In this document: piece after piece, positions 1-64,000 of the stretch | How the letters are laid out: every line of letters begins with the position of its first letter | Position numbering within the stretch: the first letter of the stretch is position 1 | NCBI GenBank assembly: GCA_021838635.1 | Contig: JAKCDC010000007.1 | Coordinates: 35,968 to 99,967, forward strand | Direction of reading: 5' to 3' | Length of the DNA: 64,000 nt | Origin: Pseudomonadota bacterium | GTDB taxonomy: Bacteria > Pseudomonadota > Gammaproteobacteria > Steroidobacterales > Steroidobacteraceae | The notes under the pieces: generated by a model | What the model was told of the DNA's origin: nothing | The model's input: only the letters and a program-made list of their open reading frames with translations | Databases searched by the model: none | Made by a program: the position numbers and the translations under genes

Positions 1-343
1 GCATCGTTTCGGGCTGCGGACCGATGAACACGATGCCTTCGCGCGCGCAACCGGCAGCGAAGTCCGGATTCTCCGAGAGGAACCCGTAACCCGGATGTAC
101 GGCGTCGACGCGCGCCTCGCGGGCCACGCGCAGGATGTCCTCGATGTCCAGGTACGCCTCTATCGGCCCCTTGCCCTGACCGACCAGGTAGGCCTCGTCG
201 GCCTTGGTACGGTGCAGCGAGAAACGGTCCTCGCGTGAATAGATCGCCACGGTCCGCAGGCCGAGCTCGTTTGCGGCCCGCATCACGCGGATGGCAATTT
301 CGCCCCGATTGGCGATGAGAATGCTGCGAATTCTGTGTGGCAT
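1..343 (-). CDS. pyc: Pyruvate carboxylase, N-terminal biotin-carboxylase part (partial, runs off window)
   Basis: Not in ORF track. Reverse translation from ATG (complement of 341-343) gives [55 protein letters not shown]..., a biotin carboxylase N-domain with the SxEDRxxLHRxKADE pattern typical of Pyc. Confidence 0.7.
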
Positions 344-417
344 GCGCTCGTTCACCGGTAAAATCCAGGCCGATCATAACGGCTGCAGGCGCCGCGCGCG
401 CGGGGTACTCGTTCTAT

Positions 418-1338
418 ATGTATGCGATTGCGATTCATGGGGGCGCTGGCGCACTGCCGGCGCAGGGACTATCGATCGAACGGCAGCGGCTTTATCACGA
501 TGGGCTCGCCGCGGCACTCGATTGCGGCTACGCGGTGCTCGAGCGGGGCGGCTCGAGCCTCGATGCGGTAACGGCGGCGGTGCGCGTTCTCGAGGACGAT
601 CCGCTGTTCAACTCGGCCCGCGGCGCGGCGCTCACCCGCGAGGGCGGCGCGGAACTCGACGCGGCGCTGATGGATGGACACACGCTGCGCGCCGGGGCGG
701 TCGCCACGGTGCGGCACGTGAAGAACCCGATCGAGCTGGCGCGGCGCGTCATGGAAAAATCCCGTCACGTGCTGCTGGTCGGTGCGGGCGCTGAGGAGTT
801 CGCCCTCGAGGAGGGGTTCGAGCTTGTGCCGAACGCCTATTTCCGCACCGCCGAGCGTCACGAGGAACTTGAGCACCTGCGCAGCGGACGCACCGTTTCG
901 GAGTTGATGCCCTCACCGCAGGGCACCGTCGGCGCCGTTGCGCGCGATGCGGCTGGCCATCTCGCGGCAGCCACGTCGACCGGCGGCATGGCCAACAAGC
1001 GGCCCGGTCGGGTCGGCGACTCGCCCATCATCGGCGCGGGTACCTATGCGAAGGACGGCGTATGCGCGGTATCCGCCACGGGACACGGGGAGTATTTCAT
1101 GCGCCTGGTCGCCGCCCACCATATCGCCGCTTCGGTGGAATACCGGGGAGTCGGCCTTACCGCGGCCGTGCGCGAAACCCTGCACGAGCGGTTGCGTGAC
1201 CTCGGCGGTACCGGTGGCATCATCGCGGTAGATGGTGAGGGGCATATCTGCCTCGACTTCACCACCGAGGGAATGTTTCGCGCCGCGCGCGACTCGAAGG
1301 GACTGCGCGTCGTGGCCAGTGGCGCGGCCACGCGCTGA
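418..1338 (+). CDS. iaaA: Isoaspartyl peptidase / L-asparaginase (Ntn hydrolase, asparaginase-2 family)
   Basis: ORF 337-1338. Start moved to ATG 418 (MYAIAIHGGAG...). Autoproteolysis site GTVGAVA and the ATGHGE motif are present. Confidence 0.85.
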   Translation: MYAIAIHGGAGALPAQGLSIERQRLYHDGLAAALDCGYAVLERGGSSLDAVTAAVRVLEDDPLFNSARGAALTREGGAELDAALMDGHTLRAGAVATVRHVKNPIELARRVMEKSRHVLLVGAGAEEFALEEGFELVPNAYFRTAERHEELEHLRSGRTVSELMPSPQGTVGAVARDAAGHLAAATSTGGMANKRPGRVGDSPIIGAGTYAKDGVCAVSATGHGEYFMRLVAAHHIAASVEYRGVGLTAAVRETLHERLRDLGGTGGIIAVDGEGHICLDFTTEGMFRAARDSKGLRVVASGAATR

Positions 1339-1363
1339 CCCGGCGGCCGCTCGCCCCTCAATG

Positions 1364-1395
1364 CCCCCTGGCGGCCCCGCAGGGCCGCCAGGGGG
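1364..1395. terminator. GC-rich hairpin between convergent genes (possible bidirectional terminator, no U-tract)
   Basis: ccccctggcggccc-cgca-gggccgccaggggg, a 14-bp perfect stem located between the iaaA stop and the stop of the 1409-2077 gene. Confidence 0.35.
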
Positions 1396-1408
1396 GCTCC
1401 TCGTGCTC

Positions 1409-2077
1409 TTAGAGCGCGTCGTGCCCGCTGTGGCGGATGGCGGCCGCGGTTTCCGCAGCCAACAGCCGCATTCCCTGCACGCGCGCGCGCTGGTGCGCCG
1501 CGCCGCCCTCGGCGGCGCCCTGCAGCAGTTCGCCCCAGAGTTCCGGGGTGTTCAGCCAGCGCGGGCGTAGCCACGTCCACAGGCGCCGGCCCAGCTGATG
1601 AGCGCCGAGCACGCTGCGTGCTGCGATCCACTCGGCGCACAGCGGGTGCATGCCGAGCACCAGCCGCGCCTGGACGGCGTGGCGGCGAGCGAGTGACCAG
1701 GCATAGACGAACACCAGTTCCGTCGCCGAAACCGCCTGCGCCACGGTGAACACGCGCTCATAGGCTGATTCCGGCAGCGGATCATTGACCTGGCGCGCAA
1801 GGTCAAGGTTCTGCCAGCGATGTGGATCGGCGAAACCCACATCGAATAGCAGGTAAGGGTACGCGGCTGCGCGCCGCCGGGCCGATGCATCGAGCGCAAG
1901 CCACCCCTCGGCGAGCTGCTGCGCGGCGCGGTGCGGGCTGCCCGTCCGCGCTTGCTCGGCGAGCACCTGGAAGCAGAATTCGTTCAGTTCGGGCAGTGCC
2001 TCGATCACTTCCCGTGGCGGTCCCGCAACCCATGGACCGTGTCCGTCGCGAGCATCCCATTCGTGGTCAGACATCAC
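1409..2077 (-). CDS. Hypothetical protein, 222 aa; by eye two tandem FlhD-like helical repeats
   Basis: Only long ORF in this interval with sensible composition, divergent from the FlhC-like gene. Segments LNEFCFQVLAEQ...YPYLLFDVGF and LVFVYAWSLARR...ARLVLGMHPLCAEWIAA...WTWLRPRW resemble the FlhD pattern LSYLLLAQRL...AMFRLGINEEMATTLAA...LVCHFRF. The resemblance is weak and unverified. Confidence 0.55.
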   Translation of the reverse strand: MMSDHEWDARDGHGPWVAGPPREVIEALPELNEFCFQVLAEQARTGSPHRAAQQLAEGWLALDASARRRAAAYPYLLFDVGFADPHRWQNLDLARQVNDPLPESAYERVFTVAQAVSATELVFVYAWSLARRHAVQARLVLGMHPLCAEWIAARSVLGAHQLGRRLWTWLRPRWLNTPELWGELLQGAAEGGAAHQRARVQGMRLLAAETAAAIRHSGHDAL

Positions 2078-2261
2078 GCATCCTCCGTGTGACCTTCGTA
2101 TGACCCTCGTCCCCGCACCGATGGTAGCGCCGCCGTGGCCGGCTGCACCCCCGCATTTGCATTAATTTTCGCAGATTCGCGCCATTGCGCCCGGCGCTCA
2201 AAGGCCGACAATGGCGTTCTGGGGGGAATGCGCGGCACGGTTCGACCGAGAAGGAAGCGCC

Positions 2262-2828
2262 ATGCGTATCGTTGAGGATCGCTACGAGGGGGAGCTTGAG
2301 AACTTCCACCTGGCGCTGCGTTTCGTGCGCTACGAGGCACGTACCCGCACCATCCGCACCTTCACCGGACTCACCGACCACCGCATCCGCAAGCTCTGGC
2401 AGCGGTATTGCGGCGGCGCGCGCGAATTGCCGCGCCATCGCGGTAAGTCACCGCAGCAGGTCGGATTTTTCACCCGCTCGGCGCGGGTGCGCCTGGAGGC
2501 CTCGCTGCTCGCCGCTGCGTACTGCGCCTGTGGCTTGGCTCGCGAGGAGCCCGCCGTACGACGGGCCCGACCCGCAGCCGCGGGGCTGCGGGTCGGAACG
2601 CTGCTCTGCGACATCTACGATTACTACTGCGCCCTGGTGCCGGTGCCGGCGATCTCCTTCGAGCACGCCGTATTCCTGGCCGAGTGTCTACGCGGGGGTG
2701 AGCAGCTGACGGTGCGCCGCTGCGCGAAGTGTCACGGCATGATGGTCCTGGAGCGCTTTCCGATTCGCCGCCGCTGGTGCGATCATTGTCTTCCCCCCAA
2801 AGGAGCCCGTACCCCGCGCGGAGCCTGA
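2262..2828 (+). CDS. FlhC-family transcriptional regulator (orphan, non-flagellar context)
   Basis: ORF 2211-2828. Start set at ATG 2262 behind an aaggaag RBS. N-terminal LALRFVRYEARTRTIRTFTGLTDHRIRKLWQRY resembles FlhC [33 protein letters not shown]. C-terminal Zn ribbon CAKC-x17-CDHCLPP resembles FlhC CNCC-x16-CSLCQPP. Confidence 0.7.
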   Translation: MRIVEDRYEGELENFHLALRFVRYEARTRTIRTFTGLTDHRIRKLWQRYCGGARELPRHRGKSPQQVGFFTRSARVRLEASLLAAAYCACGLAREEPAVRRARPAAAGLRVGTLLCDIYDYYCALVPVPAISFEHAVFLAECLRGGEQLTVRRCAKCHGMMVLERFPIRRRWCDHCLPPKGARTPRGA

Positions 2829-3745
2829 TGCGTCGCGCCTTAGCCATGAATTCCGTTGGCCCGAATTTCTTTGCCGGTACCTACATCGACCGCCGCACCG
2901 AGGTGCGCGAGGAGACCGACTGGCTGGAGCGCGCACTGGCCGATCCGCACTGCCAGTTCCTGCTCGCGCGTGGCACGCGTCAGCTGGTGCACGCTGCGCC
3001 ACAGCCGCATGTCGCCTTCGTCTCGAGCCGCCACCCGGCGGTCGCGGCGGCTGAAGCGGAGCGCTTCGTGTTGCTCGGCTGGTTTCGTGAACGTCGCTGC
3101 GTGCTGCTGTCGCTCGCGCCTGAATGGCCGGACGCTGAGTTGCCCGAGGGCAGCGCGTTCGAGGAGCTGCGCCCGCTCTCCCCGCAGCTCGATGCCGAGG
3201 AGGCGGGCCTGCTTGCCTATGCCCGCGCGCTCGCGCTCTGGCGGACCCGCCGGCGTTATTGCGGCGTATGCGGCGGACCGACGGTGCCGGCCCGTGCCGG
3301 CCACAGCCTGGTCTGTGCCGATCCGGCGTGCGCCGAGGAATACTTTCCGCGCATCGATCCGGCGATCATCGTGCTCGTGACCGACGCAGAGCAGGCGCTG
3401 CTCGGGCGCCAATCGAGTTGGCCGATCGGTCGCTACTCCACTATTGCCGGCTTCGTCGAGCCGGGTGAGAGCCTCGAGGACGCCGTGCGGCGCGAGGTGA
3501 TGGAGGAGACCGGCATTCACGTGCTCGGCTGTCGGTACGACTCCTCGCAGCCCTGGCCGTTCCCCGCATCGCTGATGCTGGGCTTCCAGGCTGTCGGTGC
3601 CCCGGGCGCAGTCCACGTGGGGCGGGAACTCGAGGATGCGCGCTGGTTCTCCCGCGCCGAGGTGCGCAGCGGCGCAATCACATTGCCGCCGCTGCACTCC
3701 ATATCCCGACGGTTGATCGAGGCCTGGCTCGGAGCGCAGCCCTAG
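2828..3745 (+). CDS. nudC: NADH pyrophosphatase (NUDIX hydrolase NudC)
   Basis: Zn ribbon CGVCGG...C..PAC followed by FPRIDP, and Nudix box GFVEPGESLEDAVRREVMEETG. ATG 2828 overlaps the upstream TGA (TGATG). An alternative ATG is at 2846. Confidence 0.85.
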   Translation: MRRALAMNSVGPNFFAGTYIDRRTEVREETDWLERALADPHCQFLLARGTRQLVHAAPQPHVAFVSSRHPAVAAAEAERFVLLGWFRERRCVLLSLAPEWPDAELPEGSAFEELRPLSPQLDAEEAGLLAYARALALWRTRRRYCGVCGGPTVPARAGHSLVCADPACAEEYFPRIDPAIIVLVTDAEQALLGRQSSWPIGRYSTIAGFVEPGESLEDAVRREVMEETGIHVLGCRYDSSQPWPFPASLMLGFQAVGAPGAVHVGRELEDARWFSRAEVRSGAITLPPLHSISRRLIEAWLGAQP

Positions 3746-4515
3746 TGTGCCTGCTGGTCCTGGCGTGGGACGTCCATCCGCAGTATCGCTTGATCGTCGT
3801 GGCCAACCGCGACGAATATCATGACCGCCCTGCTGCAGCGCTCGCGCCCTGGGCCGATGCGAGCGACGTGCTCGCGGGCCGGGATCTGCGCGCCGGCGGC
3901 ACTTGGCTCGGCATCGATCGGCGCCGCCGCTTCGGGGTGCTCACCAACTATCGGGAGCAGCCGGGTGCAGCGCCCGGTGCGCCCTCGCGCGGGGCACTGA
4001 TTCCGGGCTACCTGCTTCAGGCGCGCAGCCCCGCGGACTACCTGCGCGCGCTTGAGCCGCAGGCCGACCGCTATGGCGGCTTCAACCTGCTGCTCGCCGA
4101 CGGCGAGTCCCTCTGGTACGCCTCGAACCGCACCGCACCGTTCGAGCGGCGCTTGGCACCGGGGATCTACGGACTCTCGAATCACCGCCTCGATACACCC
4201 TGGCCCAAACTCACCCGGGTGCGGCGCGCCTTCGAGCAGTGGCTGGTCGAAGCGACGCCGGCCGATGCGCCGGCCGGACTCCTGGCACTGCTCGATGACC
4301 GCCGCCCCGCCGGTCTGTGCGAGTACCCGAGCGGCTCGCGGGAACGGGCGCTGGCGGCGCCGTTCGTCGAGCACCCGCAGTTCGGGACGCGCTGCTCCAC
4401 GGTGCTGCTGCTCGAGGCGGACGGAGCGCTGTGGATGCGTGAGCGCGGCTTCGATCGGCACGGCCGGCCCGCCGCGCAGCGTGACTATCGCCTGGGTGCG
4501 CAAGAGTGGTGCTGA
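3745..4515 (+). CDS. NRDE-family protein (DUF833 / TANGO2-like)
   Basis: MCLLVLAW...VVANRDEYHDRP...GTWLG, with N-terminal Cys2 and the NRDE motif. The GTG start overlaps the nudC TAG stop (TAGTG). Confidence 0.8.
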   Translation: MCLLVLAWDVHPQYRLIVVANRDEYHDRPAAALAPWADASDVLAGRDLRAGGTWLGIDRRRRFGVLTNYREQPGAAPGAPSRGALIPGYLLQARSPADYLRALEPQADRYGGFNLLLADGESLWYASNRTAPFERRLAPGIYGLSNHRLDTPWPKLTRVRRAFEQWLVEATPADAPAGLLALLDDRRPAGLCEYPSGSRERALAAPFVEHPQFGTRCSTVLLLEADGALWMRERGFDRHGRPAAQRDYRLGAQEWC

Positions 4516-4596
4516 GCGGAGCCGTGACCGTGAAACGCAGTCAGCTCAGATTACAATGACGCGTTTATGGCGTGCTGGTCGGAGTCTCAACGCTAG

Positions 4597-6543
4597 ATGG
4601 CGAGTCGCAATCGGTTCCGCGGGGCGCGGTGGGCGCGAATCCCGCTTGCGCTGCTGTTGCCGCTTGCCGTCGTCGCGCATGCCGGGGTCGCACTGACGCT
4701 CCACGGCGTACAGGGCAAGCTGCGCGCCAACGTGCTCGCGTACCTCAGCTTCGAGCGCTACAAGGACAGCAAGCACCTCGACGGCGAGATCATCGTGCGG
4801 CTCGAGAACCGGGTGCAGAGCGAGGTGGACTCGGCGCTCGAGCCGTATGGGTACTTCCAGCCCGCCGTCCATATGACCGTCCGGCGCACCCGCCCGGATC
4901 ACTGGCGTGTGGCCCTGCAGATCGATCCCGGCCCGCCGGTGCTGCTGCAGGTGGTGGACGTGAAAGTGACCGGAGCGGGCGCGACCGATCCGCGCTTCAC
5001 TCGCATCACCGAGCACGTGCCGCTGCAGCACGGGCAGCGCTTGGACGAGGCGGCCTACGAGCGTCTCAAGGGCGAGCTGCTGCAAACGGCCGCGACCTAC
5101 GGGTACCTCGATGCGCGCCTCACCCGCCACCAGATCCAAGTCGATCCCGGTACGCACAGTGCCAGTGTCTTTCTCACGCTCGCCACGGGGGTGCGCTATC
5201 GATTCGGTCCGACGCAGATCGAGCAGCACGCGCTCACCGACGCGCTGGTCCGGCGCTACCTGCGCTATCGGCACGGGCAACCGTTCGACCTGACGCAGTT
5301 GCTGCGCACCCAATTCGTACTCGATGACACCGGCTACTTCTCCGATCTGGAGGTGGTGCCCGGCACGCCCGACAAAGCCCGGCACATCGTGCCGGTGCAT
5401 ATCCGCGCCAATTCTAGCCGGCGCAACGTCTATTCCTTCGCCGCCGGCTACGCCACCGACACCGGCGCCCGCGGCATCGTCAGCTGGCAGGATCGGCGAG
5501 TGAATCGCGAGGGCGACCGCATGAGCGTCGATCTGGAGGCGGCGCAGCTGACCAAGTACAGCCTGCAGAGCCGCTACATCATCCCGATCGGCGACCCTGC
5601 CACCGAGAATCTGACTTTCATCGCAAGTGTTGAGCAGCGTCAGCTTGCGGCGGTGGATTCGCGCACCATAACGTTCGGGGCGCACCTCACGCGGGTCACG
5701 GGCCGCTGGCAGACCGTGTGGTTCCTCGATGCCATACACGCCACCGGATCGGTCACCGGCGCGATCTGCCCCGGGGGTCTGCTTAATACGGCGGGGACTC
5801 AGTGCGAGTTCCCTGGGGCGAGCGTAGCGGCGCCGAGCGCCGTTGCCAGCGTGGTGGGTAACATGCTCGTGCCGGGCGTCGAAATCACCTCGGTGCCGAG
5901 CGGTTATTTCGGCGAACCGATCTTCGAGCATGGAGTGTCGATCGAGCTGCGCGGCTCGCATGGCGCGCTCGGCTCGCGGGCGGATTTTCTGCAGCTGCGC
6001 GTGCAGCTCGAGCGGGTATTTAACTTCGCTCCGGGCTGGCATTTGCTGTTGCGCGATGAGTTCGGCGCGACAGCGGCGTCGCATTTCGACAATGTGCCGC
6101 CGGTGCTGCGCTTCTTCGCCGGCGGCGAGGGCAGCGTACGCGGTTTTGAGTACAACTCGCTCTCCCCGACCCAGATCTTCTACGCGACGGGCGCCTACCA
6201 GCTGAACAACGTCACCTACACCTGCTACAGCGGTGCGGCCGCTCCGCAGAATGTGCCGAACCCACGGCTGTGTCCGCTGCAGCCTGTGCAGGCGGGCGGT
6301 AAGGACCTGATCAGCGGCTCAGTGGAGATCGACCGCGATCTGCCGCACAACTTCGGCGTCGCGGCGTTCTTCGACTATGGCAACGTGTTCAACAGCTTCC
6401 ATATTCCGCACCTGCTGCAGTACGGTGCTGGCGTCGGTTTTCGCGTGCGCCTGCCGGTGATGACGCTCGGCATCGACGTCGGTGAGCCGCTGTCCGCTCC
6501 GGGCAGCCCACGTCTGTACATCAACTTCTCGCCACGGCTATGA
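4597..6543 (+). CDS. tamA: Translocation and assembly module outer-membrane subunit TamA (Omp85 family)
   Basis: Signal peptide, POTRA-like repeats, and a C-terminal surface-antigen barrel (RFFAGGEGSVRGFEYNSL...) ending in an aromatic-rich strand. Followed directly by tamB. Confidence 0.85.
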   Translation: MASRNRFRGARWARIPLALLLPLAVVAHAGVALTLHGVQGKLRANVLAYLSFERYKDSKHLDGEIIVRLENRVQSEVDSALEPYGYFQPAVHMTVRRTRPDHWRVALQIDPGPPVLLQVVDVKVTGAGATDPRFTRITEHVPLQHGQRLDEAAYERLKGELLQTAATYGYLDARLTRHQIQVDPGTHSASVFLTLATGVRYRFGPTQIEQHALTDALVRRYLRYRHGQPFDLTQLLRTQFVLDDTGYFSDLEVVPGTPDKARHIVPVHIRANSSRRNVYSFAAGYATDTGARGIVSWQDRRVNREGDRMSVDLEAAQLTKYSLQSRYIIPIGDPATENLTFIASVEQRQLAAVDSRTITFGAHLTRVTGRWQTVWFLDAIHATGSVTGAICPGGLLNTAGTQCEFPGASVAAPSAVASVVGNMLVPGVEITSVPSGYFGEPIFEHGVSIELRGSHGALGSRADFLQLRVQLERVFNFAPGWHLLLRDEFGATAASHFDNVPPVLRFFAGGEGSVRGFEYNSLSPTQIFYATGAYQLNNVTYTCYSGAAAPQNVPNPRLCPLQPVQAGGKDLISGSVEIDRDLPHNFGVAAFFDYGNVFNSFHIPHLLQYGAGVGFRVRLPVMTLGIDVGEPLSAPGSPRLYINFSPRL

Positions 6544-6556
6544 GGGACGTTGAACG

Positions 6557-9500
6557 ATGCGTCGAGTTCTGACCTGGGTCGGAGCGCTGATCGGGCTGGC
6601 CGCGTTGCTGCTCGCCGCGACAGCCTACGCCGTGTTCTACACCCAGGGTGGTCTGCGTTTCGTGGTGGCGCACCTGCCGTCGCGCTTTGGCACCGCAGAG
6701 GTGCGTATCGAGCAGGTAAGTGGCACGCTCGCGACGGGCGTGCACGCCGAGCGGGTGCTCATCAATCAACGGCACGTCTATCTGCGGTTCGATGATGTGT
6801 ATACGCGGGTGCATCTCTCGGCGCTTTCCTGGCGCACCCTGGTCAGCCCGCAGACACGCATCGGCGCGGCGTACATCCGGGTCAAAGCGGTACGGCCGCT
6901 GCCGGTCGTGCACCCTAAGTTTCTGCCCTGGGGCCTGAAAATCCGCGTGACGCACGCGCAGGTCGGCGCCGTGCAGCTGATCTTGGAGAACGGCCGACAC
7001 CTCGAAGGCACGGGGTTGCGTGGTGCGGTGCAGATCGGCTATCGGGATCTGCACGTGACGGGATTCGCGCTGCGCATGGGGCAGGCCAGGTACCGGCTCG
7101 CCGCGGCGCTGCGGGCGGCCCGGCCGTTGCAGCTCACCGTGGGCGGCACGTTTACGTGGCGCCCGCCGCGCCAGCCGCCTTGGCAAGGTCGCCTGGCGTT
7201 GCACGGGAACATTGCGGTCATGACGATCCAGGCGCACCTCAGCGCGCCATTTTCCGCGGCGCTGCACGGGACGCTGCGCGAGCAGCACGGTCGCTGGAGC
7301 ACGCAGAGCGAACTCGGTATCCGTGGACTCGACCTGCGCGCCTGGCACCGGACCGGACGCTTCGGGCGCATCCGCGCGCAGCTCGCGCTCACCGGCGGTG
7401 TGCACGGCTTTCGCCTCGGCGGGACTGTCAATCCGCGGGGGCTGCGTGCCGGCACCTTTCACGTGCAGCTCGATGGCCGCTACCGCGCCGGTGTGCTCAG
7501 CGCCCGCCGCTTCGTGCTGGCCCATCCGGCCAGCGGCACGGTGCTCAGCGGCGCCGGTCACGTGCACTTCGGGGACGGGCGGCCGGATCTGCAGCTGCAG
7601 GGTACCTGGCAACGGCTGCGCTGGCCGCTGAACACCGCAGCGCGCGTGCATAGCCCGCGGGGCACCTTTACCCTCACGGGTCGCCTGCCCTACGCGCTCG
7701 CCGCACGCGGCCTCGCGCAGGTGGGTACCGCGGCGCCGGTGCCAGTGACGCTCGGGGCGTCCCTGACCACGAGTGGGCTGGCCATCGAACATGCCACGCT
7801 GCACATGCTCGGCGGACGAATCGAGGCGCGCGGCATGTTCGGCTGGGTGCCCCTGAAACGCTGGAGCCTGCACCTCATCGGCATCGGCATCGATCCGGCT
7901 CAGCTGCGCTCAGCGCTGCGCGGTCGGCTCAGCTTTGCGCTCAGCGCCACTGGCGAAGGCTTCGGTGCCGCTGCGCCGCTGCACGTGCGGCTTGAGCGGT
8001 TGAGTGGACAGGTGCGCGGTCAGCCCGCGAGCGGCAGCGGCGCCGTGAGTCGCGATCACGGCGTGTGGACCTTCCAGCGGTTGCGCCTGGATCTGGGCCG
8101 CACACACCTTGCCGCGGCCGGTCGACTGGCGCGGCACATGCATCTGCGCTTTGCACTGCGGGGGGATCTGCGTCTGATCTCGAGGGGCGATCGCGGCACC
8201 CTCACGGCGCGTGGATCGATCGACGGGTCACGCCGTGCGCCACGCGTGAACGCGTGGCTCGAGGGTTCAGATCTGCACATCGGCGCCAACTCGCTGGCCG
8301 CTCTGCGGGCGCGCATCGACTTCGATCCGCGCCCGCAGCACCGCTCGCAGATCCGTGTGCAGTTGCGCGAGCTGCGCTCACGGTATCACCTGTTGCGCAG
8401 TCTCCAGTTCGATCTGCACGGACCGGCTGCGGCCCTGCGAGCGACGCTCGAGGTCAATGCCCCAGGACTGCACGCTGCGGCGCTGGCCTCGGGCAGTTTC
8501 GCGCAGGGTGTTTTCGCCGGTGAGGTCACCTCATTCAACGTCAACGGGCCGCAGTCGCTGCACCTGCAGCTGCGTGCCCCGGCGCAGCTGACGCTCTCAC
8601 GGGTGCGCCGCGCGCTCGGGGCGCTATGTCTGGATGGCACGCCGGGTGCTCTGTGCACCGGCGCGACTTGGACCCCGGGGGGGTGGTCGGCATACGTGAG
8701 TGCCAGCAAGCTGCCGCTGGCGACACTCACGGCCGGCATGACGCCTGCGGTCGAATATCAAGGCACGCTCGGCGCATCGCTCGAACTCACCGGCAGCGCC
8801 GGGTCGCCCGTACAGGGCACGCTGCGTATGACGCTGTCGAACGGAGTGCTCTCGCGCAGACTCGTCAGCGGTACGGTCGAACACACGAGCATCGGCTCCG
8901 GGCTGCTCACGGCGATTGCCGGACCGCGGACGATCCATGCGCGGGCTTCTCTGACCGCCGGCGCCATCGGCACCTTCCAGGCCGTGCTCAATATCCGCCG
9001 CGGTGCGGCCGATTGGCGCGCGCTGCCGCTCACCGGCAGCCTGCAGGCGCGCACCGCCCGTTTGAATCTGGTCTCGCTGTACCTGCCGGGCGTCGACGCC
9101 GTCTCCGGGGTGCTGCTCGCACACGCCACGGTCGGCGGGACGATCGCGGATCCTCGCCTGCACGGCGCGGTGAAGATCGTCGATGCATCGGCCGACCTGT
9201 ATCGCACCAATCTGCAAATGCACCGTCTGTCCCTCACCGCGCAACTGGTGCAGAGCGGTCTGACCTTCGTCGGTTCGGCGCAGGTCGGCAAGGGCACGCT
9301 GCAGGCCACCGGCACGATGGGCTGGCGCGGGGCAGCTGCCCGCGGCGAGGTGCACCTGCGCGGCACCGATTTGCGCGTGGTGGACCTGCCCGAGGCGCGC
9401 ATCGACGCCTCCCCGCAGCTTGATTTCCGCCTGATCGGCCACCGCATCGACGCCACCGGCAAGGTGCTCATCACACACGCACGCATCGCGCCGCGCAATT

Positions 9501-10321
9501 TCCGCGGTGCGGTGCGCACCTCGTCCGATCAGGTGATCGTGGGCGCAGAGTCCTCCAGCGTTGCGCACCGTTACCACGTGGTGAGCGTGATCACGTTCGA
9601 CCTCGGCAACGATGTCGACATCCAGACCATGGGGCTGACCGGCCAACTGAGTGGACAGATCACTGTGCGCAGCGGGCTTGGCCAGGGCACGACTGCCACG
9701 GGCGAGCTGTTCGTGCGCAAAGGGCAATATTCTGCCTACGCGCGCCGCCTGGCGATTCAGACGGGCCGGCTGTTCTTCCGCGGCGGTCCACTCGACAACC
9801 CTGGCATCGAGATCCGCGCCGTGCGTCGCTACCCCGACGTGACCGCAGGCATCAACGTCAGCGGCACGCTGAAGCAGCCGCAAGTGTCCTTTTTCTCCAA
9901 TCCGCCGCTCTCGCAGTCGCAGATCATGTCGCTCATCCTTTCCGGCGGCGGCGGCTCGCTGCAGGCGCTGCAGACAACCACTGGGGTGCAAAGCCGCCAG
10001 AGCACCGCCGCCAACGAGCTGCTGGCGCAGGGCGGGGCGATCTTGGCGCAGCAACTCGGCTCGCGCATCGGTCTGCCGGACGTCAGCCTGCAGACTGACA
10101 TGAATAATCAGACTTCGATCGTGCTGGGCAAATACCTCTCGCCACGCCTGTACGTCAGCTACGGCGTGGGGTTGACCGAGCAGCTGAGCGCCGTGCGCCT
10201 GCGCTACAGCATCGGCAGGCACTGGACGATCCGGCTCGAGGCCGGGCAGGGCAAGCTCGTCGGGCAGACCAAGAGCGGCGAACTTGGCGGCGCGGACCTG
10301 GTGTTTACCGTGACCAAATGA
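6557..10321 (+). CDS. tamB: Translocation and assembly module inner-membrane subunit TamB (DUF490)
   Basis: 1254 aa with an N-terminal TM anchor and a long beta-rich repeat body. The C-terminal DUF490-like end reads GKYLSPRLYVSYGVGL...RLRYSI. Confidence 0.85.
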   Translation: MRRVLTWVGALIGLAALLLAATAYAVFYTQGGLRFVVAHLPSRFGTAEVRIEQVSGTLATGVHAERVLINQRHVYLRFDDVYTRVHLSALSWRTLVSPQTRIGAAYIRVKAVRPLPVVHPKFLPWGLKIRVTHAQVGAVQLILENGRHLEGTGLRGAVQIGYRDLHVTGFALRMGQARYRLAAALRAARPLQLTVGGTFTWRPPRQPPWQGRLALHGNIAVMTIQAHLSAPFSAALHGTLREQHGRWSTQSELGIRGLDLRAWHRTGRFGRIRAQLALTGGVHGFRLGGTVNPRGLRAGTFHVQLDGRYRAGVLSARRFVLAHPASGTVLSGAGHVHFGDGRPDLQLQGTWQRLRWPLNTAARVHSPRGTFTLTGRLPYALAARGLAQVGTAAPVPVTLGASLTTSGLAIEHATLHMLGGRIEARGMFGWVPLKRWSLHLIGIGIDPAQLRSALRGRLSFALSATGEGFGAAAPLHVRLERLSGQVRGQPASGSGAVSRDHGVWTFQRLRLDLGRTHLAAAGRLARHMHLRFALRGDLRLISRGDRGTLTARGSIDGSRRAPRVNAWLEGSDLHIGANSLAALRARIDFDPRPQHRSQIRVQLRELRSRYHLLRSLQFDLHGPAAALRATLEVNAPGLHAAALASGSFAQGVFAGEVTSFNVNGPQSLHLQLRAPAQLTLSRVRRALGALCLDGTPGALCTGATWTPGGWSAYVSASKLPLATLTAGMTPAVEYQGTLGASLELTGSAGSPVQGTLRMTLSNGVLSRRLVSGTVEHTSIGSGLLTAIAGPRTIHARASLTAGAIGTFQAVLNIRRGAADWRALPLTGSLQARTARLNLVSLYLPGVDAVSGVLLAHATVGGTIADPRLHGAVKIVDASADLYRTNLQMHRLSLTAQLVQSGLTFVGSAQVGKGTLQATGTMGWRGAAARGEVHLRGTDLRVVDLPEARIDASPQLDFRLIGHRIDATGKVLITHARIAPRNFRGAVRTSSDQVIVGAESSSVAHRYHVVSVITFDLGNDVDIQTMGLTGQLSGQITVRSGLGQGTTATGELFVRKGQYSAYARRLAIQTGRLFFRGGPLDNPGIEIRAVRRYPDVTAGINVSGTLKQPQVSFFSNPPLSQSQIMSLILSGGGGSLQALQTTTGVQSRQSTAANELLAQGGAILAQQLGSRIGLPDVSLQTDMNNQTSIVLGKYLSPRLYVSYGVGLTEQLSAVRLRYSIGRHWTIRLEAGQGKLVGQTKSGELGGADLVFTVTK

Positions 10322-10324
10322 GGC

Positions 10325-10352
10325 TTGACGCGCGTGAATTATTATTCATAAT
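10325..10352 (+). promoter_or_regulatory. Sigma-70-like promoter of the arginine operon (TTGACG-N16-CATAAT)
   Basis: ttgacg at 10325-10330 and cataat at 10347-10352, in the only AT-rich patch upstream of argR. Confidence 0.5.
10333..10350 (+). promoter_or_regulatory. ARG box (ArgR operator) overlapping the -10 region
   Basis: cgTGAATtattATTCAta matches the ARG-box consensus TGAAT-wwww-ATTCA perfectly in both half sites (core 10335-10348). Confidence 0.7.
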
Positions 10353-10396
10353 ACGCGCAATTTTATGCACACCGGCCGCCCCCATCCGTAACCGCC

Positions 10397-10843
10397 ATGG
10401 ACGCTCAGCAGCTCGAACGCCGCCAGGCGGTGGTGCGCATTTTGCGCAGCGGGGTGGTGCACCGGCAGGAGGACTTGGTGCGACTGCTGCGCGAAGACGG
10501 CTACGAGGTAACGCAGTCCTCCATCAGCCGCGACCTGCGCGACCTCGGCGTGCTCAAGGCGAGCGGCCGCTACGTGCTGCCGCCGGACGAGGTCTCGCGC
10601 ACCCACGGTGATTTCGCGATGCTCGCGCAGTTCGTGCGCGGGCTGAAGCGGGCCGGCGCCTCGCTCACGGTGCTGCGCACGACCATCGGCGCCGCCCCGA
10701 GCGTCGCCGTCGCGATCGATCGGGCCGAGTGGCCCGAGGTGGCCGGCACCCTCTCCGGAGACGACACGATTTTCATCGCCACCGCCGATGGCCGTGCGCA
10801 GGATCAGCTGATCGCGCGGCTGCAGGCGCTATTTCGGATCTGA
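10397..10843 (+). CDS. argR: Arginine repressor ArgR
   Basis: The winged-helix N-domain reads RQAVVRILRSGVVHRQEDLVRLLREDGYEVTQSSISRDLRDLG. The C-terminal oligomerisation domain has GDDTIF. Confidence 0.9.
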   Translation: MDAQQLERRQAVVRILRSGVVHRQEDLVRLLREDGYEVTQSSISRDLRDLGVLKASGRYVLPPDEVSRTHGDFAMLAQFVRGLKRAGASLTVLRTTIGAAPSVAVAIDRAEWPEVAGTLSGDDTIFIATADGRAQDQLIARLQALFRI

Positions 10844-10847
10844 ACGT

Positions 10848-12092
10848 ATGCCTACAGCCTCGACTCCGGGCGCCGAGCCCATCGTTCTCGCCTATTCCGG
10901 CGGCCTCGACACCTCCTTCCTGGTGCCCTGGCTGAAGGAGACTTACCGCCGGCCCATCATCACCGTCACCGTCGACACCGGCGGTATCGACGCTGAGGCG
11001 GCGCGCATGCTCGCCGAGCGCGCCCGGGCGCTTGGCGCCATCGAGCATCATCAGGTCGATGCGCGCGAGGCGTACTTCGAGCAGGTGCTGCGTTACCTCA
11101 TCATGGGCAACGTCAAGCGCGGGCAGCTCTATCCGCTGTGCGTCGGCGCCGAGCGGGTCATGCAGGCGCAGACCATCGCGCACATCGCGCGCAAGCTCGG
11201 CACGCGCATGATCGCGCATGGCTGCACCGCCGCCGGCAACGACCAAGTGCGATTCGAAGTCGCCATGCGCACGCTGGCTCCCGACCTGGATGTGCTCGCC
11301 CCGGTGCGCGACCACGCGTTCAAGCGCGCCGAGGAACTCGCGTTTCTCCAGGAGCGCGCCCTGCCGGTGCCTCCCTTCGGAGCGGCCTATTCGATCAACC
11401 GCGGTCTGTGGGGCGTGACCATCGGCGGTCAGGAAACCCTCACCTCGAGCGGCAGTATCCCGGAGGACGCGTGGGTGCTGACCCGTGAGGCGTTCAGCCG
11501 CGCGCGCGCCCCCGAGACCCACACGATCGCCTTCGAGCGCGGCCGCCCGTGCGGCCTCGACGGCCGGACGCTTTCCCCCGTAGCGCTCATCGAGGCGCTC
11601 GAGGCGCTCGCCGCGCCGTTCGGCATCGGCCGCGGAATCCATCTCGGCGACACCATCATCGGCACCAAAGGCCGGGTCGCCTTCGAGGCGCCCGCCGCCG
11701 AAGTTCTGCTGACCGCGCACCGCGAACTGGAGAAGCTGGTGCTCACTGCCCGCCAGCAGCGCATCAAGGAGCTGGTGGCGCAGCCGTACGGTGACTGGGT
11801 TCACGAGGGCCAGCTGCTCGATCCGGTGTGCCGCGACATCGAGGCGCTGCTCGAGTCCTCCCAGGAGCGCGTCAGCGGCGCGGTGCATATTGCGCTGCGC
11901 CCCGGCAATCTGTTCATCGAGGGTGTCGAGTCTGCGTACTCGCTGATGAGCGCCTCGAAGGGCGTCTACGGCGAGGCGGCCGGTGAATGGACACCGCAGG
12001 ATGCGCTCGGGTTCTCCAAGATCGTGGCGCTCACCGGAGTGTTTCACCGCCGCGCCGGGGAGCGCGCCGCGGGCGGTGCGGGAGGTCAATGA
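10848..12092 (+). CDS. argG: Argininosuccinate synthase
   Basis: AYSGGLDTS ATP-binding motif, and 414 aa typical for the family. Confidence 0.95.
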   Translation: MPTASTPGAEPIVLAYSGGLDTSFLVPWLKETYRRPIITVTVDTGGIDAEAARMLAERARALGAIEHHQVDAREAYFEQVLRYLIMGNVKRGQLYPLCVGAERVMQAQTIAHIARKLGTRMIAHGCTAAGNDQVRFEVAMRTLAPDLDVLAPVRDHAFKRAEELAFLQERALPVPPFGAAYSINRGLWGVTIGGQETLTSSGSIPEDAWVLTREAFSRARAPETHTIAFERGRPCGLDGRTLSPVALIEALEALAAPFGIGRGIHLGDTIIGTKGRVAFEAPAAEVLLTAHRELEKLVLTARQQRIKELVAQPYGDWVHEGQLLDPVCRDIEALLESSQERVSGAVHIALRPGNLFIEGVESAYSLMSASKGVYGEAAGEWTPQDALGFSKIVALTGVFHRRAGERAAGGAGGQ

Positions 12093-12093
12093 C

Positions 12094-13170
12094 ATGAGCA
12101 ACGGCATGCGCAGCGTCGTCGTCGACAAGATCGCCTCGGTGGCCCAGGCCTGCGGCCTCTCGCGCGAGGTTCGCATCGCCTCGGACATCCCCGCCGAGGA
12201 GGGTGTGGTGATCGTCGTCGAGGTACTCACCAACAAGTCGACCTACAACACCCTGGAGCTGACCAGCGGCCGCATGGCCAAGGTGCGCAAGGGCGACATC
12301 GTGGTCGGCGCCCTCGGACACCGCAAGGCGCTGTTCGGCTACTCCGGACACATTCCGCCGACGGTCAAGCCGGGCGACGTGATCCAGATGCTCAACATCG
12401 GTGGGGTGCTCGGCGCGTGCGATTCGATCAATCCCGACAAGGGGCAGCCGTTCGACTGTCGCGTGCTCGGGGTGGTGCTGCGCTTTCCCTACCTTGGTGA
12501 GCGCATCGGCGTGCCGGCGCGCGTCGGTATCCGCCCGCTCGATCAGGCTGCCGCGCTCGAGACGCGCGCCGTCCCGGTGGTCGCGCTCGCCGGTACCTGC
12601 ATGGAGGCGGGTAAGACCGCCGCGGCCTGCGCCATGATCAGCCGCATGCGCCACCGCGGTTTGACCGTCGATGCGTTCAAGGCCACCGGCGTCTCGCTGC
12701 GCCGCGACATCATGGCCATGGAAGACGCCGGCGCGCGCCGCTCGGCGATCTTCACCGATTTCGGTGTCGTCACCACCACCCGGAAAAATGGACCGGCGTT
12801 GACCCGCACCATGCTGACGGAACTGTCCGCCGGCCGGCCTGAAGTCATTGTGTTCGAGCTCGGCGATGGCATTCTCGGCACCTACGGCGTGGACGCCATC
12901 CTGGAGTGCCCGGACATCCGCTCCGCGCTCACCGCGGTGGTGCTATCGGCCAACGATCCGGTGGCCGCCTGGGGCGGGGTGAAGCTGTTGCGCGAGCGCT
13001 TCGGGATCGAGCCTTGTGTGGTGACCGGGCCGGCCACCGACAACCAGGTGGGGATCGACCTGATCACCGAGCAGCTGAAGGTGCCGGCGTTCAATGCCAT
13101 CAGCGATGGCGCCTCGCTCGGCGATCATGTGATGAAGGCAGTGGGACTTCCGGCGGGATCGCCGCAGTGA
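12094..13170 (+). CDS. Uncharacterised protein X, 358 aa: N-terminal beta-rich domain plus C-terminal DTBS/CobQ/DUF1611-like P-loop domain
   Basis: Within ORF 11983-13170. ATG 12094 lies 1 nt after the argG stop, behind a gggagg RBS. Its stop overlaps the argC GTG (GTGA). P-loop-like motif ALAGTCMEAGKT (GT-x4-GKT), with a later FELGDGILG. Confidence 0.8.
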   Translation: MSNGMRSVVVDKIASVAQACGLSREVRIASDIPAEEGVVIVVEVLTNKSTYNTLELTSGRMAKVRKGDIVVGALGHRKALFGYSGHIPPTVKPGDVIQMLNIGGVLGACDSINPDKGQPFDCRVLGVVLRFPYLGERIGVPARVGIRPLDQAAALETRAVPVVALAGTCMEAGKTAAACAMISRMRHRGLTVDAFKATGVSLRRDIMAMEDAGARRSAIFTDFGVVTTTRKNGPALTRTMLTELSAGRPEVIVFELGDGILGTYGVDAILECPDIRSALTAVVLSANDPVAAWGGVKLLRERFGIEPCVVTGPATDNQVGIDLITEQLKVPAFNAISDGASLGDHVMKAVGLPAGSPQ

Positions 13171-14228
13171 GCGGAACAATTCCGGCGGTCGTGCTCGGCG
13201 GGACCGGCTACGTGGCTGGGGAACTGCTGCGTCTGCTCGCGGTGCATCCGCGCCTGCGCGTCGCGGCGGTCATGTCCGACAGTCAGCCCGGCGAGCCGCT
13301 CGCATCCGCCTTCCCCCATCTGGCGGCTGCCTATGACGGCATGTGCTTCGAGTCGCAAGAACACGTGCGCTCGTTGTTGACGCGCGAGCCGCTCTGCGCA
13401 CTGTTCTCGGCGGCGCCGCACGGCGTGTCGGCACCGCTGATTGATTCGCTGCTCGGCGCGGCCGCCGTCGCCGGTACCCGACCGCGCGTCGTCGATATTT
13501 CGGCGGATTTCCGCTTCCGCTCGGCCGAGGCTTACGCGCAGGTCTACAAACACCCGCATGGCGCCCCTGGGCGTCTCGGGCAATTCACTTGCGCGGTGCC
13601 GGAGCATCACGCCGAGCTCACCACCGAGCACGTCGCCCATCCGGGCTGCTTCGCCACCGCGGTGCTGTTGGCCAGCGTCCCGCTGCTCACCCTCGGGCTC
13701 GTCCCACCGCAGTTGTTCGTCGCCGGGATCACCGGTAGCACCGGGTCGGGTCGCAAGCCTACGCCGGGCACGCATCATCCGGTTCGTCACAGTGACCTGT
13801 ATGCCTACAGCGCGCTCGCCCACCGGCACGCGCCGGAGATCGCCGCGTGCGCCCGTGCCGCGAGCGGTGTCGCGGCCGAGTTCGCCTTCATTCCGCATTC
13901 GGGGCCGTTTGCCCGCGGCATCCACGTGACGGTGCAGGCGAACCTCGTACGCCCGCTCGACACCGCTGAAGTGTTGGGTGCGTTGCGCGAGTTCTATGCG
14001 CGCTCGCCCTTTGTCCGGGTGCTCGACGGTACTGCGCGCATCAAGGACGTCACGGCGAGCAATTATGCCCATCTGGGTGTTGCGAGCGACGGACGTACGC
14101 TCGCGGTCATGTGTGCCATCGATAACCTGACCAAGGGTGCCGCCGGCGGCGCCGTGCAGTGGATGAACCGGATGTTGGGTCTGCCGGAGACCGAGGGTCT
14201 CACGGCGCCCGCTCCGGGCTGGACCTGA
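13167..14228 (+). CDS. argC: N-acetyl-gamma-glutamyl-phosphate reductase
   Basis: GTG 13167 is in frame in ORF 12906-14228. VVLGGTGYVAGELLRLL Rossmann motif and active-site HPGCFATA. Confidence 0.9.
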   Translation: MSGTIPAVVLGGTGYVAGELLRLLAVHPRLRVAAVMSDSQPGEPLASAFPHLAAAYDGMCFESQEHVRSLLTREPLCALFSAAPHGVSAPLIDSLLGAAAVAGTRPRVVDISADFRFRSAEAYAQVYKHPHGAPGRLGQFTCAVPEHHAELTTEHVAHPGCFATAVLLASVPLLTLGLVPPQLFVAGITGSTGSGRKPTPGTHHPVRHSDLYAYSALAHRHAPEIAACARAASGVAAEFAFIPHSGPFARGIHVTVQANLVRPLDTAEVLGALREFYARSPFVRVLDGTARIKDVTASNYAHLGVASDGRTLAVMCAIDNLTKGAAGGAVQWMNRMLGLPETEGLTAPAPGWT

Positions 14229-14241
14229 AGCGAGGAATTTC

Positions 14242-15414
14242 ATGACCGCATCGCCGCACGCGACCTCCGCCCCCGCACCGCACGAGTCGGCGCTTGCGCC
14301 CGTGTACGCGCAGTATCCGTTCGAGGTGGCTCGCGCCGAGGGTGTCTGGCTCATCGGTCCGCGCGGTGAGCGGGTTCTCGACCTCTACGGCGGGCACGCC
14401 GTGGCGGCGCTCGGCTACGGCCATGCCCGCTGGAGTGAGGCGCTCGCCGAGCAGGCGCGCTCCTGCCAGTTCCAGACCAATGCGCTGCCGATGAGCGTGC
14501 GCGAGCACGCCGCGCAACGCCTGCTCGCGTTCGCCGAGCTGCCGTTCGCGAGCGTCTTCATGGTCAACAGCGGCGCGGAGGCCAATGAGAATGCGCTGCG
14601 CCTCGCGTTGCGCATGAGCGGGCGGGCGCACGTGGTGGCAGTCGAGGGCGCGTTTCACGGCCGCACGGCGGCGGCATCGGCGGTGACATGGGGATCGCAG
14701 AGCTGGTACGGCTTTGCGCGCACGCCCTTCGACGTGAGCTTTCTGCCGCGCGGGGATCTGCAGGCGATCGAGGCGCAGGTGAGCGAGCGCACCGCGGCGG
14801 TGATCGTCGAGCCGGTGCAGGGGCTCGCCGGAGCGGTCGATCTCGGCGCACCGTACCTGGCGGCGCTGCGCGCACGCTGCGATGCGGTGGGCGCGCAGTT
14901 GATTTTCGACGAGGTGCAGTGCGGATTCGGTCGAGTCGGCGTGCCCTACGCGGCCAGCCTCTACGGCGTGATGCCCGACATGCTTACCACCGCCAAGGCG
15001 CTCGGCAACGGGTTCCCGGTCGCGGCTCTGCTGACTTCGGCGCAGGTCTCGGCCACGCTAAAAATCGGTCTGCTCGGCACCACCTACGGAGGAGGGCCGA
15101 TGGCCTGCGCCGCGGTGCTCGCGACGATCGAGGCCATCGAGTCCGAGCGGCTGCTGGAGAACGTACGGCGCGTGTCGGCTTACATCCGGCGCACCTGTCT
15201 CACCGGCCCGGTGAGCGCGGTGCAGGGCGAGGGCTTCCTGCTCGGACTGCGCACCCGCCGGCCCGCCAAGCAGATTCATGCCGAGCTGTTGCGTCGCGGC
15301 ATTCTCACCGGCACCGCGAGCGATCCGGACGTGGTGCGGCTGCTGCCGCCATTCATCTTGCAGGAGGCGCACGTCGATCTGCTCGGCCGGGCCCTTGCGG
15401 AACTCAGCGTATGA
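14242..15414 (+). CDS. argD: Acyl(acetyl/succinyl)ornithine aminotransferase, class-III PLP enzyme
   Basis: NSGAEANE, DEVQCGFGRVG, and the PLP lysine in TTAKALGNGFP. Confidence 0.85.
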   Translation: MTASPHATSAPAPHESALAPVYAQYPFEVARAEGVWLIGPRGERVLDLYGGHAVAALGYGHARWSEALAEQARSCQFQTNALPMSVREHAAQRLLAFAELPFASVFMVNSGAEANENALRLALRMSGRAHVVAVEGAFHGRTAAASAVTWGSQSWYGFARTPFDVSFLPRGDLQAIEAQVSERTAAVIVEPVQGLAGAVDLGAPYLAALRARCDAVGAQLIFDEVQCGFGRVGVPYAASLYGVMPDMLTTAKALGNGFPVAALLTSAQVSATLKIGLLGTTYGGGPMACAAVLATIEAIESERLLENVRRVSAYIRRTCLTGPVSAVQGEGFLLGLRTRRPAKQIHAELLRRGILTGTASDPDVVRLLPPFILQEAHVDLLGRALAELSV

Positions 15415-16412
15415 GACGCCTGCTCGATTTGGCGGATCTGGGCCGCGAGGAGGTACTCGCGCTGCTCGCGTTGGCCGCGCGGCTGCAGCACAAGGCCGAA
15501 CCGCAGGCGCTCGCCGGGAAGATTCTCGGACTGCTGTTTCTGAACCCCTCGCTGCGCACGCTCGCCTCGTTTCAGGCGGGTATGGCGCGCCTTGGCGGCA
15601 GTTCCTTCGTCATCACGCCGGGGCAGGGCACCTGGCAGCTCGAGACGCGCGCCGGGGCGGTGATGGATGGCGCGGCGGCGGAGCATGCGCGCGAAGGCAT
15701 CCCGGTGCTGGCCTCCTATTGCGATGCACTCGGCATCCGGGCATTCGCCTCCGGGCAGGATCTGGCGGCCGATCTGGCCGAGACGACGTTCAACACGCTC
15801 GCGGCCCTTACCGACAAGCCGCTGATCAACCTGGAGTCAGCGGTCAATCACCCCTGCCAGGCGCTGGCCGACTGGAAGACGCTCGATGATCTGGCCGTGG
15901 CGCCCACGGGGCGGTTCGTCCTCTCCTGGGCCTATCATCCGCGGCCGCTGCCGCTGGCGGTGCCCGCCGCGGTGTTGCACATGGCGGCGCTGCGCGGCAT
16001 GGACGTCGTGGTGCTGCGACCCGACGGCTTCGGGCTGCCCGAGCCCATCATGGCCAAGGCGCGCCGCGCCGCGGCGCTCGCCGGCGGATCGGTGCGCGAG
16101 AGCAACGATCGGCGCGAGGCGCTCGCGGGAGCTCAAGTGCTCTACGTGAAGGAATGGGCCGCCACCGCGTGTTACGGCGATGCCGCCGAGGATGCGCGCC
16201 GGCGCGCTGCGCTCACCGACTGGTGTGTGCGCGAGGATTGGTTCGAGACCGCGGCGCCCGAGTGCCGCCTGATGCACTGCCTGCCCGTGCGCCGCAACGT
16301 CGCGATTGCCGACGCAGTGCTCGATGGTCCGCGCAGCATCGTGCAGCACGAGGCGTACAATCGCCTCACGGTCCAGATGGCGGTGTTGTACCGCCTGCTC
16401 AAGGGGCTGTAA
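15411..16412 (+). CDS. argF': N-acyl-L-ornithine carbamoyltransferase (AOTCase/SOTCase family, argF')
   Basis: ATG 15411 overlaps the argD stop (ATGA). The motifs are FLNPSLRT, WQLETRAGAVMDGAAAEH, HPCQ and HCLPVRRNV. The sequence matches the acyl-ornithine branch rather than the classical OTCase branch. Confidence 0.85.
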   Translation: MRRLLDLADLGREEVLALLALAARLQHKAEPQALAGKILGLLFLNPSLRTLASFQAGMARLGGSSFVITPGQGTWQLETRAGAVMDGAAAEHAREGIPVLASYCDALGIRAFASGQDLAADLAETTFNTLAALTDKPLINLESAVNHPCQALADWKTLDDLAVAPTGRFVLSWAYHPRPLPLAVPAAVLHMAALRGMDVVVLRPDGFGLPEPIMAKARRAAALAGGSVRESNDRREALAGAQVLYVKEWAATACYGDAAEDARRRAALTDWCVREDWFETAAPECRLMHCLPVRRNVAIADAVLDGPRSIVQHEAYNRLTVQMAVLYRLLKGL

Positions 16413-16458
16413 CCCAGCCATGTGTTCGTTCGCTTAAGATCAGGGGCTCCTCACCGCA

Positions 16459-17397
16459 ATGATCATGCAACCCGCCGACCAGGCATTGGCCATCCGTGCA
16501 CTGAAAAGCGCCGCACCCTACATCCGCATGTACCGCGGCAAGACCTTCGTGGTGAAGGCCGGCGGTGGCGTATTCGGCGATGACGCATCGACTCGTGTGC
16601 TCATCGAACAGATCGCGATCCTGCATTACTTCGGCGTGCGCGTCGTGTTCGTGCACGGTGGCGGGCCGCAGGTCACCGAGCTGGCGCGCGCCCTCGGCGT
16701 GAACTCGCGCATGGTCGAGGGCCGCCGGGTCACCGACCGGGAAGCGATCGACGTCACCGCCATGGTGCTCAACGGCACGATCAACACCGGTATCCTCGCC
16801 ATCTGCCGGGAACTGAACATTGAGGCGGTCGGCGTGAGCGGCGTCGATGCCGGCCTGATTCGTGCGCACCGCCGAGCGCCGGTGCGTCTGGCGGCGAGCG
16901 GTGAGGTGCTCGACTACGGCTTCGTCGGTGATATCGACGCGGTCGATCCAACCGTGCTCAGCAAATTGCTCGACAACGGCCTGATGCCGGTGGTGAGTCC
17001 GCTCTCGGCCGACGACGAGGGCGTGCTGCTCAACGTCAACGCCGATACGGTGGCCGCGGCGATCGCCGCGGCGCTCGATGCCGAGAAACTGATTCTGTGC
17101 ACCGGCGCGCCGGGCATCCTCGCGAATCTCGAGGACCCCGGCTCGCTCATCTCCTACACGGACCTCGAGGGTCTCGCCCGGTTGCGCGCGCAGGGTGCGA
17201 TCGCCGAGGGAATGCTGCCGAAAGCCACGGCGATCGAGGCGGCGATCCGCGGCGGCGTGCGCCGCGTGCACGTGGTGTCCTACCAGGCGCCCGAAGGTAT
17301 CCTCGGTGAGGTCTTCACCAACGAGGGGACCGGGACGCTGATCGTCGAGGACATCGATGCGCTGACCCCGGCTGAACAAAGCAGCGCAGGGGCGTAG
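16459..17397 (+). CDS. argB: Acetylglutamate kinase
   Basis: FVVKAGGG, VHGGGPQ, and the N-terminal helix extension typical of arginine-sensitive NAGK. Confidence 0.9.
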   Translation: MIMQPADQALAIRALKSAAPYIRMYRGKTFVVKAGGGVFGDDASTRVLIEQIAILHYFGVRVVFVHGGGPQVTELARALGVNSRMVEGRRVTDREAIDVTAMVLNGTINTGILAICRELNIEAVGVSGVDAGLIRAHRRAPVRLAASGEVLDYGFVGDIDAVDPTVLSKLLDNGLMPVVSPLSADDEGVLLNVNADTVAAAIAAALDAEKLILCTGAPGILANLEDPGSLISYTDLEGLARLRAQGAIAEGMLPKATAIEAAIRGGVRRVHVVSYQAPEGILGEVFTNEGTGTLIVEDIDALTPAEQSSAGA

Positions 17398-17399
17398 GC

Positions 17400-18590
17400 A
17401 TGAGCCGGCTGTGGGACAAGGGTGCGCCGCTCGATGAGCGCGTGCTGCGCTACACCGCCGGGGAGGACTACGCGCTCGATGAGCGTCTGGTGGCCTATGA
17501 CGTGCGCGCCTCGATTGCCCACGCCGAGATGCTCGCCGCGCAGGGACTGCTCGCGGCCGAGGATCTGAGCGCGATCCGCGCTGCGCTGACTGCGCTTGCC
17601 GAGGAGCATGCGCAAGGGCTGTGGCACATCGAGCTGGCCGATGAGGATGGTCAGACCGCGCTGGAGCGCCGTCTGACCGAACGCCTCGGGCCGGCCGGCG
17701 GCCGGGTGCACCTCGGGCGCTCGCGCAACGATCAGGTGCTGACCGCGCTCAGGCTCTATCTGCGCGACGCGGTGGAGCGGCTGCACGGCCTCGCCGTCGC
17801 GCTCGCCGAGGGCCTCGAGCGCCTCGGCGCGCGCGAGCCGGCGACCGCACTGCCCGGCTACACGCACATGCAGCAGGCCATGCCGAGCTCGGTGCCATTG
17901 TGGGCCGGCGGGTTCGCCGCCGAGATCCGCGATGACGCCGAGGCGCTGCGCCACGTGCACCGCCGTCTCGCCAAGAGTCCGCTCGGCTCGGCGGCCGGTT
18001 ACGGAACCCCCGGGTTGCCACTCGACCGGGACGCCACGCGGGCCGCGCTCGGCTTCGCACAGGTGCACGAGCCGGTCACGGCCGTGCAGCTCTCGCGCGG
18101 CAAGGCCGAGGCGGAGCTGCTCTTTCACCTCTGCCTGTTGATGCAGGACCTCGGGCGCCTGGCGGCCGACGTGCTGCTCTTTTACACGCAGGAGTTTGCC
18201 TTCGTCGAGCTGTCCGAGGCGTTTACCACCGGCTCCTCGATCATGCCGCAGAAGCGCAACCCGGACGTGTTCGAACTGATCCGCGGTCGCTCTGCCACCG
18301 CCCAGGCCTGCCTCACCGAGGCGCTCGCGATCTGCGCGAAGCTGCCCTCCGGTTACCAGCGCGACCTGCAGTTGTTGAAGTTTCCGCTCTTTCGCGGCAT
18401 CGACATCGCCGCGGAGACGCTCGGCATCCTGCCGGCGGCGCTTGAGACGATGCGGTTCCGGCCGGAGCGGATCCGGCTCGATCCGGCCATCCACGCTGCC
18501 GAGCAGGCCAACCGCCTGGTGGTGAGCGAAGGCATTCCGTTTCGCGAAGCGTACCGGCGGGTCGCGGCCGAACTGAAAGGCTCGCGCTAG
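17400..18590 (+). CDS. argH: Argininosuccinate lyase (short Xanthomonas/Bacteroides-type)
   Basis: Fumarate-lyase signature [12 protein letters not shown], an N-terminus of LWDKG..., and a start 2 nt after argB. Confidence 0.9.
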
Positions 18591-18648
18591 TCCGCGGCGC
18601 AGGGCGCTAGGCTCGCCGGCGCGTGGTATTGCGGGGAGAGGCAAAGCG

Positions 18649-20160
18649 ATGAACGCGGCACAAGACCCGAGCGGTCCGCGCGTCGGTCACTGGATCGGGG
18701 CGGGCGTTCGTGAGGACGGGGAGCGTTTCGCGCCGGTGTTCAATCCGGCCACCGGAGAGGTCCTTCGCCAGGTGCCGCTCGCCGATGCGCGGCTGGTTGA
18801 TGCGGCGGTACAGGCGGCCACAGCGGCGCAGCCCGCCTGGGCCGAGACCCCGCCGGTGCGCCGCGCCCGGGTCCTGAACCGCTTTCTCGCTCTGCTCAAT
18901 ACGCGCCGCGACGCGCTCGCGCAGCGAATCACCGAGGAGCACGGCAAGGTGCTCTCCGATGCTCGCGGCGAGGTGATGCGCGGCATCGAGGTGGTGGAGT
19001 TCGCCTGCGGTATCGCGCAGCTGCTGAAGGGCGAGTACACCGAGCAAGCCGCCACCGGCATCGACACCTGGACGCTGCGCCAGCCGCTCGGTGTGGTGGC
19101 CGGGATCACGCCGTTCAACTTCCCATGCATGGTGCCGTGTTGGATGTTTCCACTGGCGCTTGCGGCTGGCAACGCCTTCGTGCTCAAGCCGAGCGAGCGG
19201 GATCCGTCGGTGGCGTTGCGCATGGCCGAATGGCTCGCCGAGGCGGGTCTGCCCGCGGGGCTCCTCAATGTCGTTCAGGGGGACGGGCAGGCTGCGCAGG
19301 CGCTCATTGAACATCCGGCGGTCCAGGCCGTGAGCTTCGTCGGCTCCACGCCGGTGGCGCGCCAGGTGTACCAGCGCGGCGCGGCGCTCGGTAAGCGCAT
19401 CCAGGCGCTCGGGGGTGCGAAGAACCACCTGGTGGTGCTGCCCGATGCCGACCTCGAGCTCGCCGTCGAGGGGCTGATTGGGGCCGCATTCGGTTCCGCG
19501 GGCGAGCGGTGCATGGCGATCAGCGTCGCGGTCCTCGTCGGGGCGTCGGCCGATGCCGTCCTCGCGCGGCTCGCCGAGCGCACCCGCGCATTGCGGGTCG
19601 GCGCCGGAACGGACGAGGGGATCGACATGGGGCCGGTGATTACCCGCGGTGCGCTCGAGCGTATCCGCGGCGCCATCGATGCGGGCGTGCGCGAGGGTGC
19701 GCAGCTCGTGGTCGACGGCCGCATCGTGCGTGTGCCGGGCCATGAGCGCGGCTTTTTCATCGGCGGTACGCTCTTCGATCGCGTCGAGCCCCACATGAGC
19801 CTCTACCGAGAGGAGATCTTCGGGCCGGTGCTGTGCTGTGTGCGCGCTGCGGATCTCGAGGAAGCGATCGCCCTCATCAACGCGCACCCCTTTGCCAATG
19901 GGGTGGCCTGCTACACGCGCAGCGGCGCCGCGGCGCGCGAGTTCGCCCATCGCATCCAGGTCGGCATGGTCGGTATCAACGTGCCGATTCCGGTGCCCAT
20001 GGCCTGGCACGGCTTTGGCGGCTGGAAGAGCAGCCTGTTCGGCGACACGCATGTCTACGGCCCGGAAGGCGTGCGCTTCTACACCCGCCAGAAGTCGGTC
20101 ATGCAGCGCTGGCCGCGCGCCAGCGGCGGTGCCGAATTCGACCTGCCGTCCTCGAGCTGA
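18649..20160 (+). CDS. mmsA: Methylmalonate-semialdehyde dehydrogenase (CoA-acylating)
   Basis: ALDH family, 503 aa. [13 protein letters not shown], catalytic-Cys region GERCMA, and FANGVACYT are typical of MmsA. Confidence 0.85.
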
Positions 20161-20226
20161 GCGGCCCAGCCGCCAGAGCGCTTGAGGCATAATGGCGCCG
20201 TGACCGCCCAGGTTCGATCCGACAGC

Positions 20227-21312
20227 ATGAGGCGCCACGCGCTCTCGGACGGCACGTTCCGTGGCGCCGGCGACTCCTTTTACCTGCCGAATTTCTGTGC
20301 CTCGCGGGCCGCGGTCGCCATCGTGGTGATCGTGGAGCTCACGGCCATCGTCCTGTCCATCGCCCGCAGCGACGCCGGTGAATTCTGGTCCGAGCTCGCG
20401 CGCAGCTCGCTGTTCCTGCTCTGGGTCGGACTCGTGTGCGCCGGGCTGCTGTGTGCGCTGCGGCCCGTTCTGGCGCGTCTCGGCGCCGTCCGCGGCTCCT
20501 GCGCCGTGCTGGTGCTGCTCACGGCAGTGGTCGCCGGGATCTCCCTCGGGGTCGGGGTGCTCGGGCACAGCCGACTTCTGGCGGGCGCCGCGGAGCTCTT
20601 TCCGCGTCGCACCGCCCCGTTCGTACTGCGCAACACGGCGATCGGTTTCGTGATCGCCGCCGTTGCGCTGCGTTATTTTTATGTCACGGATCAGTGGCGG
20701 CGCAACATCGAGATGCGCGCTGCGGCGCGCGTACACGCCTTGCAGGCCCGCATCCGGCCGCATTTTCTCTTCAACAGCATGAATACCATCGCGGCACTGA
20801 CGCGCTCGAGTCCGCCGCAGGCCGAGCAGGCGGTGCAGGATCTGGCGGATCTGTTTCGCGCTTCGCTCGCCGATCCGCGCCAGACCATTACGCTTGCCGA
20901 CGAGTTGGAAATCACGCGCACCTACCAACGCATCGAGCAATTGCGTCTCGGCACGCGGCTGGAGGTGATCTGGGAGATCGAGGCGCTGCCCGGGGATGCG
21001 CGCGTGCCCGGCCTGCTGTTGCAGCCGCTGCTGGAGAATGCGATCTACCACGGGATCGAGCCGCGCACCGCCGGTGGCGCGGTGCACATCCGCGGGGAGC
21101 GCTCCGGGGAGCTGATCTCGGTCGTGGTGCGCAATCCGCTCGGTGCGCCTGCCGGAGCGCGCCCGGGCAACCATCTGGCGCTCGAGAATATCCGCGAGCG
21201 GCTGCTGCTGCTGTACGGCGCGCGCGCCCTGGTGAAGGCCGGCGCATTCGGCGAGGAATACATCGTGACGCTGCGTTTTCCCTACGTCGCCGCGGCCGCG
21301 GCGACAGCCTGA
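20227..21312 (+). CDS. LytS/AlgZ(FimS)-type sensor histidine kinase
   Basis: N-terminal DSFYLPNFCASRA plus 4 TM segments, the His-kinase PF06580-type box RPHFLFNSMNTIAAL, and a C-terminal HATPase (NAIYHG). ATG 20227 is preferred over TTG 20182. Confidence 0.8.
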   Translation: MRRHALSDGTFRGAGDSFYLPNFCASRAAVAIVVIVELTAIVLSIARSDAGEFWSELARSSLFLLWVGLVCAGLLCALRPVLARLGAVRGSCAVLVLLTAVVAGISLGVGVLGHSRLLAGAAELFPRRTAPFVLRNTAIGFVIAAVALRYFYVTDQWRRNIEMRAAARVHALQARIRPHFLFNSMNTIAALTRSSPPQAEQAVQDLADLFRASLADPRQTITLADELEITRTYQRIEQLRLGTRLEVIWEIEALPGDARVPGLLLQPLLENAIYHGIEPRTAGGAVHIRGERSGELISVVVRNPLGAPAGARPGNHLALENIRERLLLLYGARALVKAGAFGEEYIVTLRFPYVAAAAATA

Positions 21313-21324
21313 GGCGCCGGGGCC

Positions 21325-22056
21325 GTGCTGCGCGTGCTGATCGTCGATGATGAACCGCCGGCGCGCGCGCGCCTCGGGCAGCTGCTGGCGGAGATCGGCG
21401 AGGTAGAGTTGATCGGCGAGGCGGCGAGCGGGACCGAGGCGCTTGAACAGGCCGTGCGACTGGCCCCGGATGTCGTGCTGCTCGATGTGCGCATGCCCGG
21501 CATGGACGGCATCGAAACCGCACGACACCTGAGCCAACTCGGTGATCCGCCGGCGGTCATTTTCACCACGGCGTACGATCAGTATGCCCTGAACGCCTTT
21601 GAGACCCGCGCCGCAGGCTATCTGCTCAAACCGGTGCGCAAGGACAAACTCGCCGCAGCGCTGGAGCAGGCGGGTCGCCTGACGCGTGCGCAGCTGCAGC
21701 GTCTGGCGGTGGCGGCCGGTTCAGCCGGCCGCACCCACATCGCGGTGCGCCGACGCGAGCAGCTGCGGCTGATTCCGCTCGATCAGATCCTGTTCTTCCA
21801 GGCCGATCAAAAGTACACCACCGTGCGCCACGCCGACGGTGAGGACCTGATCGAGGAGTCGCTGCGCACCCTGGAGGAGGAGCTCGGGGCGCGTTTCGTG
21901 CGTATCCACCGCAATACGCTCATCAACGCCGCACACCTTGAGGGCATCGAGCGCACCGCTGACGGCCGCTACAGCGTGCGCCTGCGCGGCCTCGTTGCGG
22001 TCTTGCCGGTGAGCCGTCGCCTGGCCGGTGAGCTGCTCGATCGCTTCCGGATCTGA
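21325..22056 (+). CDS. LytTR-family response regulator (AlgR-like)
   Basis: Receiver domain (LIVDDEPPAR...DVVLLDVRMPGMDG) plus a LytTR DNA-binding domain (FFQADQKYTTV...RIHRNTLIN). Confidence 0.85.
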   Translation: MLRVLIVDDEPPARARLGQLLAEIGEVELIGEAASGTEALEQAVRLAPDVVLLDVRMPGMDGIETARHLSQLGDPPAVIFTTAYDQYALNAFETRAAGYLLKPVRKDKLAAALEQAGRLTRAQLQRLAVAAGSAGRTHIAVRRREQLRLIPLDQILFFQADQKYTTVRHADGEDLIEESLRTLEEELGARFVRIHRNTLINAAHLEGIERTADGRYSVRLRGLVAVLPVSRRLAGELLDRFRI

Positions 22057-22089
22057 CCGCCGCCCGCGCAGTTGGGGTATCCTCGCGCT

Positions 22090-22920
22090 ATGCGCATCGC
22101 ATTCACCAAGATGCACGCGCTCGGCAACGATTTTGCGGTGTTCGATGCGCCCGGCGGTCAGGCGCCGCTGGCGTCCGGGCAACTGCGGAGCCTCGCCGAC
22201 CGCCATACCGGCATCGGCTTCGACCAGGCGCTCGTGCTCGAGCCGCCGCGCCGTGCTGCGACCGACGTGTTCTACCGCATCTTCAATGCCGATGGTCGGG
22301 AGGTCGAGCAATGCGGTAACGGCGCCCGCTGCATCGCGGCGCTGCTCGCGGCGCGCGGCGCGGCGCGCTCCGGGGCGCTGATGCTCGACAGTCCCGCGGG
22401 GCGTATCGAGGCGCAGGTGCGCCCCGATGGACAGGTCTCGGTGAACATGGGGCCGGTGCGGTTCGACCCAGCGGCGCTGCCGTTCGAGGCCCCGAGCGAG
22501 GCTGATCATTACCCACTCGAGGTGGAGGGCGAAACGGTGCAGATCGGCGCGGTGTCGATCGGCAACCCGCACGCTGTGCTGACGGTGGAATCGGCCGAGA
22601 GTGCCCCGGTGGCCCGCCTCGGGCCGGCGATCGAGCATCACCACCGCTTCCCCAATCGGGTCAACGTCGGATTCATGGAAGTCCGCGATCGCGCGCACGT
22701 GCGCTTGCGGGTCTACGAGCGCGGCGTCGGTGAGACGCTCGCGTGCGGCACGGGCGCTTGCGCAGCGGTTGCTGTCGGGCGCCGCTGGGGTCTGCTCGAT
22801 CCTGAGGTGCGCATCAGCGCGCGCGGCGGCGAACTCGGGGTGCGCTGGGGTGGCCCGGGAGAGCCGATCTGGCTGACCGGTCCGGCGCAGTTTGCCTTCC
22901 AGGGCCACATCGATTTGTAG
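22090..22920 (+). CDS. dapF: Diaminopimelate epimerase
   Basis: MRIAFTKMHALGNDF, with catalytic Cys motifs NADGREVEQCGNGARC and ETLACGTGA. Confidence 0.9.
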   Translation: MRIAFTKMHALGNDFAVFDAPGGQAPLASGQLRSLADRHTGIGFDQALVLEPPRRAATDVFYRIFNADGREVEQCGNGARCIAALLAARGAARSGALMLDSPAGRIEAQVRPDGQVSVNMGPVRFDPAALPFEAPSEADHYPLEVEGETVQIGAVSIGNPHAVLTVESAESAPVARLGPAIEHHHRFPNRVNVGFMEVRDRAHVRLRVYERGVGETLACGTGACAAVAVGRRWGLLDPEVRISARGGELGVRWGGPGEPIWLTGPAQFAFQGHIDL

Positions 22921-22933
22921 GAGCTCCCATATC

Positions 22934-23644
22934 ATGACGACACGTGAAGCGCGCGGCATTGCCGCCGGTGAGAGGGACGAGGAGTCCATCGCCGCATACC
23001 TGCAGCATAACCCGGATTTCTTCGAACGGCACCAGGCGGTGTTGTTGCGCCTGCGGTTACCGCACGCGCGCGGCACTTCCACGATCTCGCTGGTCGAGCG
23101 GCAGATCGAGGTGATGCGCGAGAAACACTCGGCCATAGAGAGCAAGCTCGCTGAGCTGGTAGCGGTGGCCCGTGGCAACGACGCGATCGCCGAGAAGCTG
23201 CATCGCTTCACCCGCCGCCTCCTGCAGGCGCAGACCCGTGCCGATGCGGTGGGTCTGATGGAGGCGAGCCTGCGGGAGGATTTCGACGCATTCCACAGCG
23301 TGCTGCTGCTGGTCGGCGAGTACCCGGATCTAGTACCGCAGCGCTTCGTGCGCGCCGTCGCGCGCGACAATCCCGGCCTGAAGTCCTTCGAGTCACTCTT
23401 CGATGCCGGCAAGCCGCGTTGCGGACAGGCACGTGACTCGCAGCGCGAGCTGCTGTTTGGCCCCGACTCGGCGCAGATCGGATCGATCGCGCTGGTGCCG
23501 CTGACTGAGAAGGGGGCGCCGCTTGGGGTGCTCGCCCTCGGCAGTCCGGACCGCGACCGGTTTCACCCGGGCATGAGCACGGAGTTCCTCGGTCGCATGG
23601 CCGATCTGATCGGCGATGCGCTGACGATGCGCCGCGGCGCCTGA
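22934..23644 (+). CDS. DUF484 (YigA) family protein
   Basis: YLQHNPDFFERH N-terminus, GAF-like C-terminal part, and the conserved dapF-yigA-xerC position. Confidence 0.75.
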   Translation: MTTREARGIAAGERDEESIAAYLQHNPDFFERHQAVLLRLRLPHARGTSTISLVERQIEVMREKHSAIESKLAELVAVARGNDAIAEKLHRFTRRLLQAQTRADAVGLMEASLREDFDAFHSVLLLVGEYPDLVPQRFVRAVARDNPGLKSFESLFDAGKPRCGQARDSQRELLFGPDSAQIGSIALVPLTEKGAPLGVLALGSPDRDRFHPGMSTEFLGRMADLIGDALTMRRGA

Positions 23645-23661
23645 GGCGCCGCGGGGCGCCC

Positions 23662-24615
23662 ATGACGCCGGCTGCGCGGCTCTGGCTGGAGCGTTTCGAG
23701 CGCTACCTCGCAACCGAGCGGCGCTGCTCGCCGCACACGGTGAGCAATTACCGGCGCGACCTGCAGGCGCTCAGCGCTTACTGCGGGCGCAATGCACTCG
23801 CGGACTGGGGAAGTCTCGACGGTGCACAGGTGCGCACCTTCGCCGCGCGGCTGCACGCCGGCGGTCTGGCGCCCCGCAGCATCCAGCGACATCTTTCGGC
23901 GGTGCGCAGCTTCTACGACTACTTGCTGCGCGAGGCACAGGTGCAGCGCGAGCGCAGCACCGTGCCGCCCACCGAGGAAGACTTGCGCGCACTGCGCGCC
24001 AATCCTGCCCAGGGCGTGCGTGCTCCGAAGGCGGCCCGCAGGTTGCCGGTGACACTTGATGCGGACCAGATGGCGCGGCTGCTCGCCATCACCGAGGCGA
24101 CACCGCTCGCGATCCGCGACCGAGCCATCATGGAACTGTTGTACTCCTCGGGGCTACGCCTCGCGGAACTCACGGCGCTCGATCTGGTGCACCTCGATCT
24201 GCCGGACCGCACCGTGCGCGTGCTCGGCAAGGGTCGCAAGGAGCGCGCCGTGCCGCTCGGACGAGTCGCCGCCGAGGCGCTTGAGCGCTGGCTGAAGCAG
24301 CGCGCGGCCTGGGCCGCCCACGCTGAGCCGGCGCTGTTCGTCGGGCGTGGCGGGCAGCGGCTGGGCCGACGCGAGATCCAAAAGCGAGTGGCGCACTGGG
24401 CGCGTCGCCAGGGGCTGGCGCAGCATGTTCATCCGCACCTGTTTCGTCACTCCTTCGCCTCGCACCTGCTCGAATCCGGCGCCGAGCTGCGCGGCGTGCA
24501 GGAACTGCTTGGACATGCCGATATTGCCACTACGCAGATCTATACCCATCTTGATTTCCAGCATCTCGCCCGCATTTACGATGCAGCGCATCCGCGGGCG
24601 CGGCGCAAGTCCTGA
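23662..24615 (+). CDS. xerC: Site-specific tyrosine recombinase XerC
   Basis: The N-terminal SAM-like domain reads FERYLATERRCSPHTVSNYRRDL. The catalytic residues are present in ELLYSSGLRLAEL, HLFRHSFASHLL and LLGHADIATTQIYTH. Confidence 0.85.
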   Translation: MTPAARLWLERFERYLATERRCSPHTVSNYRRDLQALSAYCGRNALADWGSLDGAQVRTFAARLHAGGLAPRSIQRHLSAVRSFYDYLLREAQVQRERSTVPPTEEDLRALRANPAQGVRAPKAARRLPVTLDADQMARLLAITEATPLAIRDRAIMELLYSSGLRLAELTALDLVHLDLPDRTVRVLGKGRKERAVPLGRVAAEALERWLKQRAAWAAHAEPALFVGRGGQRLGRREIQKRVAHWARRQGLAQHVHPHLFRHSFASHLLESGAELRGVQELLGHADIATTQIYTHLDFQHLARIYDAAHPRARRKS

Positions 24616-24666
24616 CCGGTCAGCCGGCAGCCGACTCCTCCTCATCCCGGCTAATTCGACCGAGCC

Positions 24667-25227
24667 ATGACTGATTCCACGACATTCGATCCCCACGGCA
24701 CGACTATCCTCGGCGTGCGGCGCAACGGCGTCGTCGCTCTCGGCGGGGACGGCCAAGTGACCCTCGGCAACACCGTCATGAAGGGCAATGCCCGCAAGGT
24801 GCGCCGTCTGTACAACGACAAGGTGATTGCCGGGTTCGCCGGCGGCACCGCCGATGCGTTTACGCTGTTCGAGCGCTTCGAGGGCAAGCTTGAGAAGTAC
24901 GGCAACCTCACCCGCGCGGCCATCGAGCTGGCGAAGGACTGGCGCGCCGATCGCTACCTGCGCCGTCTCGAGGCGCTGCTGCTGGTCGGCGACCCGGGCA
25001 AACTGCTGATCATCTCCGGCAACGGCGATGTCATCGAGCCGGACCATGATGCGGCTGCGATCGGTTCCGGCGGTCCGTTTGCGTTCTCGGCTGCGCGTGC
25101 ACTGCTGGAGTCCTCCGAGCTTGGCGCACGTGACATCGTCGAGCGCTCCCTAGGCATCGCCGCCGATATCTGTATCTACACCAACCGCAATCTGACCATC
25201 GAGGAACTGAGGCAGGAGGCCGCCTGA
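24667..25227 (+). CDS. hslV: ATP-dependent protease subunit HslV
   Basis: [10 protein letters not shown] (N-terminal Thr after processing) and the GGTADAF motif. Confidence 0.95.
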
Positions 25228-25252
25228 GGCGCGCCCGGAGAGCCCCATCGCC

Positions 25253-26590
25253 ATGTCATCGCTTACTCCCCGCGAAATCGTGCAGGAGCTCGACAAGCAC
25301 ATCGTCGGGCAGGACGCCGCCAAACGCGCTGTTGCCATCGCCCTGCGCAACCGCTGGCGGCGCATGCAGGTCGGCGAACCGCTCCGTCAGGAGATCACGC
25401 CGAAGAACATTCTCATGATCGGCCCGACCGGCGTTGGCAAGACCGAGATCGCCCGCCGGTTGGCGCGTCTCGCGAACGCGCCGTTCGTGAAGGTCGAGGC
25501 CACCAAGTTCACTGAAGTCGGTTACGTGGGCCGTGACGTCGAGTCTATCGTGAAGGAACTCGCCGACGTCGCTGTCAAGATGACACGCGAGCAGGAGATG
25601 GACAAAGTACGTCAGCGTGCGGCGGAGGCAGCCGAGGAGCGCGTGCTCGATGCGCTTCTGCCGAAGCCGCGCATGCTCGGGTTCTCCACGGATGAGCCCG
25701 CACAGCCGCGCGATGCGGAGACGCGCGAGAAGTTTCGCCGCATGCTGCGTGCCGGGGAACTCGCTGAGCGCGAGATCGAGATCGAACTGCGTGCAGCCCC
25801 AATGGGCGTGGAAATCATGGCACCGCCCGGGATGGAAGAGATGCAGCAACAGCTGCAATCGATGTTCCAGAACCTCGGGGGCAGCCGCACTCGCAACCGC
25901 AAGGTCAAAGTGAGTGAGGCGCTGAAGCTGCTGCTGGAGGAAGAGGCCGGTAAGCTCATCAATGAGGAGGAACTGAAGATCCAGGCGCTCGCCAATGCCG
26001 AGCAGAACGGGATCGTGTTCATCGACGAGATCGACAAGGTCACGCGCCGTCAGGAGACGATGGGCGCGGACGTCTCGCGCGAGGGTGTACAGCGCGACCT
26101 GTTGCCGCTCGTGGAAGGTTCGACCGTGACCACCAAGTACGGTCCGATGAAGACCGACCACGTGCTGTTCATCGCCTCGGGTGCCTTCAGTCTCTCCAAG
26201 CCTTCGGATTTGATCCCGGAGCTGCAGGGCCGGTTGCCGATCCGCGTGGAGCTCGATTCGCTCAAGGTGGGTGACTTCGTGCGCATCCTCACCGAGCCGG
26301 ATGCCTCGCTCACGGCGCAGTACGCCGCATTGATGAACACCGAGGGCGTGGTGGTGAAATTCACCGCCGAGGGCGTGCAGCGAATCGCCGAGATTGCCTT
26401 CCAAGTCAACGAGCGCACCGAGAACATCGGTGCACGGCGTCTGCACACGGTGATGGAGCGGCTATTGGAGTCAGTGTCGTTCGACGCTTCCGAGCAGTCC
26501 GGCGCCGAGCTGCTCATCGACGCGAAGTACGTCGATGAGCAGCTCGGCACTCTGGCTAAGGACGAGGACCTCAGTCGCTACATCCTCTGA
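25253..26590 (+). CDS. hslU: ATP-dependent protease ATPase subunit HslU
   Basis: [16 protein letters not shown], Walker [16 protein letters not shown], and Walker B FIDEIDK. Confidence 0.95.
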
Positions 26591-26625
26591 GGTCCTCCGC
26601 GCCGCGCGCTGTCCCGCACGCCGAG

Positions 26626-27345
26626 TCAGCCGGCGTGCGGGTGTTCGTGATCCCAGCGGGTGAGGAAGTTGATCAGATCGATTAGCTGCTGGTTGCCGCC
26701 GGCCTTGCCCGGATCGGTGCGATAGCGTCCGTCGACGATGATCGTCGGGGTATGCGTCACCTCATAGAGCTTGCCGAGTTCGCGCGCCCGGTCCATCTCG
26801 ACGTGCACGTCGAAGGAATTGAACGCAGAGCCGTACGCGCCGGCGGACACGCCGTGGCGCTCGACGAAGGCCAGCTGCAGCGCAAAAGTCTTGCTGCGAC
26901 TGCTGCCCATCATGACGTTCTCGTCGCCTCCAGCTGCGTTTTCCAGCTGGTGCAGGGTGTTGAACGCCGTGTTGACCAGATCGCTTCTGCCGACGGCCTC
27001 CAATGAATAATAGAGTCGGGCGTCCGCGACCTGGATCGGTCCCCACATCACCGGCGTACGCACAAACTGCACGTAGCTCGGCAGGTGCTTGCGCCAGGCG
27101 GTGATGTAGGGCTCGAGCGCGTGGCAATACGGGCAGGCGAGATAGAAGAACTCCATCACCTGCACCTTGCCGGCCGGCGCGTTGGTCGGCTGTGCCGGAG
27201 AGAGCACCTTGAAGTTTACGCCCGGTTTCCAGCGGGCGCTGGAGGGGACATCGCCGGCGCGTGCCGCCGGCGCCATGCCGGCGCACAGCGCGAACACAAG
27301 CGCCAGGGAGGCGAGCCGCAGCCCGCGGAACTGGAGGCTATTCAT
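26626..27345 (-). CDS. dsbA: Thiol:disulfide interchange protein DsbA family (paralog 1)
   Basis: Signal peptide, CPYC active site (FFYLACPYCHALEP), and cis-Pro region THTPTIIVDG. Confidence 0.85.
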   Translation of the reverse strand: MNSLQFRGLRLASLALVFALCAGMAPAARAGDVPSSARWKPGVNFKVLSPAQPTNAPAGKVQVMEFFYLACPYCHALEPYITAWRKHLPSYVQFVRTPVMWGPIQVADARLYYSLEAVGRSDLVNTAFNTLHQLENAAGGDENVMMGSSRSKTFALQLAFVERHGVSAGAYGSAFNSFDVHVEMDRARELGKLYEVTHTPTIIVDGRYRTDPGKAGGNQQLIDLINFLTRWDHEHPHAG

Positions 27346-27349
27346 GGAC

Positions 27350-28171
27350 TCAGCCCGCGCTCTGGTGGTCGTGATCCCACTGGGCGAGGAAGTTGATCAA
27401 TTTGATCAACTTGTGCTCCCCGCCGGCTTTGACCACGTTGGTCTTGTAGCGGCCGTCGACAATAATAGTCGGGACGCTGTCGACCTCATAGATCTGGTTG
27501 ATTTCCTCGGCCTGCTGCAGCCGGGTGCTGACGTCGAATGAATTGTAGGCGCCGGCGAAAGCGCTCGGCGATACTCCGTTCTTCGCAGCAAACGCCTCTT
27601 GCATGCGCAGCGTGTTGCCTCTGCTGCTGCCGACCATGATCGATTCACTGTTGGTCTGTGTCTCCAGCTTGTGAATGTACTGGAAAGCTTTGTCCACCAG
27701 GTCGCGCCGGCCGAGCGCTTCGAACGTGTAGTACAGACGCGCATGCGCTCGTTGCACCGGTCCCCACATGACCGGTACGCGCACGAACTGCACGTACGAC
27801 GGTTTGCTCTTGCGCCAGGCGTCGATGAACGGCTCGAGCGCGTAGCAGTGCGGGCAGGCGAGCCAAAAGACCTCCATCACCTGTACTTTGCCCGGCGGGG
27901 CGTTGGTCGGCTGCGCCGGGGAGATCACGCTGTAATTGACCCCGGGCCGCCACTCGCTGCTGGTCGGCAGCGCGAGCGGAGTGTTTGCCGCCGCCGCGGC
28001 ACTCGAGGCGCTCGCGCCTGAAGCCGATGATCCGCCGCCGGCGCTCGTCGCCATGCTGGCGGCTGGGGCGTTGCTGCTGGTGTGCGTCGCCGGCGCTTGG
28101 TGCGAACTGCAGGCGCACAGTGCGAGGGCGAGCGCGGTGGACAATGCGAGCTGGCGGATCATGGGATGCAT
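27350..28171 (-). CDS. DsbA-family protein (paralog 2) with a Ser/Ala-rich N-terminal linker, possibly a lipoprotein
   Basis: CPHC active site (FWLACPHCYALEP). By eye about 60% identical to paralog 1. N-terminus ...LALALCACSS is followed by an approximately 40-aa S/A/G low-complexity tract. AAGGAG RBS upstream. Confidence 0.8.
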   Translation of the reverse strand: MHPMIRQLALSTALALALCACSSHQAPATHTSSNAPAASMATSAGGGSSASGASASSAAAAANTPLALPTSSEWRPGVNYSVISPAQPTNAPPGKVQVMEVFWLACPHCYALEPFIDAWRKSKPSYVQFVRVPVMWGPVQRAHARLYYTFEALGRRDLVDKAFQYIHKLETQTNSESIMVGSSRGNTLRMQEAFAAKNGVSPSAFAGAYNSFDVSTRLQQAEEINQIYEVDSVPTIIVDGRYKTNVVKAGGEHKLIKLINFLAQWDHDHQSAG

Positions 28172-28190
28172 TTCTCCTTGGGGGTTCCGT

Positions 28191-28967
28191 TTAACGCAGG
28201 CCTTGCACGTATGAGGCCACCGCCTGCATCTGTGCGGGCCTCAGTCGCTTGGCAATCGTGTACATCATGATGCTGTTGGGGGTCGCCGTGGCCGGGTCCG
28301 GTCCGCTGTAGCGGGTGCCATTGGCATAGGCCTGCAGCTGTGCCAGAACGTAGGCGGACTGCTGGGCGCGCAGCGCCGGATATCCGGCCGCCGGATTACC
28401 CTGGCCGGTCGGCCCATGACAGGCCGTACAGGCCGGCACATTCCGCTTCGGATCCCCGGAGCGGTACAGTGCCTCGCCGGCCTTCCAGAGCGTCGGGTCG
28501 GCGGTCAGACCGCTCGGTGTCTGCGCGGCGAAATAGACCGCCAGATTGTCGATATCCTGGTCCGTCAGCCCCGCGGCCATGGCCGACATCATGGGGTTCT
28601 GGCGGATCCCGGCCCGGAACAGGTGCAGCTGTTCGACGATGTATACGGCGTTCTGCCCCGCAAGGCGCGGAAAGATCGGACTGACGCTGTTGCCGTTCGG
28701 GCCGTGGCAGGCGAAACACATGGTCGCCTTCGCCGCCCCCGCCTGCACTGAGCCGTCGGTGTACGGGTCCGGGGTCACGATTGTCGGGCCGCTCTGAACG
28801 GTCGCAGGTGCGGCAGTGGCAGGTGCGGCAGTGGCAGGTGCGGCAGTGGCAGGCGGAGGGGCTGCGGCGGGCTTCGGCGCGGCGGGCGGTACCGCCGCAC
28901 CGGCCAGGGTGGCCGCGGACATCATTACCAGGGTTGCGACGAACAGCAGCAGACGGTTTTTCGCCAT
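28191..28967 (-). CDS. cc4: Di-haem cytochrome c4
   Basis: Two CxxCH sites (CFACHGPNG and CTACHGPTG) and a signal peptide MAKNRLLLFVATLVMMSAATLAGA. Start moved to ATG (complement of 28965-28967). Confidence 0.85.
   Translation of the reverse strand: MAKNRLLLFVATLVMMSAATLAGAAVPPAAPKPAAAPPPATAAPATAAPATAAPATVQSGPTIVTPDPYTDGSVQAGAAKATMCFACHGPNGNSVSPIFPRLAGQNAVYIVEQLHLFRAGIRQNPMMSAMAAGLTDQDIDNLAVYFAAQTPSGLTADPTLWKAGEALYRSGDPKRNVPACTACHGPTGQGNPAAGYPALRAQQSAYVLAQLQAYANGTRYSGPDPATATPNSIMMYTIAKRLRPAQMQAVASYVQGLR
28804..28853. repeat. 15-bp perfect tandem repeat x3 plus a partial 4th copy, inside the cytochrome c4 gene
   Basis: gcaggtgcggcagtg repeated at 28804, 28819 and 28834, then gcagg. On the minus strand it encodes the (ATAAP)n linker ...PPPATAAPATAAPATAAPATV. 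Confidence 0.9.
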
Positions 28968-29028
28968 GGTTCGCTCTCTGCGGGATTCCGACCGATGACG
29001 CGAAAGGACGGGATTGTACACTAGGCGC

Positions 29029-29637
29029 ATGCTGCCATTTCCCCAAGCCCGTTTTCTGACCAGCGCAGCGGCGCCGGCTCAGTTTCCCGCCGACTACGGC
29101 GTTGAGGTCGCGTTCGCCGGCCGTTCCAATGCCGGCAAGTCGAGCGCGATCAACGCCATCGTGGCCCACCATGGTCTGGCACGCGCCAGCAAGACGCCGG
29201 GACGCACCCGGCTGATCAACTTCTTTGCCCTTTCGGGGCAGACGCGCCTGGTGGACCTGCCGGGTTACGGTTACGCCAGTGCCCCGGAGCACGAGCGGCG
29301 CACCTGGCCGGCGCTCATCGAGGCGCTGCGTCGCCGCGTGGCGCTGCGCGGGGTATTTCTCATCGTTGACGCCCGGCGCGGACTTGGCGCCGGTGACGAG
29401 GTGCTCATCGAGTGGGCCGCCGGGCGACGTGTGCACGTGCTGCTCTCAAAGTGCGACAAGCTCAGCCGCAACGAGGCGCGCCGGGCGCTGGCCACTGCGG
29501 CCGATGCGCTCGGCCCGCTGGCCACGGTGCAGCTGTTTTCCGCGCACACCGGCGATGGGGTTGAGCAGGCGCAGCGCACCCTCTCGGCCTGGTTGGAGGC
29601 ACGCGAGCCGGCTGAAGACGTGAAATCGGGGGGTTAA
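29029..29637 (+). CDS. engB: Ribosome-biogenesis GTPase EngB/YihA
   Basis: G1 motif GRSNAGKSS, G3 motif DLPGYGYA, and G4 motif SKCDKL. Divergent from cytochrome c4, as in pseudomonads. Confidence 0.9.
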   Translation: MLPFPQARFLTSAAAPAQFPADYGVEVAFAGRSNAGKSSAINAIVAHHGLARASKTPGRTRLINFFALSGQTRLVDLPGYGYASAPEHERRTWPALIEALRRRVALRGVFLIVDARRGLGAGDEVLIEWAAGRRVHVLLSKCDKLSRNEARRALATAADALGPLATVQLFSAHTGDGVEQAQRTLSAWLEAREPAEDVKSGG

Positions 29638-29640
29638 AAG

Positions 29641-29667
29641 ACCCCGATGGCCGCACTGGCCATCGGG
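29641..29667 (+). terminator. Hairpin just after engB (no U-tract)
   Basis: ccccgatggcc-gcact-ggccatcgggg, an 11-bp perfect stem. Confidence 0.4.
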
Positions 29668-29896
29668 GCAGACCAACCCGGCACAGGTCTCGTGTGAACC
29701 GGGTTTCACCCGCTCAGGGAGGGAAGCGGGGAGTGCCGAAGCACTCGATCAGTTGGAGTCGCTCCGTGACGCAAAGTTCCCTGGCCCAATGATCTTCCGT
29801 CGGCATCATGGCCACGCTCAAGCTTAGTCCTGAGGGTAAGCGCTTGGCCGTGCCCCGGCGCGCGTGGGAGATTGCGGCACGGAGGCTGTGAAACCC

Positions 29897-31139
29897 ATGC
29901 ACCTGCAGGACCCCCCACCTGCTGCGGAACCGCGCGTACGTCGGCGGCCGCTGGATCGGGGCCGACTCAGGCGCAGTGTGCGCGATCCGCAACCCCGCCA
30001 CGGGCTCAGCGCTCGGCACGGTCCCGGATCTGGCGGCCGCAGAGACGCGGCGCGCGATCGAGGTGGCGCATGCGGCATTCCCGGCCTGGGCGGCCCAACG
30101 CTTGATGGTGCTGCGTCAGCCGATGGGGGTTGCCGCAGCGATCACGCCGTGGAACTTCCCGGCCGCCATGATCGCGCGCAAGGCCGCCCCGGCGCTCGCC
30201 GCCGGCTGCACGTTCGTGTGCAAGCCGGCCCTGCAGACGCCACTCTCGGCGCTGGCGCTGGCTGAACTCACCGCGCGTGCCGCAATCCCCTCGGGGGTGT
30301 TCAACACGGTCACCGGAGCCGATGCGCGCGCCATTGGCGTGCAGCTTACAGGCCACCCGCAGGTGCGCAAGTTGAGCTTCACCGGCTCGACCGCGGTCGG
30401 TAAGCAGCTGATGGCGCAATGCGTCCCCACGGTGAAGAAGATCTCCCTCGAGCTTGGCGGCAACGCGCCGTTCATCGTGTTCGACGATGCGGATTTGGAT
30501 GCGGCGGTGCGCGGGGCGATCGTGAGCAAATACCGCAACTCGGGTCAGACTTGCGTGTGCGCCAACCGGCTGCTCGTGCAGGCGGGCGTGTACGAGGCGT
30601 TTGCCGTAAAGCTGGCCGCGGCGCTGCGCGTCGGCGATGGACTCGCCGGCCCGACCGATCAGGGGCCGCTGATCGATCAGCATGCATTGGAGAAGGTCGA
30701 GCGGCACCTCGCCGATGCAACCGCTCAGGGCGCGCGCATCGTCACCGGTGGGCGCTGCCATCGACTCGGGGGCACCTTCTTCCAGCCGACTGTGGTGACC
30801 GGCGTGACCGGCGGATCGCTGATGGCGCGTGAGGAAACCTTCGGCCCGGTCGCGCCGCTGTTTCGCTTCGAGACCGAACAAGAAGCGCTGCGCATGGCGA
30901 ATGACACCGAATTCGGACTCGCCGCCTACCGCTACACCCGCGATCTGCCGCGCGCGTGGCGCTGCGCCGAGGCGCTCGAATACGGCATGGTCGGGCTGAA
31001 CACTGGACTGATCTCCACGGCGGTTGCGCCATTCGGCGGCGTGAAGGAATCCGGCATCGGCCGCGAGGGCTCGCGCCATGGCCTCCTGGAGTACACCGAG
31101 CTGAAGTATCTGTGCGTTGCAATCGAGTCCCTCCCCTGA
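29897..31139 (+). pseudogene. gabD: Succinate-semialdehyde dehydrogenase gabD, decayed by a 5' frameshift plus an in-frame internal deletion of about 71 codons
   Basis: ATG 29897 (MHLQDP) is in frame +2. The ALDH body (LLRNRAYVGGRWIG...) is in frame 0 from 29919, and the shift falls in the C6 run 29911-29916. Across 30087-30110 the protein reads PAWAAQ|RLMVLRQPMGVAAAITPWNFP. E. coli GabD, as I recall it, has about 71 residues between PAWRAL and RLIVIKQPIGV. The rest, including the catalytic ELGGNAP and GQTCVCANR, is intact. Confidence 0.7.
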
Positions 31140-31154
31140 GCCGGGGGGCCTCGC

Positions 31155-33905
31155 TCAGTGCGCCTCGTCCCAGTTGGCGCCGGTCCCGATCTCCACACTG
31201 AGCGGTACGCGCAGACTTCCCGCGCCGTTCATGCAGCCGCGGACGGCCTCACGCACCGCCGCCAGGTGCGCCTGGGCCACTTCCAGCACCAGCTCATCAT
31301 GCACTTGCATGATCAGGCGTGCCTGCCCGCGGTGCTCGCCGCACCAGGCATCCACCGCGATCATCGCCCGCTTGATGATGTCCGCGGCGGTGCCCTGCAT
31401 CGGGGCGTTGATGGCGCTGCGCTCGGCGTACTGGCGGATCTGCGTGTTGCTGGAGCGGATGTCCGGCAGATACAGCCGCCGCCCGAACACCGTCTCGACG
31501 TATCCCTGTTCGCGCGCCTGGGTGCGCGTGTCGTCCATGAAGCGGCGGACCCCGGGATAACGCTCGAAGTAGCGCTCGACGTAGCGCTGCGCCGCGGTGC
31601 GCTCGATGCCGAGCTGGCGGGCCAGCCCAAAGGCCGACATGCCGTAGATCAGCCCGAAGTTAATGGTCTTGGCGAGGCGCCGCTGCTCGGGGGTGACCGC
31701 CTCGAGCGGCGTGGCGAACACTTCCGCGGCGGTCGCCTGATGCACATCACGATCGGCGTCGAATGCGCTGAGCAGTCCCTCGTCGCCCGAGAGGTGCGCC
31801 ATGATGCGCAGCTCGATCTGCGAGTAATCCGCCGCCAGCAGCACATGACCCTCCGGGGCGATGAAGGCCTGGCGGATCCGCCGCCCCTCGCGCGTGCGCA
31901 CCGGGATGTTCTGCAGGTTCGGATCGGTGGAGGAGAGCCGCCCGGTCTGGGCCACCGCCTGATGATACGAGGTGTGGATCCGGCCGGTTCTCGCGTTGAT
32001 CAGCTCCGGCAGCTTCTCGGTGTAGGTCGACTTCAGCTTCGCGAGCGCGCGGTACTCGAGCACGGTGCGCGGCAGCGGGTAATCGCCCGAGAGCTCCTCG
32101 AGCACGTCCTCGGCGGTCGAGGGCTGTCCCTTAGGCGTCTTGCGCACCACCGGGAGCTTCAGTTGCTCGAACAGAACCTGCTGCAGCTGCTTCGGGGAGT
32201 CGATATTGAACGGCGTGCCGGCCTCGGCGTGCGCCTGCTCAGTGAGCTCGCCGAGCCGGTGTGCAAGTTCGCCGCTCTGCGCCACGAGGCGGTCGCGGTC
32301 GATGAGCACGCCGGCGCGCTCCATGCGCAGTAGTACCGGCACGAGCGGCTGCTCGATATCCTCATAGAGACGCTTCAGCGCCGCGATGGCGGCGATCTTC
32401 GGCCACAGGCACTGGTGCAGCTGCAACGTGACGTCGGCGTCCTCCGCGGCGTATTCGGCGGCGCGCTCGAGCGGGACCTCGCTGAACGCAATCGCCTTGG
32501 CGCCTTTGCCGGCGACGTCTTCGTAGTGGATGGTTTCGATCCCCAGGTACTTGCGCGCCACGGAATCCATGTCGTGTCGGGTCGCGACGCTGTCCCACAC
32601 GTACGACTCGAGCATGCTGTCGTAGCGCATCCCGGCGAGTTCGATGCCGTGATTGGCCAGCACGTGGGCGTCGTATTTCAGGTGGTGGCCGAGTTTGGCG
32701 CAGTGCTCATCCTCGAGCAGCGGCCGCAGCGCCGCGAGCGTCTCCTCGCGAGGAAGTTGGGCGGGCGCACCCTCATAGGTGTGCGCAAGCGGGACATACG
32801 CCGCCTCGCCGGGCGCTACGCTGAAGGAGACGCCGACGATCCTGGCCTGCATATAGTCGAGGCTCGTGGTCTCGGTGTCGAAGGCGATGAGCGCAGCGGC
32901 GCGCAGCTTGTGCAGCCAGTGCTGCAAGTCGGCTTGGGTGAGAATGGTCTGGTAGTGGCGCTCGCGGGTGCTCTGCGGAAGCGGGGCGGCAGGCGTGTTC
33001 GTCTCCTGCGCCGCGGCGGCAGCGCTGCGACTCGGCGAGGCCTCTGCTTCGGGTCCGTCCAGCTGTCGCAGCAGGGCGCGCAGTTCGTAGTGCTCGTAGA
33101 GCTCGCGCAGCTGGGCGGTGTCGGCCGGGCCGGGCTCGAGCGCCTGCGGCCCGAGTGGCAGCGGCACGTCGGTGCGGATGGTAGCGAGTTTGCGCGACAG
33201 CTCGAGTGTCTCCAGCCCCGCGCGCAGGTTCTCCCCGACCTTGCCGCGCACCGCCTCGGCATGTCTCACCAGATTCTCCAGCGAGCCGTATTCCCCGAGC
33301 AGCTTCGCGGCGGTCTTCGGACCGACCTTCTCGATGCCCGGGATGTTATCCGAGCTGTCTCCGGCGAGCGCCAGGTAGTCGATGATCTGCTCGGGCGTGA
33401 CGCCGAATTTTGCCTTGACGCCCTCGCGGTCGAGTACGGTGTTGTTCATGGTGTTGATCAGCGTGATCGACTCATCGACCAGCTGTGCCATGTCTTTATC
33501 GCCGGTGGAGATCAGCACGCGCTCGCCGGCCTCGGCCGCGCGGCGCGCGAGCGTGCCAATGACGTCGTCGGCCTCGACTCCCTCGATCCGCAGCAGCGGC
33601 AATCCCTGCGCCTCGATGATCTTCAGCAGCGGTGCGATTTGGCCGCGCAGCTCCTGTGGCATAGCCGGGCGATGGGCCTTGTAGGCCTCGAACAGATCGT
33701 CCCGGAACGTTCTCCCGGGTGCATCGAACACCACCGCGAGCCGTCGCGGCGCATGTTCCTTGCGCAGCTTGGCGATCATGTTGAGCACCCCGAGCATCGC
33801 GCCGGTCGGGTCTCCGCGCGAAGTCGTAAGCGGCGGCAGGGCGTGAAACGCCCGATACAAATACGAAGAACCGTCGATGAGGGCAAGCTGAACGGATTCG
33901 GCCAT
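31155..33905 (-). CDS. polA: DNA polymerase I
   Basis: 916 aa. 5'-nuclease (LIDGSSYLYRAFHA), 3'-5' exonuclease (FDTETTSLD), and polymerase motifs (DYSQIELRIMAH, RRLAKTINFGLIYG, QVHDELV). Confidence 0.95.
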   Translation of the reverse strand: MAESVQLALIDGSSYLYRAFHALPPLTTSRGDPTGAMLGVLNMIAKLRKEHAPRRLAVVFDAPGRTFRDDLFEAYKAHRPAMPQELRGQIAPLLKIIEAQGLPLLRIEGVEADDVIGTLARRAAEAGERVLISTGDKDMAQLVDESITLINTMNNTVLDREGVKAKFGVTPEQIIDYLALAGDSSDNIPGIEKVGPKTAAKLLGEYGSLENLVRHAEAVRGKVGENLRAGLETLELSRKLATIRTDVPLPLGPQALEPGPADTAQLRELYEHYELRALLRQLDGPEAEASPSRSAAAAAQETNTPAAPLPQSTRERHYQTILTQADLQHWLHKLRAAALIAFDTETTSLDYMQARIVGVSFSVAPGEAAYVPLAHTYEGAPAQLPREETLAALRPLLEDEHCAKLGHHLKYDAHVLANHGIELAGMRYDSMLESYVWDSVATRHDMDSVARKYLGIETIHYEDVAGKGAKAIAFSEVPLERAAEYAAEDADVTLQLHQCLWPKIAAIAALKRLYEDIEQPLVPVLLRMERAGVLIDRDRLVAQSGELAHRLGELTEQAHAEAGTPFNIDSPKQLQQVLFEQLKLPVVRKTPKGQPSTAEDVLEELSGDYPLPRTVLEYRALAKLKSTYTEKLPELINARTGRIHTSYHQAVAQTGRLSSTDPNLQNIPVRTREGRRIRQAFIAPEGHVLLAADYSQIELRIMAHLSGDEGLLSAFDADRDVHQATAAEVFATPLEAVTPEQRRLAKTINFGLIYGMSAFGLARQLGIERTAAQRYVERYFERYPGVRRFMDDTRTQAREQGYVETVFGRRLYLPDIRSSNTQIRQYAERSAINAPMQGTAADIIKRAMIAVDAWCGEHRGQARLIMQVHDELVLEVAQAHLAAVREAVRGCMNGAGSLRVPLSVEIGTGANWDEAH

Positions 33906-34275
33906 GGTGACAAGTACTCGATAAGACGGGTCGCGCCACTCTCAAGGGCCTGACGGCTGTCAAGCCTCCAACGGCGGGCGCATCACGCCCAGTGTGAACT
34001 GCAGAGAATCGAGCGCGCAAGCCTCTAGCGTCAGATCCCCGCCACGGGTGCTCAGACCGCCCGCCGCCGGTGCACTCTGAGAAAAAACTCCCCCGCCTGC
34101 ATCCGGCGTGCAACTTCGCTCGTATCTGCAGAGCGAGGAGCGTGTGCGACGGTGCCGACAGCGGTCCAGCCGTGCGGCGCAGGGTGCTTTGTCGTGCATT
34201 GCTTCGAGGGGCGCGCGAACGCCCTCGCGTGAACGCTCCAAATCGATCCTGAATCACCGAACCGAGGGCAGGCGC

Positions 34276-35334
34276 ATGAAATCCATTCAAACCACGAAAC
34301 GATCGCCAACCGACCACAGCCTCTGTGAGGATCCGCGTGTACGGCGGCGCGTTTCGCTGCTGTACGCGGGCATCATTGCGGTGGCATTCGTCTGCAGCGC
34401 CAGCGCCCGAGCCGGCACCGGCATCCTGGATGCCGGTCGTCTGACGGCGACCGGTGCAGTCACCGCAGTGGATGGCTCGGCCGGCGGCGGGATCAACCCG
34501 TGGGCCGTGATTGCCGGCTATGGAACCAACAGGCAGATCGGCGGATCGACCTTTTATACTCATCTCACGCTGCCGAATTTTCAATTGAACGCCTACGGCG
34601 CGGCGATCGGATTGTTCGATCGGGTCGAGCTGTCCTACGCCCGGCAAGACTTCAGTCTGGGCAATACCGGGGCGCAACTTGACGGGGCGATCGCCGGTTT
34701 CTTCGGCGCGCCCGTATCAGGATTGCCGGCGCCGTTGCAGTTTGGTGCCAACGACACCTTAAGTCAGGACATCATTGGCTTGAAGGTCAGGCTGTTCGGC
34801 AACATTGTCTATGACCAGGGAACTCTGCTGCCGGAGGTGTCGGTGGGCGTTCACTATCATCAGAACAACAACACCGCGACCATCCGGGCGCTCGGCGCTC
34901 GGCCCAATGGCAGCACGTTCTATATTTCGGCGAGCAAGCTATATCTCGACGGGCTCTTTGGTCGTTATACGTTCGTCGATTTCAACTTGAATGTCACCGA
35001 CGCGAATCAAAACGGGCTGCTCGGATTCGGCGGGCTTGATCGCAACGGCGCGTTTAGCAATCGCTATCATCTGGAGCCCGCATTCTCCATCGCCCAGTTC
35101 ATCACACGAACCATGGCGGTGGGTTACGAATTCAGGGCGATGCCGCAAAATCAGCTCGTCGGCTATAACGCGCTCGGCGACGCCGTCAGTCGAACGAGTG
35201 ATTGGCAGGACATCTTTCTCGCGTATTTTCCCGCGAAATTCGTCTCAATCACTGCCGCTTACGCACGTCTTGGCGCGATTGCGTCCTTGCCCGGTCAGAA
35301 CGGGTTGTATCTCTCGCTGAACGCGAGCTTCTAG
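34276..35334 (+). CDS. Putative outer-membrane beta-barrel protein (uncharacterised family)
   Basis: Within ORF 34108-35334, ATG 34276 behind gagggcagg. Hydrophobic signal region ...LLYAGIIAVAFVCSASARAG, alternating beta-strand pattern rich in Y/N/G, and C-terminal LSLNASF (terminal Phe). GC is clearly lower than in neighbouring genes. Confidence 0.65.
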   Translation: MKSIQTTKRSPTDHSLCEDPRVRRRVSLLYAGIIAVAFVCSASARAGTGILDAGRLTATGAVTAVDGSAGGGINPWAVIAGYGTNRQIGGSTFYTHLTLPNFQLNAYGAAIGLFDRVELSYARQDFSLGNTGAQLDGAIAGFFGAPVSGLPAPLQFGANDTLSQDIIGLKVRLFGNIVYDQGTLLPEVSVGVHYHQNNNTATIRALGARPNGSTFYISASKLYLDGLFGRYTFVDFNLNVTDANQNGLLGFGGLDRNGAFSNRYHLEPAFSIAQFITRTMAVGYEFRAMPQNQLVGYNALGDAVSRTSDWQDIFLAYFPAKFVSITAAYARLGAIASLPGQNGLYLSLNASF

Positions 35335-35382
35335 TGCGCGGGCCGGTACTTGCCTTGCTCATTCCAATACGAGGTGCTGTTC

Positions 35383-35820
35383 ATGATCACGCGAAATTCT
35401 CAATTTCACCGCGCTTGGGTTCTCGGCGTGCTGTTGATGTTGCCGGCGGTTGCCGCTCAGGCCGCGGGCGCTGACTATTATGCGCAGTTCGGTGGCGCGG
35501 CCGGGATGCGCGCGCTCGTCAACGCATTCGTGAATCGAGTCGTAATCGATCCGCGCATCAGCGCCTATTTCCGTCGCACCAACATTCCGGCGCTGAAAGC
35601 GGCGCTTGCGCTGCAGTTCTGTCAACTGGAAGGCGGGAATTGCAAGTTCTCGATGAGCATGCACGCCGTGCATGCTCAACTCGGCGTCACCCAGGCGGCC
35701 TTCAACGCGCTCGCCAACGACCTGTACCTGACCATGGATCGCCGCGCGATTCCGATGGCGGCACAGAACAATCTGCTCGCAAAACTCGCCGCCATGGAGC
35801 CGCAGGTCGTGACGCGATGA
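35383..35820 (+). CDS. Group-1 truncated haemoglobin (trHbN-like) with a predicted Sec signal peptide
   Basis: ATG 35383 behind a gaggtg RBS. MITRNSQFHRAWVLGVLLMLPAVAAQAAG looks like a signal peptide. The 2-on-2 globin pattern follows: YAQFGG...NAFVNRVVIDPRISAYF...LEGG...MHAVHAQLGVT..AFNAL. Confidence 0.75.
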   Translation: MITRNSQFHRAWVLGVLLMLPAVAAQAAGADYYAQFGGAAGMRALVNAFVNRVVIDPRISAYFRRTNIPALKAALALQFCQLEGGNCKFSMSMHAVHAQLGVTQAAFNALANDLYLTMDRRAIPMAAQNNLLAKLAAMEPQVVTR

Positions 35821-35855
35821 GCGGCTGGCGAGGCTGGCGGCGAATTGGCTGACGA

Positions 35856-36053
35856 TCAGGGTGGTGGGCTGGGCGGTGCCTGGCCCACCGCTTTGCGCGG
35901 TCGGGTCTGGTGCCGGTCCGATGGCCCCGGGGCTGGCGCCGGACGCGTCACCACAGTGCCGCTGTGCGGTGGCAGATACAGCGGACCCTTGAAGCCGCAG
36001 GCGGCGCACCCGAGCAGTACGGCCGCCGCGGCGAGGATGGTGCGGATTCTCAT
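35856..36053 (-). CDS. lptM: Small lipoprotein, LptM/YifL-like (65 aa)
   Basis: Below the ORF-track size logic (embedded in the spurious 400-aa ORF). MRIRTILAAAAVLLGCAACGFKGPLYLPP... matches the YifL pattern LxGCG(L/F)KGPLY(F/L)PP, followed by a Pro-rich tail. Confidence 0.7.
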   Translation of the reverse strand: MRIRTILAAAAVLLGCAACGFKGPLYLPPHSGTVVTRPAPAPGPSDRHQTRPRKAVGQAPPSPPP

Positions 36054-36061
36054 CGCGCCGC

Positions 36062-36499
36062 TCACGGTGCCGAGGCGCGCCGTGGCACCACCGCCATCGT
36101 CAGTCGCGAGACACATACGAGCCGCGTGCGCGCATCGTGGATCTCGATGCTCCAGACCTGGCTGCGGTGGCCGATGTGAAACGGGCGCGCCGTGGCGGTG
36201 ATCCGGCCGCGGCTCACCGGGCGCAGGTGGTTGGCATTGAGTTCCTGACCGAGACACATGAAGCGCTCCGCATCCACGCACAAGTTCGCCGCGACGCTGC
36301 CGACGGTCTCGGCAAGCGCCGCCGACACGCCGCCGTGCAGCACCCCATAGGGCTGGTGGACCTCTGGGGTGACCTCGAGGGCGGCACACAGGTAATCGGC
36401 CCCGACATCCGTGAACAGGATACCGATGTGCGTGGCGAAACCGCCGCGCTCGATCCTCTGCAGTGACTCCGCGGTGAGAGCCGAGAACCATATGCTCAT
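36062..36499 (-). CDS. PaaI-family hotdog thioesterase
   Basis: MSIWFS... start at complement of 36497-36499. Typical core HQPYGVLHGGVSAALAETVGS. Confidence 0.8.
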   Translation of the reverse strand: MSIWFSALTAESLQRIERGGFATHIGILFTDVGADYLCAALEVTPEVHQPYGVLHGGVSAALAETVGSVAANLCVDAERFMCLGQELNANHLRPVSRGRITATARPFHIGHRSQVWSIEIHDARTRLVCVSRLTMAVVPRRASAP

Positions 36500-36614
36500 G
36501 CGGGGGCATTCTACCGGCTCGGCGCCAGGGGCGCGCGCGGGCATTCCACCGGTGCCCCTGCCGTGGCACTCTCACTCCTCCGCCGTGCGTCGGCCTTGCA
36601 GGGAAAGACTCGCG

Positions 36615-37250
36615 ATGCAGCTGTTCACGTTCTTCCGCAGTTCCGCCGCGTACCGTGTGCGGATCGCCCTGAACTTCAAAGGGATCGCCTATCAGCCGGT
36701 GCCGATCGATCTGCGCCCCGGTGCGCACCGCCAGCCGGAGTATCTGGCGCGCAATCCCCAGGGTCTCGTGCCGGCGCTCGCCGACGGCGGGACAGTGATC
36801 GGCCAATCGCTGGCCATTATCGAGTACCTGGAGGAAACCCATCCGGAGCCGCCGCTGCTGCCGCGTGAGCCGAGCGAGCGCGCGCAGGTGCGTGCGATGG
36901 CGCTCGCCATCGCCTGTGACTTGCATCCGCTGAACAACCTGCGGGTGTTGAACTATTTGCGCGGTCCGCTTGGTCAGGACGAGCAGAGCGTCAACACCTG
37001 GTATCGGCACTGGGTCGGGGTGGTGTTCGAGGGCCTGGAGACCCAGGCGCGCGCGCACAGCGACGCTCGGACGCTGTTCGCAGGCGGCGTTACGCTCGCG
37101 GACGTGTGTCTCGTGCCGCAGCTGTTCAATGCGCGACGCTTCAGCTGCGACCTTGCACCGTTTCCGACACTCACGGCCGTCGGGGCATACCTGGAGACGC
37201 TGCCCGCCTTTGCACAGGCCGCGCCCGCGGCACAGCCGGATGCTTCCTGA
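36615..37250 (+). CDS. maiA: Maleylacetoacetate isomerase (GST zeta class)
   Basis: ATG 36615. SSAAYRVRIALNFKGI...NPQGLVPAL..QSLAIIEYLEE is the zeta-class signature. Confidence 0.85.
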   Translation: MQLFTFFRSSAAYRVRIALNFKGIAYQPVPIDLRPGAHRQPEYLARNPQGLVPALADGGTVIGQSLAIIEYLEETHPEPPLLPREPSERAQVRAMALAIACDLHPLNNLRVLNYLRGPLGQDEQSVNTWYRHWVGVVFEGLETQARAHSDARTLFAGGVTLADVCLVPQLFNARRFSCDLAPFPTLTAVGAYLETLPAFAQAAPAAQPDAS

Positions 37251-37259
37251 GGCGCTCGA

Positions 37260-38147
37260 TCAGTCCCGCGGCGTGTCGTTGTGCCGGTCGAACAGCTCGG
37301 CCTTGAGCCGGAAGGCCGCCGAGATATCCTCATCGCCGTGCCCCCGGGCGATCAGCTCGGCGTACTCGCCGAGCATCCGCTCGACCACTGGCAGCGTAAC
37401 GCCGAAGCGCGCAGCCATGTCGCGGCAGATGGTCAGGTCCTTTGCGTGCAGTCGCACGCGAAAGCCTGCCGGGTAGCTGCCGCGCACCATGTTCGGTGCG
37501 CGGTGCACGAAGTACCAACTCGAGCCGGCGCCCTTGCCGAGGGTGTCGATGAGCTTCTCGAGCGGCAGGCCCTGGGCACGTGCGAAGGCCATGGCCTCGG
37601 CAACCGCATCGATGATGCCCGCGCACATGATCTGGTTGGTGGCCTTGGCGGCCTGACCGCTGCCGACCGGGCCGAACAGCGTCACGGTGCGTCCCATCGC
37701 CGCGAGGATGGGGCGGGCGCGCTCGAAGGCCTGCGGATCGCCGCCGCACATGACAGCGAGCGTGCCGTCGCGCGCGCCCTCCGTGCCGCCGCTCACCGGG
37801 CAGTCGAGAAATGCCGCCCCCGAGGGGCGCAGCAGTTCGGCGGCGCGGCGCGCGGTGTCGGCTGCCACGGTCGAGCAGTCGATGAGCAGTGCGCCGGTAC
37901 CGAGCCTGGGAGCCAGCTGATGAGTGACCTCGAGCACATCGGCATCGGCCGAAACGCAGCTGACGATGGCGTCGACCCGTGTGGCCAGTTCCACGAGCGT
38001 CGCGCTCGCGGGGATGCCGAGTTCGGCGGCAAGCGATTCAGCCTTCTGCGGCGTGCGGTTGTACACTGAGGCGAGCAGACCGGCCTTGTGCAGGTTGCGG
38101 GCCATATGAGCGCCCATGGCGCCGAGTCCGACGAATCCTACGCGCAT
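37260..38147 (-). CDS. NAD(P)-dependent 3-hydroxyisobutyrate dehydrogenase family oxidoreductase
   Basis: MRVGFVGLGAMGAHMARNL Rossmann motif, plus the DCPVSGG and GSGQAAKATNQ family motifs. Confidence 0.8.
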   Translation of the reverse strand: MRVGFVGLGAMGAHMARNLHKAGLLASVYNRTPQKAESLAAELGIPASATLVELATRVDAIVSCVSADADVLEVTHQLAPRLGTGALLIDCSTVAADTARRAAELLRPSGAAFLDCPVSGGTEGARDGTLAVMCGGDPQAFERARPILAAMGRTVTLFGPVGSGQAAKATNQIMCAGIIDAVAEAMAFARAQGLPLEKLIDTLGKGAGSSWYFVHRAPNMVRGSYPAGFRVRLHAKDLTICRDMAARFGVTLPVVERMLGEYAELIARGHGDEDISAAFRLKAELFDRHNDTPRD

Positions 38148-38224
38148 CGCAGTGGGGGTCTCGTGTTGAGTCGGCCGGTGGGCCGGGGCGCACCACTATA
38201 GGACGATCGAGTCGTCCGCGGAAC

Positions 38225-38686
38225 TCAATCCCCGCTCGGCGAACCGCACCAGTGATTCATGGTGGCGCGGGCCTTGACACGGGCCGCCGTAGCGGCAGCG
38301 TCACTCAGGTAGTGCCGCTGGCCGTGCGCACCGGTGGTAAACAGTCGCCGCGCGAAGATCAGCCGATGGTAGACCGCCTGCGCCTGCGTGCAGCGCTTGG
38401 CTCGCAGCTTCGCCTCCTGGGCGCGCACCGCGCGCTCATCGGCGGCGTGCCGGATGAGGCGGTCGGCGGCGTGATCCTCGGCACCGACGCTCGGCGTCGC
38501 GCCCGATGGTGCGGCCGAAGTTGCGGCGATCGTCCCGACCCGCACGGCCCCGGGACGCCACTGGTCGCTGTAATGGACCAGGCCGTGCTTATCCACCCAT
38601 CGATAGACCCCGGCGTGCGCCGGCGCCAGCGCCCCGAGCAGCAGCGCGGCGGCCAGCAGACTGAAAAACATCGTGGTGCGTGACAT
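38225..38686 (-). CDS. DUF4124 domain protein (secreted)
   Basis: Start at complement of 38684-38686. Signal peptide followed by GVYRWVDKHGLVHYSDQ, the DUF4124 hallmark. Confidence 0.7.
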   Translation of the reverse strand: MSRTTMFFSLLAAALLLGALAPAHAGVYRWVDKHGLVHYSDQWRPGAVRVGTIAATSAAPSGATPSVGAEDHAADRLIRHAADERAVRAQEAKLRAKRCTQAQAVYHRLIFARRLFTTGAHGQRHYLSDAAATAARVKARATMNHWCGSPSGD

Positions 38687-38792
38687 GTGCGCCTCCGGGC
38701 GTCGCGGCCCACTCATCGCGGCGACGTCTGTATTTACTCTGGCACAGCTGTTCGCGCCAGACCAGGGGCTGTCTCTCACAATGCACACGCCC

Positions 38793-38822
38793 CCGGTCAC
38801 CGCACGGCGACCGGGGGCGCAG
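38793..38822 (-). terminator. Hairpin downstream of amtB
   Basis: gcccccggtc...gaccgggggc, a 10-bp perfect stem 14 nt after the amtB stop, with no clear U-tract. Confidence 0.35.
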
Positions 38823-38835
38823 CATCTGCGCGGCG

Positions 38836-40218
<1,383 letters not shown>

Positions 40219-40327
40219 GTGTTCTCCCGGGCGGTTGGCGTGAGGCGCGCCTGCGGCCGCTGCCGTCCCCCTTCGCGGGGGTGCACGAGCGGCCGGGACG
40301 CGCGTAAGCTGATGCCGCGGGCGCTGG

Positions 40328-40343
40328 TGCAGAATCCATGCCA
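40328..40343 (-). promoter_or_regulatory. Sigma-54 promoter candidate for amtB
   Basis: The minus strand reads TGGCAT-GGATT-CTGCA, with GG/GC at exactly the -24/-12 spacing of the TGGCAC-N5-TTGCA consensus. It sits about 110 nt upstream of the amtB ATG. Confidence 0.5.
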
Positions 40344-40395
40344 TGGCGGATTTTCTAAGCGCTTCGGGCGCTTGCGCGTGCCTGCCATCGCGGGT

Positions 40396-40412
40396 TGCAC
40401 CGTCTTGGTGCT
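40396..40412. promoter_or_regulatory. NtrC-type enhancer site candidate
   Basis: TGCACC-GTCTT-GGTGCT matches the palindromic TGCACC-N5-GGTGCA at 11 of 12 positions, 53 nt upstream of the sigma-54 element. Confidence 0.45.
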
Positions 40413-40459
40413 GCCGCGGCACCCCTTCGCCCCAATGCGGGGCATGCTGAACGAGGTCA

Positions 40460-40717
40460 GTGACGATGGATATCTTCGGTATCGACGCGATGGCCCGGCG
40501 CCTGGCTGAGAGTGTGCCGCCGGGGCTGCGCACCGTGCAGAAGGACCTGGAGAACAACTTCCGGGCCGTGTTGCGCGCCAGCCTGAGCAAGCTCGATCTG
40601 GTCAGCCGGGAGGAGTTCGACACCCAGATGCGGGTCCTGCAGCGCACCCGCGAGCGGCTGGCCGAACTCGAGGCGCGGCTGCAGGCGCTCGAGGCCTCTG
40701 CACCGCAGCCGCACTGA
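40460..40717 (+). CDS. ubiK: Ubiquinone biosynthesis accessory factor UbiK (YqiC/BMFP)
   Basis: [32 protein letters not shown] matches the conserved UbiK coiled coil (E. coli [23 protein letters not shown]). The start is GTG 40460 or ATG 40466. Confidence 0.8.
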   Translation: [85 protein letters not shown]

Positions 40718-40765
40718 GCCACCGGCCGGGCTGCTCGGCCGGAGCGGGCGTCGGGCAGCGCCGGG

Positions 40766-41317
40766 TTACTTCGGCTTGCCCTTGACCATCTGCGGGTCGA
40801 CCAGCGAGACCATGTAGTTCACCGCTCGCTTGACCACCGCATCCGGCAGTCCCGGGCGGCCGCCTTTGGCGGGCATGATCCCGGTCGAACCGTGAAAGCC
40901 GTGCAGCGCATGGTCGTAGAGCGTCGCCAGCCCTTTGGCGAGGTGCCGGGCCCAGGCCGCCTTGTCGCCGGCCTTTGGCGCGCCAGCGACCCCCGGGCCG
41001 TGACAGGCGCTGCAGGTCTGTTCGAACAGCGCCTTGCCGGTCGTGGGCACGCCAAGCCCGCCACTGCTGCCCATACCCGCCCCGGCGGCGGGCGCGATCA
41101 CGAGGCCGGCAGTGTTCTGCCCGGCGATCGCTTCGCGCTGGAACGGCGTGACATGCTGCTCCACCCGGTGAATGTATTCAGTGTCCGACAGGATCTGACG
41201 TTCCTGCATACGGCCACCGACGTAGCGGGCGAAGATGAAGATCAGGATGGCGATTGTGACCAGGAGGCCGATCACCATGCTGAACACGTTGATGAAATGC
41301 GAGTCCTGCTTGCTCAC
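40766..41317 (-). CDS. Membrane-anchored mono-haem cytochrome c5 family protein
   Basis: GTG start (complement of 41315-41317) behind a gagagg RBS, an N-terminal TM helix, and CSACHGPG haem site with downstream Met (GIMPAKGG). Confidence 0.8.
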   Translation of the reverse strand: MSKQDSHFINVFSMVIGLLVTIAILIFIFARYVGGRMQERQILSDTEYIHRVEQHVTPFQREAIAGQNTAGLVIAPAAGAGMGSSGGLGVPTTGKALFEQTCSACHGPGVAGAPKAGDKAAWARHLAKGLATLYDHALHGFHGSTGIMPAKGGRPGLPDAVVKRAVNYMVSLVDPQMVKGKPK

Positions 41318-41543
41318 GAGACCTCTCTGGGGAATCCGTGAACGCGGAAGGCACAGTATAACCGCTCGTGGGCCGCGTGGCTGAAGCCCTGGCCGCCGGG
41401 TCCTGGTCTGCCCCCGCACGTGGCATCCGGGCGGTGAGGCGCGTATGATCCGCGGGCGCTGGCGCAGGCGGCCGGGCTGGAGATGCTCCGGATCGACCGT
41501 CAGTCTGACCCTGTCCTGGGTCAGCCGCGCGCCGCCACGCGGC

Positions 41544-41620
41544 GCGCCCGTAGCTCAGTTGGATAGAGTGGCAGCCTCCGAAGCTGCAGGTCGCTGGTTC
41601 GAATCCAGTCGGGCGCGCCA
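41544..41620 (+). tRNA. tRNA-Arg (anticodon CCG)
   Basis: Hand-folded cloverleaf. The acceptor stem is GCGCCCG/CGGGCGC and the D arm is GCTC-AGTTGGATA-GAGT. The anticodon arm is GCAGC-CT[CCG]AA-GCTGC and the T arm is GCTGG-TTCGAAT-CCAGT. The 3' end is an encoded G-CCA. Confidence 0.9.
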
Positions 41621-41671
41621 ATCCTGAACTGTCCGGTGCGGATGACGCACGGGGGTGCCGTACCGCTGCGC

Positions 41672-44600
41672 TCAGGCGTTGCCCGGACCGTTCGGGCGTG
41701 ACTCGCGCACCTTGAGCGTCAACCACTGCATCATCCGGCGCATCGCCAGCAGGCGGCTTGCCTCCAGCGGATGCTCGTGCACCTCGGCATGCAGGGCGAG
41801 CGCCTGCCGATCGCCTCCGCCCTGGGTCTGTAAAAAATCGCTGATCGGACAGCGGTCGAGCCGGCCGGGCTCGCGCAGCGACATCGGGTCGTGCAGCCGC
41901 ATCCATTGGTAGGCGAGCGCACCGAGCCAGCTGTGCACGCCAGCGCCGAGGCCGCGCCATGCGGGCCGGGTCGCGAGCCACTGTGCCAGCGCCCCGGCAG
42001 GCATCGGTTTGCACAGTCCGAAACCCTGGCCGTACCGGCAGCCGAGCTGCACCGCCGCCTCGATGATGGCGGGGTCCTCCAGGCCCTCGGCCACCACTTC
42101 GCGCTCCAGGTCCTGGCCAATCTGCACGACGGTGCGGATCAGGCTGAGCGCCTTGATCGGATCGCGATCCAGGTCCTTCACCAGGTTCTGGTCGATCTTG
42201 ATGACATCAAACGGCAGGTCGGCGAGCCGCTTGAGGTTGCTGAAGCCCGAGCCGAGGTCGTCCATGGCGATCTTCACGCCCGTCGCGGCGAGCCGCGTGA
42301 TGGCCTCATCGACCGTGCGCGCCTCCAGCACCTGGCTCTCGAGCAGCTCGAGGACGAGGTGGCGCGGTGCCACCTGCGCGGCGCGCAGCGCCTCCTCGAC
42401 CCACTGTGCGCAGTCGGGGTGTATCAGGGAGCTCGGGGCGACGTTGAGCGCCAGTCCGATCAGCCCGTGCTGTTCGCGCCAGCGGTGCAGATGCGTGAGG
42501 CCCTGCCGCAGACCCTGGCGGAACAGCGAATCCAGGTCCGTCTCCCCAAGCACCGGCAGGAACTGTGCGGGCTCGAGCAACGTGCCCTCCGGGGTGCGCA
42601 GGCGCGCCAGCGCCTCGACTTTCACGACCGTTCCGCTCTCGAGCTGCACGACCGGCTGGACGAACATTTCCACACCGCCGCTGTAGAGCGAGGCGCGGAT
42701 CCGCGCGACCTCGCCGGTATCGATGGCATGCCCACGGCTCGGCGAGTCACGCGTCATCTGATCCCAGCGGTTCTGCAGCGACAGCCGCCAGGTGCGCATC
42801 CAGGCGGAAGTGAACTGGTGCGGGTACGCTCCGAAGAGCATCAACACGGAGTGGATCGCGCCGTGCCGATGCACCGGAAGGGTGACCGCGCTGCGGATGC
42901 CGAACTCGCTCATCAGCGCCTGCCATGGGGCGGAGCGCGGCTCGCACCCGAATGCCGCGGTTTCCTGCTGATGCCCCGTCATCCAGGTGCTCGCTACCAG
43001 GCCCCGGCCGCGGATGTCGCGCGGATCGAGCACCGGATAGAGATTGCGCGCGCGGTGCGCTTCGACGAACGCGGCGCACTGTGGGCCGGCGGCACGCTCG
43101 ATGACGAGGCGGTTGTGCGCATCGGGCCGGCAGACCACCGCGGCGCGCACCCCGGGCAGGGCGGCGAGCGCCTCCAGTTCCGCCTGCACCCCATCGCCCG
43201 TCAGTCCCCGCTCATCCTGCGGCCGGGCGAGCAGCGCCTGGTACTGGTCGAGCACCGACTGCATCGCCTCGAGCTCCCCCTGCAGCTCCAGCTGCAGGCG
43301 GGCCTCGGCGGTGCGCAGCGCGCGGTAGCGCGTGCGCGTGGTGAGCAGCGCCGCATCGAAATGGGCGTGCAGCAGATCCCGGTACAGCCCCATCACCAGG
43401 GCCATCGATGCGCCGGAGAGGCCGACCAACCCATGCATGGCGCCGAGTCGGCGCGCCGCCTCTTTCGCCTGTTCGGCCGAAGTTCGCGCATCGAGCAGGA
43501 AGCGCAGGTGCGCGGCCTGCTTGCGCACCAGCCCCTGCAGCTCCGCTTCGGTCAGGCACGCGAGGATCGAGGCGGTTTCCGCTCGGGTGCCCAGTTCGCG
43601 GTAGAACGCGGCGACGAACTGTTCGGCCACCACCTCGATGTGCGGGGCGACACTCTGCATCAGCTCCTGCATCTCAGGCCCGAACGGGTCGAATGCGGTC
43701 TCGGCGAGCTGCTCGGCCGATATCGACACTCCGACCCGCCACCATTGGGCTCGGATCCGCTTGGATTGCTTGGCCTGATACATCGCCGCATCGGCCTGGC
43801 GCAGCAGCGCCTCGGCTTCCTCGCCGTCAAGCGGAAACAGCGCGAGGCCCATCGTCATGTCGACCGAGGCGCTGGCCGCGCCGCTCACGTCGAACGGAGT
43901 CTCGACGGCGCGATGCAAGTGGCGCAGCGCAGCACTCAGCTGGGACAGCTCCTGGGTGCGCTCGAGGTCCTCCAGGACCACGACGAACTCATCGCCGCCG
44001 AGGCGTGCGATGAAGTCCGACTCGCGCAGCCATTCGCGCAGACGCCGCGAGACGGCGCGCAGCAGCTCATCGCCCGCATCGTGACCGAAGCGATCATTGA
44101 CCGGCTTGAAATCATCGAGATCGATCACCCCGAGGGCGAGCGAGGTGCCGCGGCGGCGCGCGCGGGCGATGGCCGGCGGCAGGTACTCCTCCAGTGCGAG
44201 ACGGTTGGGCAGCCCGGTGAGCGTATCGGTGCGCGCCATGCGCGCCTCCTGCAGCTGCAGCGAGCGGATGCGCTCCTTCAGATCGAGCTCATCGAGACCG
44301 TGACCGAGCAGCGCCCCGATGCGGGTACAGACCTCGACCGTGCCGGCATCGAACCCCTCGCGCCGCGGGGCCGCGAGCGTGAGGACGGCCCAGACCCGAG
44401 TGGCTCTGACGATCGGCAGCGCGAGAATGCTGAGCCAGCGGTGAGCGCTGAACCCGGCGTGCCACGGCTGAAGCGTCGGATCGGCCAACGTATCGTTGCA
44501 GACGCACAGACTCCCGCTGCTCCACGCCTTGACCGCGACGGAGGCCGTCTCTCCTTGCGCGAGTCTCGGTGGGGCGCTGCGCACCTGCTCGGTACCCTCG

Positions 44601-45478
44601 CCGGCGAGCGCCAACACCTCGAACACGCCGGACGGATCGGGCCGGCCGATCCAGGCGGTATGGAATGGAGTGTCGCTCGAGAGCTTGGCGCACAGGCTCG
44701 CGAGCATCTCTTGCTCGTGACGGCACTGGATCAGCACATCGCCGCAATGCAGCCACGCGCGGTACAGCGTCTGTACGTCGAGCAACTGCTGGCGCTGCAG
44801 GAGCAGGTCAAACGTCCGCTGCCCGAGGGCGTCCGACAGGCCGCTGACGGTATCGACGAGACGGCTGCGCGCCTGCGGGTCGTGCTCCTCGAAAGGCAAG
44901 GCCTGTGCTTCACCGGCCTGGCGCGCCTGGATCTCGCGCACCATCTGCCGGTCCACCTCCATGATGTGCCGCAGCAGCCATTGCGCAAGAAACGACAGCA
45001 GCTCGACGCTGACGTCCGCACCGCAATCGCCATTAAGCCTGCGCGCCTGGCGCAGCCAGCCACGGAATTTCTCATGAGCTTGCAGGTGTATCTTGCGATG
45101 CGCGTCATCGACCTGCCACTGACGCATCAAGAGCGCCTCGGTACGGAAGTGATCGCGCGTATAATCCGCGAGCGCATCGAGCAGGCCGTTCAGCTCCTCG
45201 GGCTGAACGGCCCGGGCCTGGGCGTGCGCGGCCCGATTGAAGATCTCGAGCAGCCGCTGGTGCTGCGCATCGATCAGCGCATCGCCCGTGGCCATGGCCT
45301 CGCTCCAGTGCAGCGGTTGCACCTCCGGTGATGGTTGCGACTCTGTGCACGTGGTGGCCAAAGCAGGCGAGTTCCGTGTTCGTGTCCCAGGAGCCCGCGC
45401 GCGACAGCGCTCGGGCACAAGCCGATCCGGCTGGATTTTCCCGCATCGGTGCGCCGGCAATCGCATCGACCGCATCAA
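41672..45478 (-). CDS. Multidomain c-di-GMP enzyme: hemerythrin - GAF - GGDEF - globin-coupled-sensor-like domain - GAF - EAL
   Basis: 1268-aa ORF. Hemerythrin ligand motifs fall at about aa 56-180: IDAQH, DHFRTE, LQAHEKF and LRHIMEVD. The GGDEF domain has an RESD I-site and an intact GGDEF at aa 494-498. A globin-sensor-like segment spans about aa 600-710 (FVAAFYRELG...RRLGAMHGLVGL). The EAL domain at aa 955-1151 has EALAR, N, ELLE, DDLGSG, KIDQ, EGLE and GQG. The true start is uncertain. Confidence 0.85.
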   Translation of the reverse strand: MMRSMRLPAHRCGKIQPDRLVPERCRARAPGTRTRNSPALATTCTESQPSPEVQPLHWSEAMATGDALIDAQHQRLLEIFNRAAHAQARAVQPEELNGLLDALADYTRDHFRTEALLMRQWQVDDAHRKIHLQAHEKFRGWLRQARRLNGDCGADVSVELLSFLAQWLLRHIMEVDRQMVREIQARQAGEAQALPFEEHDPQARSRLVDTVSGLSDALGQRTFDLLLQRQQLLDVQTLYRAWLHCGDVLIQCRHEQEMLASLCAKLSSDTPFHTAWIGRPDPSGVFEVLALAGEGTEQVRSAPPRLAQGETASVAVKAWSSGSLCVCNDTLADPTLQPWHAGFSAHRWLSILALPIVRATRVWAVLTLAAPRREGFDAGTVEVCTRIGALLGHGLDELDLKERIRSLQLQEARMARTDTLTGLPNRLALEEYLPPAIARARRRGTSLALGVIDLDDFKPVNDRFGHDAGDELLRAVSRRLREWLRESDFIARLGGDEFVVVLEDLERTQELSQLSAALRHLHRAVETPFDVSGAASASVDMTMGLALFPLDGEEAEALLRQADAAMYQAKQSKRIRAQWWRVGVSISAEQLAETAFDPFGPEMQELMQSVAPHIEVVAEQFVAAFYRELGTRAETASILACLTEAELQGLVRKQAAHLRFLLDARTSAEQAKEAARRLGAMHGLVGLSGASMALVMGLYRDLLHAHFDAALLTTRTRYRALRTAEARLQLELQGELEAMQSVLDQYQALLARPQDERGLTGDGVQAELEALAALPGVRAAVVCRPDAHNRLVIERAAGPQCAAFVEAHRARNLYPVLDPRDIRGRGLVASTWMTGHQQETAAFGCEPRSAPWQALMSEFGIRSAVTLPVHRHGAIHSVLMLFGAYPHQFTSAWMRTWRLSLQNRWDQMTRDSPSRGHAIDTGEVARIRASLYSGGVEMFVQPVVQLESGTVVKVEALARLRTPEGTLLEPAQFLPVLGETDLDSLFRQGLRQGLTHLHRWREQHGLIGLALNVAPSSLIHPDCAQWVEEALRAAQVAPRHLVLELLESQVLEARTVDEAITRLAATGVKIAMDDLGSGFSNLKRLADLPFDVIKIDQNLVKDLDRDPIKALSLIRTVVQIGQDLEREVVAEGLEDPAIIEAAVQLGCRYGQGFGLCKPMPAGALAQWLATRPAWRGLGAGVHSWLGALAYQWMRLHDPMSLREPGRLDRCPISDFLQTQGGGDRQALALHAEVHEHPLEASRLLAMRRMMQWLTLKVRESRPNGPGNA

Positions 45479-45654
45479 CCTGCGGCATGGAACCGGACGC
45501 AGCTCTCATTATTGCGCACCCCAGAGCGGCGGCGAAGCCGGTTCGCTCCCCGCGCCGATGTCCACCGGGGATCTCAGCGCCGCAATCCATCCGCACGCGG
45601 CGCGTGGATTCCGTAAAATCCTACGCTTGCCGATATTTCAAGGAGCCGACAAAA

Positions 45655-46434
45655 ATGAAACCGATGCGTGCCGCGCTGGTCGGGGTGCTGCTCGGGCCCG
45701 TAACGGCACTCGCCGCGACGCCCCCGCCCGCACCGCCCGCTGCGCATTTCACGGGTAAGGGACAGCTGGGGTTCGTCGCTTCGCAGGGCAATGCGCAGGG
45801 CAAGTCCGCCAATGCCGCGATCGACCTGAACTACCTCTCGGGGCTCTGGAAGCACAGCCTGGATCTGACCACGCTCTACGGCCAGAGCCTCGGGATCGTC
45901 TCGGCCGAGCGCTGGACGGTGATGTGGCAGTCGAACCGCAAGATCAGTGCCGATGCGTATGCCTTCGGTTCGCTGCGCTACGAGCATGACATGTTCGACG
46001 GCTTTCAGTACCAGGCGAACGGCGCGCTCGGTGTCGGTTACACGTTGATCCACTCCAAGGCGACGACGCTGAGCACCCAGGTTGGCGCCGGCTACATGGT
46101 CTCGCGGCCCGAGACATTGACGTCCATCGCGCTGGCCAACCCGGTCCGGACGTTCATCGAGCGTCTCCCGCAGCCGAGTGAGCGCTATGCGATCGGGACC
46201 CTCGGGGTCAACTATGAGCACACGATCACCAGCACGACCTCGGTGAGCGACAAGCTGCTGGTGAATGCCGGATCGGTCAATACGCTGGTGACGAACGCCC
46301 TCGCCCTCGTCGTCAAGGTCTCAACCCAGTTGGCGCTGAGCGTTGGTTACAACCTCCAGGACAACACTCACCCGGCTCCGGGCATCCAGCACCTGGACTC
46401 GATCGAGACCGTCAACCTCGTCTACGCGTTCTGA
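45655..46434 (+). CDS. DUF481 (YdiY-like) outer-membrane beta-barrel protein
   Basis: ATG 45655 behind an aggag RBS, with a signal peptide. G.LGFV.SQGN...A..DL.Y....WKH and the C-terminal VNLVYAF are typical of DUF481. Confidence 0.75.
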   Translation: MKPMRAALVGVLLGPVTALAATPPPAPPAAHFTGKGQLGFVASQGNAQGKSANAAIDLNYLSGLWKHSLDLTTLYGQSLGIVSAERWTVMWQSNRKISADAYAFGSLRYEHDMFDGFQYQANGALGVGYTLIHSKATTLSTQVGAGYMVSRPETLTSIALANPVRTFIERLPQPSERYAIGTLGVNYEHTITSTTSVSDKLLVNAGSVNTLVTNALALVVKVSTQLALSVGYNLQDNTHPAPGIQHLDSIETVNLVYAF

Positions 46435-47123
46435 GCGGTCGCGGGGCGACGCAGATCGTCGGTGACGGTGCCGACCGTGAGCGTCTGGTGCTCGTGCGCC
46501 TCGTCCCGCCAGGACTCCGCGAGGGCCTCGGCGTACCAGGTGCGCATGGGCGCCAACGCGAGCAGCCGTTCGGAGTAGGTGAGGGCCGCGGGGGCGAGCG
46601 GCGGACGGTAGGTCTGGATGCGAAAGGCCACTGGTGCGAAGAAGGCGTCCGCGGCGCTGAACGCTCGGCCGGTGAGAAACGGCCCCCCGAAGCGGCTCAG
46701 CCCCTCCTGCCACACTGCCTGCAGGCGCTGCAGGTCGGCGTGCAGTTGCGGCTCGATCCGATGCAGCCGTACGCGCAGTCCGCAGGTCATGCTGCAGATC
46801 TGCCGTAGGGCGCCGAATCCGGCATGCATCTCCGCGGCGGCCGAGCGGGCGAAGGCGCGCGCGTTCGCATCGGCCGGCCACACGCCCTCGTGCCGCTCCG
46901 CGAGATACTCCACGATGGCCAGGGACTCCCACACCACCGTGTCTCCGTCGTGCAGGCACGGCACTTTGCCGTTCGGGGAGAAGACACGGAAATCATGCGG
47001 CGCAGCGTCGGTGCCGAACGGGACGAGCCGCTCCTCGAAGGGGATGCCGAGGGCGCGCATCAGCACCCAGGGGCGCAGCGACCAGGACGAGTAGTTCTTG
47101 TTGGCGATGTACAGAGTATACAT
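46422..47123 (-). CDS. Glutathione S-transferase family protein
   Basis: MYTLYIANKNYSSWSLRPW..., with a GST N-terminal thioredoxin-like fold plus an alpha-helical C-domain. Confidence 0.85.
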   Translation of the reverse strand: MYTLYIANKNYSSWSLRPWVLMRALGIPFEERLVPFGTDAAPHDFRVFSPNGKVPCLHDGDTVVWESLAIVEYLAERHEGVWPADANARAFARSAAAEMHAGFGALRQICSMTCGLRVRLHRIEPQLHADLQRLQAVWQEGLSRFGGPFLTGRAFSAADAFFAPVAFRIQTYRPPLAPAALTYSERLLALAPMRTWYAEALAESWRDEAHEHQTLTVGTVTDDLRRPATAQNA

Positions 47124-47265
47124 GGCGGGTGCTCCGGTTCAGGCCTCGTCGGCTGCGGCGTGGAGGGACAAGTATGGCGCCGCTGCGCATGATCAATACA
47201 TCAGCGCGGCGATGCGGACGCCTGCCGCGCGCGGATGTTGAAAGGGGGCGCCGCTGCGGCTCGCG

Positions 47266-48921
47266 TCACAGCCAGCAGTACGCCGCGCCGAGCGCGGCCG
47301 CCCCGACGCCCGCGAGCGCCCAGCCTGGCCAGCCCGTGGTGTCGAACGCGAGCCAGACCAGTCCGGCGAACAGCACCGCCGAGGCGCCCGTCACCGCATC
47401 GCGCCGTCGTGCGGTGGTGCGCATCGTCTCGCGCAGCTCCTGCAGGGCCGTCACCTCCGGATGCGTTTCCGGCTCATGCACTCGGCGCACCGATTCCTTC
47501 AGTAGCGCCGGCAGGCTCTGCAGCGATTCGACCACATCGGGCAGCTGGCGCCACAGGTGCTTCAGCAGCCGCCGCACGCTGACGCGCTCACGCATCCACT
47601 CACGCAGAATCGGTGTGGCCGTCGTCCAGATGTCGAGCTGCGGGTAGAGTTCACGCCCCAGGCCCTCGACGTTGAACAGCGTTTTCTGCAGCAGCATCAG
47701 TTGTGGCTGGATCTGCATGTTGAAGCGGCGCGAGATCTCAAACAGCCGCAGCAGCAAGTGGCCGAAGGAGATGTCCGAGAGCGGCCGGTCGAAGATCGGT
47801 TCGCAGACGGTGCGGATCGCCGACTCCATCTCATCGATGCGCGTCTGCGGCGGCACCCAGCCGGACTCCACGTGCAGCACCGCCACGCGCCGATAGTCGC
47901 GCTCGAAGACCGCGAGGAAATTCTCGGCGAGGTAATGCTGATCGCGCGGATCGAGCGTGCCCATGATGCCGAAGTCGATGGCCGCATAGCGCGGCCGCTG
48001 CGGGTCGTCCGCCAGCACGAAGATGTTTCCCGGGTGCATGTCGGCGTGAAAGAAATTGTGACGGAACACCTGGGTGAAGAAAATGCGCACGCCGTTCTCG
48101 GCAAGGCGCTCGAAGTTCGTGCCGAGGGCGCGCAGGCGCGTCATGTCGCTGATGGGGATGCCGTGGATGCGCTCCATGACCATGACTTCCGTGCTGCAGA
48201 AGTCCCAGAACACTTCCGGAACGTAGAGCAGGTCGGAGCCGGCGAAATTGCGCTTCAGCTGCGTGGCGTTGGCCGCCTCGCGCATCAGATCGAGCTCATC
48301 GAGGATGGTCTTCTCGTACTCGCTCACCAGCTCCACCGGACGCAGCCGGCGCGCCTCGCGCCAGTAGCGCTGCGCGAGGGCGGCGAGCGTGAACAGCACC
48401 TCCAGGTCCCGCTCGATGCGCGCGCGCATGCCGGGGCGCACGATCTTCACTACCACCTCGCGCCCGTTCTGCAGGCGCGCGGGGTGTACCTGGGCGATCG
48501 AGGCGGCCGCGAGCGGCTCATCCTCGAAGTGGGCGAAGATCTGCTCCACCGGGCGGCCGAGGGTGCGCTCTACCGCCGCGCGCGCGAGCGCCGCCGGGAA
48601 CGGGGGCACCCGGTCCTGCAGCTTGGCGAGCTCATCGGCGATGTCCGGCGGCAGCAGGTCACGGCGGGTGGAGACCGCCTGGCCGAATTTCACGAAGATC
48701 GGGCCGAGCTCCTGCAGCGCGAGGCGCAGCCGTTCCCCGCGCGGGGCGCTGCGGGCGCGTCCCAGCCACATCCACGGCGAGAGGAAGAACAGGAAGCGCA
48801 GCGGCCGGTACAGATGGGTCGCCTGCACGAAGTCATCCAGGCCGTGCTTCACCAGCACGCGCTGGATCTGCACCAGCCGCCCGAGGACCCGCAGCTTCAG
48901 GGGCCGCCCGCCGACCCTCAC
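47266..48921 (-). CDS. ubiB: Ubiquinone biosynthesis regulatory kinase-like protein UbiB
   Basis: The GTG start overlaps the ubiJ TGA (GTGA). ERLRLALQELGPIFVKFGQAVSTRRDLLPPDIADELAKLQD is nearly identical in pattern to E. coli UbiB. Two C-terminal TM helices. Confidence 0.9.
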   Translation of the reverse strand: MRVGGRPLKLRVLGRLVQIQRVLVKHGLDDFVQATHLYRPLRFLFFLSPWMWLGRARSAPRGERLRLALQELGPIFVKFGQAVSTRRDLLPPDIADELAKLQDRVPPFPAALARAAVERTLGRPVEQIFAHFEDEPLAAASIAQVHPARLQNGREVVVKIVRPGMRARIERDLEVLFTLAALAQRYWREARRLRPVELVSEYEKTILDELDLMREAANATQLKRNFAGSDLLYVPEVFWDFCSTEVMVMERIHGIPISDMTRLRALGTNFERLAENGVRIFFTQVFRHNFFHADMHPGNIFVLADDPQRPRYAAIDFGIMGTLDPRDQHYLAENFLAVFERDYRRVAVLHVESGWVPPQTRIDEMESAIRTVCEPIFDRPLSDISFGHLLLRLFEISRRFNMQIQPQLMLLQKTLFNVEGLGRELYPQLDIWTTATPILREWMRERVSVRRLLKHLWRQLPDVVESLQSLPALLKESVRRVHEPETHPEVTALQELRETMRTTARRRDAVTGASAVLFAGLVWLAFDTTGWPGWALAGVGAAALGAAYCWL

Positions 48922-49511
48922 GGTGCGGCCACTCGCCGCTCCAGCTGCTCCACTTGCGCGGCGAGCCGATCGGCATCCTCGCGCAGCGCATCGACGCCGT
49001 GCAGGAATGTCTCGCCCTCCGCGGCACTCACCAGGTCGCGCCGCTCGTGGGCCGCGTAATCGCCGAGGTCCCGCCACAGAGTCGCCACGGCGCGGCCACT
49101 CCAGCCGAGCGCGCCGCGTGCGAGCTGGCCGATGCGGTGCGCCGGCACGTCGCCCACCAGCACGGCGAGCTCCTCTTCCGGGTCCGGGCGCAGCAGCCGC
49201 AGCAGCTGCTGGAATTTCTCAGCAAGTTCGGCGTCACCGTGCACTTGCACGTCGCCTCGCCGGATCGGCTCGTGAGAGAGGCCGATGCCGAGGACACCGA
49301 GACTGAGCGGGCCGCCGCTGAGGGACGCCTCGGCCGCCTCCTCGCCGCGGCGCACGGTGAGCGCCGTGCCGCTTGAGCCGATCAGGACGCGCCCGAGGCC
49401 TGGCATTTCGACGGCCAACCGGCGGCCCTCGAGTTCGGCGCACAGCGCGCGGGCGCGTACCGAGCGGGGCAGGCCGCGGTTGAGCAGGTTTTCCAGCGCT
49501 GAGACCAGCAT
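48918..49511 (-). CDS. ubiJ: Ubiquinone biosynthesis accessory factor UbiJ (SCP2 domain)
   Basis: Start at MLVSALENLLNR (complement of 49509-49511). SCP2-like N-domain plus a C-terminal coiled coil, in the conserved ubiE-ubiJ-ubiB position. Confidence 0.75.
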   Translation of the reverse strand: MLVSALENLLNRGLPRSVRARALCAELEGRRLAVEMPGLGRVLIGSSGTALTVRRGEEAAEASLSGGPLSLGVLGIGLSHEPIRRGDVQVHGDAELAEKFQQLLRLLRPDPEEELAVLVGDVPAHRIGQLARGALGWSGRAVATLWRDLGDYAAHERRDLVSAAEGETFLHGVDALREDADRLAAQVEQLERRVAAP

Positions 49512-49519
49512 GTGGCCGC

Positions 49520-50290
49520 TCAATACTTGTAGCCGCGGTGTACGGCGACAATGCCGCCGGAGAGGTTGTGGTACCGGCAGCCCTCCAGCCCTGCGGTGCG
49601 CATCATCTCGAGCAGCGTCTCTTGCGGCGGGTGCATGCGGATCGATTCGGCGAGGTAGCGGTAGCTCGCCTCGTCGCGGGCAATCCACTTGCCGAGCAGT
49701 GGCAGGATCCGGAACGAATACGTGTCATAGAGCGGTGCGAGTCCCGGGGCCACCGGGTGGGAGAACTCGAGCACGAGCAGCTGCCCGCCGGGCTTGAGCA
49801 CCCGGCGCATGGCGGCGAGCGCCGCGGCCTTGTCGGTCACGTTGCGTAGCCCGAAACCGATGGTCACGCAGTCGAAGCTCTCGTCACGAAACGGCAGCCG
49901 CTCGGCGTTGGCCTGGACGTACTCGACGTTGCCGAGCACGCCGCGGTCGGTGAGCCGGTCGCGGCCCCGCTCGAGCATCGCGGCATTGATATCGCTGAGG
50001 ATCACCCGGCCGCGCTCACCCACTTGGCGCGCCAGGCCCGCCGTCAGGTCCCCGGTGCCGCCGGCGACATCGAGCGCGCTCTGGCCGGGGCGCAGACCGG
50101 TGATCGAGAGCGTGAACTGCTTCCAGAGCCGGTGCGCGCCGCCGGACATCAGATCGTTCATCAGGTCGTAGCGGTTCGCCACCGAATCGAACACACCGCG
50201 CACGCGGCGCGCCTTCTCCGTCCAGGGAACGCGCTCGTAGCCGAAATCCGTCGCGGGTTGTTCGCTCATCGTGCCAGCCGCCTCGCTCAT
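49520..50290 (-). CDS. ubiE: Ubiquinone/menaquinone C-methyltransferase UbiE
   Basis: [25 protein letters not shown] and the SAM motif LDVAGGTGD. Confidence 0.9.
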
Positions 50291-50393
50291 CGGTGCGCCA
50301 TTGTATCGCCGGCCGGTCGGCCGGGGTGGCTCGCGCGCCCCTTTAGCGGTAACGACGGGTCGCTGTCAAGTTCCGGACGGCAGAGGACGGGAT

Positions 50394-50423
50394 TTGCATT
50401 TTGGGGCAGTCAGTGCGCACAAT
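50394..50423 (+). promoter_or_regulatory. Weak sigma-70-like promoter candidate (TTGCAT-N18-CACAAT)
   Basis: Sequence match only. It lies about 35 nt upstream of the hairpin-terminator unit. Confidence 0.3.
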
Positions 50424-50456
50424 CCCGCCCGCGTACGGGGGTCTTGAAACCTTCGG

Positions 50457-50491
50457 GGCCGGACGGTGTCGAACACCCTCCGGCCTTTTTT
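50457..50491 (+). terminator. Strong rho-independent terminator with no upstream CDS on its strand
   Basis: ggccggacggtgt-cgaa-caccctccggcc (11 of 12 bp paired) followed by tttttt. The reverse strand lacks a U-tract, so it is + strand specific. Confidence 0.65.
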
Positions 50492-50533
50492 ATGCCCGCA
50501 GGGTCGCTGCACGGCTAGGGGAACGCGGCCCGA

Positions 50534-52390
50534 TTGCACTATGATTGTGCATCTTCAGTGTTGCCGGCGGATATCGTGGACGCCACGGATACCTCGCATC
50601 CCGACTATTATCATCGCGTAGTGGATTGCCAGTGGGCCTGCCCAGCTCACACTGACGTGCCGGAATACATCCGGCTGATCGCTCAGGGGCGCTACACCGA
50701 CGCGTACCTCGTCAATCGCGAGTCCAACGTATTTCCCGGCATTCTCGGCCGGGTCTGCGACCGGCCCTGCGAACCGGCCTGCCGGCGCGGCCGGGTGGAG
50801 GACAAGCCTGTCGCCATCTGCCGCCTCAAGCGGGTGGCGGCCGATCTGCGCGATGAGATTGAGGGGCGATTGCCGAAGATCCCGCAGCGCAAGAACGGCA
50901 GGCGCATTGCCTGCATCGGCGCCGGATGCGCCTCGCTCACCGTCGCCAACGACCTGCTGCCGCTCGGCTACGAGGTGACGATCTTCGAGCGCTACGGGCA
51001 GCCCGGCGGCCTGATGCGCAGCAACATCCCCTCGTTCCGCCTGCCCGAGCGCGTGCTCGATGAGGAGATCGGCATGATCCTCGGCATGGGCGTGGACCTG
51101 AGGCTCGGTACGCCCGTGGAGAGTCTGCGCGCGATGCTCGAGCAGGGCGGTTTCGACGCCGTATTCGTCGGCTCCGGCGCGCCGAAGGGCAAGGAGCTCA
51201 CGCTGCCGGGGCGCGAGGCTGCCAGTGCCAACGTGCACATCGGCATCAGCTGGCTGGAGTCCGTTGCGTTCGGGCACATCGAGCGCATCGGTGAGCGGGT
51301 GCTCATCATCGGCGTCGGCAACACGGCGATGGACTGCTGCCGCACCAGCCTGAGGCTCGGGGCGCGCGAGGTCAAAGTGATGGCGCGCAAGCCGCGGGGC
51401 TTCTTCAAGGCCTCCCCGTGGGAGCTCGAGGATGCCGAGGAGGAGCGGGTGGAGATCATCGTCAACCGTTCGCCGAAGGCGTTCGTCGTGCAGAACGGCC
51501 GGCTCACGGGCATGCGCTTCGAGTGCATGGAGTACGAACTCGATGCGCGCGGGCGCATCCTCTCGGAGCGGGTGAGCGGGGAGGAGTTCCTGCCGGCCGA
51601 TGATGTGATTCTCGCCATCGGCCAGGAAAACGCCTTCCCCTGGATCGAGCGCGACCTCGGCATCGAGTTCGACCGCTGGGACGTCCCGGTGGTCGATGCG
51701 CAGACCTTCCAGTCCACCCGTGCGGGCGTATTCTTCGGCGGGGATGCCGCGTTCGGTCCGAAGAACATCATCTGGGCCGTCGAGCACGGCCACCAGGCAG
51801 CCATCTCCATTCACCGTCACTGCGAGGGCGAGCCGATTGCCGAGCGCGCCGCGCCGCAGGTAACGCTGCACAGCCGCAAGATGGGCATGCACGAGTGGTC
51901 GTATGCCAATGACTACGCGCCGATCGAGCGGCGCCTGGTACCGCACGTGTCGCTGAAGGAGCGCTTCAAGAAGCTCAACATCGAGGTGGAGCTCGGTTTC
52001 AGCGCCGAGCAGGCGGCCGAAGAGGCGCAGCGCTGCCTGAACTGCGACGTGCAGACCGTATTCGCCGCGAAGCTGTGCATCGAGTGCGATGCCTGCATGG
52101 ATATCTGCCCGGTCGACTGCCTGACCATCACCGGCAACGGTCCGGAGGCCGAGCTGCGCACGCGGCTGAAGGCCTCGGCCACCAACGTCGCGCAGCCGCT
52201 GTACGTCTCCGCCGCACTGCCGCAGACCGGGCGCGTCATGGTCAAGGATGAAGACCTGTGCGTGCACTGCGGGCTGTGCGCCGAGCGCTGTCCGACGGCG
52301 GCCTGGGACATGCAGAAGTCCCACGTGCATTGGCCGCACGCCGCCGATGAGGCCGCCGCGCTCGAGGCGCGCAAGCCGAAGATCGCCTGA
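50534..52390 (+). CDS. NAD(P)H-dependent flavoprotein with GltD-like N-domain and C-terminal 2x[4Fe-4S] ferredoxin domain (KorC-like)
   Basis: The GltD-type N-domain reads CQWACPAHTDVPEYIRLI. Two dinucleotide folds are present (IACIGAGCASL and VLIIGVGNTAMDC). The C-terminus has CLNCD...CIECDACMDICP and CVHCGLCAERCP. The start is ambiguous (TTG 50534, GTG 50558 or GTG 50576). Confidence 0.8.
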   Translation: MHYDCASSVLPADIVDATDTSHPDYYHRVVDCQWACPAHTDVPEYIRLIAQGRYTDAYLVNRESNVFPGILGRVCDRPCEPACRRGRVEDKPVAICRLKRVAADLRDEIEGRLPKIPQRKNGRRIACIGAGCASLTVANDLLPLGYEVTIFERYGQPGGLMRSNIPSFRLPERVLDEEIGMILGMGVDLRLGTPVESLRAMLEQGGFDAVFVGSGAPKGKELTLPGREAASANVHIGISWLESVAFGHIERIGERVLIIGVGNTAMDCCRTSLRLGAREVKVMARKPRGFFKASPWELEDAEEERVEIIVNRSPKAFVVQNGRLTGMRFECMEYELDARGRILSERVSGEEFLPADDVILAIGQENAFPWIERDLGIEFDRWDVPVVDAQTFQSTRAGVFFGGDAAFGPKNIIWAVEHGHQAAISIHRHCEGEPIAERAAPQVTLHSRKMGMHEWSYANDYAPIERRLVPHVSLKERFKKLNIEVELGFSAEQAAEEAQRCLNCDVQTVFAAKLCIECDACMDICPVDCLTITGNGPEAELRTRLKASATNVAQPLYVSAALPQTGRVMVKDEDLCVHCGLCAERCPTAAWDMQKSHVHWPHAADEAAALEARKPKIA

Positions 52391-52425
52391 TCACCCGTCG
52401 CACCCTCTGCGCCCCCTCCTGCCGG

Positions 52426-54273
52426 ATGACACCCATGGCTGCCTGCACCCCCAGTCGCATCAACGATTTCACGCTCAAGATCGCCACGGTCAACGGCACC
52501 GGCTCGGCGAGTGCCAACACGTTGCTGATGAAGGCGATCTTCAGGAGCGGCGTGCCGGTGATGGGGAAGAATTTCTTCCCCTCGAACATCCAGGGCCTGC
52601 CCACCTGGTACGAGATCCGCGTCTCGCGCGACGGGCATCTGGCGCGCTCCGGCTCGATCGAGCTGATGGTGGCGCTGAATCCCGAGACCTACGCACGCGA
52701 TGTGCGCGAGGTGGCCCCCGGCGGCTATCTGCTCTACGACAGCACCTGGCCGCGTCCCGTGCTGCTCGCGCGCACCGATATCACGGTGCTCGGGGTGCCG
52801 CTGGCGCAGCTGTGCAATGAGAATTTCACCGGCGTGCGCACCCGCATCCTGATGAAGAACATCTGCTATGCGGGCGCGCTCGCGGCGCTGCTGAACCTCG
52901 ATCTGGAGCGCATGCGCGAGCTGCTCACCGAGACCTATGCGCGCAAGCCGCAGCTCATCGAGAGCAACATGAAGGCGCTGAAGCTCGGTTTCGAGTACGC
53001 CCGGGCGCACTTCGCCTGCCCACTGCCGTTTGCGCTCGAGCCGATGGACCGCACCGCCGGACACATCATGATCGACGGCAACACCGCCGCGGCGCTCGGC
53101 TGCGTGTTTGCCGGGGCCACGGTGGCGGCCTGGTATCCGATCACCCCCTCGACATCGCTCATGGATGCCTTCAAGGGCTTCTGCGAGCGGCTGCGCGTCG
53201 ATCCGCAGAGCGGAGAGAAGCGCTTCGCCTTCATCCAGGCCGAGGATGAGCTGGCCGCGATCGGCATGGTGCTCGGGGCGAGCTGGAACGGCGCGCGCGC
53301 CTTCACCGCGACCTCCGGGCCCGGCATCTCGCTGATGGGTGAATTTCTGGGCCTGGCCTATTACGCCGAGGTTCCTGCGGTGCTGTTCGACATCCAGCGC
53401 GTCGGGCCCTCGACCGGCATGCCGACGCGGACCCAGCAGGGCGACCTGCTCGCCTGCGCGTACGCCTCGCACGGTGACACCCGGCAGGTCTGTCTGTACC
53501 CGGCCAACCCGGCGGAGTGCTTCACGCTGGCGGTCGAGGCCTTCGATCTCGCCGAGCGGCTGCAGACTCCGGTGCTGGTGGTCTCGGACCTCGACATCGG
53601 TATGAACGACTGGATGTGTCCGCAGTTCCAGTGGGACGACGCCTATCGGCCGGACCGCGGCAAGATACTCGGGCGCGCCGAAATCGAGAAGCTGGAGAAA
53701 TTCCACCGCTACCTCGACCCGCAGGGCGACGGCATTCCCTGGCGCACGCTGCCCGGGGTGCATCCGAAGGGCGCGTACTTCACGCGTGGGTCCGGCCACA
53801 CGCAGTTCGGCACGTACACCGAGGACTCGCACGACTACCAGGTGGTGCTCGATCGGTTGATGAAAAAATGGCAGACGGCCAAGTCGCGGGTCCCGCCGGC
53901 GCTCATCGAGGGTCCGGGCTGCGAGGTGGGGTTGGTGTCGATCGGCAGCAGCGACAGCGCGGTGCGCGAGGCGCTCGCGCTACTGGCCGCCGATGGCATC
54001 GCGCTCGATTACCTGCGGGTGCGCGCCTTTCCGTTCGGCGAGGAAGTCGAGCGCTTCCTCGCCGAGCACCGGTTGGTGTTCGTCGTCGAGCAGAACCGCG
54101 ATGCGCAGCTGCGCTCGCTGCTGACGCTCGAGACCGGGGTCGAGAAGGCGAAACTGCGCTCCCTGCTGCACTACAGCGGCCTGCCGGTGAGCTCGCATTT
54201 CATCGTCGAGGGCGTGCAGGCGGAACTGCGCGGAGCGAGCGGCGCGGCCCGGCCCAGTGCGGTCGGCGTCTGA
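52426..54273 (+). CDS. korA: 2-oxoacid:acceptor oxidoreductase subunit alpha (KorA, fused alpha/gamma)
   Basis: KIATVNGTGSASANTLLMKAIFRSGVPV...FPSNIQG (gamma-like part), then the pyrimidine-binding part GNTAAALG...YPITPST. Confidence 0.85.
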   Translation: MTPMAACTPSRINDFTLKIATVNGTGSASANTLLMKAIFRSGVPVMGKNFFPSNIQGLPTWYEIRVSRDGHLARSGSIELMVALNPETYARDVREVAPGGYLLYDSTWPRPVLLARTDITVLGVPLAQLCNENFTGVRTRILMKNICYAGALAALLNLDLERMRELLTETYARKPQLIESNMKALKLGFEYARAHFACPLPFALEPMDRTAGHIMIDGNTAAALGCVFAGATVAAWYPITPSTSLMDAFKGFCERLRVDPQSGEKRFAFIQAEDELAAIGMVLGASWNGARAFTATSGPGISLMGEFLGLAYYAEVPAVLFDIQRVGPSTGMPTRTQQGDLLACAYASHGDTRQVCLYPANPAECFTLAVEAFDLAERLQTPVLVVSDLDIGMNDWMCPQFQWDDAYRPDRGKILGRAEIEKLEKFHRYLDPQGDGIPWRTLPGVHPKGAYFTRGSGHTQFGTYTEDSHDYQVVLDRLMKKWQTAKSRVPPALIEGPGCEVGLVSIGSSDSAVREALALLAADGIALDYLRVRAFPFGEEVERFLAEHRLVFVVEQNRDAQLRSLLTLETGVEKAKLRSLLHYSGLPVSSHFIVEGVQAELRGASGAARPSAVGV

Positions 54274-54282
54274 GGATTACAC

Positions 54283-55344
54283 ATGACCTACATCACCAAG
54301 CCGAAGCTCACCCATCCCAGTCTGCCGCAGAACGCCCTCGGCATGACGCGCCGCGCCTACGAGGGCGCTCTCTCGACGCTGTGCGCCGGCTGCGGGCACG
54401 ATTCGGTCACCGCCGCGATCGTCGAGGCCTGCTGGCGCCTCGCGCTCGAGCCGCAGAACTTGGTCAAGCTCTCCGGGATCGGCTGCTCCTCGAAGACCAC
54501 GGCCTATTTCGTCAGCGGCGCGCACGGCTTCAACGCCGTGCACGGCCGCATGCCCTCGATCGCTACCGGTGCGAACGCGGCGAACCGCCGGCTCGCCTAC
54601 ATCGGCATCTCCGGCGACGGCGATACGCTGTCGATCGGACTCGGGCAGTTCTGTCACGCCATCCGCCGCAATCTCGACATGTTGTATCTGATCGAGAACA
54701 ACGGCGTGTATGGCCTCACCAAGGGGCAGTTCTCCGCGTCGGCCGATATCGGCAGCCGAGCCAAGAAAGGCGAGGTCAATCGCCAGCCCCCAATCGACCC
54801 GGTGCTGCTCGCGCTCGACCTCGGTGCCACTTTCGTGGCGCGCGGCTTCTCCGGCGATAAACAGCAACTGGTGCCGCTGATCGAGGCCGGTCTGCAGCAT
54901 CGCGGTTTCGCGCTCATCGACATCCTCTCGCCCTGCGTGACCTTCAATGATCACCAGGGCTCGACGAAGAGCTACGCCTACACGCGCGAGCACGACGAGC
55001 CGGCAGTGCAGGCGGACTTCGTGCCACGCGAGGCGCCGATCCTGGTCGAATACGCCCCCGGCGAGGCGCGCGAGATCGCGCTGCACGACGGCAGCCGGGT
55101 CGTGCTGCGCAAAGCCGCCGAAGCGTACGATCCGACCGACCGCGAGGCGGCGGGCGCGGCGGTGAAGGCGCGCATGGCGGCCGGGGAGTACCTGACGGGG
55201 CTGATCTATCTGGATCCCGAAGGCGGCAGTGGGGAGTTCCACGCGCTGAACGGGACCCCGCAGGAGCCGCTGAACTCACTGCCGTTCGAATCACTCTGTC
55301 CGGGCTCGACCGGGCTGCAGAAGGTGCTCGGGCGCTACCGCTGA
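54283..55344 (+). CDS. korB: 2-oxoacid:acceptor oxidoreductase subunit beta (KorB, TPP-binding)
   Basis: CAGCGHDS, GIGCSSK, and the TPP motif GDGD...IENNGVYGLTKGQ. Confidence 0.85.
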   Translation: MTYITKPKLTHPSLPQNALGMTRRAYEGALSTLCAGCGHDSVTAAIVEACWRLALEPQNLVKLSGIGCSSKTTAYFVSGAHGFNAVHGRMPSIATGANAANRRLAYIGISGDGDTLSIGLGQFCHAIRRNLDMLYLIENNGVYGLTKGQFSASADIGSRAKKGEVNRQPPIDPVLLALDLGATFVARGFSGDKQQLVPLIEAGLQHRGFALIDILSPCVTFNDHQGSTKSYAYTREHDEPAVQADFVPREAPILVEYAPGEAREIALHDGSRVVLRKAAEAYDPTDREAAGAAVKARMAAGEYLTGLIYLDPEGGSGEFHALNGTPQEPLNSLPFESLCPGSTGLQKVLGRYR

Positions 55345-55581
55345 GTGCGGGGGGCTTGTCGGATCGATCGGATCCGGGTTAGTCTAGGCGTGGGTCTGTG
55401 ACCATTCTCTTTCCTGCCGCCTGCTGGCCGCTCGGTACCCGAGCCGGCTTACGGAGAAAAGCCGAATCGTTTCCGACCAGGGGGCAGTGATCCTGCCGAT
55501 AATTGTCCGGAAGCCGCCGAGTCCGCAAAACGCCAATAGAGCGCGCCGAGGTGGCCCAATCCGCTTGTGGAGTTTGATTGC

Positions 55582-55875
55582 ATGACGAAGATCTACGTCG
55601 GAAACCTTCCGTTTTCGGCCACGGAGAGCGAAGTTCGCGAGCTGTTCGCGCAGCACGGGACCGTCGAGTCCGTCAGCCTGATCAATGACCGGGAAACCGG
55701 CCGGCCGCGGGGCTTCGGGTTCGTCGAGATGGCGCGTGCCGATGCGACCCGCGCCATCCAGAGCCTCAATGGCAAGGACCTGGGCGGTCGCCCGCTGCGC
55801 ATCAATGAGGCGCAGGAGCGCGGCGCCGGTGGTCCTCGCGGCGGCGGTGGCGGCGGCGCTCCGCGCCGCTGGTAA
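55582..55875 (+). CDS. RRM (RNP-1/RNP-2) RNA-binding protein with a Gly/Arg tail
   Basis: RNP-2 IYVGNL, RNP-1 RGFGFVEM, and a C-terminal GGPRGGGGGGAPRRW. ATG 55582. Confidence 0.85.
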   Translation: MTKIYVGNLPFSATESEVRELFAQHGTVESVSLINDRETGRPRGFGFVEMARADATRAIQSLNGKDLGGRPLRINEAQERGAGGPRGGGGGGAPRRW

Positions 55876-55889
55876 GCACCCGGCACCCA

Positions 55890-55943
55890 GCGGCCGGTCC
55901 GGCGGGGTCTGCCCGCCGGACCGGCCGCTTTTATTTGGTTTTT
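55890..55943 (+). terminator. Rho-independent terminator after the RRM gene
   Basis: gcggccggtccggcggg-gtct-gcccgccggaccggccgc (17-18 bp stem) followed by ttttatttggttttt. Confidence 0.75.
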
Positions 55944-56012
55944 GGGCGCTGCGCAGCGGCGCTCTGCTACACTCGCGCCCCCCGATTTCTCAGCATCTGA
56001 GGAGATGATTCG

Positions 56013-56129
56013 ATGGGCAAGGGCGACATCAGAACCCGCCGCGGCAAGATTTATCGTGGCTCATTCGGCAAGACCCGCGCGAAGGATCCCGCGGCCAAGA
56101 AGACCAAGCGCACGACGACCCGCAAGTAA
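56013..56129 (+). CDS. 30S ribosomal protein THX (38 aa)
   Basis: Not in ORF track (under 60 aa). It lies behind a gaggag RBS. MGKGDIRTRRGKIYRGSFGKTRAKDPAAKKTKRTTTRK matches Thermus THX ([20 protein letters not shown]...). Confidence 0.8.
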   Translation: MGKGDIRTRRGKIYRGSFGKTRAKDPAAKKTKRTTTRK

Positions 56130-56201
56130 ATTCGTTCCAGATCCCGAGGTTTGGCGCGCCCGCGGCCGAGTCCGCGGCCGGCCAGGAAGCCGGAAGAGTC
56201 T

Positions 56202-56849
56202 ATGACCACGTCGCATTTTCACTGGCGCCCCCACCCCTGGCACGGCTTGGAGCCGGGTCCGGACTGCCCGGAAGTGGTGACCGCCTATATCGAAATCACC
56301 CCGTTCGATCTGGTCAAGTACGAGGTCGACAAGGAAACCGGTTACCTGCGAGTCGACCGGCCGCAGCGGACTTCCTCGCAGCCTCCGGCGCTGTACGGAT
56401 TCATCCCCCAGACCTACTGCGGGGAGCGGGTGAGGCGTCTGGCACCGGGCTGTGATCGCGGCGACGGCGACCCGCTCGACATCTGCGTGATCAGCGAACG
56501 GCCGATCGCCCACTCCGAGGTGCTGCTGCGGGCACGCATCCTCGGCGGTCTGAAGATCGTCGATCGCGGCGAAGCCGACGACAAGATCGTCGCGGTGCTC
56601 GAGGGCGATTACGTCTGGGGTCATGCCCGTGAGCTGAGCGAGCTGCCGGCGACGCTCATCGAGCGCCTGGAGCATTACTTCGCGACCTACAAGCTCGTGC
56701 CGGGCGAGCCGCAGCACATCAAGATCATCGGGCGCTATGGTCACATCGAGGCGGCGGCGGTGATCCGTGCGGCGCTCGAGGACTACCGCGAGGCGTACGG
56801 GAACATCGAGTCGCCGGTGCCGGGCGGCGGCCTCGTTCAGCACCGCTAA
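56202..56849 (+). CDS. ppa: Inorganic pyrophosphatase (family I, divergent)
   Basis: [19 protein letters not shown], the Y(G)FIPQT motif, DGDPLD and KIVAV. ATG 56202 within ORF 56151-56849. Confidence 0.8.
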
Positions 56850-56850
56850 G

Positions 56851-57552
56851 TCAGGCCGGTTTCGGTTCGATCCACAGCGCGCGGGCGCTGGCGCAGAGGC
56901 CGCCATCTTCGCCGACCACGGCCGTTCCCGCGCCGTGCTTGCGCCCTTCGGATTCCAGGGCCCAACCGATCACGGTGCAGCGCTCTCCGACGTGCGCGAG
57001 CCGATTGACGTGCGCGGTAATTTCCCCGAGCAGCATCATGCGGTCATCGGTGCTCACGGCGTAGAAGCCCGGGCAGTCGAGCGCGGCCGACATGAACTCG
57101 GGGCGTACTTTGCCGTCGCCCTGGTCGAGTGAGGCATCGGGTACCCAGGGGGCGGCTACCAGGGCCCGTTCCGGCAGCGCCCCGGCGAAGATTCGCATGC
57201 CGTCCCCGCGCGGCCGATCAGTGCCGCACACGAAGCAGGTCGGAAAGCGGTGGTGATGGAAACCGGCATATCGGCGCGAGGCCTCGACCGCCTCGAAATA
57301 CTGGGGCGCGGGCGGTGCGGTGAGCGAGAGTCGCGCCGGCTGTGCCGTCGCGATGCGCTCCCCGCCCTGCATCACCGTCAGTGTCCCGTCCGGCAGCGGC
57401 TGCACCTGAAGCGCCTGTTCAAGTGGCGGGGGGCGCAGCAGCCGCACCGTGACCGTCTGGCCGGCGCGCGCCGCGAGGCTGCCGGCAAAATAGCCCCCGT
57501 TGGCCGATTCGGCCGGGCCACGGAACCGCTTGGCAATGCTGAACGTGAACAT
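56851..57552 (-). CDS. Hotdog-fold (PaaI/thioesterase-like) protein of unknown specificity
   Basis: FPTCFVCG motif and a C-terminal hotdog-like core. 233 aa, convergent with ppa with a 1-nt gap. Confidence 0.6.
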   Translation of the reverse strand: MFTFSIAKRFRGPAESANGGYFAGSLAARAGQTVTVRLLRPPPLEQALQVQPLPDGTLTVMQGGERIATAQPARLSLTAPPAPQYFEAVEASRRYAGFHHHRFPTCFVCGTDRPRGDGMRIFAGALPERALVAAPWVPDASLDQGDGKVRPEFMSAALDCPGFYAVSTDDRMMLLGEITAHVNRLAHVGERCTVIGWALESEGRKHGAGTAVVGEDGGLCASARALWIEPKPA

Positions 57553-57608
57553 ATCGCTTTCCCGGAGTGCTCACGATACCACCGGCCCCGCGGCCGCGCA
57601 GGGTCGCC

Positions 57609-58387
57609 TCAGAAGCCTGCCCGCCCGCGCAGCGTTTGCAGCCACTCGGCTGGATCCTCGCCGCGCTCCAGCACCTCCACCAGCGCCGAGCCGACCACCA
57701 CGCCATCGACATGCCCGCGCAGCCGTTCGAGCTGCTCGCGGCTGCGGATACCGAATCCGGCGCAGACTGGAATGCGCGCCCGGCGCCGGACTCGGTCGAG
57801 ATAGTCGGTGACTTCCGCCGGCACGCTCACGGTGCGTCCGGTGGTGCCGGTCGCCGTGACCGCATAGAGAAATCCCTGGCTGCGCGCGCAGATGCGCTCC
57901 AGGCGCTCCTCTGGCGTCACGGGAGTGACCATCTGCACCAGCGCAAGTCCGCGTGCCGCAAGCGTCTCGTGCAGCGTCTCGCCTTCATCAAACGGGAGGT
58001 CCGGCACGATGAGTCCGGCGACGGCCGCACGCTCGGCGGCCCGCGCCAGCGGTTCAAGACCGAAGGCGAGCAGCGGGTTGAGGTAGCTCATCAGCAACAG
58101 CGGCGTTTCGAGCGCCGGCGCCAGGGCCGCGAGCTCCTCGAGGATCCAGCGCAGGCTCACGCCCTGTTCGAGTGCGATGCGGCTGGAGCGCTGGATGGTC
58201 ATGCCGTCGGCCATGGGGTCGGTGAACGGGACTCCGATCTCGATCACGTCGGCCGCCGCCGCGATCCGGCGCAGATCGGACTGGAAGCGCTCGCGGCTCG
58301 GGAAGCCGGCGGTGAGGTAGGCCACGACGGCCGGTTCGCCCCGCGCGTGGGCTGCGCTGATGGCCGCGCCGATGCGTTCATGTGCGT

Positions 58388-58391
<4 letters not shown>
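57609..58391 (-). CDS. trpA: Tryptophan synthase alpha chain
   Basis: Start at MNAHERIG (complement of 58389-58391), overlapping the trpB stop (ATGA). The motifs are [13 protein letters not shown] and GFGIRSREQ. Confidence 0.9.
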
Positions 58392-59613
<1,222 letters not shown>

Positions 59614-59617
<4 letters not shown>

Positions 59618-60207
59618 GTCGGCTCCTGCACTGCGGCGCACCCCATGCGCGCCGCCTTCACGAATCGTTCTATGGCTAGCGGATCTTTCAGCCCCGGGCG
59701 CGCCTCGACACCGCTCGAGACGTCGACACCGAACGGCCGGACCGCTGCGATGGCCGCGGCAACGTTGACCGGATCGAGGCCTCCGGCGAGCACCAGCTCG
59801 CTGCGCCGCGCCGCCTCGGCCGCGGCGCTCCAGTCGCAGGTCTGGCCGACACCGCTCACGGTACCCTCGAATAACACCCGCGGCGGCAGCGCGCCGCCGG
59901 CCCCGCGCAGCACCGGCAGCCGCTCGAGCTGCTGCGGCAGCCGCAACCGCTCGAGGTCCGCCGCATCACTTTGCAGCACATCGGGGCGCAAGACCGCGAG
60001 GATCTCATCGATCTCGTTCTGGCCGGGATGACGGGTCACCGCCACGCAGCGCATCTTGCCGCGGACCGCCTCGGCCAGCACCGCTGCGCGCTGTGCGCTG
60101 ACCCGGCGCACCGATTCGGCGAACACGAAGCCGACGGCATCGGCGCCAGCGCCCACGGCCGCCTCGAGCGCCTCGGGCGTCGTCATGCCGCAGATCTTGA
60201 TCCACAT
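59614..60207 (-). CDS. trpF: Phosphoribosylanthranilate isomerase
   Basis: MWIKICGMT...GADAVGFVF...LAGGL. Confidence 0.9.
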
Positions 60208-60208
60208 C

Positions 60209-61039
60209 TCAGCGCTCCGCCTGGCCGGCGCGGCCCGCGGTGCTCATCGCCGCGGCGAGCGTGGCGGGGTCCGGCGCGCGCATCAGCGCGCTGCCGACCA
60301 GCGCCAAGTCATAGCCTGCCCGGCCCATGCGATGCGCATCCTCGGCGCTCGAGACGCCGCTCTCGGCCACCCGCGGCAGCGTCCGAGGCAGCAGCGGCGC
60401 GAGCGTCTCGAGCCGGCTCGGGACCACCTCGAGCGTGCTCAGGTCGCGGCTGTTGAGGCCGGCGAGCAGTCCGGCGGTGCCGACTCGCCCGAGGAGTGCG
60501 TGCAGCCGCTCGATGTCCGCGGCATCGAACGTCTCGAGCAGCGCGAACAGACCGAGCAGACGGGCACGCGCGATCATCGCATCGAGCCGTTCGTCCGAGA
60601 GCATGCGCACGATGAGCAGCACACCGCCGGCGCCCGCGGCGCGGGCCTCGGCGATCTGATACGGATCGACCAGGAAGTCTTTGCGCATTGCCGGCACCCC
60701 GAGTGGCGCGAGGATCTCGGTCGCACCGCGCAGATGCGCCAGCGTGCCGTCGAATCGCGTCGGTTCGGTCAGCACCGAGACGGCCGCCGCCCTCGCCGCG
60801 GCATAGGCACGCACCTGTGCGGCCACGTCCGTAGCGCTGCTGCCGAGTGCCCCGATGGCCGGGGAGCGCAGTTTCAGCTCCGCAATGATCCCGAACTGCC
60901 CGCGCGACCAGCCGAGCGCCGGTGCGGGCGGCTCGGCGCGGGCCCGCTCGAGCATGCGCTCCTCGGGGCAGACGCGGCGCGCCGCCTCCGCCCGCGCATG
61001 GCTGGAGGCGGCCATCTGCGCCAGGAAGTCACCGCCCAT
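60209..61039 (-). CDS. trpC: Indole-3-glycerol-phosphate synthase
   Basis: IIAELKLRSP, SVLTEPTRFDG, RKDFLVDPYQI. Confidence 0.9.
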   Translation of the reverse strand: MGGDFLAQMAASSHARAEAARRVCPEERMLERARAEPPAPALGWSRGQFGIIAELKLRSPAIGALGSSATDVAAQVRAYAAARAAAVSVLTEPTRFDGTLAHLRGATEILAPLGVPAMRKDFLVDPYQIAEARAAGAGGVLLIVRMLSDERLDAMIARARLLGLFALLETFDAADIERLHALLGRVGTAGLLAGLNSRDLSTLEVVPSRLETLAPLLPRTLPRVAESGVSSAEDAHRMGRAGYDLALVGSALMRAPDPATLAAAMSTAGRAGQAER

Positions 61040-62043
61040 GGGCTGCCACCACCCGTTCCAAGCGCGCCAGCAGGTCGGCCGCGGCTCCGCTGTCGATCAC
61101 TCCTGCGGCCCGCTCAATGCCCGCGTGCGGACTGCTCACCGCGCCCGCCACCTCCAGGGCGAGCGCCGCCCCGAGCAGCAGACAGTCGCGGTGCGCACCG
61201 CGCGCCTCGGCGCAGAGCACTGCACGCAGCGCCGCGGCATTGTGTTCGGCGTCACCGCCGGCGAGGGCCGCCGAGGAGCAGGAGTCGAGCCCGTAATCCT
61301 CGGGCCGGCGGACCTCGCACCGCACCTGCCCCGGGCGCACGTCGAACAGCGTGAACGGTCCGACCGGGGTCGGCTCGTCCCAGCCCTCCGCGCCGTGCAC
61401 CACGAAGGCCCGCTCGATCTGCATGCCGGCGAGGCTCTCGGCCATCAGCTGCGCCACGGGCAGGCTGAACGCGCCGATCAGCCGCAGCGGCGGATGCGCC
61501 GGGTTGGTGAGCGGGCCGAGAATGTTGAATACCGTGCGCACCCCGAGGGCGCGGCGCGCTGCGCCGACCGCTTGCGTGGCCGAGTGATAGTGCGGCGCAA
61601 ACAGGAACGTAAAGCCGCAGGCGGCCAGACATTCTCCCGCCGCGTGCTCATCGAGCGGCATGGGCAGGCCGAGGGCCTCGAGCACATCGGCGCTGCCGGC
61701 GCGACTCGAGACAGACCGGTTGCCGTGTTTGATCACCGGCAGGCCGCAGGCGGCCGTCAGCAGCGCCGTGCCGGTGGAGATGTTCAGACTGCCGGAGCGG
61801 TCCCCGCCGGTCCCCACGATGTCGATGGCACGCAAGCCGGGCGGCAGCAGCGGGGGACGGGCCAACCGGCGCATCGCCTCGGCGAAACCGCGTACCTCGT
61901 CGGCCACCTCGCCTTTGGCGCGCAGCGCGGCGAGCACCGCGCCGATCATCGCCGGTGCGGCCGTCCCGTCGGTCAGCAGGCCGAGCAGCAGTTCGGCCTC
62001 GGGTTGAGTGAGATCGGTGCCCTCGAGCAGCCGCTCGAGCAGC

Positions 62044-62060
<17 letters not shown>
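61029..62060 (-). CDS. trpD: Anthranilate phosphoribosyltransferase
   Basis: Start at [14 protein letters not shown] (complement of 62058-62060). [17 protein letters not shown], and [11 protein letters not shown]. Confidence 0.9.
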
Positions 62061-62657
<597 letters not shown>

Positions 62658-62658
<1 letters not shown>

Positions 62659-64000
62659 CAGAACCCCTCCCGGGCCATCTCGAGCGCTCGCGCCATCGCG
62701 CCGCTCTTGGCCAGCACTTCGGCATGTTCGGCCTCCGGCACGCTGTCAGCGACGATGCCCGCGCCCGCCTGGTAGCTGTACTCATCGCCGCGGAACACCA
62801 ACGTGCGGATGGTGATGGCGTGATCCATGTCGCCGCCGGCGCCGAAGTAGCCGACCGTGCCGCCGTAGAGGCCTCGGTTGACCGGCTCGAGCTCATCGAT
62901 GATCTGCATGGCGCGCACCTTCGGGGCGCCGACCAGGGTTCCGGCCGGGAATGCCGCGGCAAACAGGTCGAAGGCATCGGTGCCGGCGGCGAGCCGGCCG
63001 TTGACGCCGCTGACCATGTGCATCACGTGGCTGTAGCGCTCGATCGAGCGGTACGGTTCGACCGTGACACTGCCGGCCTGTGCGACTCGGCCGAGGTCGT
63101 TGCGCGCCAGGTCGACAAGCATGACGTGCTCGGCGTTCTCCTTCGGGTCGGCGCGTAGTTCCGCCTCGCGGGCCTGATCGATCGCCGGGTCGTCCGCGCG
63201 CGGCCGGGTGCCGGCGATCGGCCGCAGTCGGGCGATGCCGTCGTTCAGCCGCACCAGCGCCTCGGGCGAGGAGCCGACCACCGTGACATCCCCGAGCGCA
63301 CAGTAGTACATGTAGGGCGAGGGGTTGATCATGCGCAGCGCCCGGTAGGCTTGGAAGGGGTCGAGCGCGTGTCGGCCGGAGAAGCGGCTGGAGAGCACCA
63401 GCTGGTAGACGTCGCCCGCGGCGATATACTCCTTGATCCGCTCGACGCCCGAGAGATACTGCGCGCGACTGCTCGAGGCCTCTGCGGGGCTGCAGTCTCC
63501 GCCGCGCGCGCGCGCCGGCAGCGCACCGCGCAGGGCCTGGATGATCTCCTGACGCAGTCGCTGCCGGTCCGCTTCGTTGCCGGCGTGCAGCAGCGCGATG
63601 CCCCGCGTCAGATGATCGAACACGAGCAGCGAGCTCGGTGCGACATAGTGCAGCGCCGGCACCTCCGAGGGCTTCCCGGCCGGTACCGCCAGGCGCTCGA
63701 AGAAGCGCACCACGTCGTACGCGGCGTAGCCGACCAGTCCGCCGGCGAGCGGCATGCCCGGCAGTTGCGGCCCGGGTACGGCGGTGCGCCGGAGGGCGCT
63801 GCGCAGGCCCTCGAGCAATTCCGAGCCGCTGCGCGGGACCGGCCGGCGTTCGGCGCCGATCTGCAAACCCGAGTGCGTCAGGCGGACCGTGAGCGCCTCG
63901 CCGAAGCCGATGAACGAATATCGCCCGAGGCGCTCCCCGCCCTCGACGCTCTCGAGCAGAAAGTGCGGGGCGAAGGCGCTGAGTTTCATGAACGCCGAGA
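62658..64000 (-). CDS. trpE: Anthranilate synthase component I (partial; N-terminus lies beyond the window)
   Basis: [28 protein letters not shown] and IVADS. The frame stays open to the window edge, and the M at 63989 aligns to an internal position of TrpE. Confidence 0.9.

Follow-up and report, generated by a model that had tools for sequence, protein, structure and literature searches.

The 64,000-nucleotide stretch of DNA analysed here (hereafter the window) carries an eight-gene unit, argR-argG-X-argC-argD-argF'-argB-argH, in which the seven arg genes flanking X, named as such in the initial annotation, are each borne out by Pfam and NCBIfam (Table 1); the match of the short argH to TIGR00838 spans model positions 11-386 of 455. 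Spacing throughout is tight, with 4 nt between argR and argG, 13 nt between argC and argD, -4 nt (an overlap) between argD and argF', 46 nt between argF' and argB and 2 nt between argB and argH. The argG stop codon TGA occupies positions 12090-12092 and the ATG of X begins at 12094, 1 nt further on, behind a GGGAGG at 12080-12085; the stop codon of X (TGA, 13168-13170) in turn shares bases with the GTG start of argC (13167-13169, giving GTGA). The intergenic distances, the ribosome-binding site and the translational coupling of X on both sides are thus all as originally described, and so is the lack of argA/argJ and argE in the operon; a Pfam scan of the 48 other open reading frames of the 64-kb window detected no GNAT, ArgJ or M20 protein. 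The same gene order, argR through argH with X in third place, was found again in 49 of 87 related loci, and, across the related loci, a single gene of the cluster is not an arg gene.

Table 1. Features of the arginine operon and of the X protein, in window coordinates
Feature	Position	Strand	Basis or detail
Sigma-70-like operon promoter (TTGACG, 16 nt, CATAAT), predicted	10325..10352	+	consensus match 10/12
Tandem ARG-box-like operator, putative	10335..10369	.	TGAATTATTATTCA (10335-10348) + CGCAATTTTATGCA (10356-10369)
argR, arginine repressor	10397..10843	+	Pfam Arg_repressor + Arg_repressor_C; TIGR01529
argG, argininosuccinate synthase	10848..12092	+	Pfam Arginosuc_synth + Arginosuc_syn_C; TIGR00032 287 bits, cut-off 268
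X, 358 aa, predicted N-succinyl-L-glutamate synthase (non-orthologous ArgA)	12094..13170	+	
X N-terminal all-beta domain, ~residues 1-150; invariant G37, E55, R77, P88, G104, G126	12094..12549	+	AlphaFold model, conservation
X C-terminal SIMIBI-class P-loop domain, ~residues 161-358	12574..13167	+	Foldseek, family profile
Walker A / P-loop G167-T-C-M-E-A-G-K174-T175	12592..12618	+	conservation; aligns with DTBS P-loop GTGTGVGKT
Invariant K196, putative equivalent of dethiobiotin synthetase catalytic Lys37	12679..12681	+	profile alignment to 3fgn
E255-L-G257-D-G259, beta-strand end, Walker-B-like acid	12856..12870	+	E255, G257 invariant; model strand 251-259
argC	13167..14228	+	TIGR01850 286 bits, cut-off 234
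argD, N-acylornithine aminotransferase	14242..15414	+	Pfam Aminotran_3; TIGR00707 best match
argF', N-acylornithine carbamoyltransferase, N-succinylornithine-type specificity residues (A90, Pro, Ala)	15411..16412	+	NF003384 339 bits, cut-off 288
argB, N-acylglutamate kinase, 312 aa, without acetyltransferase domain	16459..17397	+	TIGR00761 214 bits, cut-off 151; Pfam AA_kinase only
argH, argininosuccinate lyase, short form, 396 aa	17400..18590	+	TIGR00838 303 bits, cut-off 279.5

A consensus scan of positions 10200-18800 predicted a single promoter-like site, the one listed in Table 1, and TTGAC is found at the same promoter position in relatives. The predicted operator overlaps the -10 element of this promoter and consists of two ARG-box-like sequences, TGAATTATTATTCA and CGCAATTTTATGCA, whose centres lie 21 nt apart; the pattern TGAATWWWWATTCA has this tandem site as its sole match in the window, against a chance expectation of 0. 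Of 70 related loci, 58 have a tandem TG[CA]ATwwwwAT[GT]CA pair ahead of argR, with the 21-nt spacing in 56 cases; only 62 such pairs occur across 1.46 Mb of loci. Only the window and a relative 99% identical to it carry the ARG-box pattern in its exact E. coli form; the consensus for the lineage is TGCATwwwwATGCA. Because the tandem boxes match the known ARG-box consensus and its 21-bp periodicity, we infer that they are bound by ArgR, and ArgR together with arginine probably represses the whole operon, X included, through this putative operator.

X falls outside the canonical arginine enzyme families, as the initial annotation had claimed. The protein has no Pfam or NCBIfam match above threshold, and PDB sequence searches with X singly or with a 46-member family profile returned nothing above threshold; GNAT and ArgJ Ntn-hydrolase domains gave no Pfam or NCBIfam match in X at E-values up to 1, an amino-acid-kinase domain is likewise absent, and no Peptidase_M20 domain was matched in either database. 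Below threshold, Pfam DUF1611_C scores 16.7 bits on X (cut-off 25 bits) over residues 159-199 only and appears in 18 of the 46 family members (best E 1.3e-5), CbiA appears in 23 and AAA_26 (PF13500) in 4 of the 46, and the NCBIfam CobQ and CobB models reach E-values of about 0.1-0.2 on X; none of PF13500 AAA_26, PF01656 CbiA or NCBIfam CobQ, CobB and BioD rises above threshold for X.

In the AlphaFold model (pLDDT 96 overall, 92-96 in the N-domain) the N-terminal 150 or so residues, described at the outset as beta-rich, form an all-beta domain, for which a Foldseek search of the domain alone against the PDB found no relative (best E 0.9, TM at most 0.33). With the C-terminal domain the best Foldseek matches were dethiobiotin synthetases (DTBS; 1dts/3of5, E 5e-6), and SRP GTPases, HypB and CTP synthase were matched as well; the DUF1611 structures 2obn and 2g0t were found with X at E 8e-5 to 2e-4, and the query TM-score of about 0.4 in their full-length comparison points to partial coverage of X. 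The family profile agrees, aligning with M. tuberculosis DTBS (3fgn) at E 8e-4 across the P-loop, K196 and D205 and pairing the X-family 'aaaKl..tG' with the DTBS 'AVCKPvqTG'. The proposed likeness of the C-terminal half to the DTBS/CobQ/DUF1611 P-loop group is therefore upheld. Both motifs on which that proposal had been based are present, GT-x4-GKT as the P-loop G167-T175 (within ALAGTCMEAGKT, residues 164-175) and ELGDG as residues 255-259. G173, K174 and T175 are invariant across the 46 members, down to 29% identity, and K174, T175, D205 and E255 across family members down to about 30% identity. D205 and E255 occupy the topological positions expected for the metal-binding DTBS acids Asp54 and Glu115, and by its place in the predicted model E255 may be the equivalent of Glu115.

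With BioD (dethiobiotin synthetase) X shares the GTxxxxGKT loop, a Lys after strand 2 (K196 for Lys37) and acidic residues beyond it, and BioD, CobB, CobQ and CTP synthase are its best structural matches; identity to BioD is nevertheless only 13-15%, X has the 150-residue N-domain in addition, and the substrates would be unrelated. The DUF1611 enzymes, represented by DgcN (PDB 7XRJ) and by 2OBN and 2G0T, have a P-loop domain that falls in the same SIMIBI subclass as that of X. In place of the DUF1611 N-terminal domain (Pfam PF17396, which we take to be Rossmann-like), for which Pfam gives no match in X, it has the all-beta domain without a solved relative, and against the C-terminal DUF1611 model (PF07755) it stays below the gathering score, with a match of only about 40 residues round the P-loop. 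7XRJ is absent from the 50 best Foldseek matches of X, and the likeness of X to DgcN is no better than its likeness to dethiobiotin synthetase. DgcN, according to the account given in a recent preprint, is a D-glutamate N-acetyltransferase (Yu et al. 2023, as cited in 10.1101/2024.10.14.618325). It has in common with the predicted reaction of X the N-acylation of the glutamate amino group but, in the same account, uses D-glutamate and an acetyl group in catabolism, whereas X would use L-glutamate and probably a succinyl group in biosynthesis. Of the parallel with DgcN drawn in the initial annotation, then, the glutamate N-acetyltransferase activity stands; the substrate is the D-isomer, and the structural link to X is limited to the generic P-loop domain and weaker than the one between X and dethiobiotin synthetase, which counts against the function favoured below.

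A search of representatives, a profile search that used distant members, and look-ups of contigs served to gauge the breadth of the X family. X has more than 7,900 matching proteins in the database, among them 358-residue proteins at up to 94% identity; at 50% identity the family comprises 1,472 clusters, and its full-length members reach down to about 30% identity. The best 80 loci from GTDB genomes all belong to Steroidobacteraceae or to unclassified Gammaproteobacteria/Proteobacteria metagenome-assembled genomes (MAGs). As predicted, homologues adjoin arg genes in relatives, and do so in records labelled as different phyla: a 'Deltaproteobacteria'-labelled record carries argR-X-argC-argD-argF'-argB, other lineages X-argC-argD-argB or argR-X-argC-argD-argF'-argB, and a Planctomycetes MAG argR-argG-argH-X-argC. 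Three Patescibacteria loci read argG-X-argF'-argH-M20, with no argB, argC or argD within 10 kb. A 9.7-kb Woesearchaeota contig, also from a MAG, holds argG-X-argC-argD-argF'-argB-M20, its M20 gene being of the ArgE/DapE family and argH not lying on the contig. An in-frame X::ArgB fusion of 626 residues was found on four contigs from at least two samples, and some Steroidobacteraceae have kept only the trio X-argC-argB together. A putative X::ArgC fusion (687 residues) was discarded as a product of misassembly: the one contig that shows it, of long-read style, has argR+argG and argF'+argB 'fused' too.

The acyl group can be read from ArgF'. Aligned to structures of the Xanthomonas N-acetylornithine transcarbamylase (AOTCase), the window ArgF' has Ala, Pro and Ala in place of Glu92, Asn185 and Lys302, and the PDB sequence that it matches best is that of the AOTCase mutant E92A. 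In each of the 73 ArgF' proteins checked that are encoded beside an X homologue, position 92 is A, S, I, V or Q and position 185 is Pro, the Glu92/Asn185 combination occurring in none. By the residue rule that separates N-succinylornithine-type from N-acetylornithine-type ArgF' (PMC4581275) these enzymes are of the former type, and so the acyl group is, judging by these residues, very probably succinyl rather than acetyl. That X makes N-acetylglutamate in a Xanthomonas-type acetyl pathway would fit the NCBIfam name of the ArgF' family ('N-acetylornithine carbamoyltransferase') and the acetyl donor that DgcN uses in the preprint's account (10.1101/2024.10.14.618325), but the non-acetyl residues at all three specificity positions, the nearest PDB sequence being the E92A mutant and the uniformly non-acetyl neighbours of X homologues make this very unlikely.

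We consider it likely, if well short of certain, that X is an N-succinyl-L-glutamate synthase, the enzyme that opens an arginine pathway of the succinyl type. The Woesearchaeota cluster argues for this by elimination: argH aside, every step except glutamate N-acylation has its gene and X alone is unassigned, so X falls to step 1. The X::ArgB fusion points to the same step and mirrors the pairing in classical ArgA, which joins an amino-acid-kinase domain to a GNAT acetyltransferase domain. X would succinylate the alpha-amino group of L-glutamate, and the ArgB, ArgC, ArgD and ArgF' of the operon would then turn N-succinyl-L-glutamate into N-succinylcitrulline. If the DUF1611 enzyme DgcN is a guide, the donor would most likely be succinyl-CoA; its nucleotide part may be held by the C-terminal P-loop domain, the dicarboxylate substrates may lie between this domain and the novel N-terminal beta domain, with the invariant Arg77 as a candidate carboxylate ligand, and the invariant K196, D205, E255 and D288 could position and deprotonate the amine and stabilise the transition state. 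In its proposed role X resembles ArgA, ArgJ and the GNAT-type BT3761/Cabys_1732 of Bacteroidetes, of which BT3761 is the predicted N-succinylglutamate synthase of the succinyl pathway and is encoded in an argR-led operon; the fold of X is unrelated to any of them, as in a non-orthologous replacement. The function given here for the X family and the structure of X are predictions.

The succinylglutamate synthase idea is not new: it is already in the literature and in GapMind, where the function was predicted computationally for ACG33_RS14135 (A0A127FCT3) of Steroidobacter denitrificans (GapMind 2026, bioRxiv 10.1101/2024.10.14.618325). S. denitrificans grows in minimal medium, and homologues of ACG33_RS14135 never share a genome with ArgA homologues (10.1101/2024.10.14.618325). 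X is almost certainly the orthologue of this protein, on grounds of position and taxonomy rather than alignment, because among named homologues the closest come from Steroidobacteraceae MAGs and X is the sole non-arg gene of the cluster. Both are hypothetical proteins within the arg cluster of Steroidobacter and relatives, both have argR, argG, argC, argD, argF', argB and argH as neighbours, both show a remote Foldseek likeness to DUF1611 structures, and both adjoin an ArgF' with a residue other than Glu at position 92; the preprint looks there for A, P, S or V (or I, T or Q), not Glu, and the window ArgF' has Ala. The preprint is silent on the domain architecture, the unmatched N-domain, the DTBS-like residues, the option of an ATP-dependent ligase, the X::ArgB fusion and the ARG-box operator. 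Independent support is added here by the ArgB fusion, by elimination within a complete cluster, by the operator and by the domain analysis of the predicted structure. As a prediction, the initial annotation's view of X as a non-orthologous enzyme that N-acylates glutamate is sustained by the in-silico evidence and by this separate proposal.

The same step could be carried out by another chemistry, a sub-case that we count within the synthase assignment and regard as possible rather than probable: as an ATP-dependent amide ligase of the dethiobiotin-synthetase/CobQ type, X would convert succinate to succinyl phosphate, and attack by the glutamate amino group would yield N-succinylglutamate without CoA. 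DTBS, CobB/CobQ and CTP synthase all use ATP to activate a carboxyl or carbonyl oxygen for C-N bond formation, and it is the dethiobiotin synthetases 1dts and 3of5 (E 5e-6) that Foldseek ranks ahead of DUF1611, while the P-loop, K196 and D205 align with the M. tuberculosis enzyme, the elements of an NTP-hydrolysing site (K174, T175, D205, E255) are invariant, and weak Pfam and NCBIfam matches to CbiA, CobQ and CobB are as frequent as those to DUF1611. The P-loop residues could, however, equally bind the phosphates of CoA, and DgcN, the only characterised glutamate-acylating enzyme of related fold known to us, is reported to be an acetyltransferase (as cited in 10.1101/2024.10.14.618325). A ligase would provide a CoA-independent entry into arginine synthesis, re-activating the succinate released at the later desuccinylation. 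That X is no acylglutamate synthase but acylates another acceptor, for example ornithine for the SOTCase-type ArgF', or is an accessory NTPase, comparable to the SIMIBI proteins HypB, UreG and MobB, that may regulate, assist assembly or deliver metal, is improbable when the two versions are taken jointly. The Patescibacteria loci weigh against the synthase assignment here, X standing beside late-pathway genes only (argG, argF', argH and M20, no argB, argC or argD within 10 kb); if these genomes do lack argB, argC and argD, the acceptor there cannot be glutamate. Matches of HypB, MobB and SRP-GTPase type also reach similar significance in Foldseek and Pfam. Against both versions stand the X::ArgB fusion and the Woesearchaeota elimination, which point to a step-1 enzyme, the invariant Arg and Gly-rich motifs of the N-domain, typical of a substrate site, and the mutual exclusion with ArgA (10.1101/2024.10.14.618325); accessory NTPases, moreover, are rarely embedded so tightly and universally in a biosynthetic operon.

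Two further readings start from the late part of the pathway. Steroidobacteraceae have no recognisable ArgE (10.1101/2024.10.14.618325), and none was found in the window; with ArgA and ArgE both missing, one gene, X, faces two gaps. An ArgJ-like trans-succinylase, which would take succinyl off N-succinylcitrulline (or N-succinylornithine) and pass it to glutamate, perhaps beside de novo synthesis, would let one protein cover both steps, neither of which has a gene in the window operon or in S. denitrificans (10.1101/2024.10.14.618325). X adjoins late and early genes, between argG and argC, and travels with argF' and argG in Patescibacteria. We nonetheless hold such an enzyme to be decidedly unlikely: the X cluster of several lineages includes an ArgE/DapE-type deacylase, so that X does not generally replace hydrolysis, the desuccinylase could be DapE or another M20 enzyme encoded elsewhere, and we know of no precedent for a P-loop fold shuttling acyl groups between amines. 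As an N-succinylcitrulline (or N-acylcitrulline) deacylase, X would take the place of the ArgE missing from the operon and the 64-kb window, and its slot after argG is presumably the one in which Xanthomonas carries argE. This function, rated less likely from the start, is further weakened by the Patescibacteria and Woesearchaeota clusters that hold X together with an ArgE/DapE-family M20 gene, and we give it hardly any credence. Its fusion to ArgB and its retention with argB and argC tie X to early steps, it has no hydrolase-type metal site or fold, and the anticorrelation reported in the preprint is with ArgA, not ArgE (10.1101/2024.10.14.618325).

Glutamate N-acylation is the committed step of arginine synthesis and, if the assignment of X as N-succinylglutamate synthase is right, was invented at least four times, in ArgA, ArgJ, small GNAT enzymes and the P-loop protein X. 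Succinyl-based arginine synthesis would then extend beyond Bacteroidetes to Gammaproteobacteria, Planctomycetes, Patescibacteria and DPANN-type archaea, and a correct reading would become possible for thousands of genomes to which pathway tools now assign arginine auxotrophy or a gap. The value of the present analysis is mainly confirmatory, and it sharpens three questions, namely the donor (succinyl-CoA as against ATP plus succinate), the role of the N-domain and the identity of the Steroidobacteraceae desuccinylase. The aldehyde dehydrogenase gene 59 nt downstream of argH was considered as a source of acyl-CoA and dropped, as this arrangement occurs in just 1 of 53 loci; its product is a CoA-acylating methylmalonate-semialdehyde dehydrogenase.

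The initial annotation had described a 358-aa protein, X, encoded within an arginine operon, and this feature is real and correctly placed to the single nucleotide. Its ATG lies at 12094, 1 nt past the argG stop codon (12090-12092) and 8 nt behind GGGAGG (12080-12085), and its TGA (13168-13170) overlaps the GTG of argC (13167). The spacings along the operon (4, 1, -4, 13, -4, 46 and 2 nt) were reproduced, and Pfam and NCBIfam confirmed the neighbours as argR, argG, argC, argD, argF', argB and argH, with argF' matching NF003384 (339 bits, cut-off 288) and argB encoding a 312-aa protein with the kinase domain alone.

X itself resembles no canonical arginine enzyme, as had been claimed: no Pfam or NCBIfam family scored above threshold. 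Pfam returned just a sub-threshold match to DUF1611_C (16.7 bits versus 25, residues 159-199), NCBIfam gave CobQ, CobB and MobB at noise level only, and a PDB sequence search with X found nothing. Over 7,900 proteins in databases match X, with 'hypothetical protein' as the sole name given by their sources, the nearest named ones coming from Steroidobacteraceae or Gammaproteobacteria MAGs; judged by these sequence matches, X is a real, widespread protein. An exhaustive search resolved 1,472 clusters at 50% identity, and the full-length members go as low as about 30% identity. Alignment of 46 members revealed 17 invariant positions, G37, R77, P88 and G104 in the N-terminal half and G173, K174, T175, K196, G199, D205, G213, A214, G224, E255, G257, D288 and G312 in the C-terminal half, where residues 164-175 make up the P-loop ALAGTCMEAGKT and residues 255-259 the ELGDG motif. 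Weak Pfam matches among these members were to CbiA (23/46), MobB (20), DUF1611_C (18) and AAA_26 (4), and the family profile matched Mycobacterium tuberculosis dethiobiotin synthetase (DTBS; E 8e-4) with the P-loop, K196 (equivalent to Lys37) and D205 aligned.

An AlphaFold2 model built on the 46-member alignment was very confident (pLDDT 96, pTM 0.92) and showed all-beta residues 1-150, in agreement with the predicted beta-rich N-terminus, followed by an alpha/beta P-loop domain (residues 161-358). Foldseek aligned about 200-290 columns to PDB entries at query TM-scores of 0.33-0.42, presumably the P-loop half. These matches span the SIMIBI class, led by dethiobiotin synthetases (1dts, 3of5; E 5e-6) and then SRP GTPases, HypB and CTP synthase, with the DUF1611 structures 2obn and 2g0t at E 8e-5 to 2e-4. 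No PDB structure resembled the N-domain modelled alone (pLDDT 92): the best E was 0.9, and TM did not exceed 0.33. Because this domain is an orphan and the P-loop half gives generic SIMIBI matches, X is a distinct two-domain family; the proposed likeness to the DTBS/CobQ/DUF1611 group thus holds for the P-loop half, but X is not a DUF1611 member.

To which acyl group the pathway is committed is indicated by ArgF'. Glu92, Asn185 and Lys302 separate N-acetylornithine from N-succinylornithine transcarbamylases, the latter having A/S/P/V/Q, P and V/I/E (PMC4581275). Compared with Xanthomonas N-acetylornithine transcarbamylase structures, ArgF' of the window has Ala, Pro and Ala, its best-scoring PDB sequence is an E92A mutant, and in all 73 ArgF' checked beside X homologues position 92 is occupied by A, S, I, V or Q and position 185 by Pro. 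These residues make the succinyl variant described in Bacteroidetes the most likely arginine pathway; in that variant, the GNAT enzyme BT3761 is predicted to act as N-succinylglutamate synthase and the DapE-like M20 enzyme BT3549 as desuccinylase. The assignment of X as a glutamate N-acylating enzyme is supported as a prediction by context, fold and a preprint, with succinyl replacing acetyl.

That preprint reports that Steroidobacter denitrificans grows in minimal medium, yet lacks ArgA, and also lacks ArgE; that its arg cluster holds a hypothetical protein, ACG33_RS14135 (UniProt A0A127FCT3), whose homologues never share a genome with ArgA homologues and in some cases lie near argE candidates; that 90-97% of neighbouring ArgF' have a succinyl-type residue at position 92; and that ACG33_RS14135 weakly resembles the D-glutamate acetyltransferase DgcN (PDB 7XRJ) in Foldseek (bioRxiv 10.1101/2024.10.14.618325). 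X is almost certainly the orthologue of ACG33_RS14135, by taxonomy and unique position rather than by alignment. The function predicted for X coincides with this published, purely computational proposal. That a P-loop protein bearing an orphan domain should stand in, non-orthologously, for the usual enzyme is striking and lends itself to simple tests, though it is no longer a discovery. What X shares with DgcN is a generic P-loop resemblance, and 7XRJ fell outside the 50 best Foldseek matches of X.

By analogy with DgcN, the acyl donor would be succinyl-CoA. ATP plus free succinate would instead be favoured by the slightly better DTBS match and by the invariance of the NTPase/DTBS-type set K174, T175, K196, D205 and E255, and we give such a ligation route about one third of the total weight. 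All residue roles are inferred; the invariant Arg77 of the orphan domain would be a plausible carboxylate ligand. Among the 48 other window ORFs scanned with Pfam, there was no M20 (ArgE/DapE-type), GNAT or ArgJ protein. The Steroidobacteraceae desuccinylase could be a DapE-type enzyme encoded elsewhere, or the step could be an ArgJ-like second activity of X.

Conservation of X beside arg genes was borne out in relatives, with the exact order of the window in 49 of 87 loci and other arrangements listed in the table. Loci that keep just X-argC-argB have no argR, argG, argD, argF' or argH within the locus. A profile search with distant members extended the range to Daviesbacteria and Gottesmanbacteria, both Patescibacteria, and to a Woesearchaeota MAG, whose cluster encodes all steps to argininosuccinate except glutamate N-acylation, with X the sole unassigned gene and the M20 gene belonging to the ArgE/DapE deacylase family. 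In the Patescibacteria clusters no argB, argC or argD lies within 10 kb, which leaves room for an acceptor other than glutamate, e.g. ornithine; these reduced genomes may either make N-succinylglutamate or start from another acceptor. DDAH/ADI-type amidinotransferase genes, a second M20 gene and argS occur nearby.

In-frame fusion to ArgB, whose substrate is N-acylglutamate, ties X to that enzyme; the 626-aa X::ArgB protein is encoded on four contigs, which come from two or more samples. The gene caller's start for this fusion is apparently about 100 nt too far downstream. A 687-aa X::ArgC fusion (P0169, one representative protein) was rejected as an assembly artefact: on its source, a single long-read-style contig, argR and argG, X and argC, and argF' and argB are each called as one protein, most likely through frameshifts or indels.

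Coordinates of features in the window and arrangements at loci carrying X homologues (L-numbers).
Feature	Position	Remarks
tamA/tamB-like large gene pair	4597-10321	directly upstream of arg operon; read as such from composition and conserved C-terminus
CoA-acylating methylmalonate-semialdehyde dehydrogenase	18649-20160	same strand as argH; TIGR01722, 659 bits
LytS-type kinase, LytTR regulator, dapF, DUF484, xerC, hslV, hslU	20182-26590 and 50534-63989, ranges of the whole housekeeping neighbourhood	ordinary housekeeping neighbourhood
Second aldehyde dehydrogenase ORF	29976-31139	Pfam model positions 119-460 only
polA	31155-33905	housekeeping neighbourhood
Ammonium transporter, ubiE, ABC1 kinase		housekeeping neighbourhood
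2-oxoacid:ferredoxin oxidoreductase (housekeeping neighbourhood)	52426-55344	
trpA, PALP-domain protein (probably trpB), trpF, trpD, trpE	57609-63989	trp block; housekeeping neighbourhood
X::ArgB fusion	L085 9899-11881; L086 5975-7957	two metagenome samples; alone beside divergent arginase-family gene
Contig with fused calls	L093 8309-15676	source of P0169
X-argC-argB only	L015, L021, L040, L045 (X at 9136, 10001, 10001, 1016); L035	some Steroidobacteraceae; straight after tamB stop codon, without ARG box
argR-X-argC-argD-argF'-argB		'Deltaproteobacteria'-labelled lineage; argH-argG divergent
X-argC-argD-argB; argR-X-argC-argD-argF'-argB		two further lineages
argR-argG-argH-X-argC		Planctomycetes MAG
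argG-X-argC-argD-argF'-argB-M20		Woesearchaeota MAG; 9.7-kb contig without argH
argG-X-argF'-argH-M20(ArgE/DapE), compact	L088 8752-14668; L089 8552-14656; L092 8772-15146	three Patescibacteria loci (Microgenomates-type); L081 also listed

Upstream of argR, a sigma-70-like promoter (TTGACG, 16 nt, CATAAT; 10325-10352) is overlapped by the palindromes TGAATTATTATTCA (10335-10348) and CGCAATTTTATGCA (10356-10369), 21 nt apart. Because they fit the known consensus and periodicity of the ARG box, the pair 10335-10369 is a putative ArgR operator, and X is thus very probably arginine-repressed together with the rest of the operon. A tandem TG[CA]ATwwwwAT[GT]CA pair precedes argR in 58 of 70 related loci (with 21-nt spacing in 56), out of 62 such pairs in all across 1.46 Mb of related-locus DNA. 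The lineage consensus is TGCATwwwwATGCA, versus TGAATwwwwATTCA in E. coli.

Linkage of the tamA/tamB-like pair to the arg operon is kept in about 40 related loci. The methylmalonate-semialdehyde dehydrogenase gene starts 59 nt 3' of argH in the window, a position that is not conserved: among 53 loci, just 1 has this gene after argH. ArgH of the window (17400-18590) is a short form of 396 aa that covers positions 11-386 of the 455 in TIGR00838 and has no match to ASL_C2, versus 441-505 aa with ASL_C2 in other X-bearing lineages; relatives within the Steroidobacteraceae align with the short form from end to end. The second aldehyde dehydrogenase ORF either has its real start upstream of the listed GTG or is an N-terminally truncated gene.
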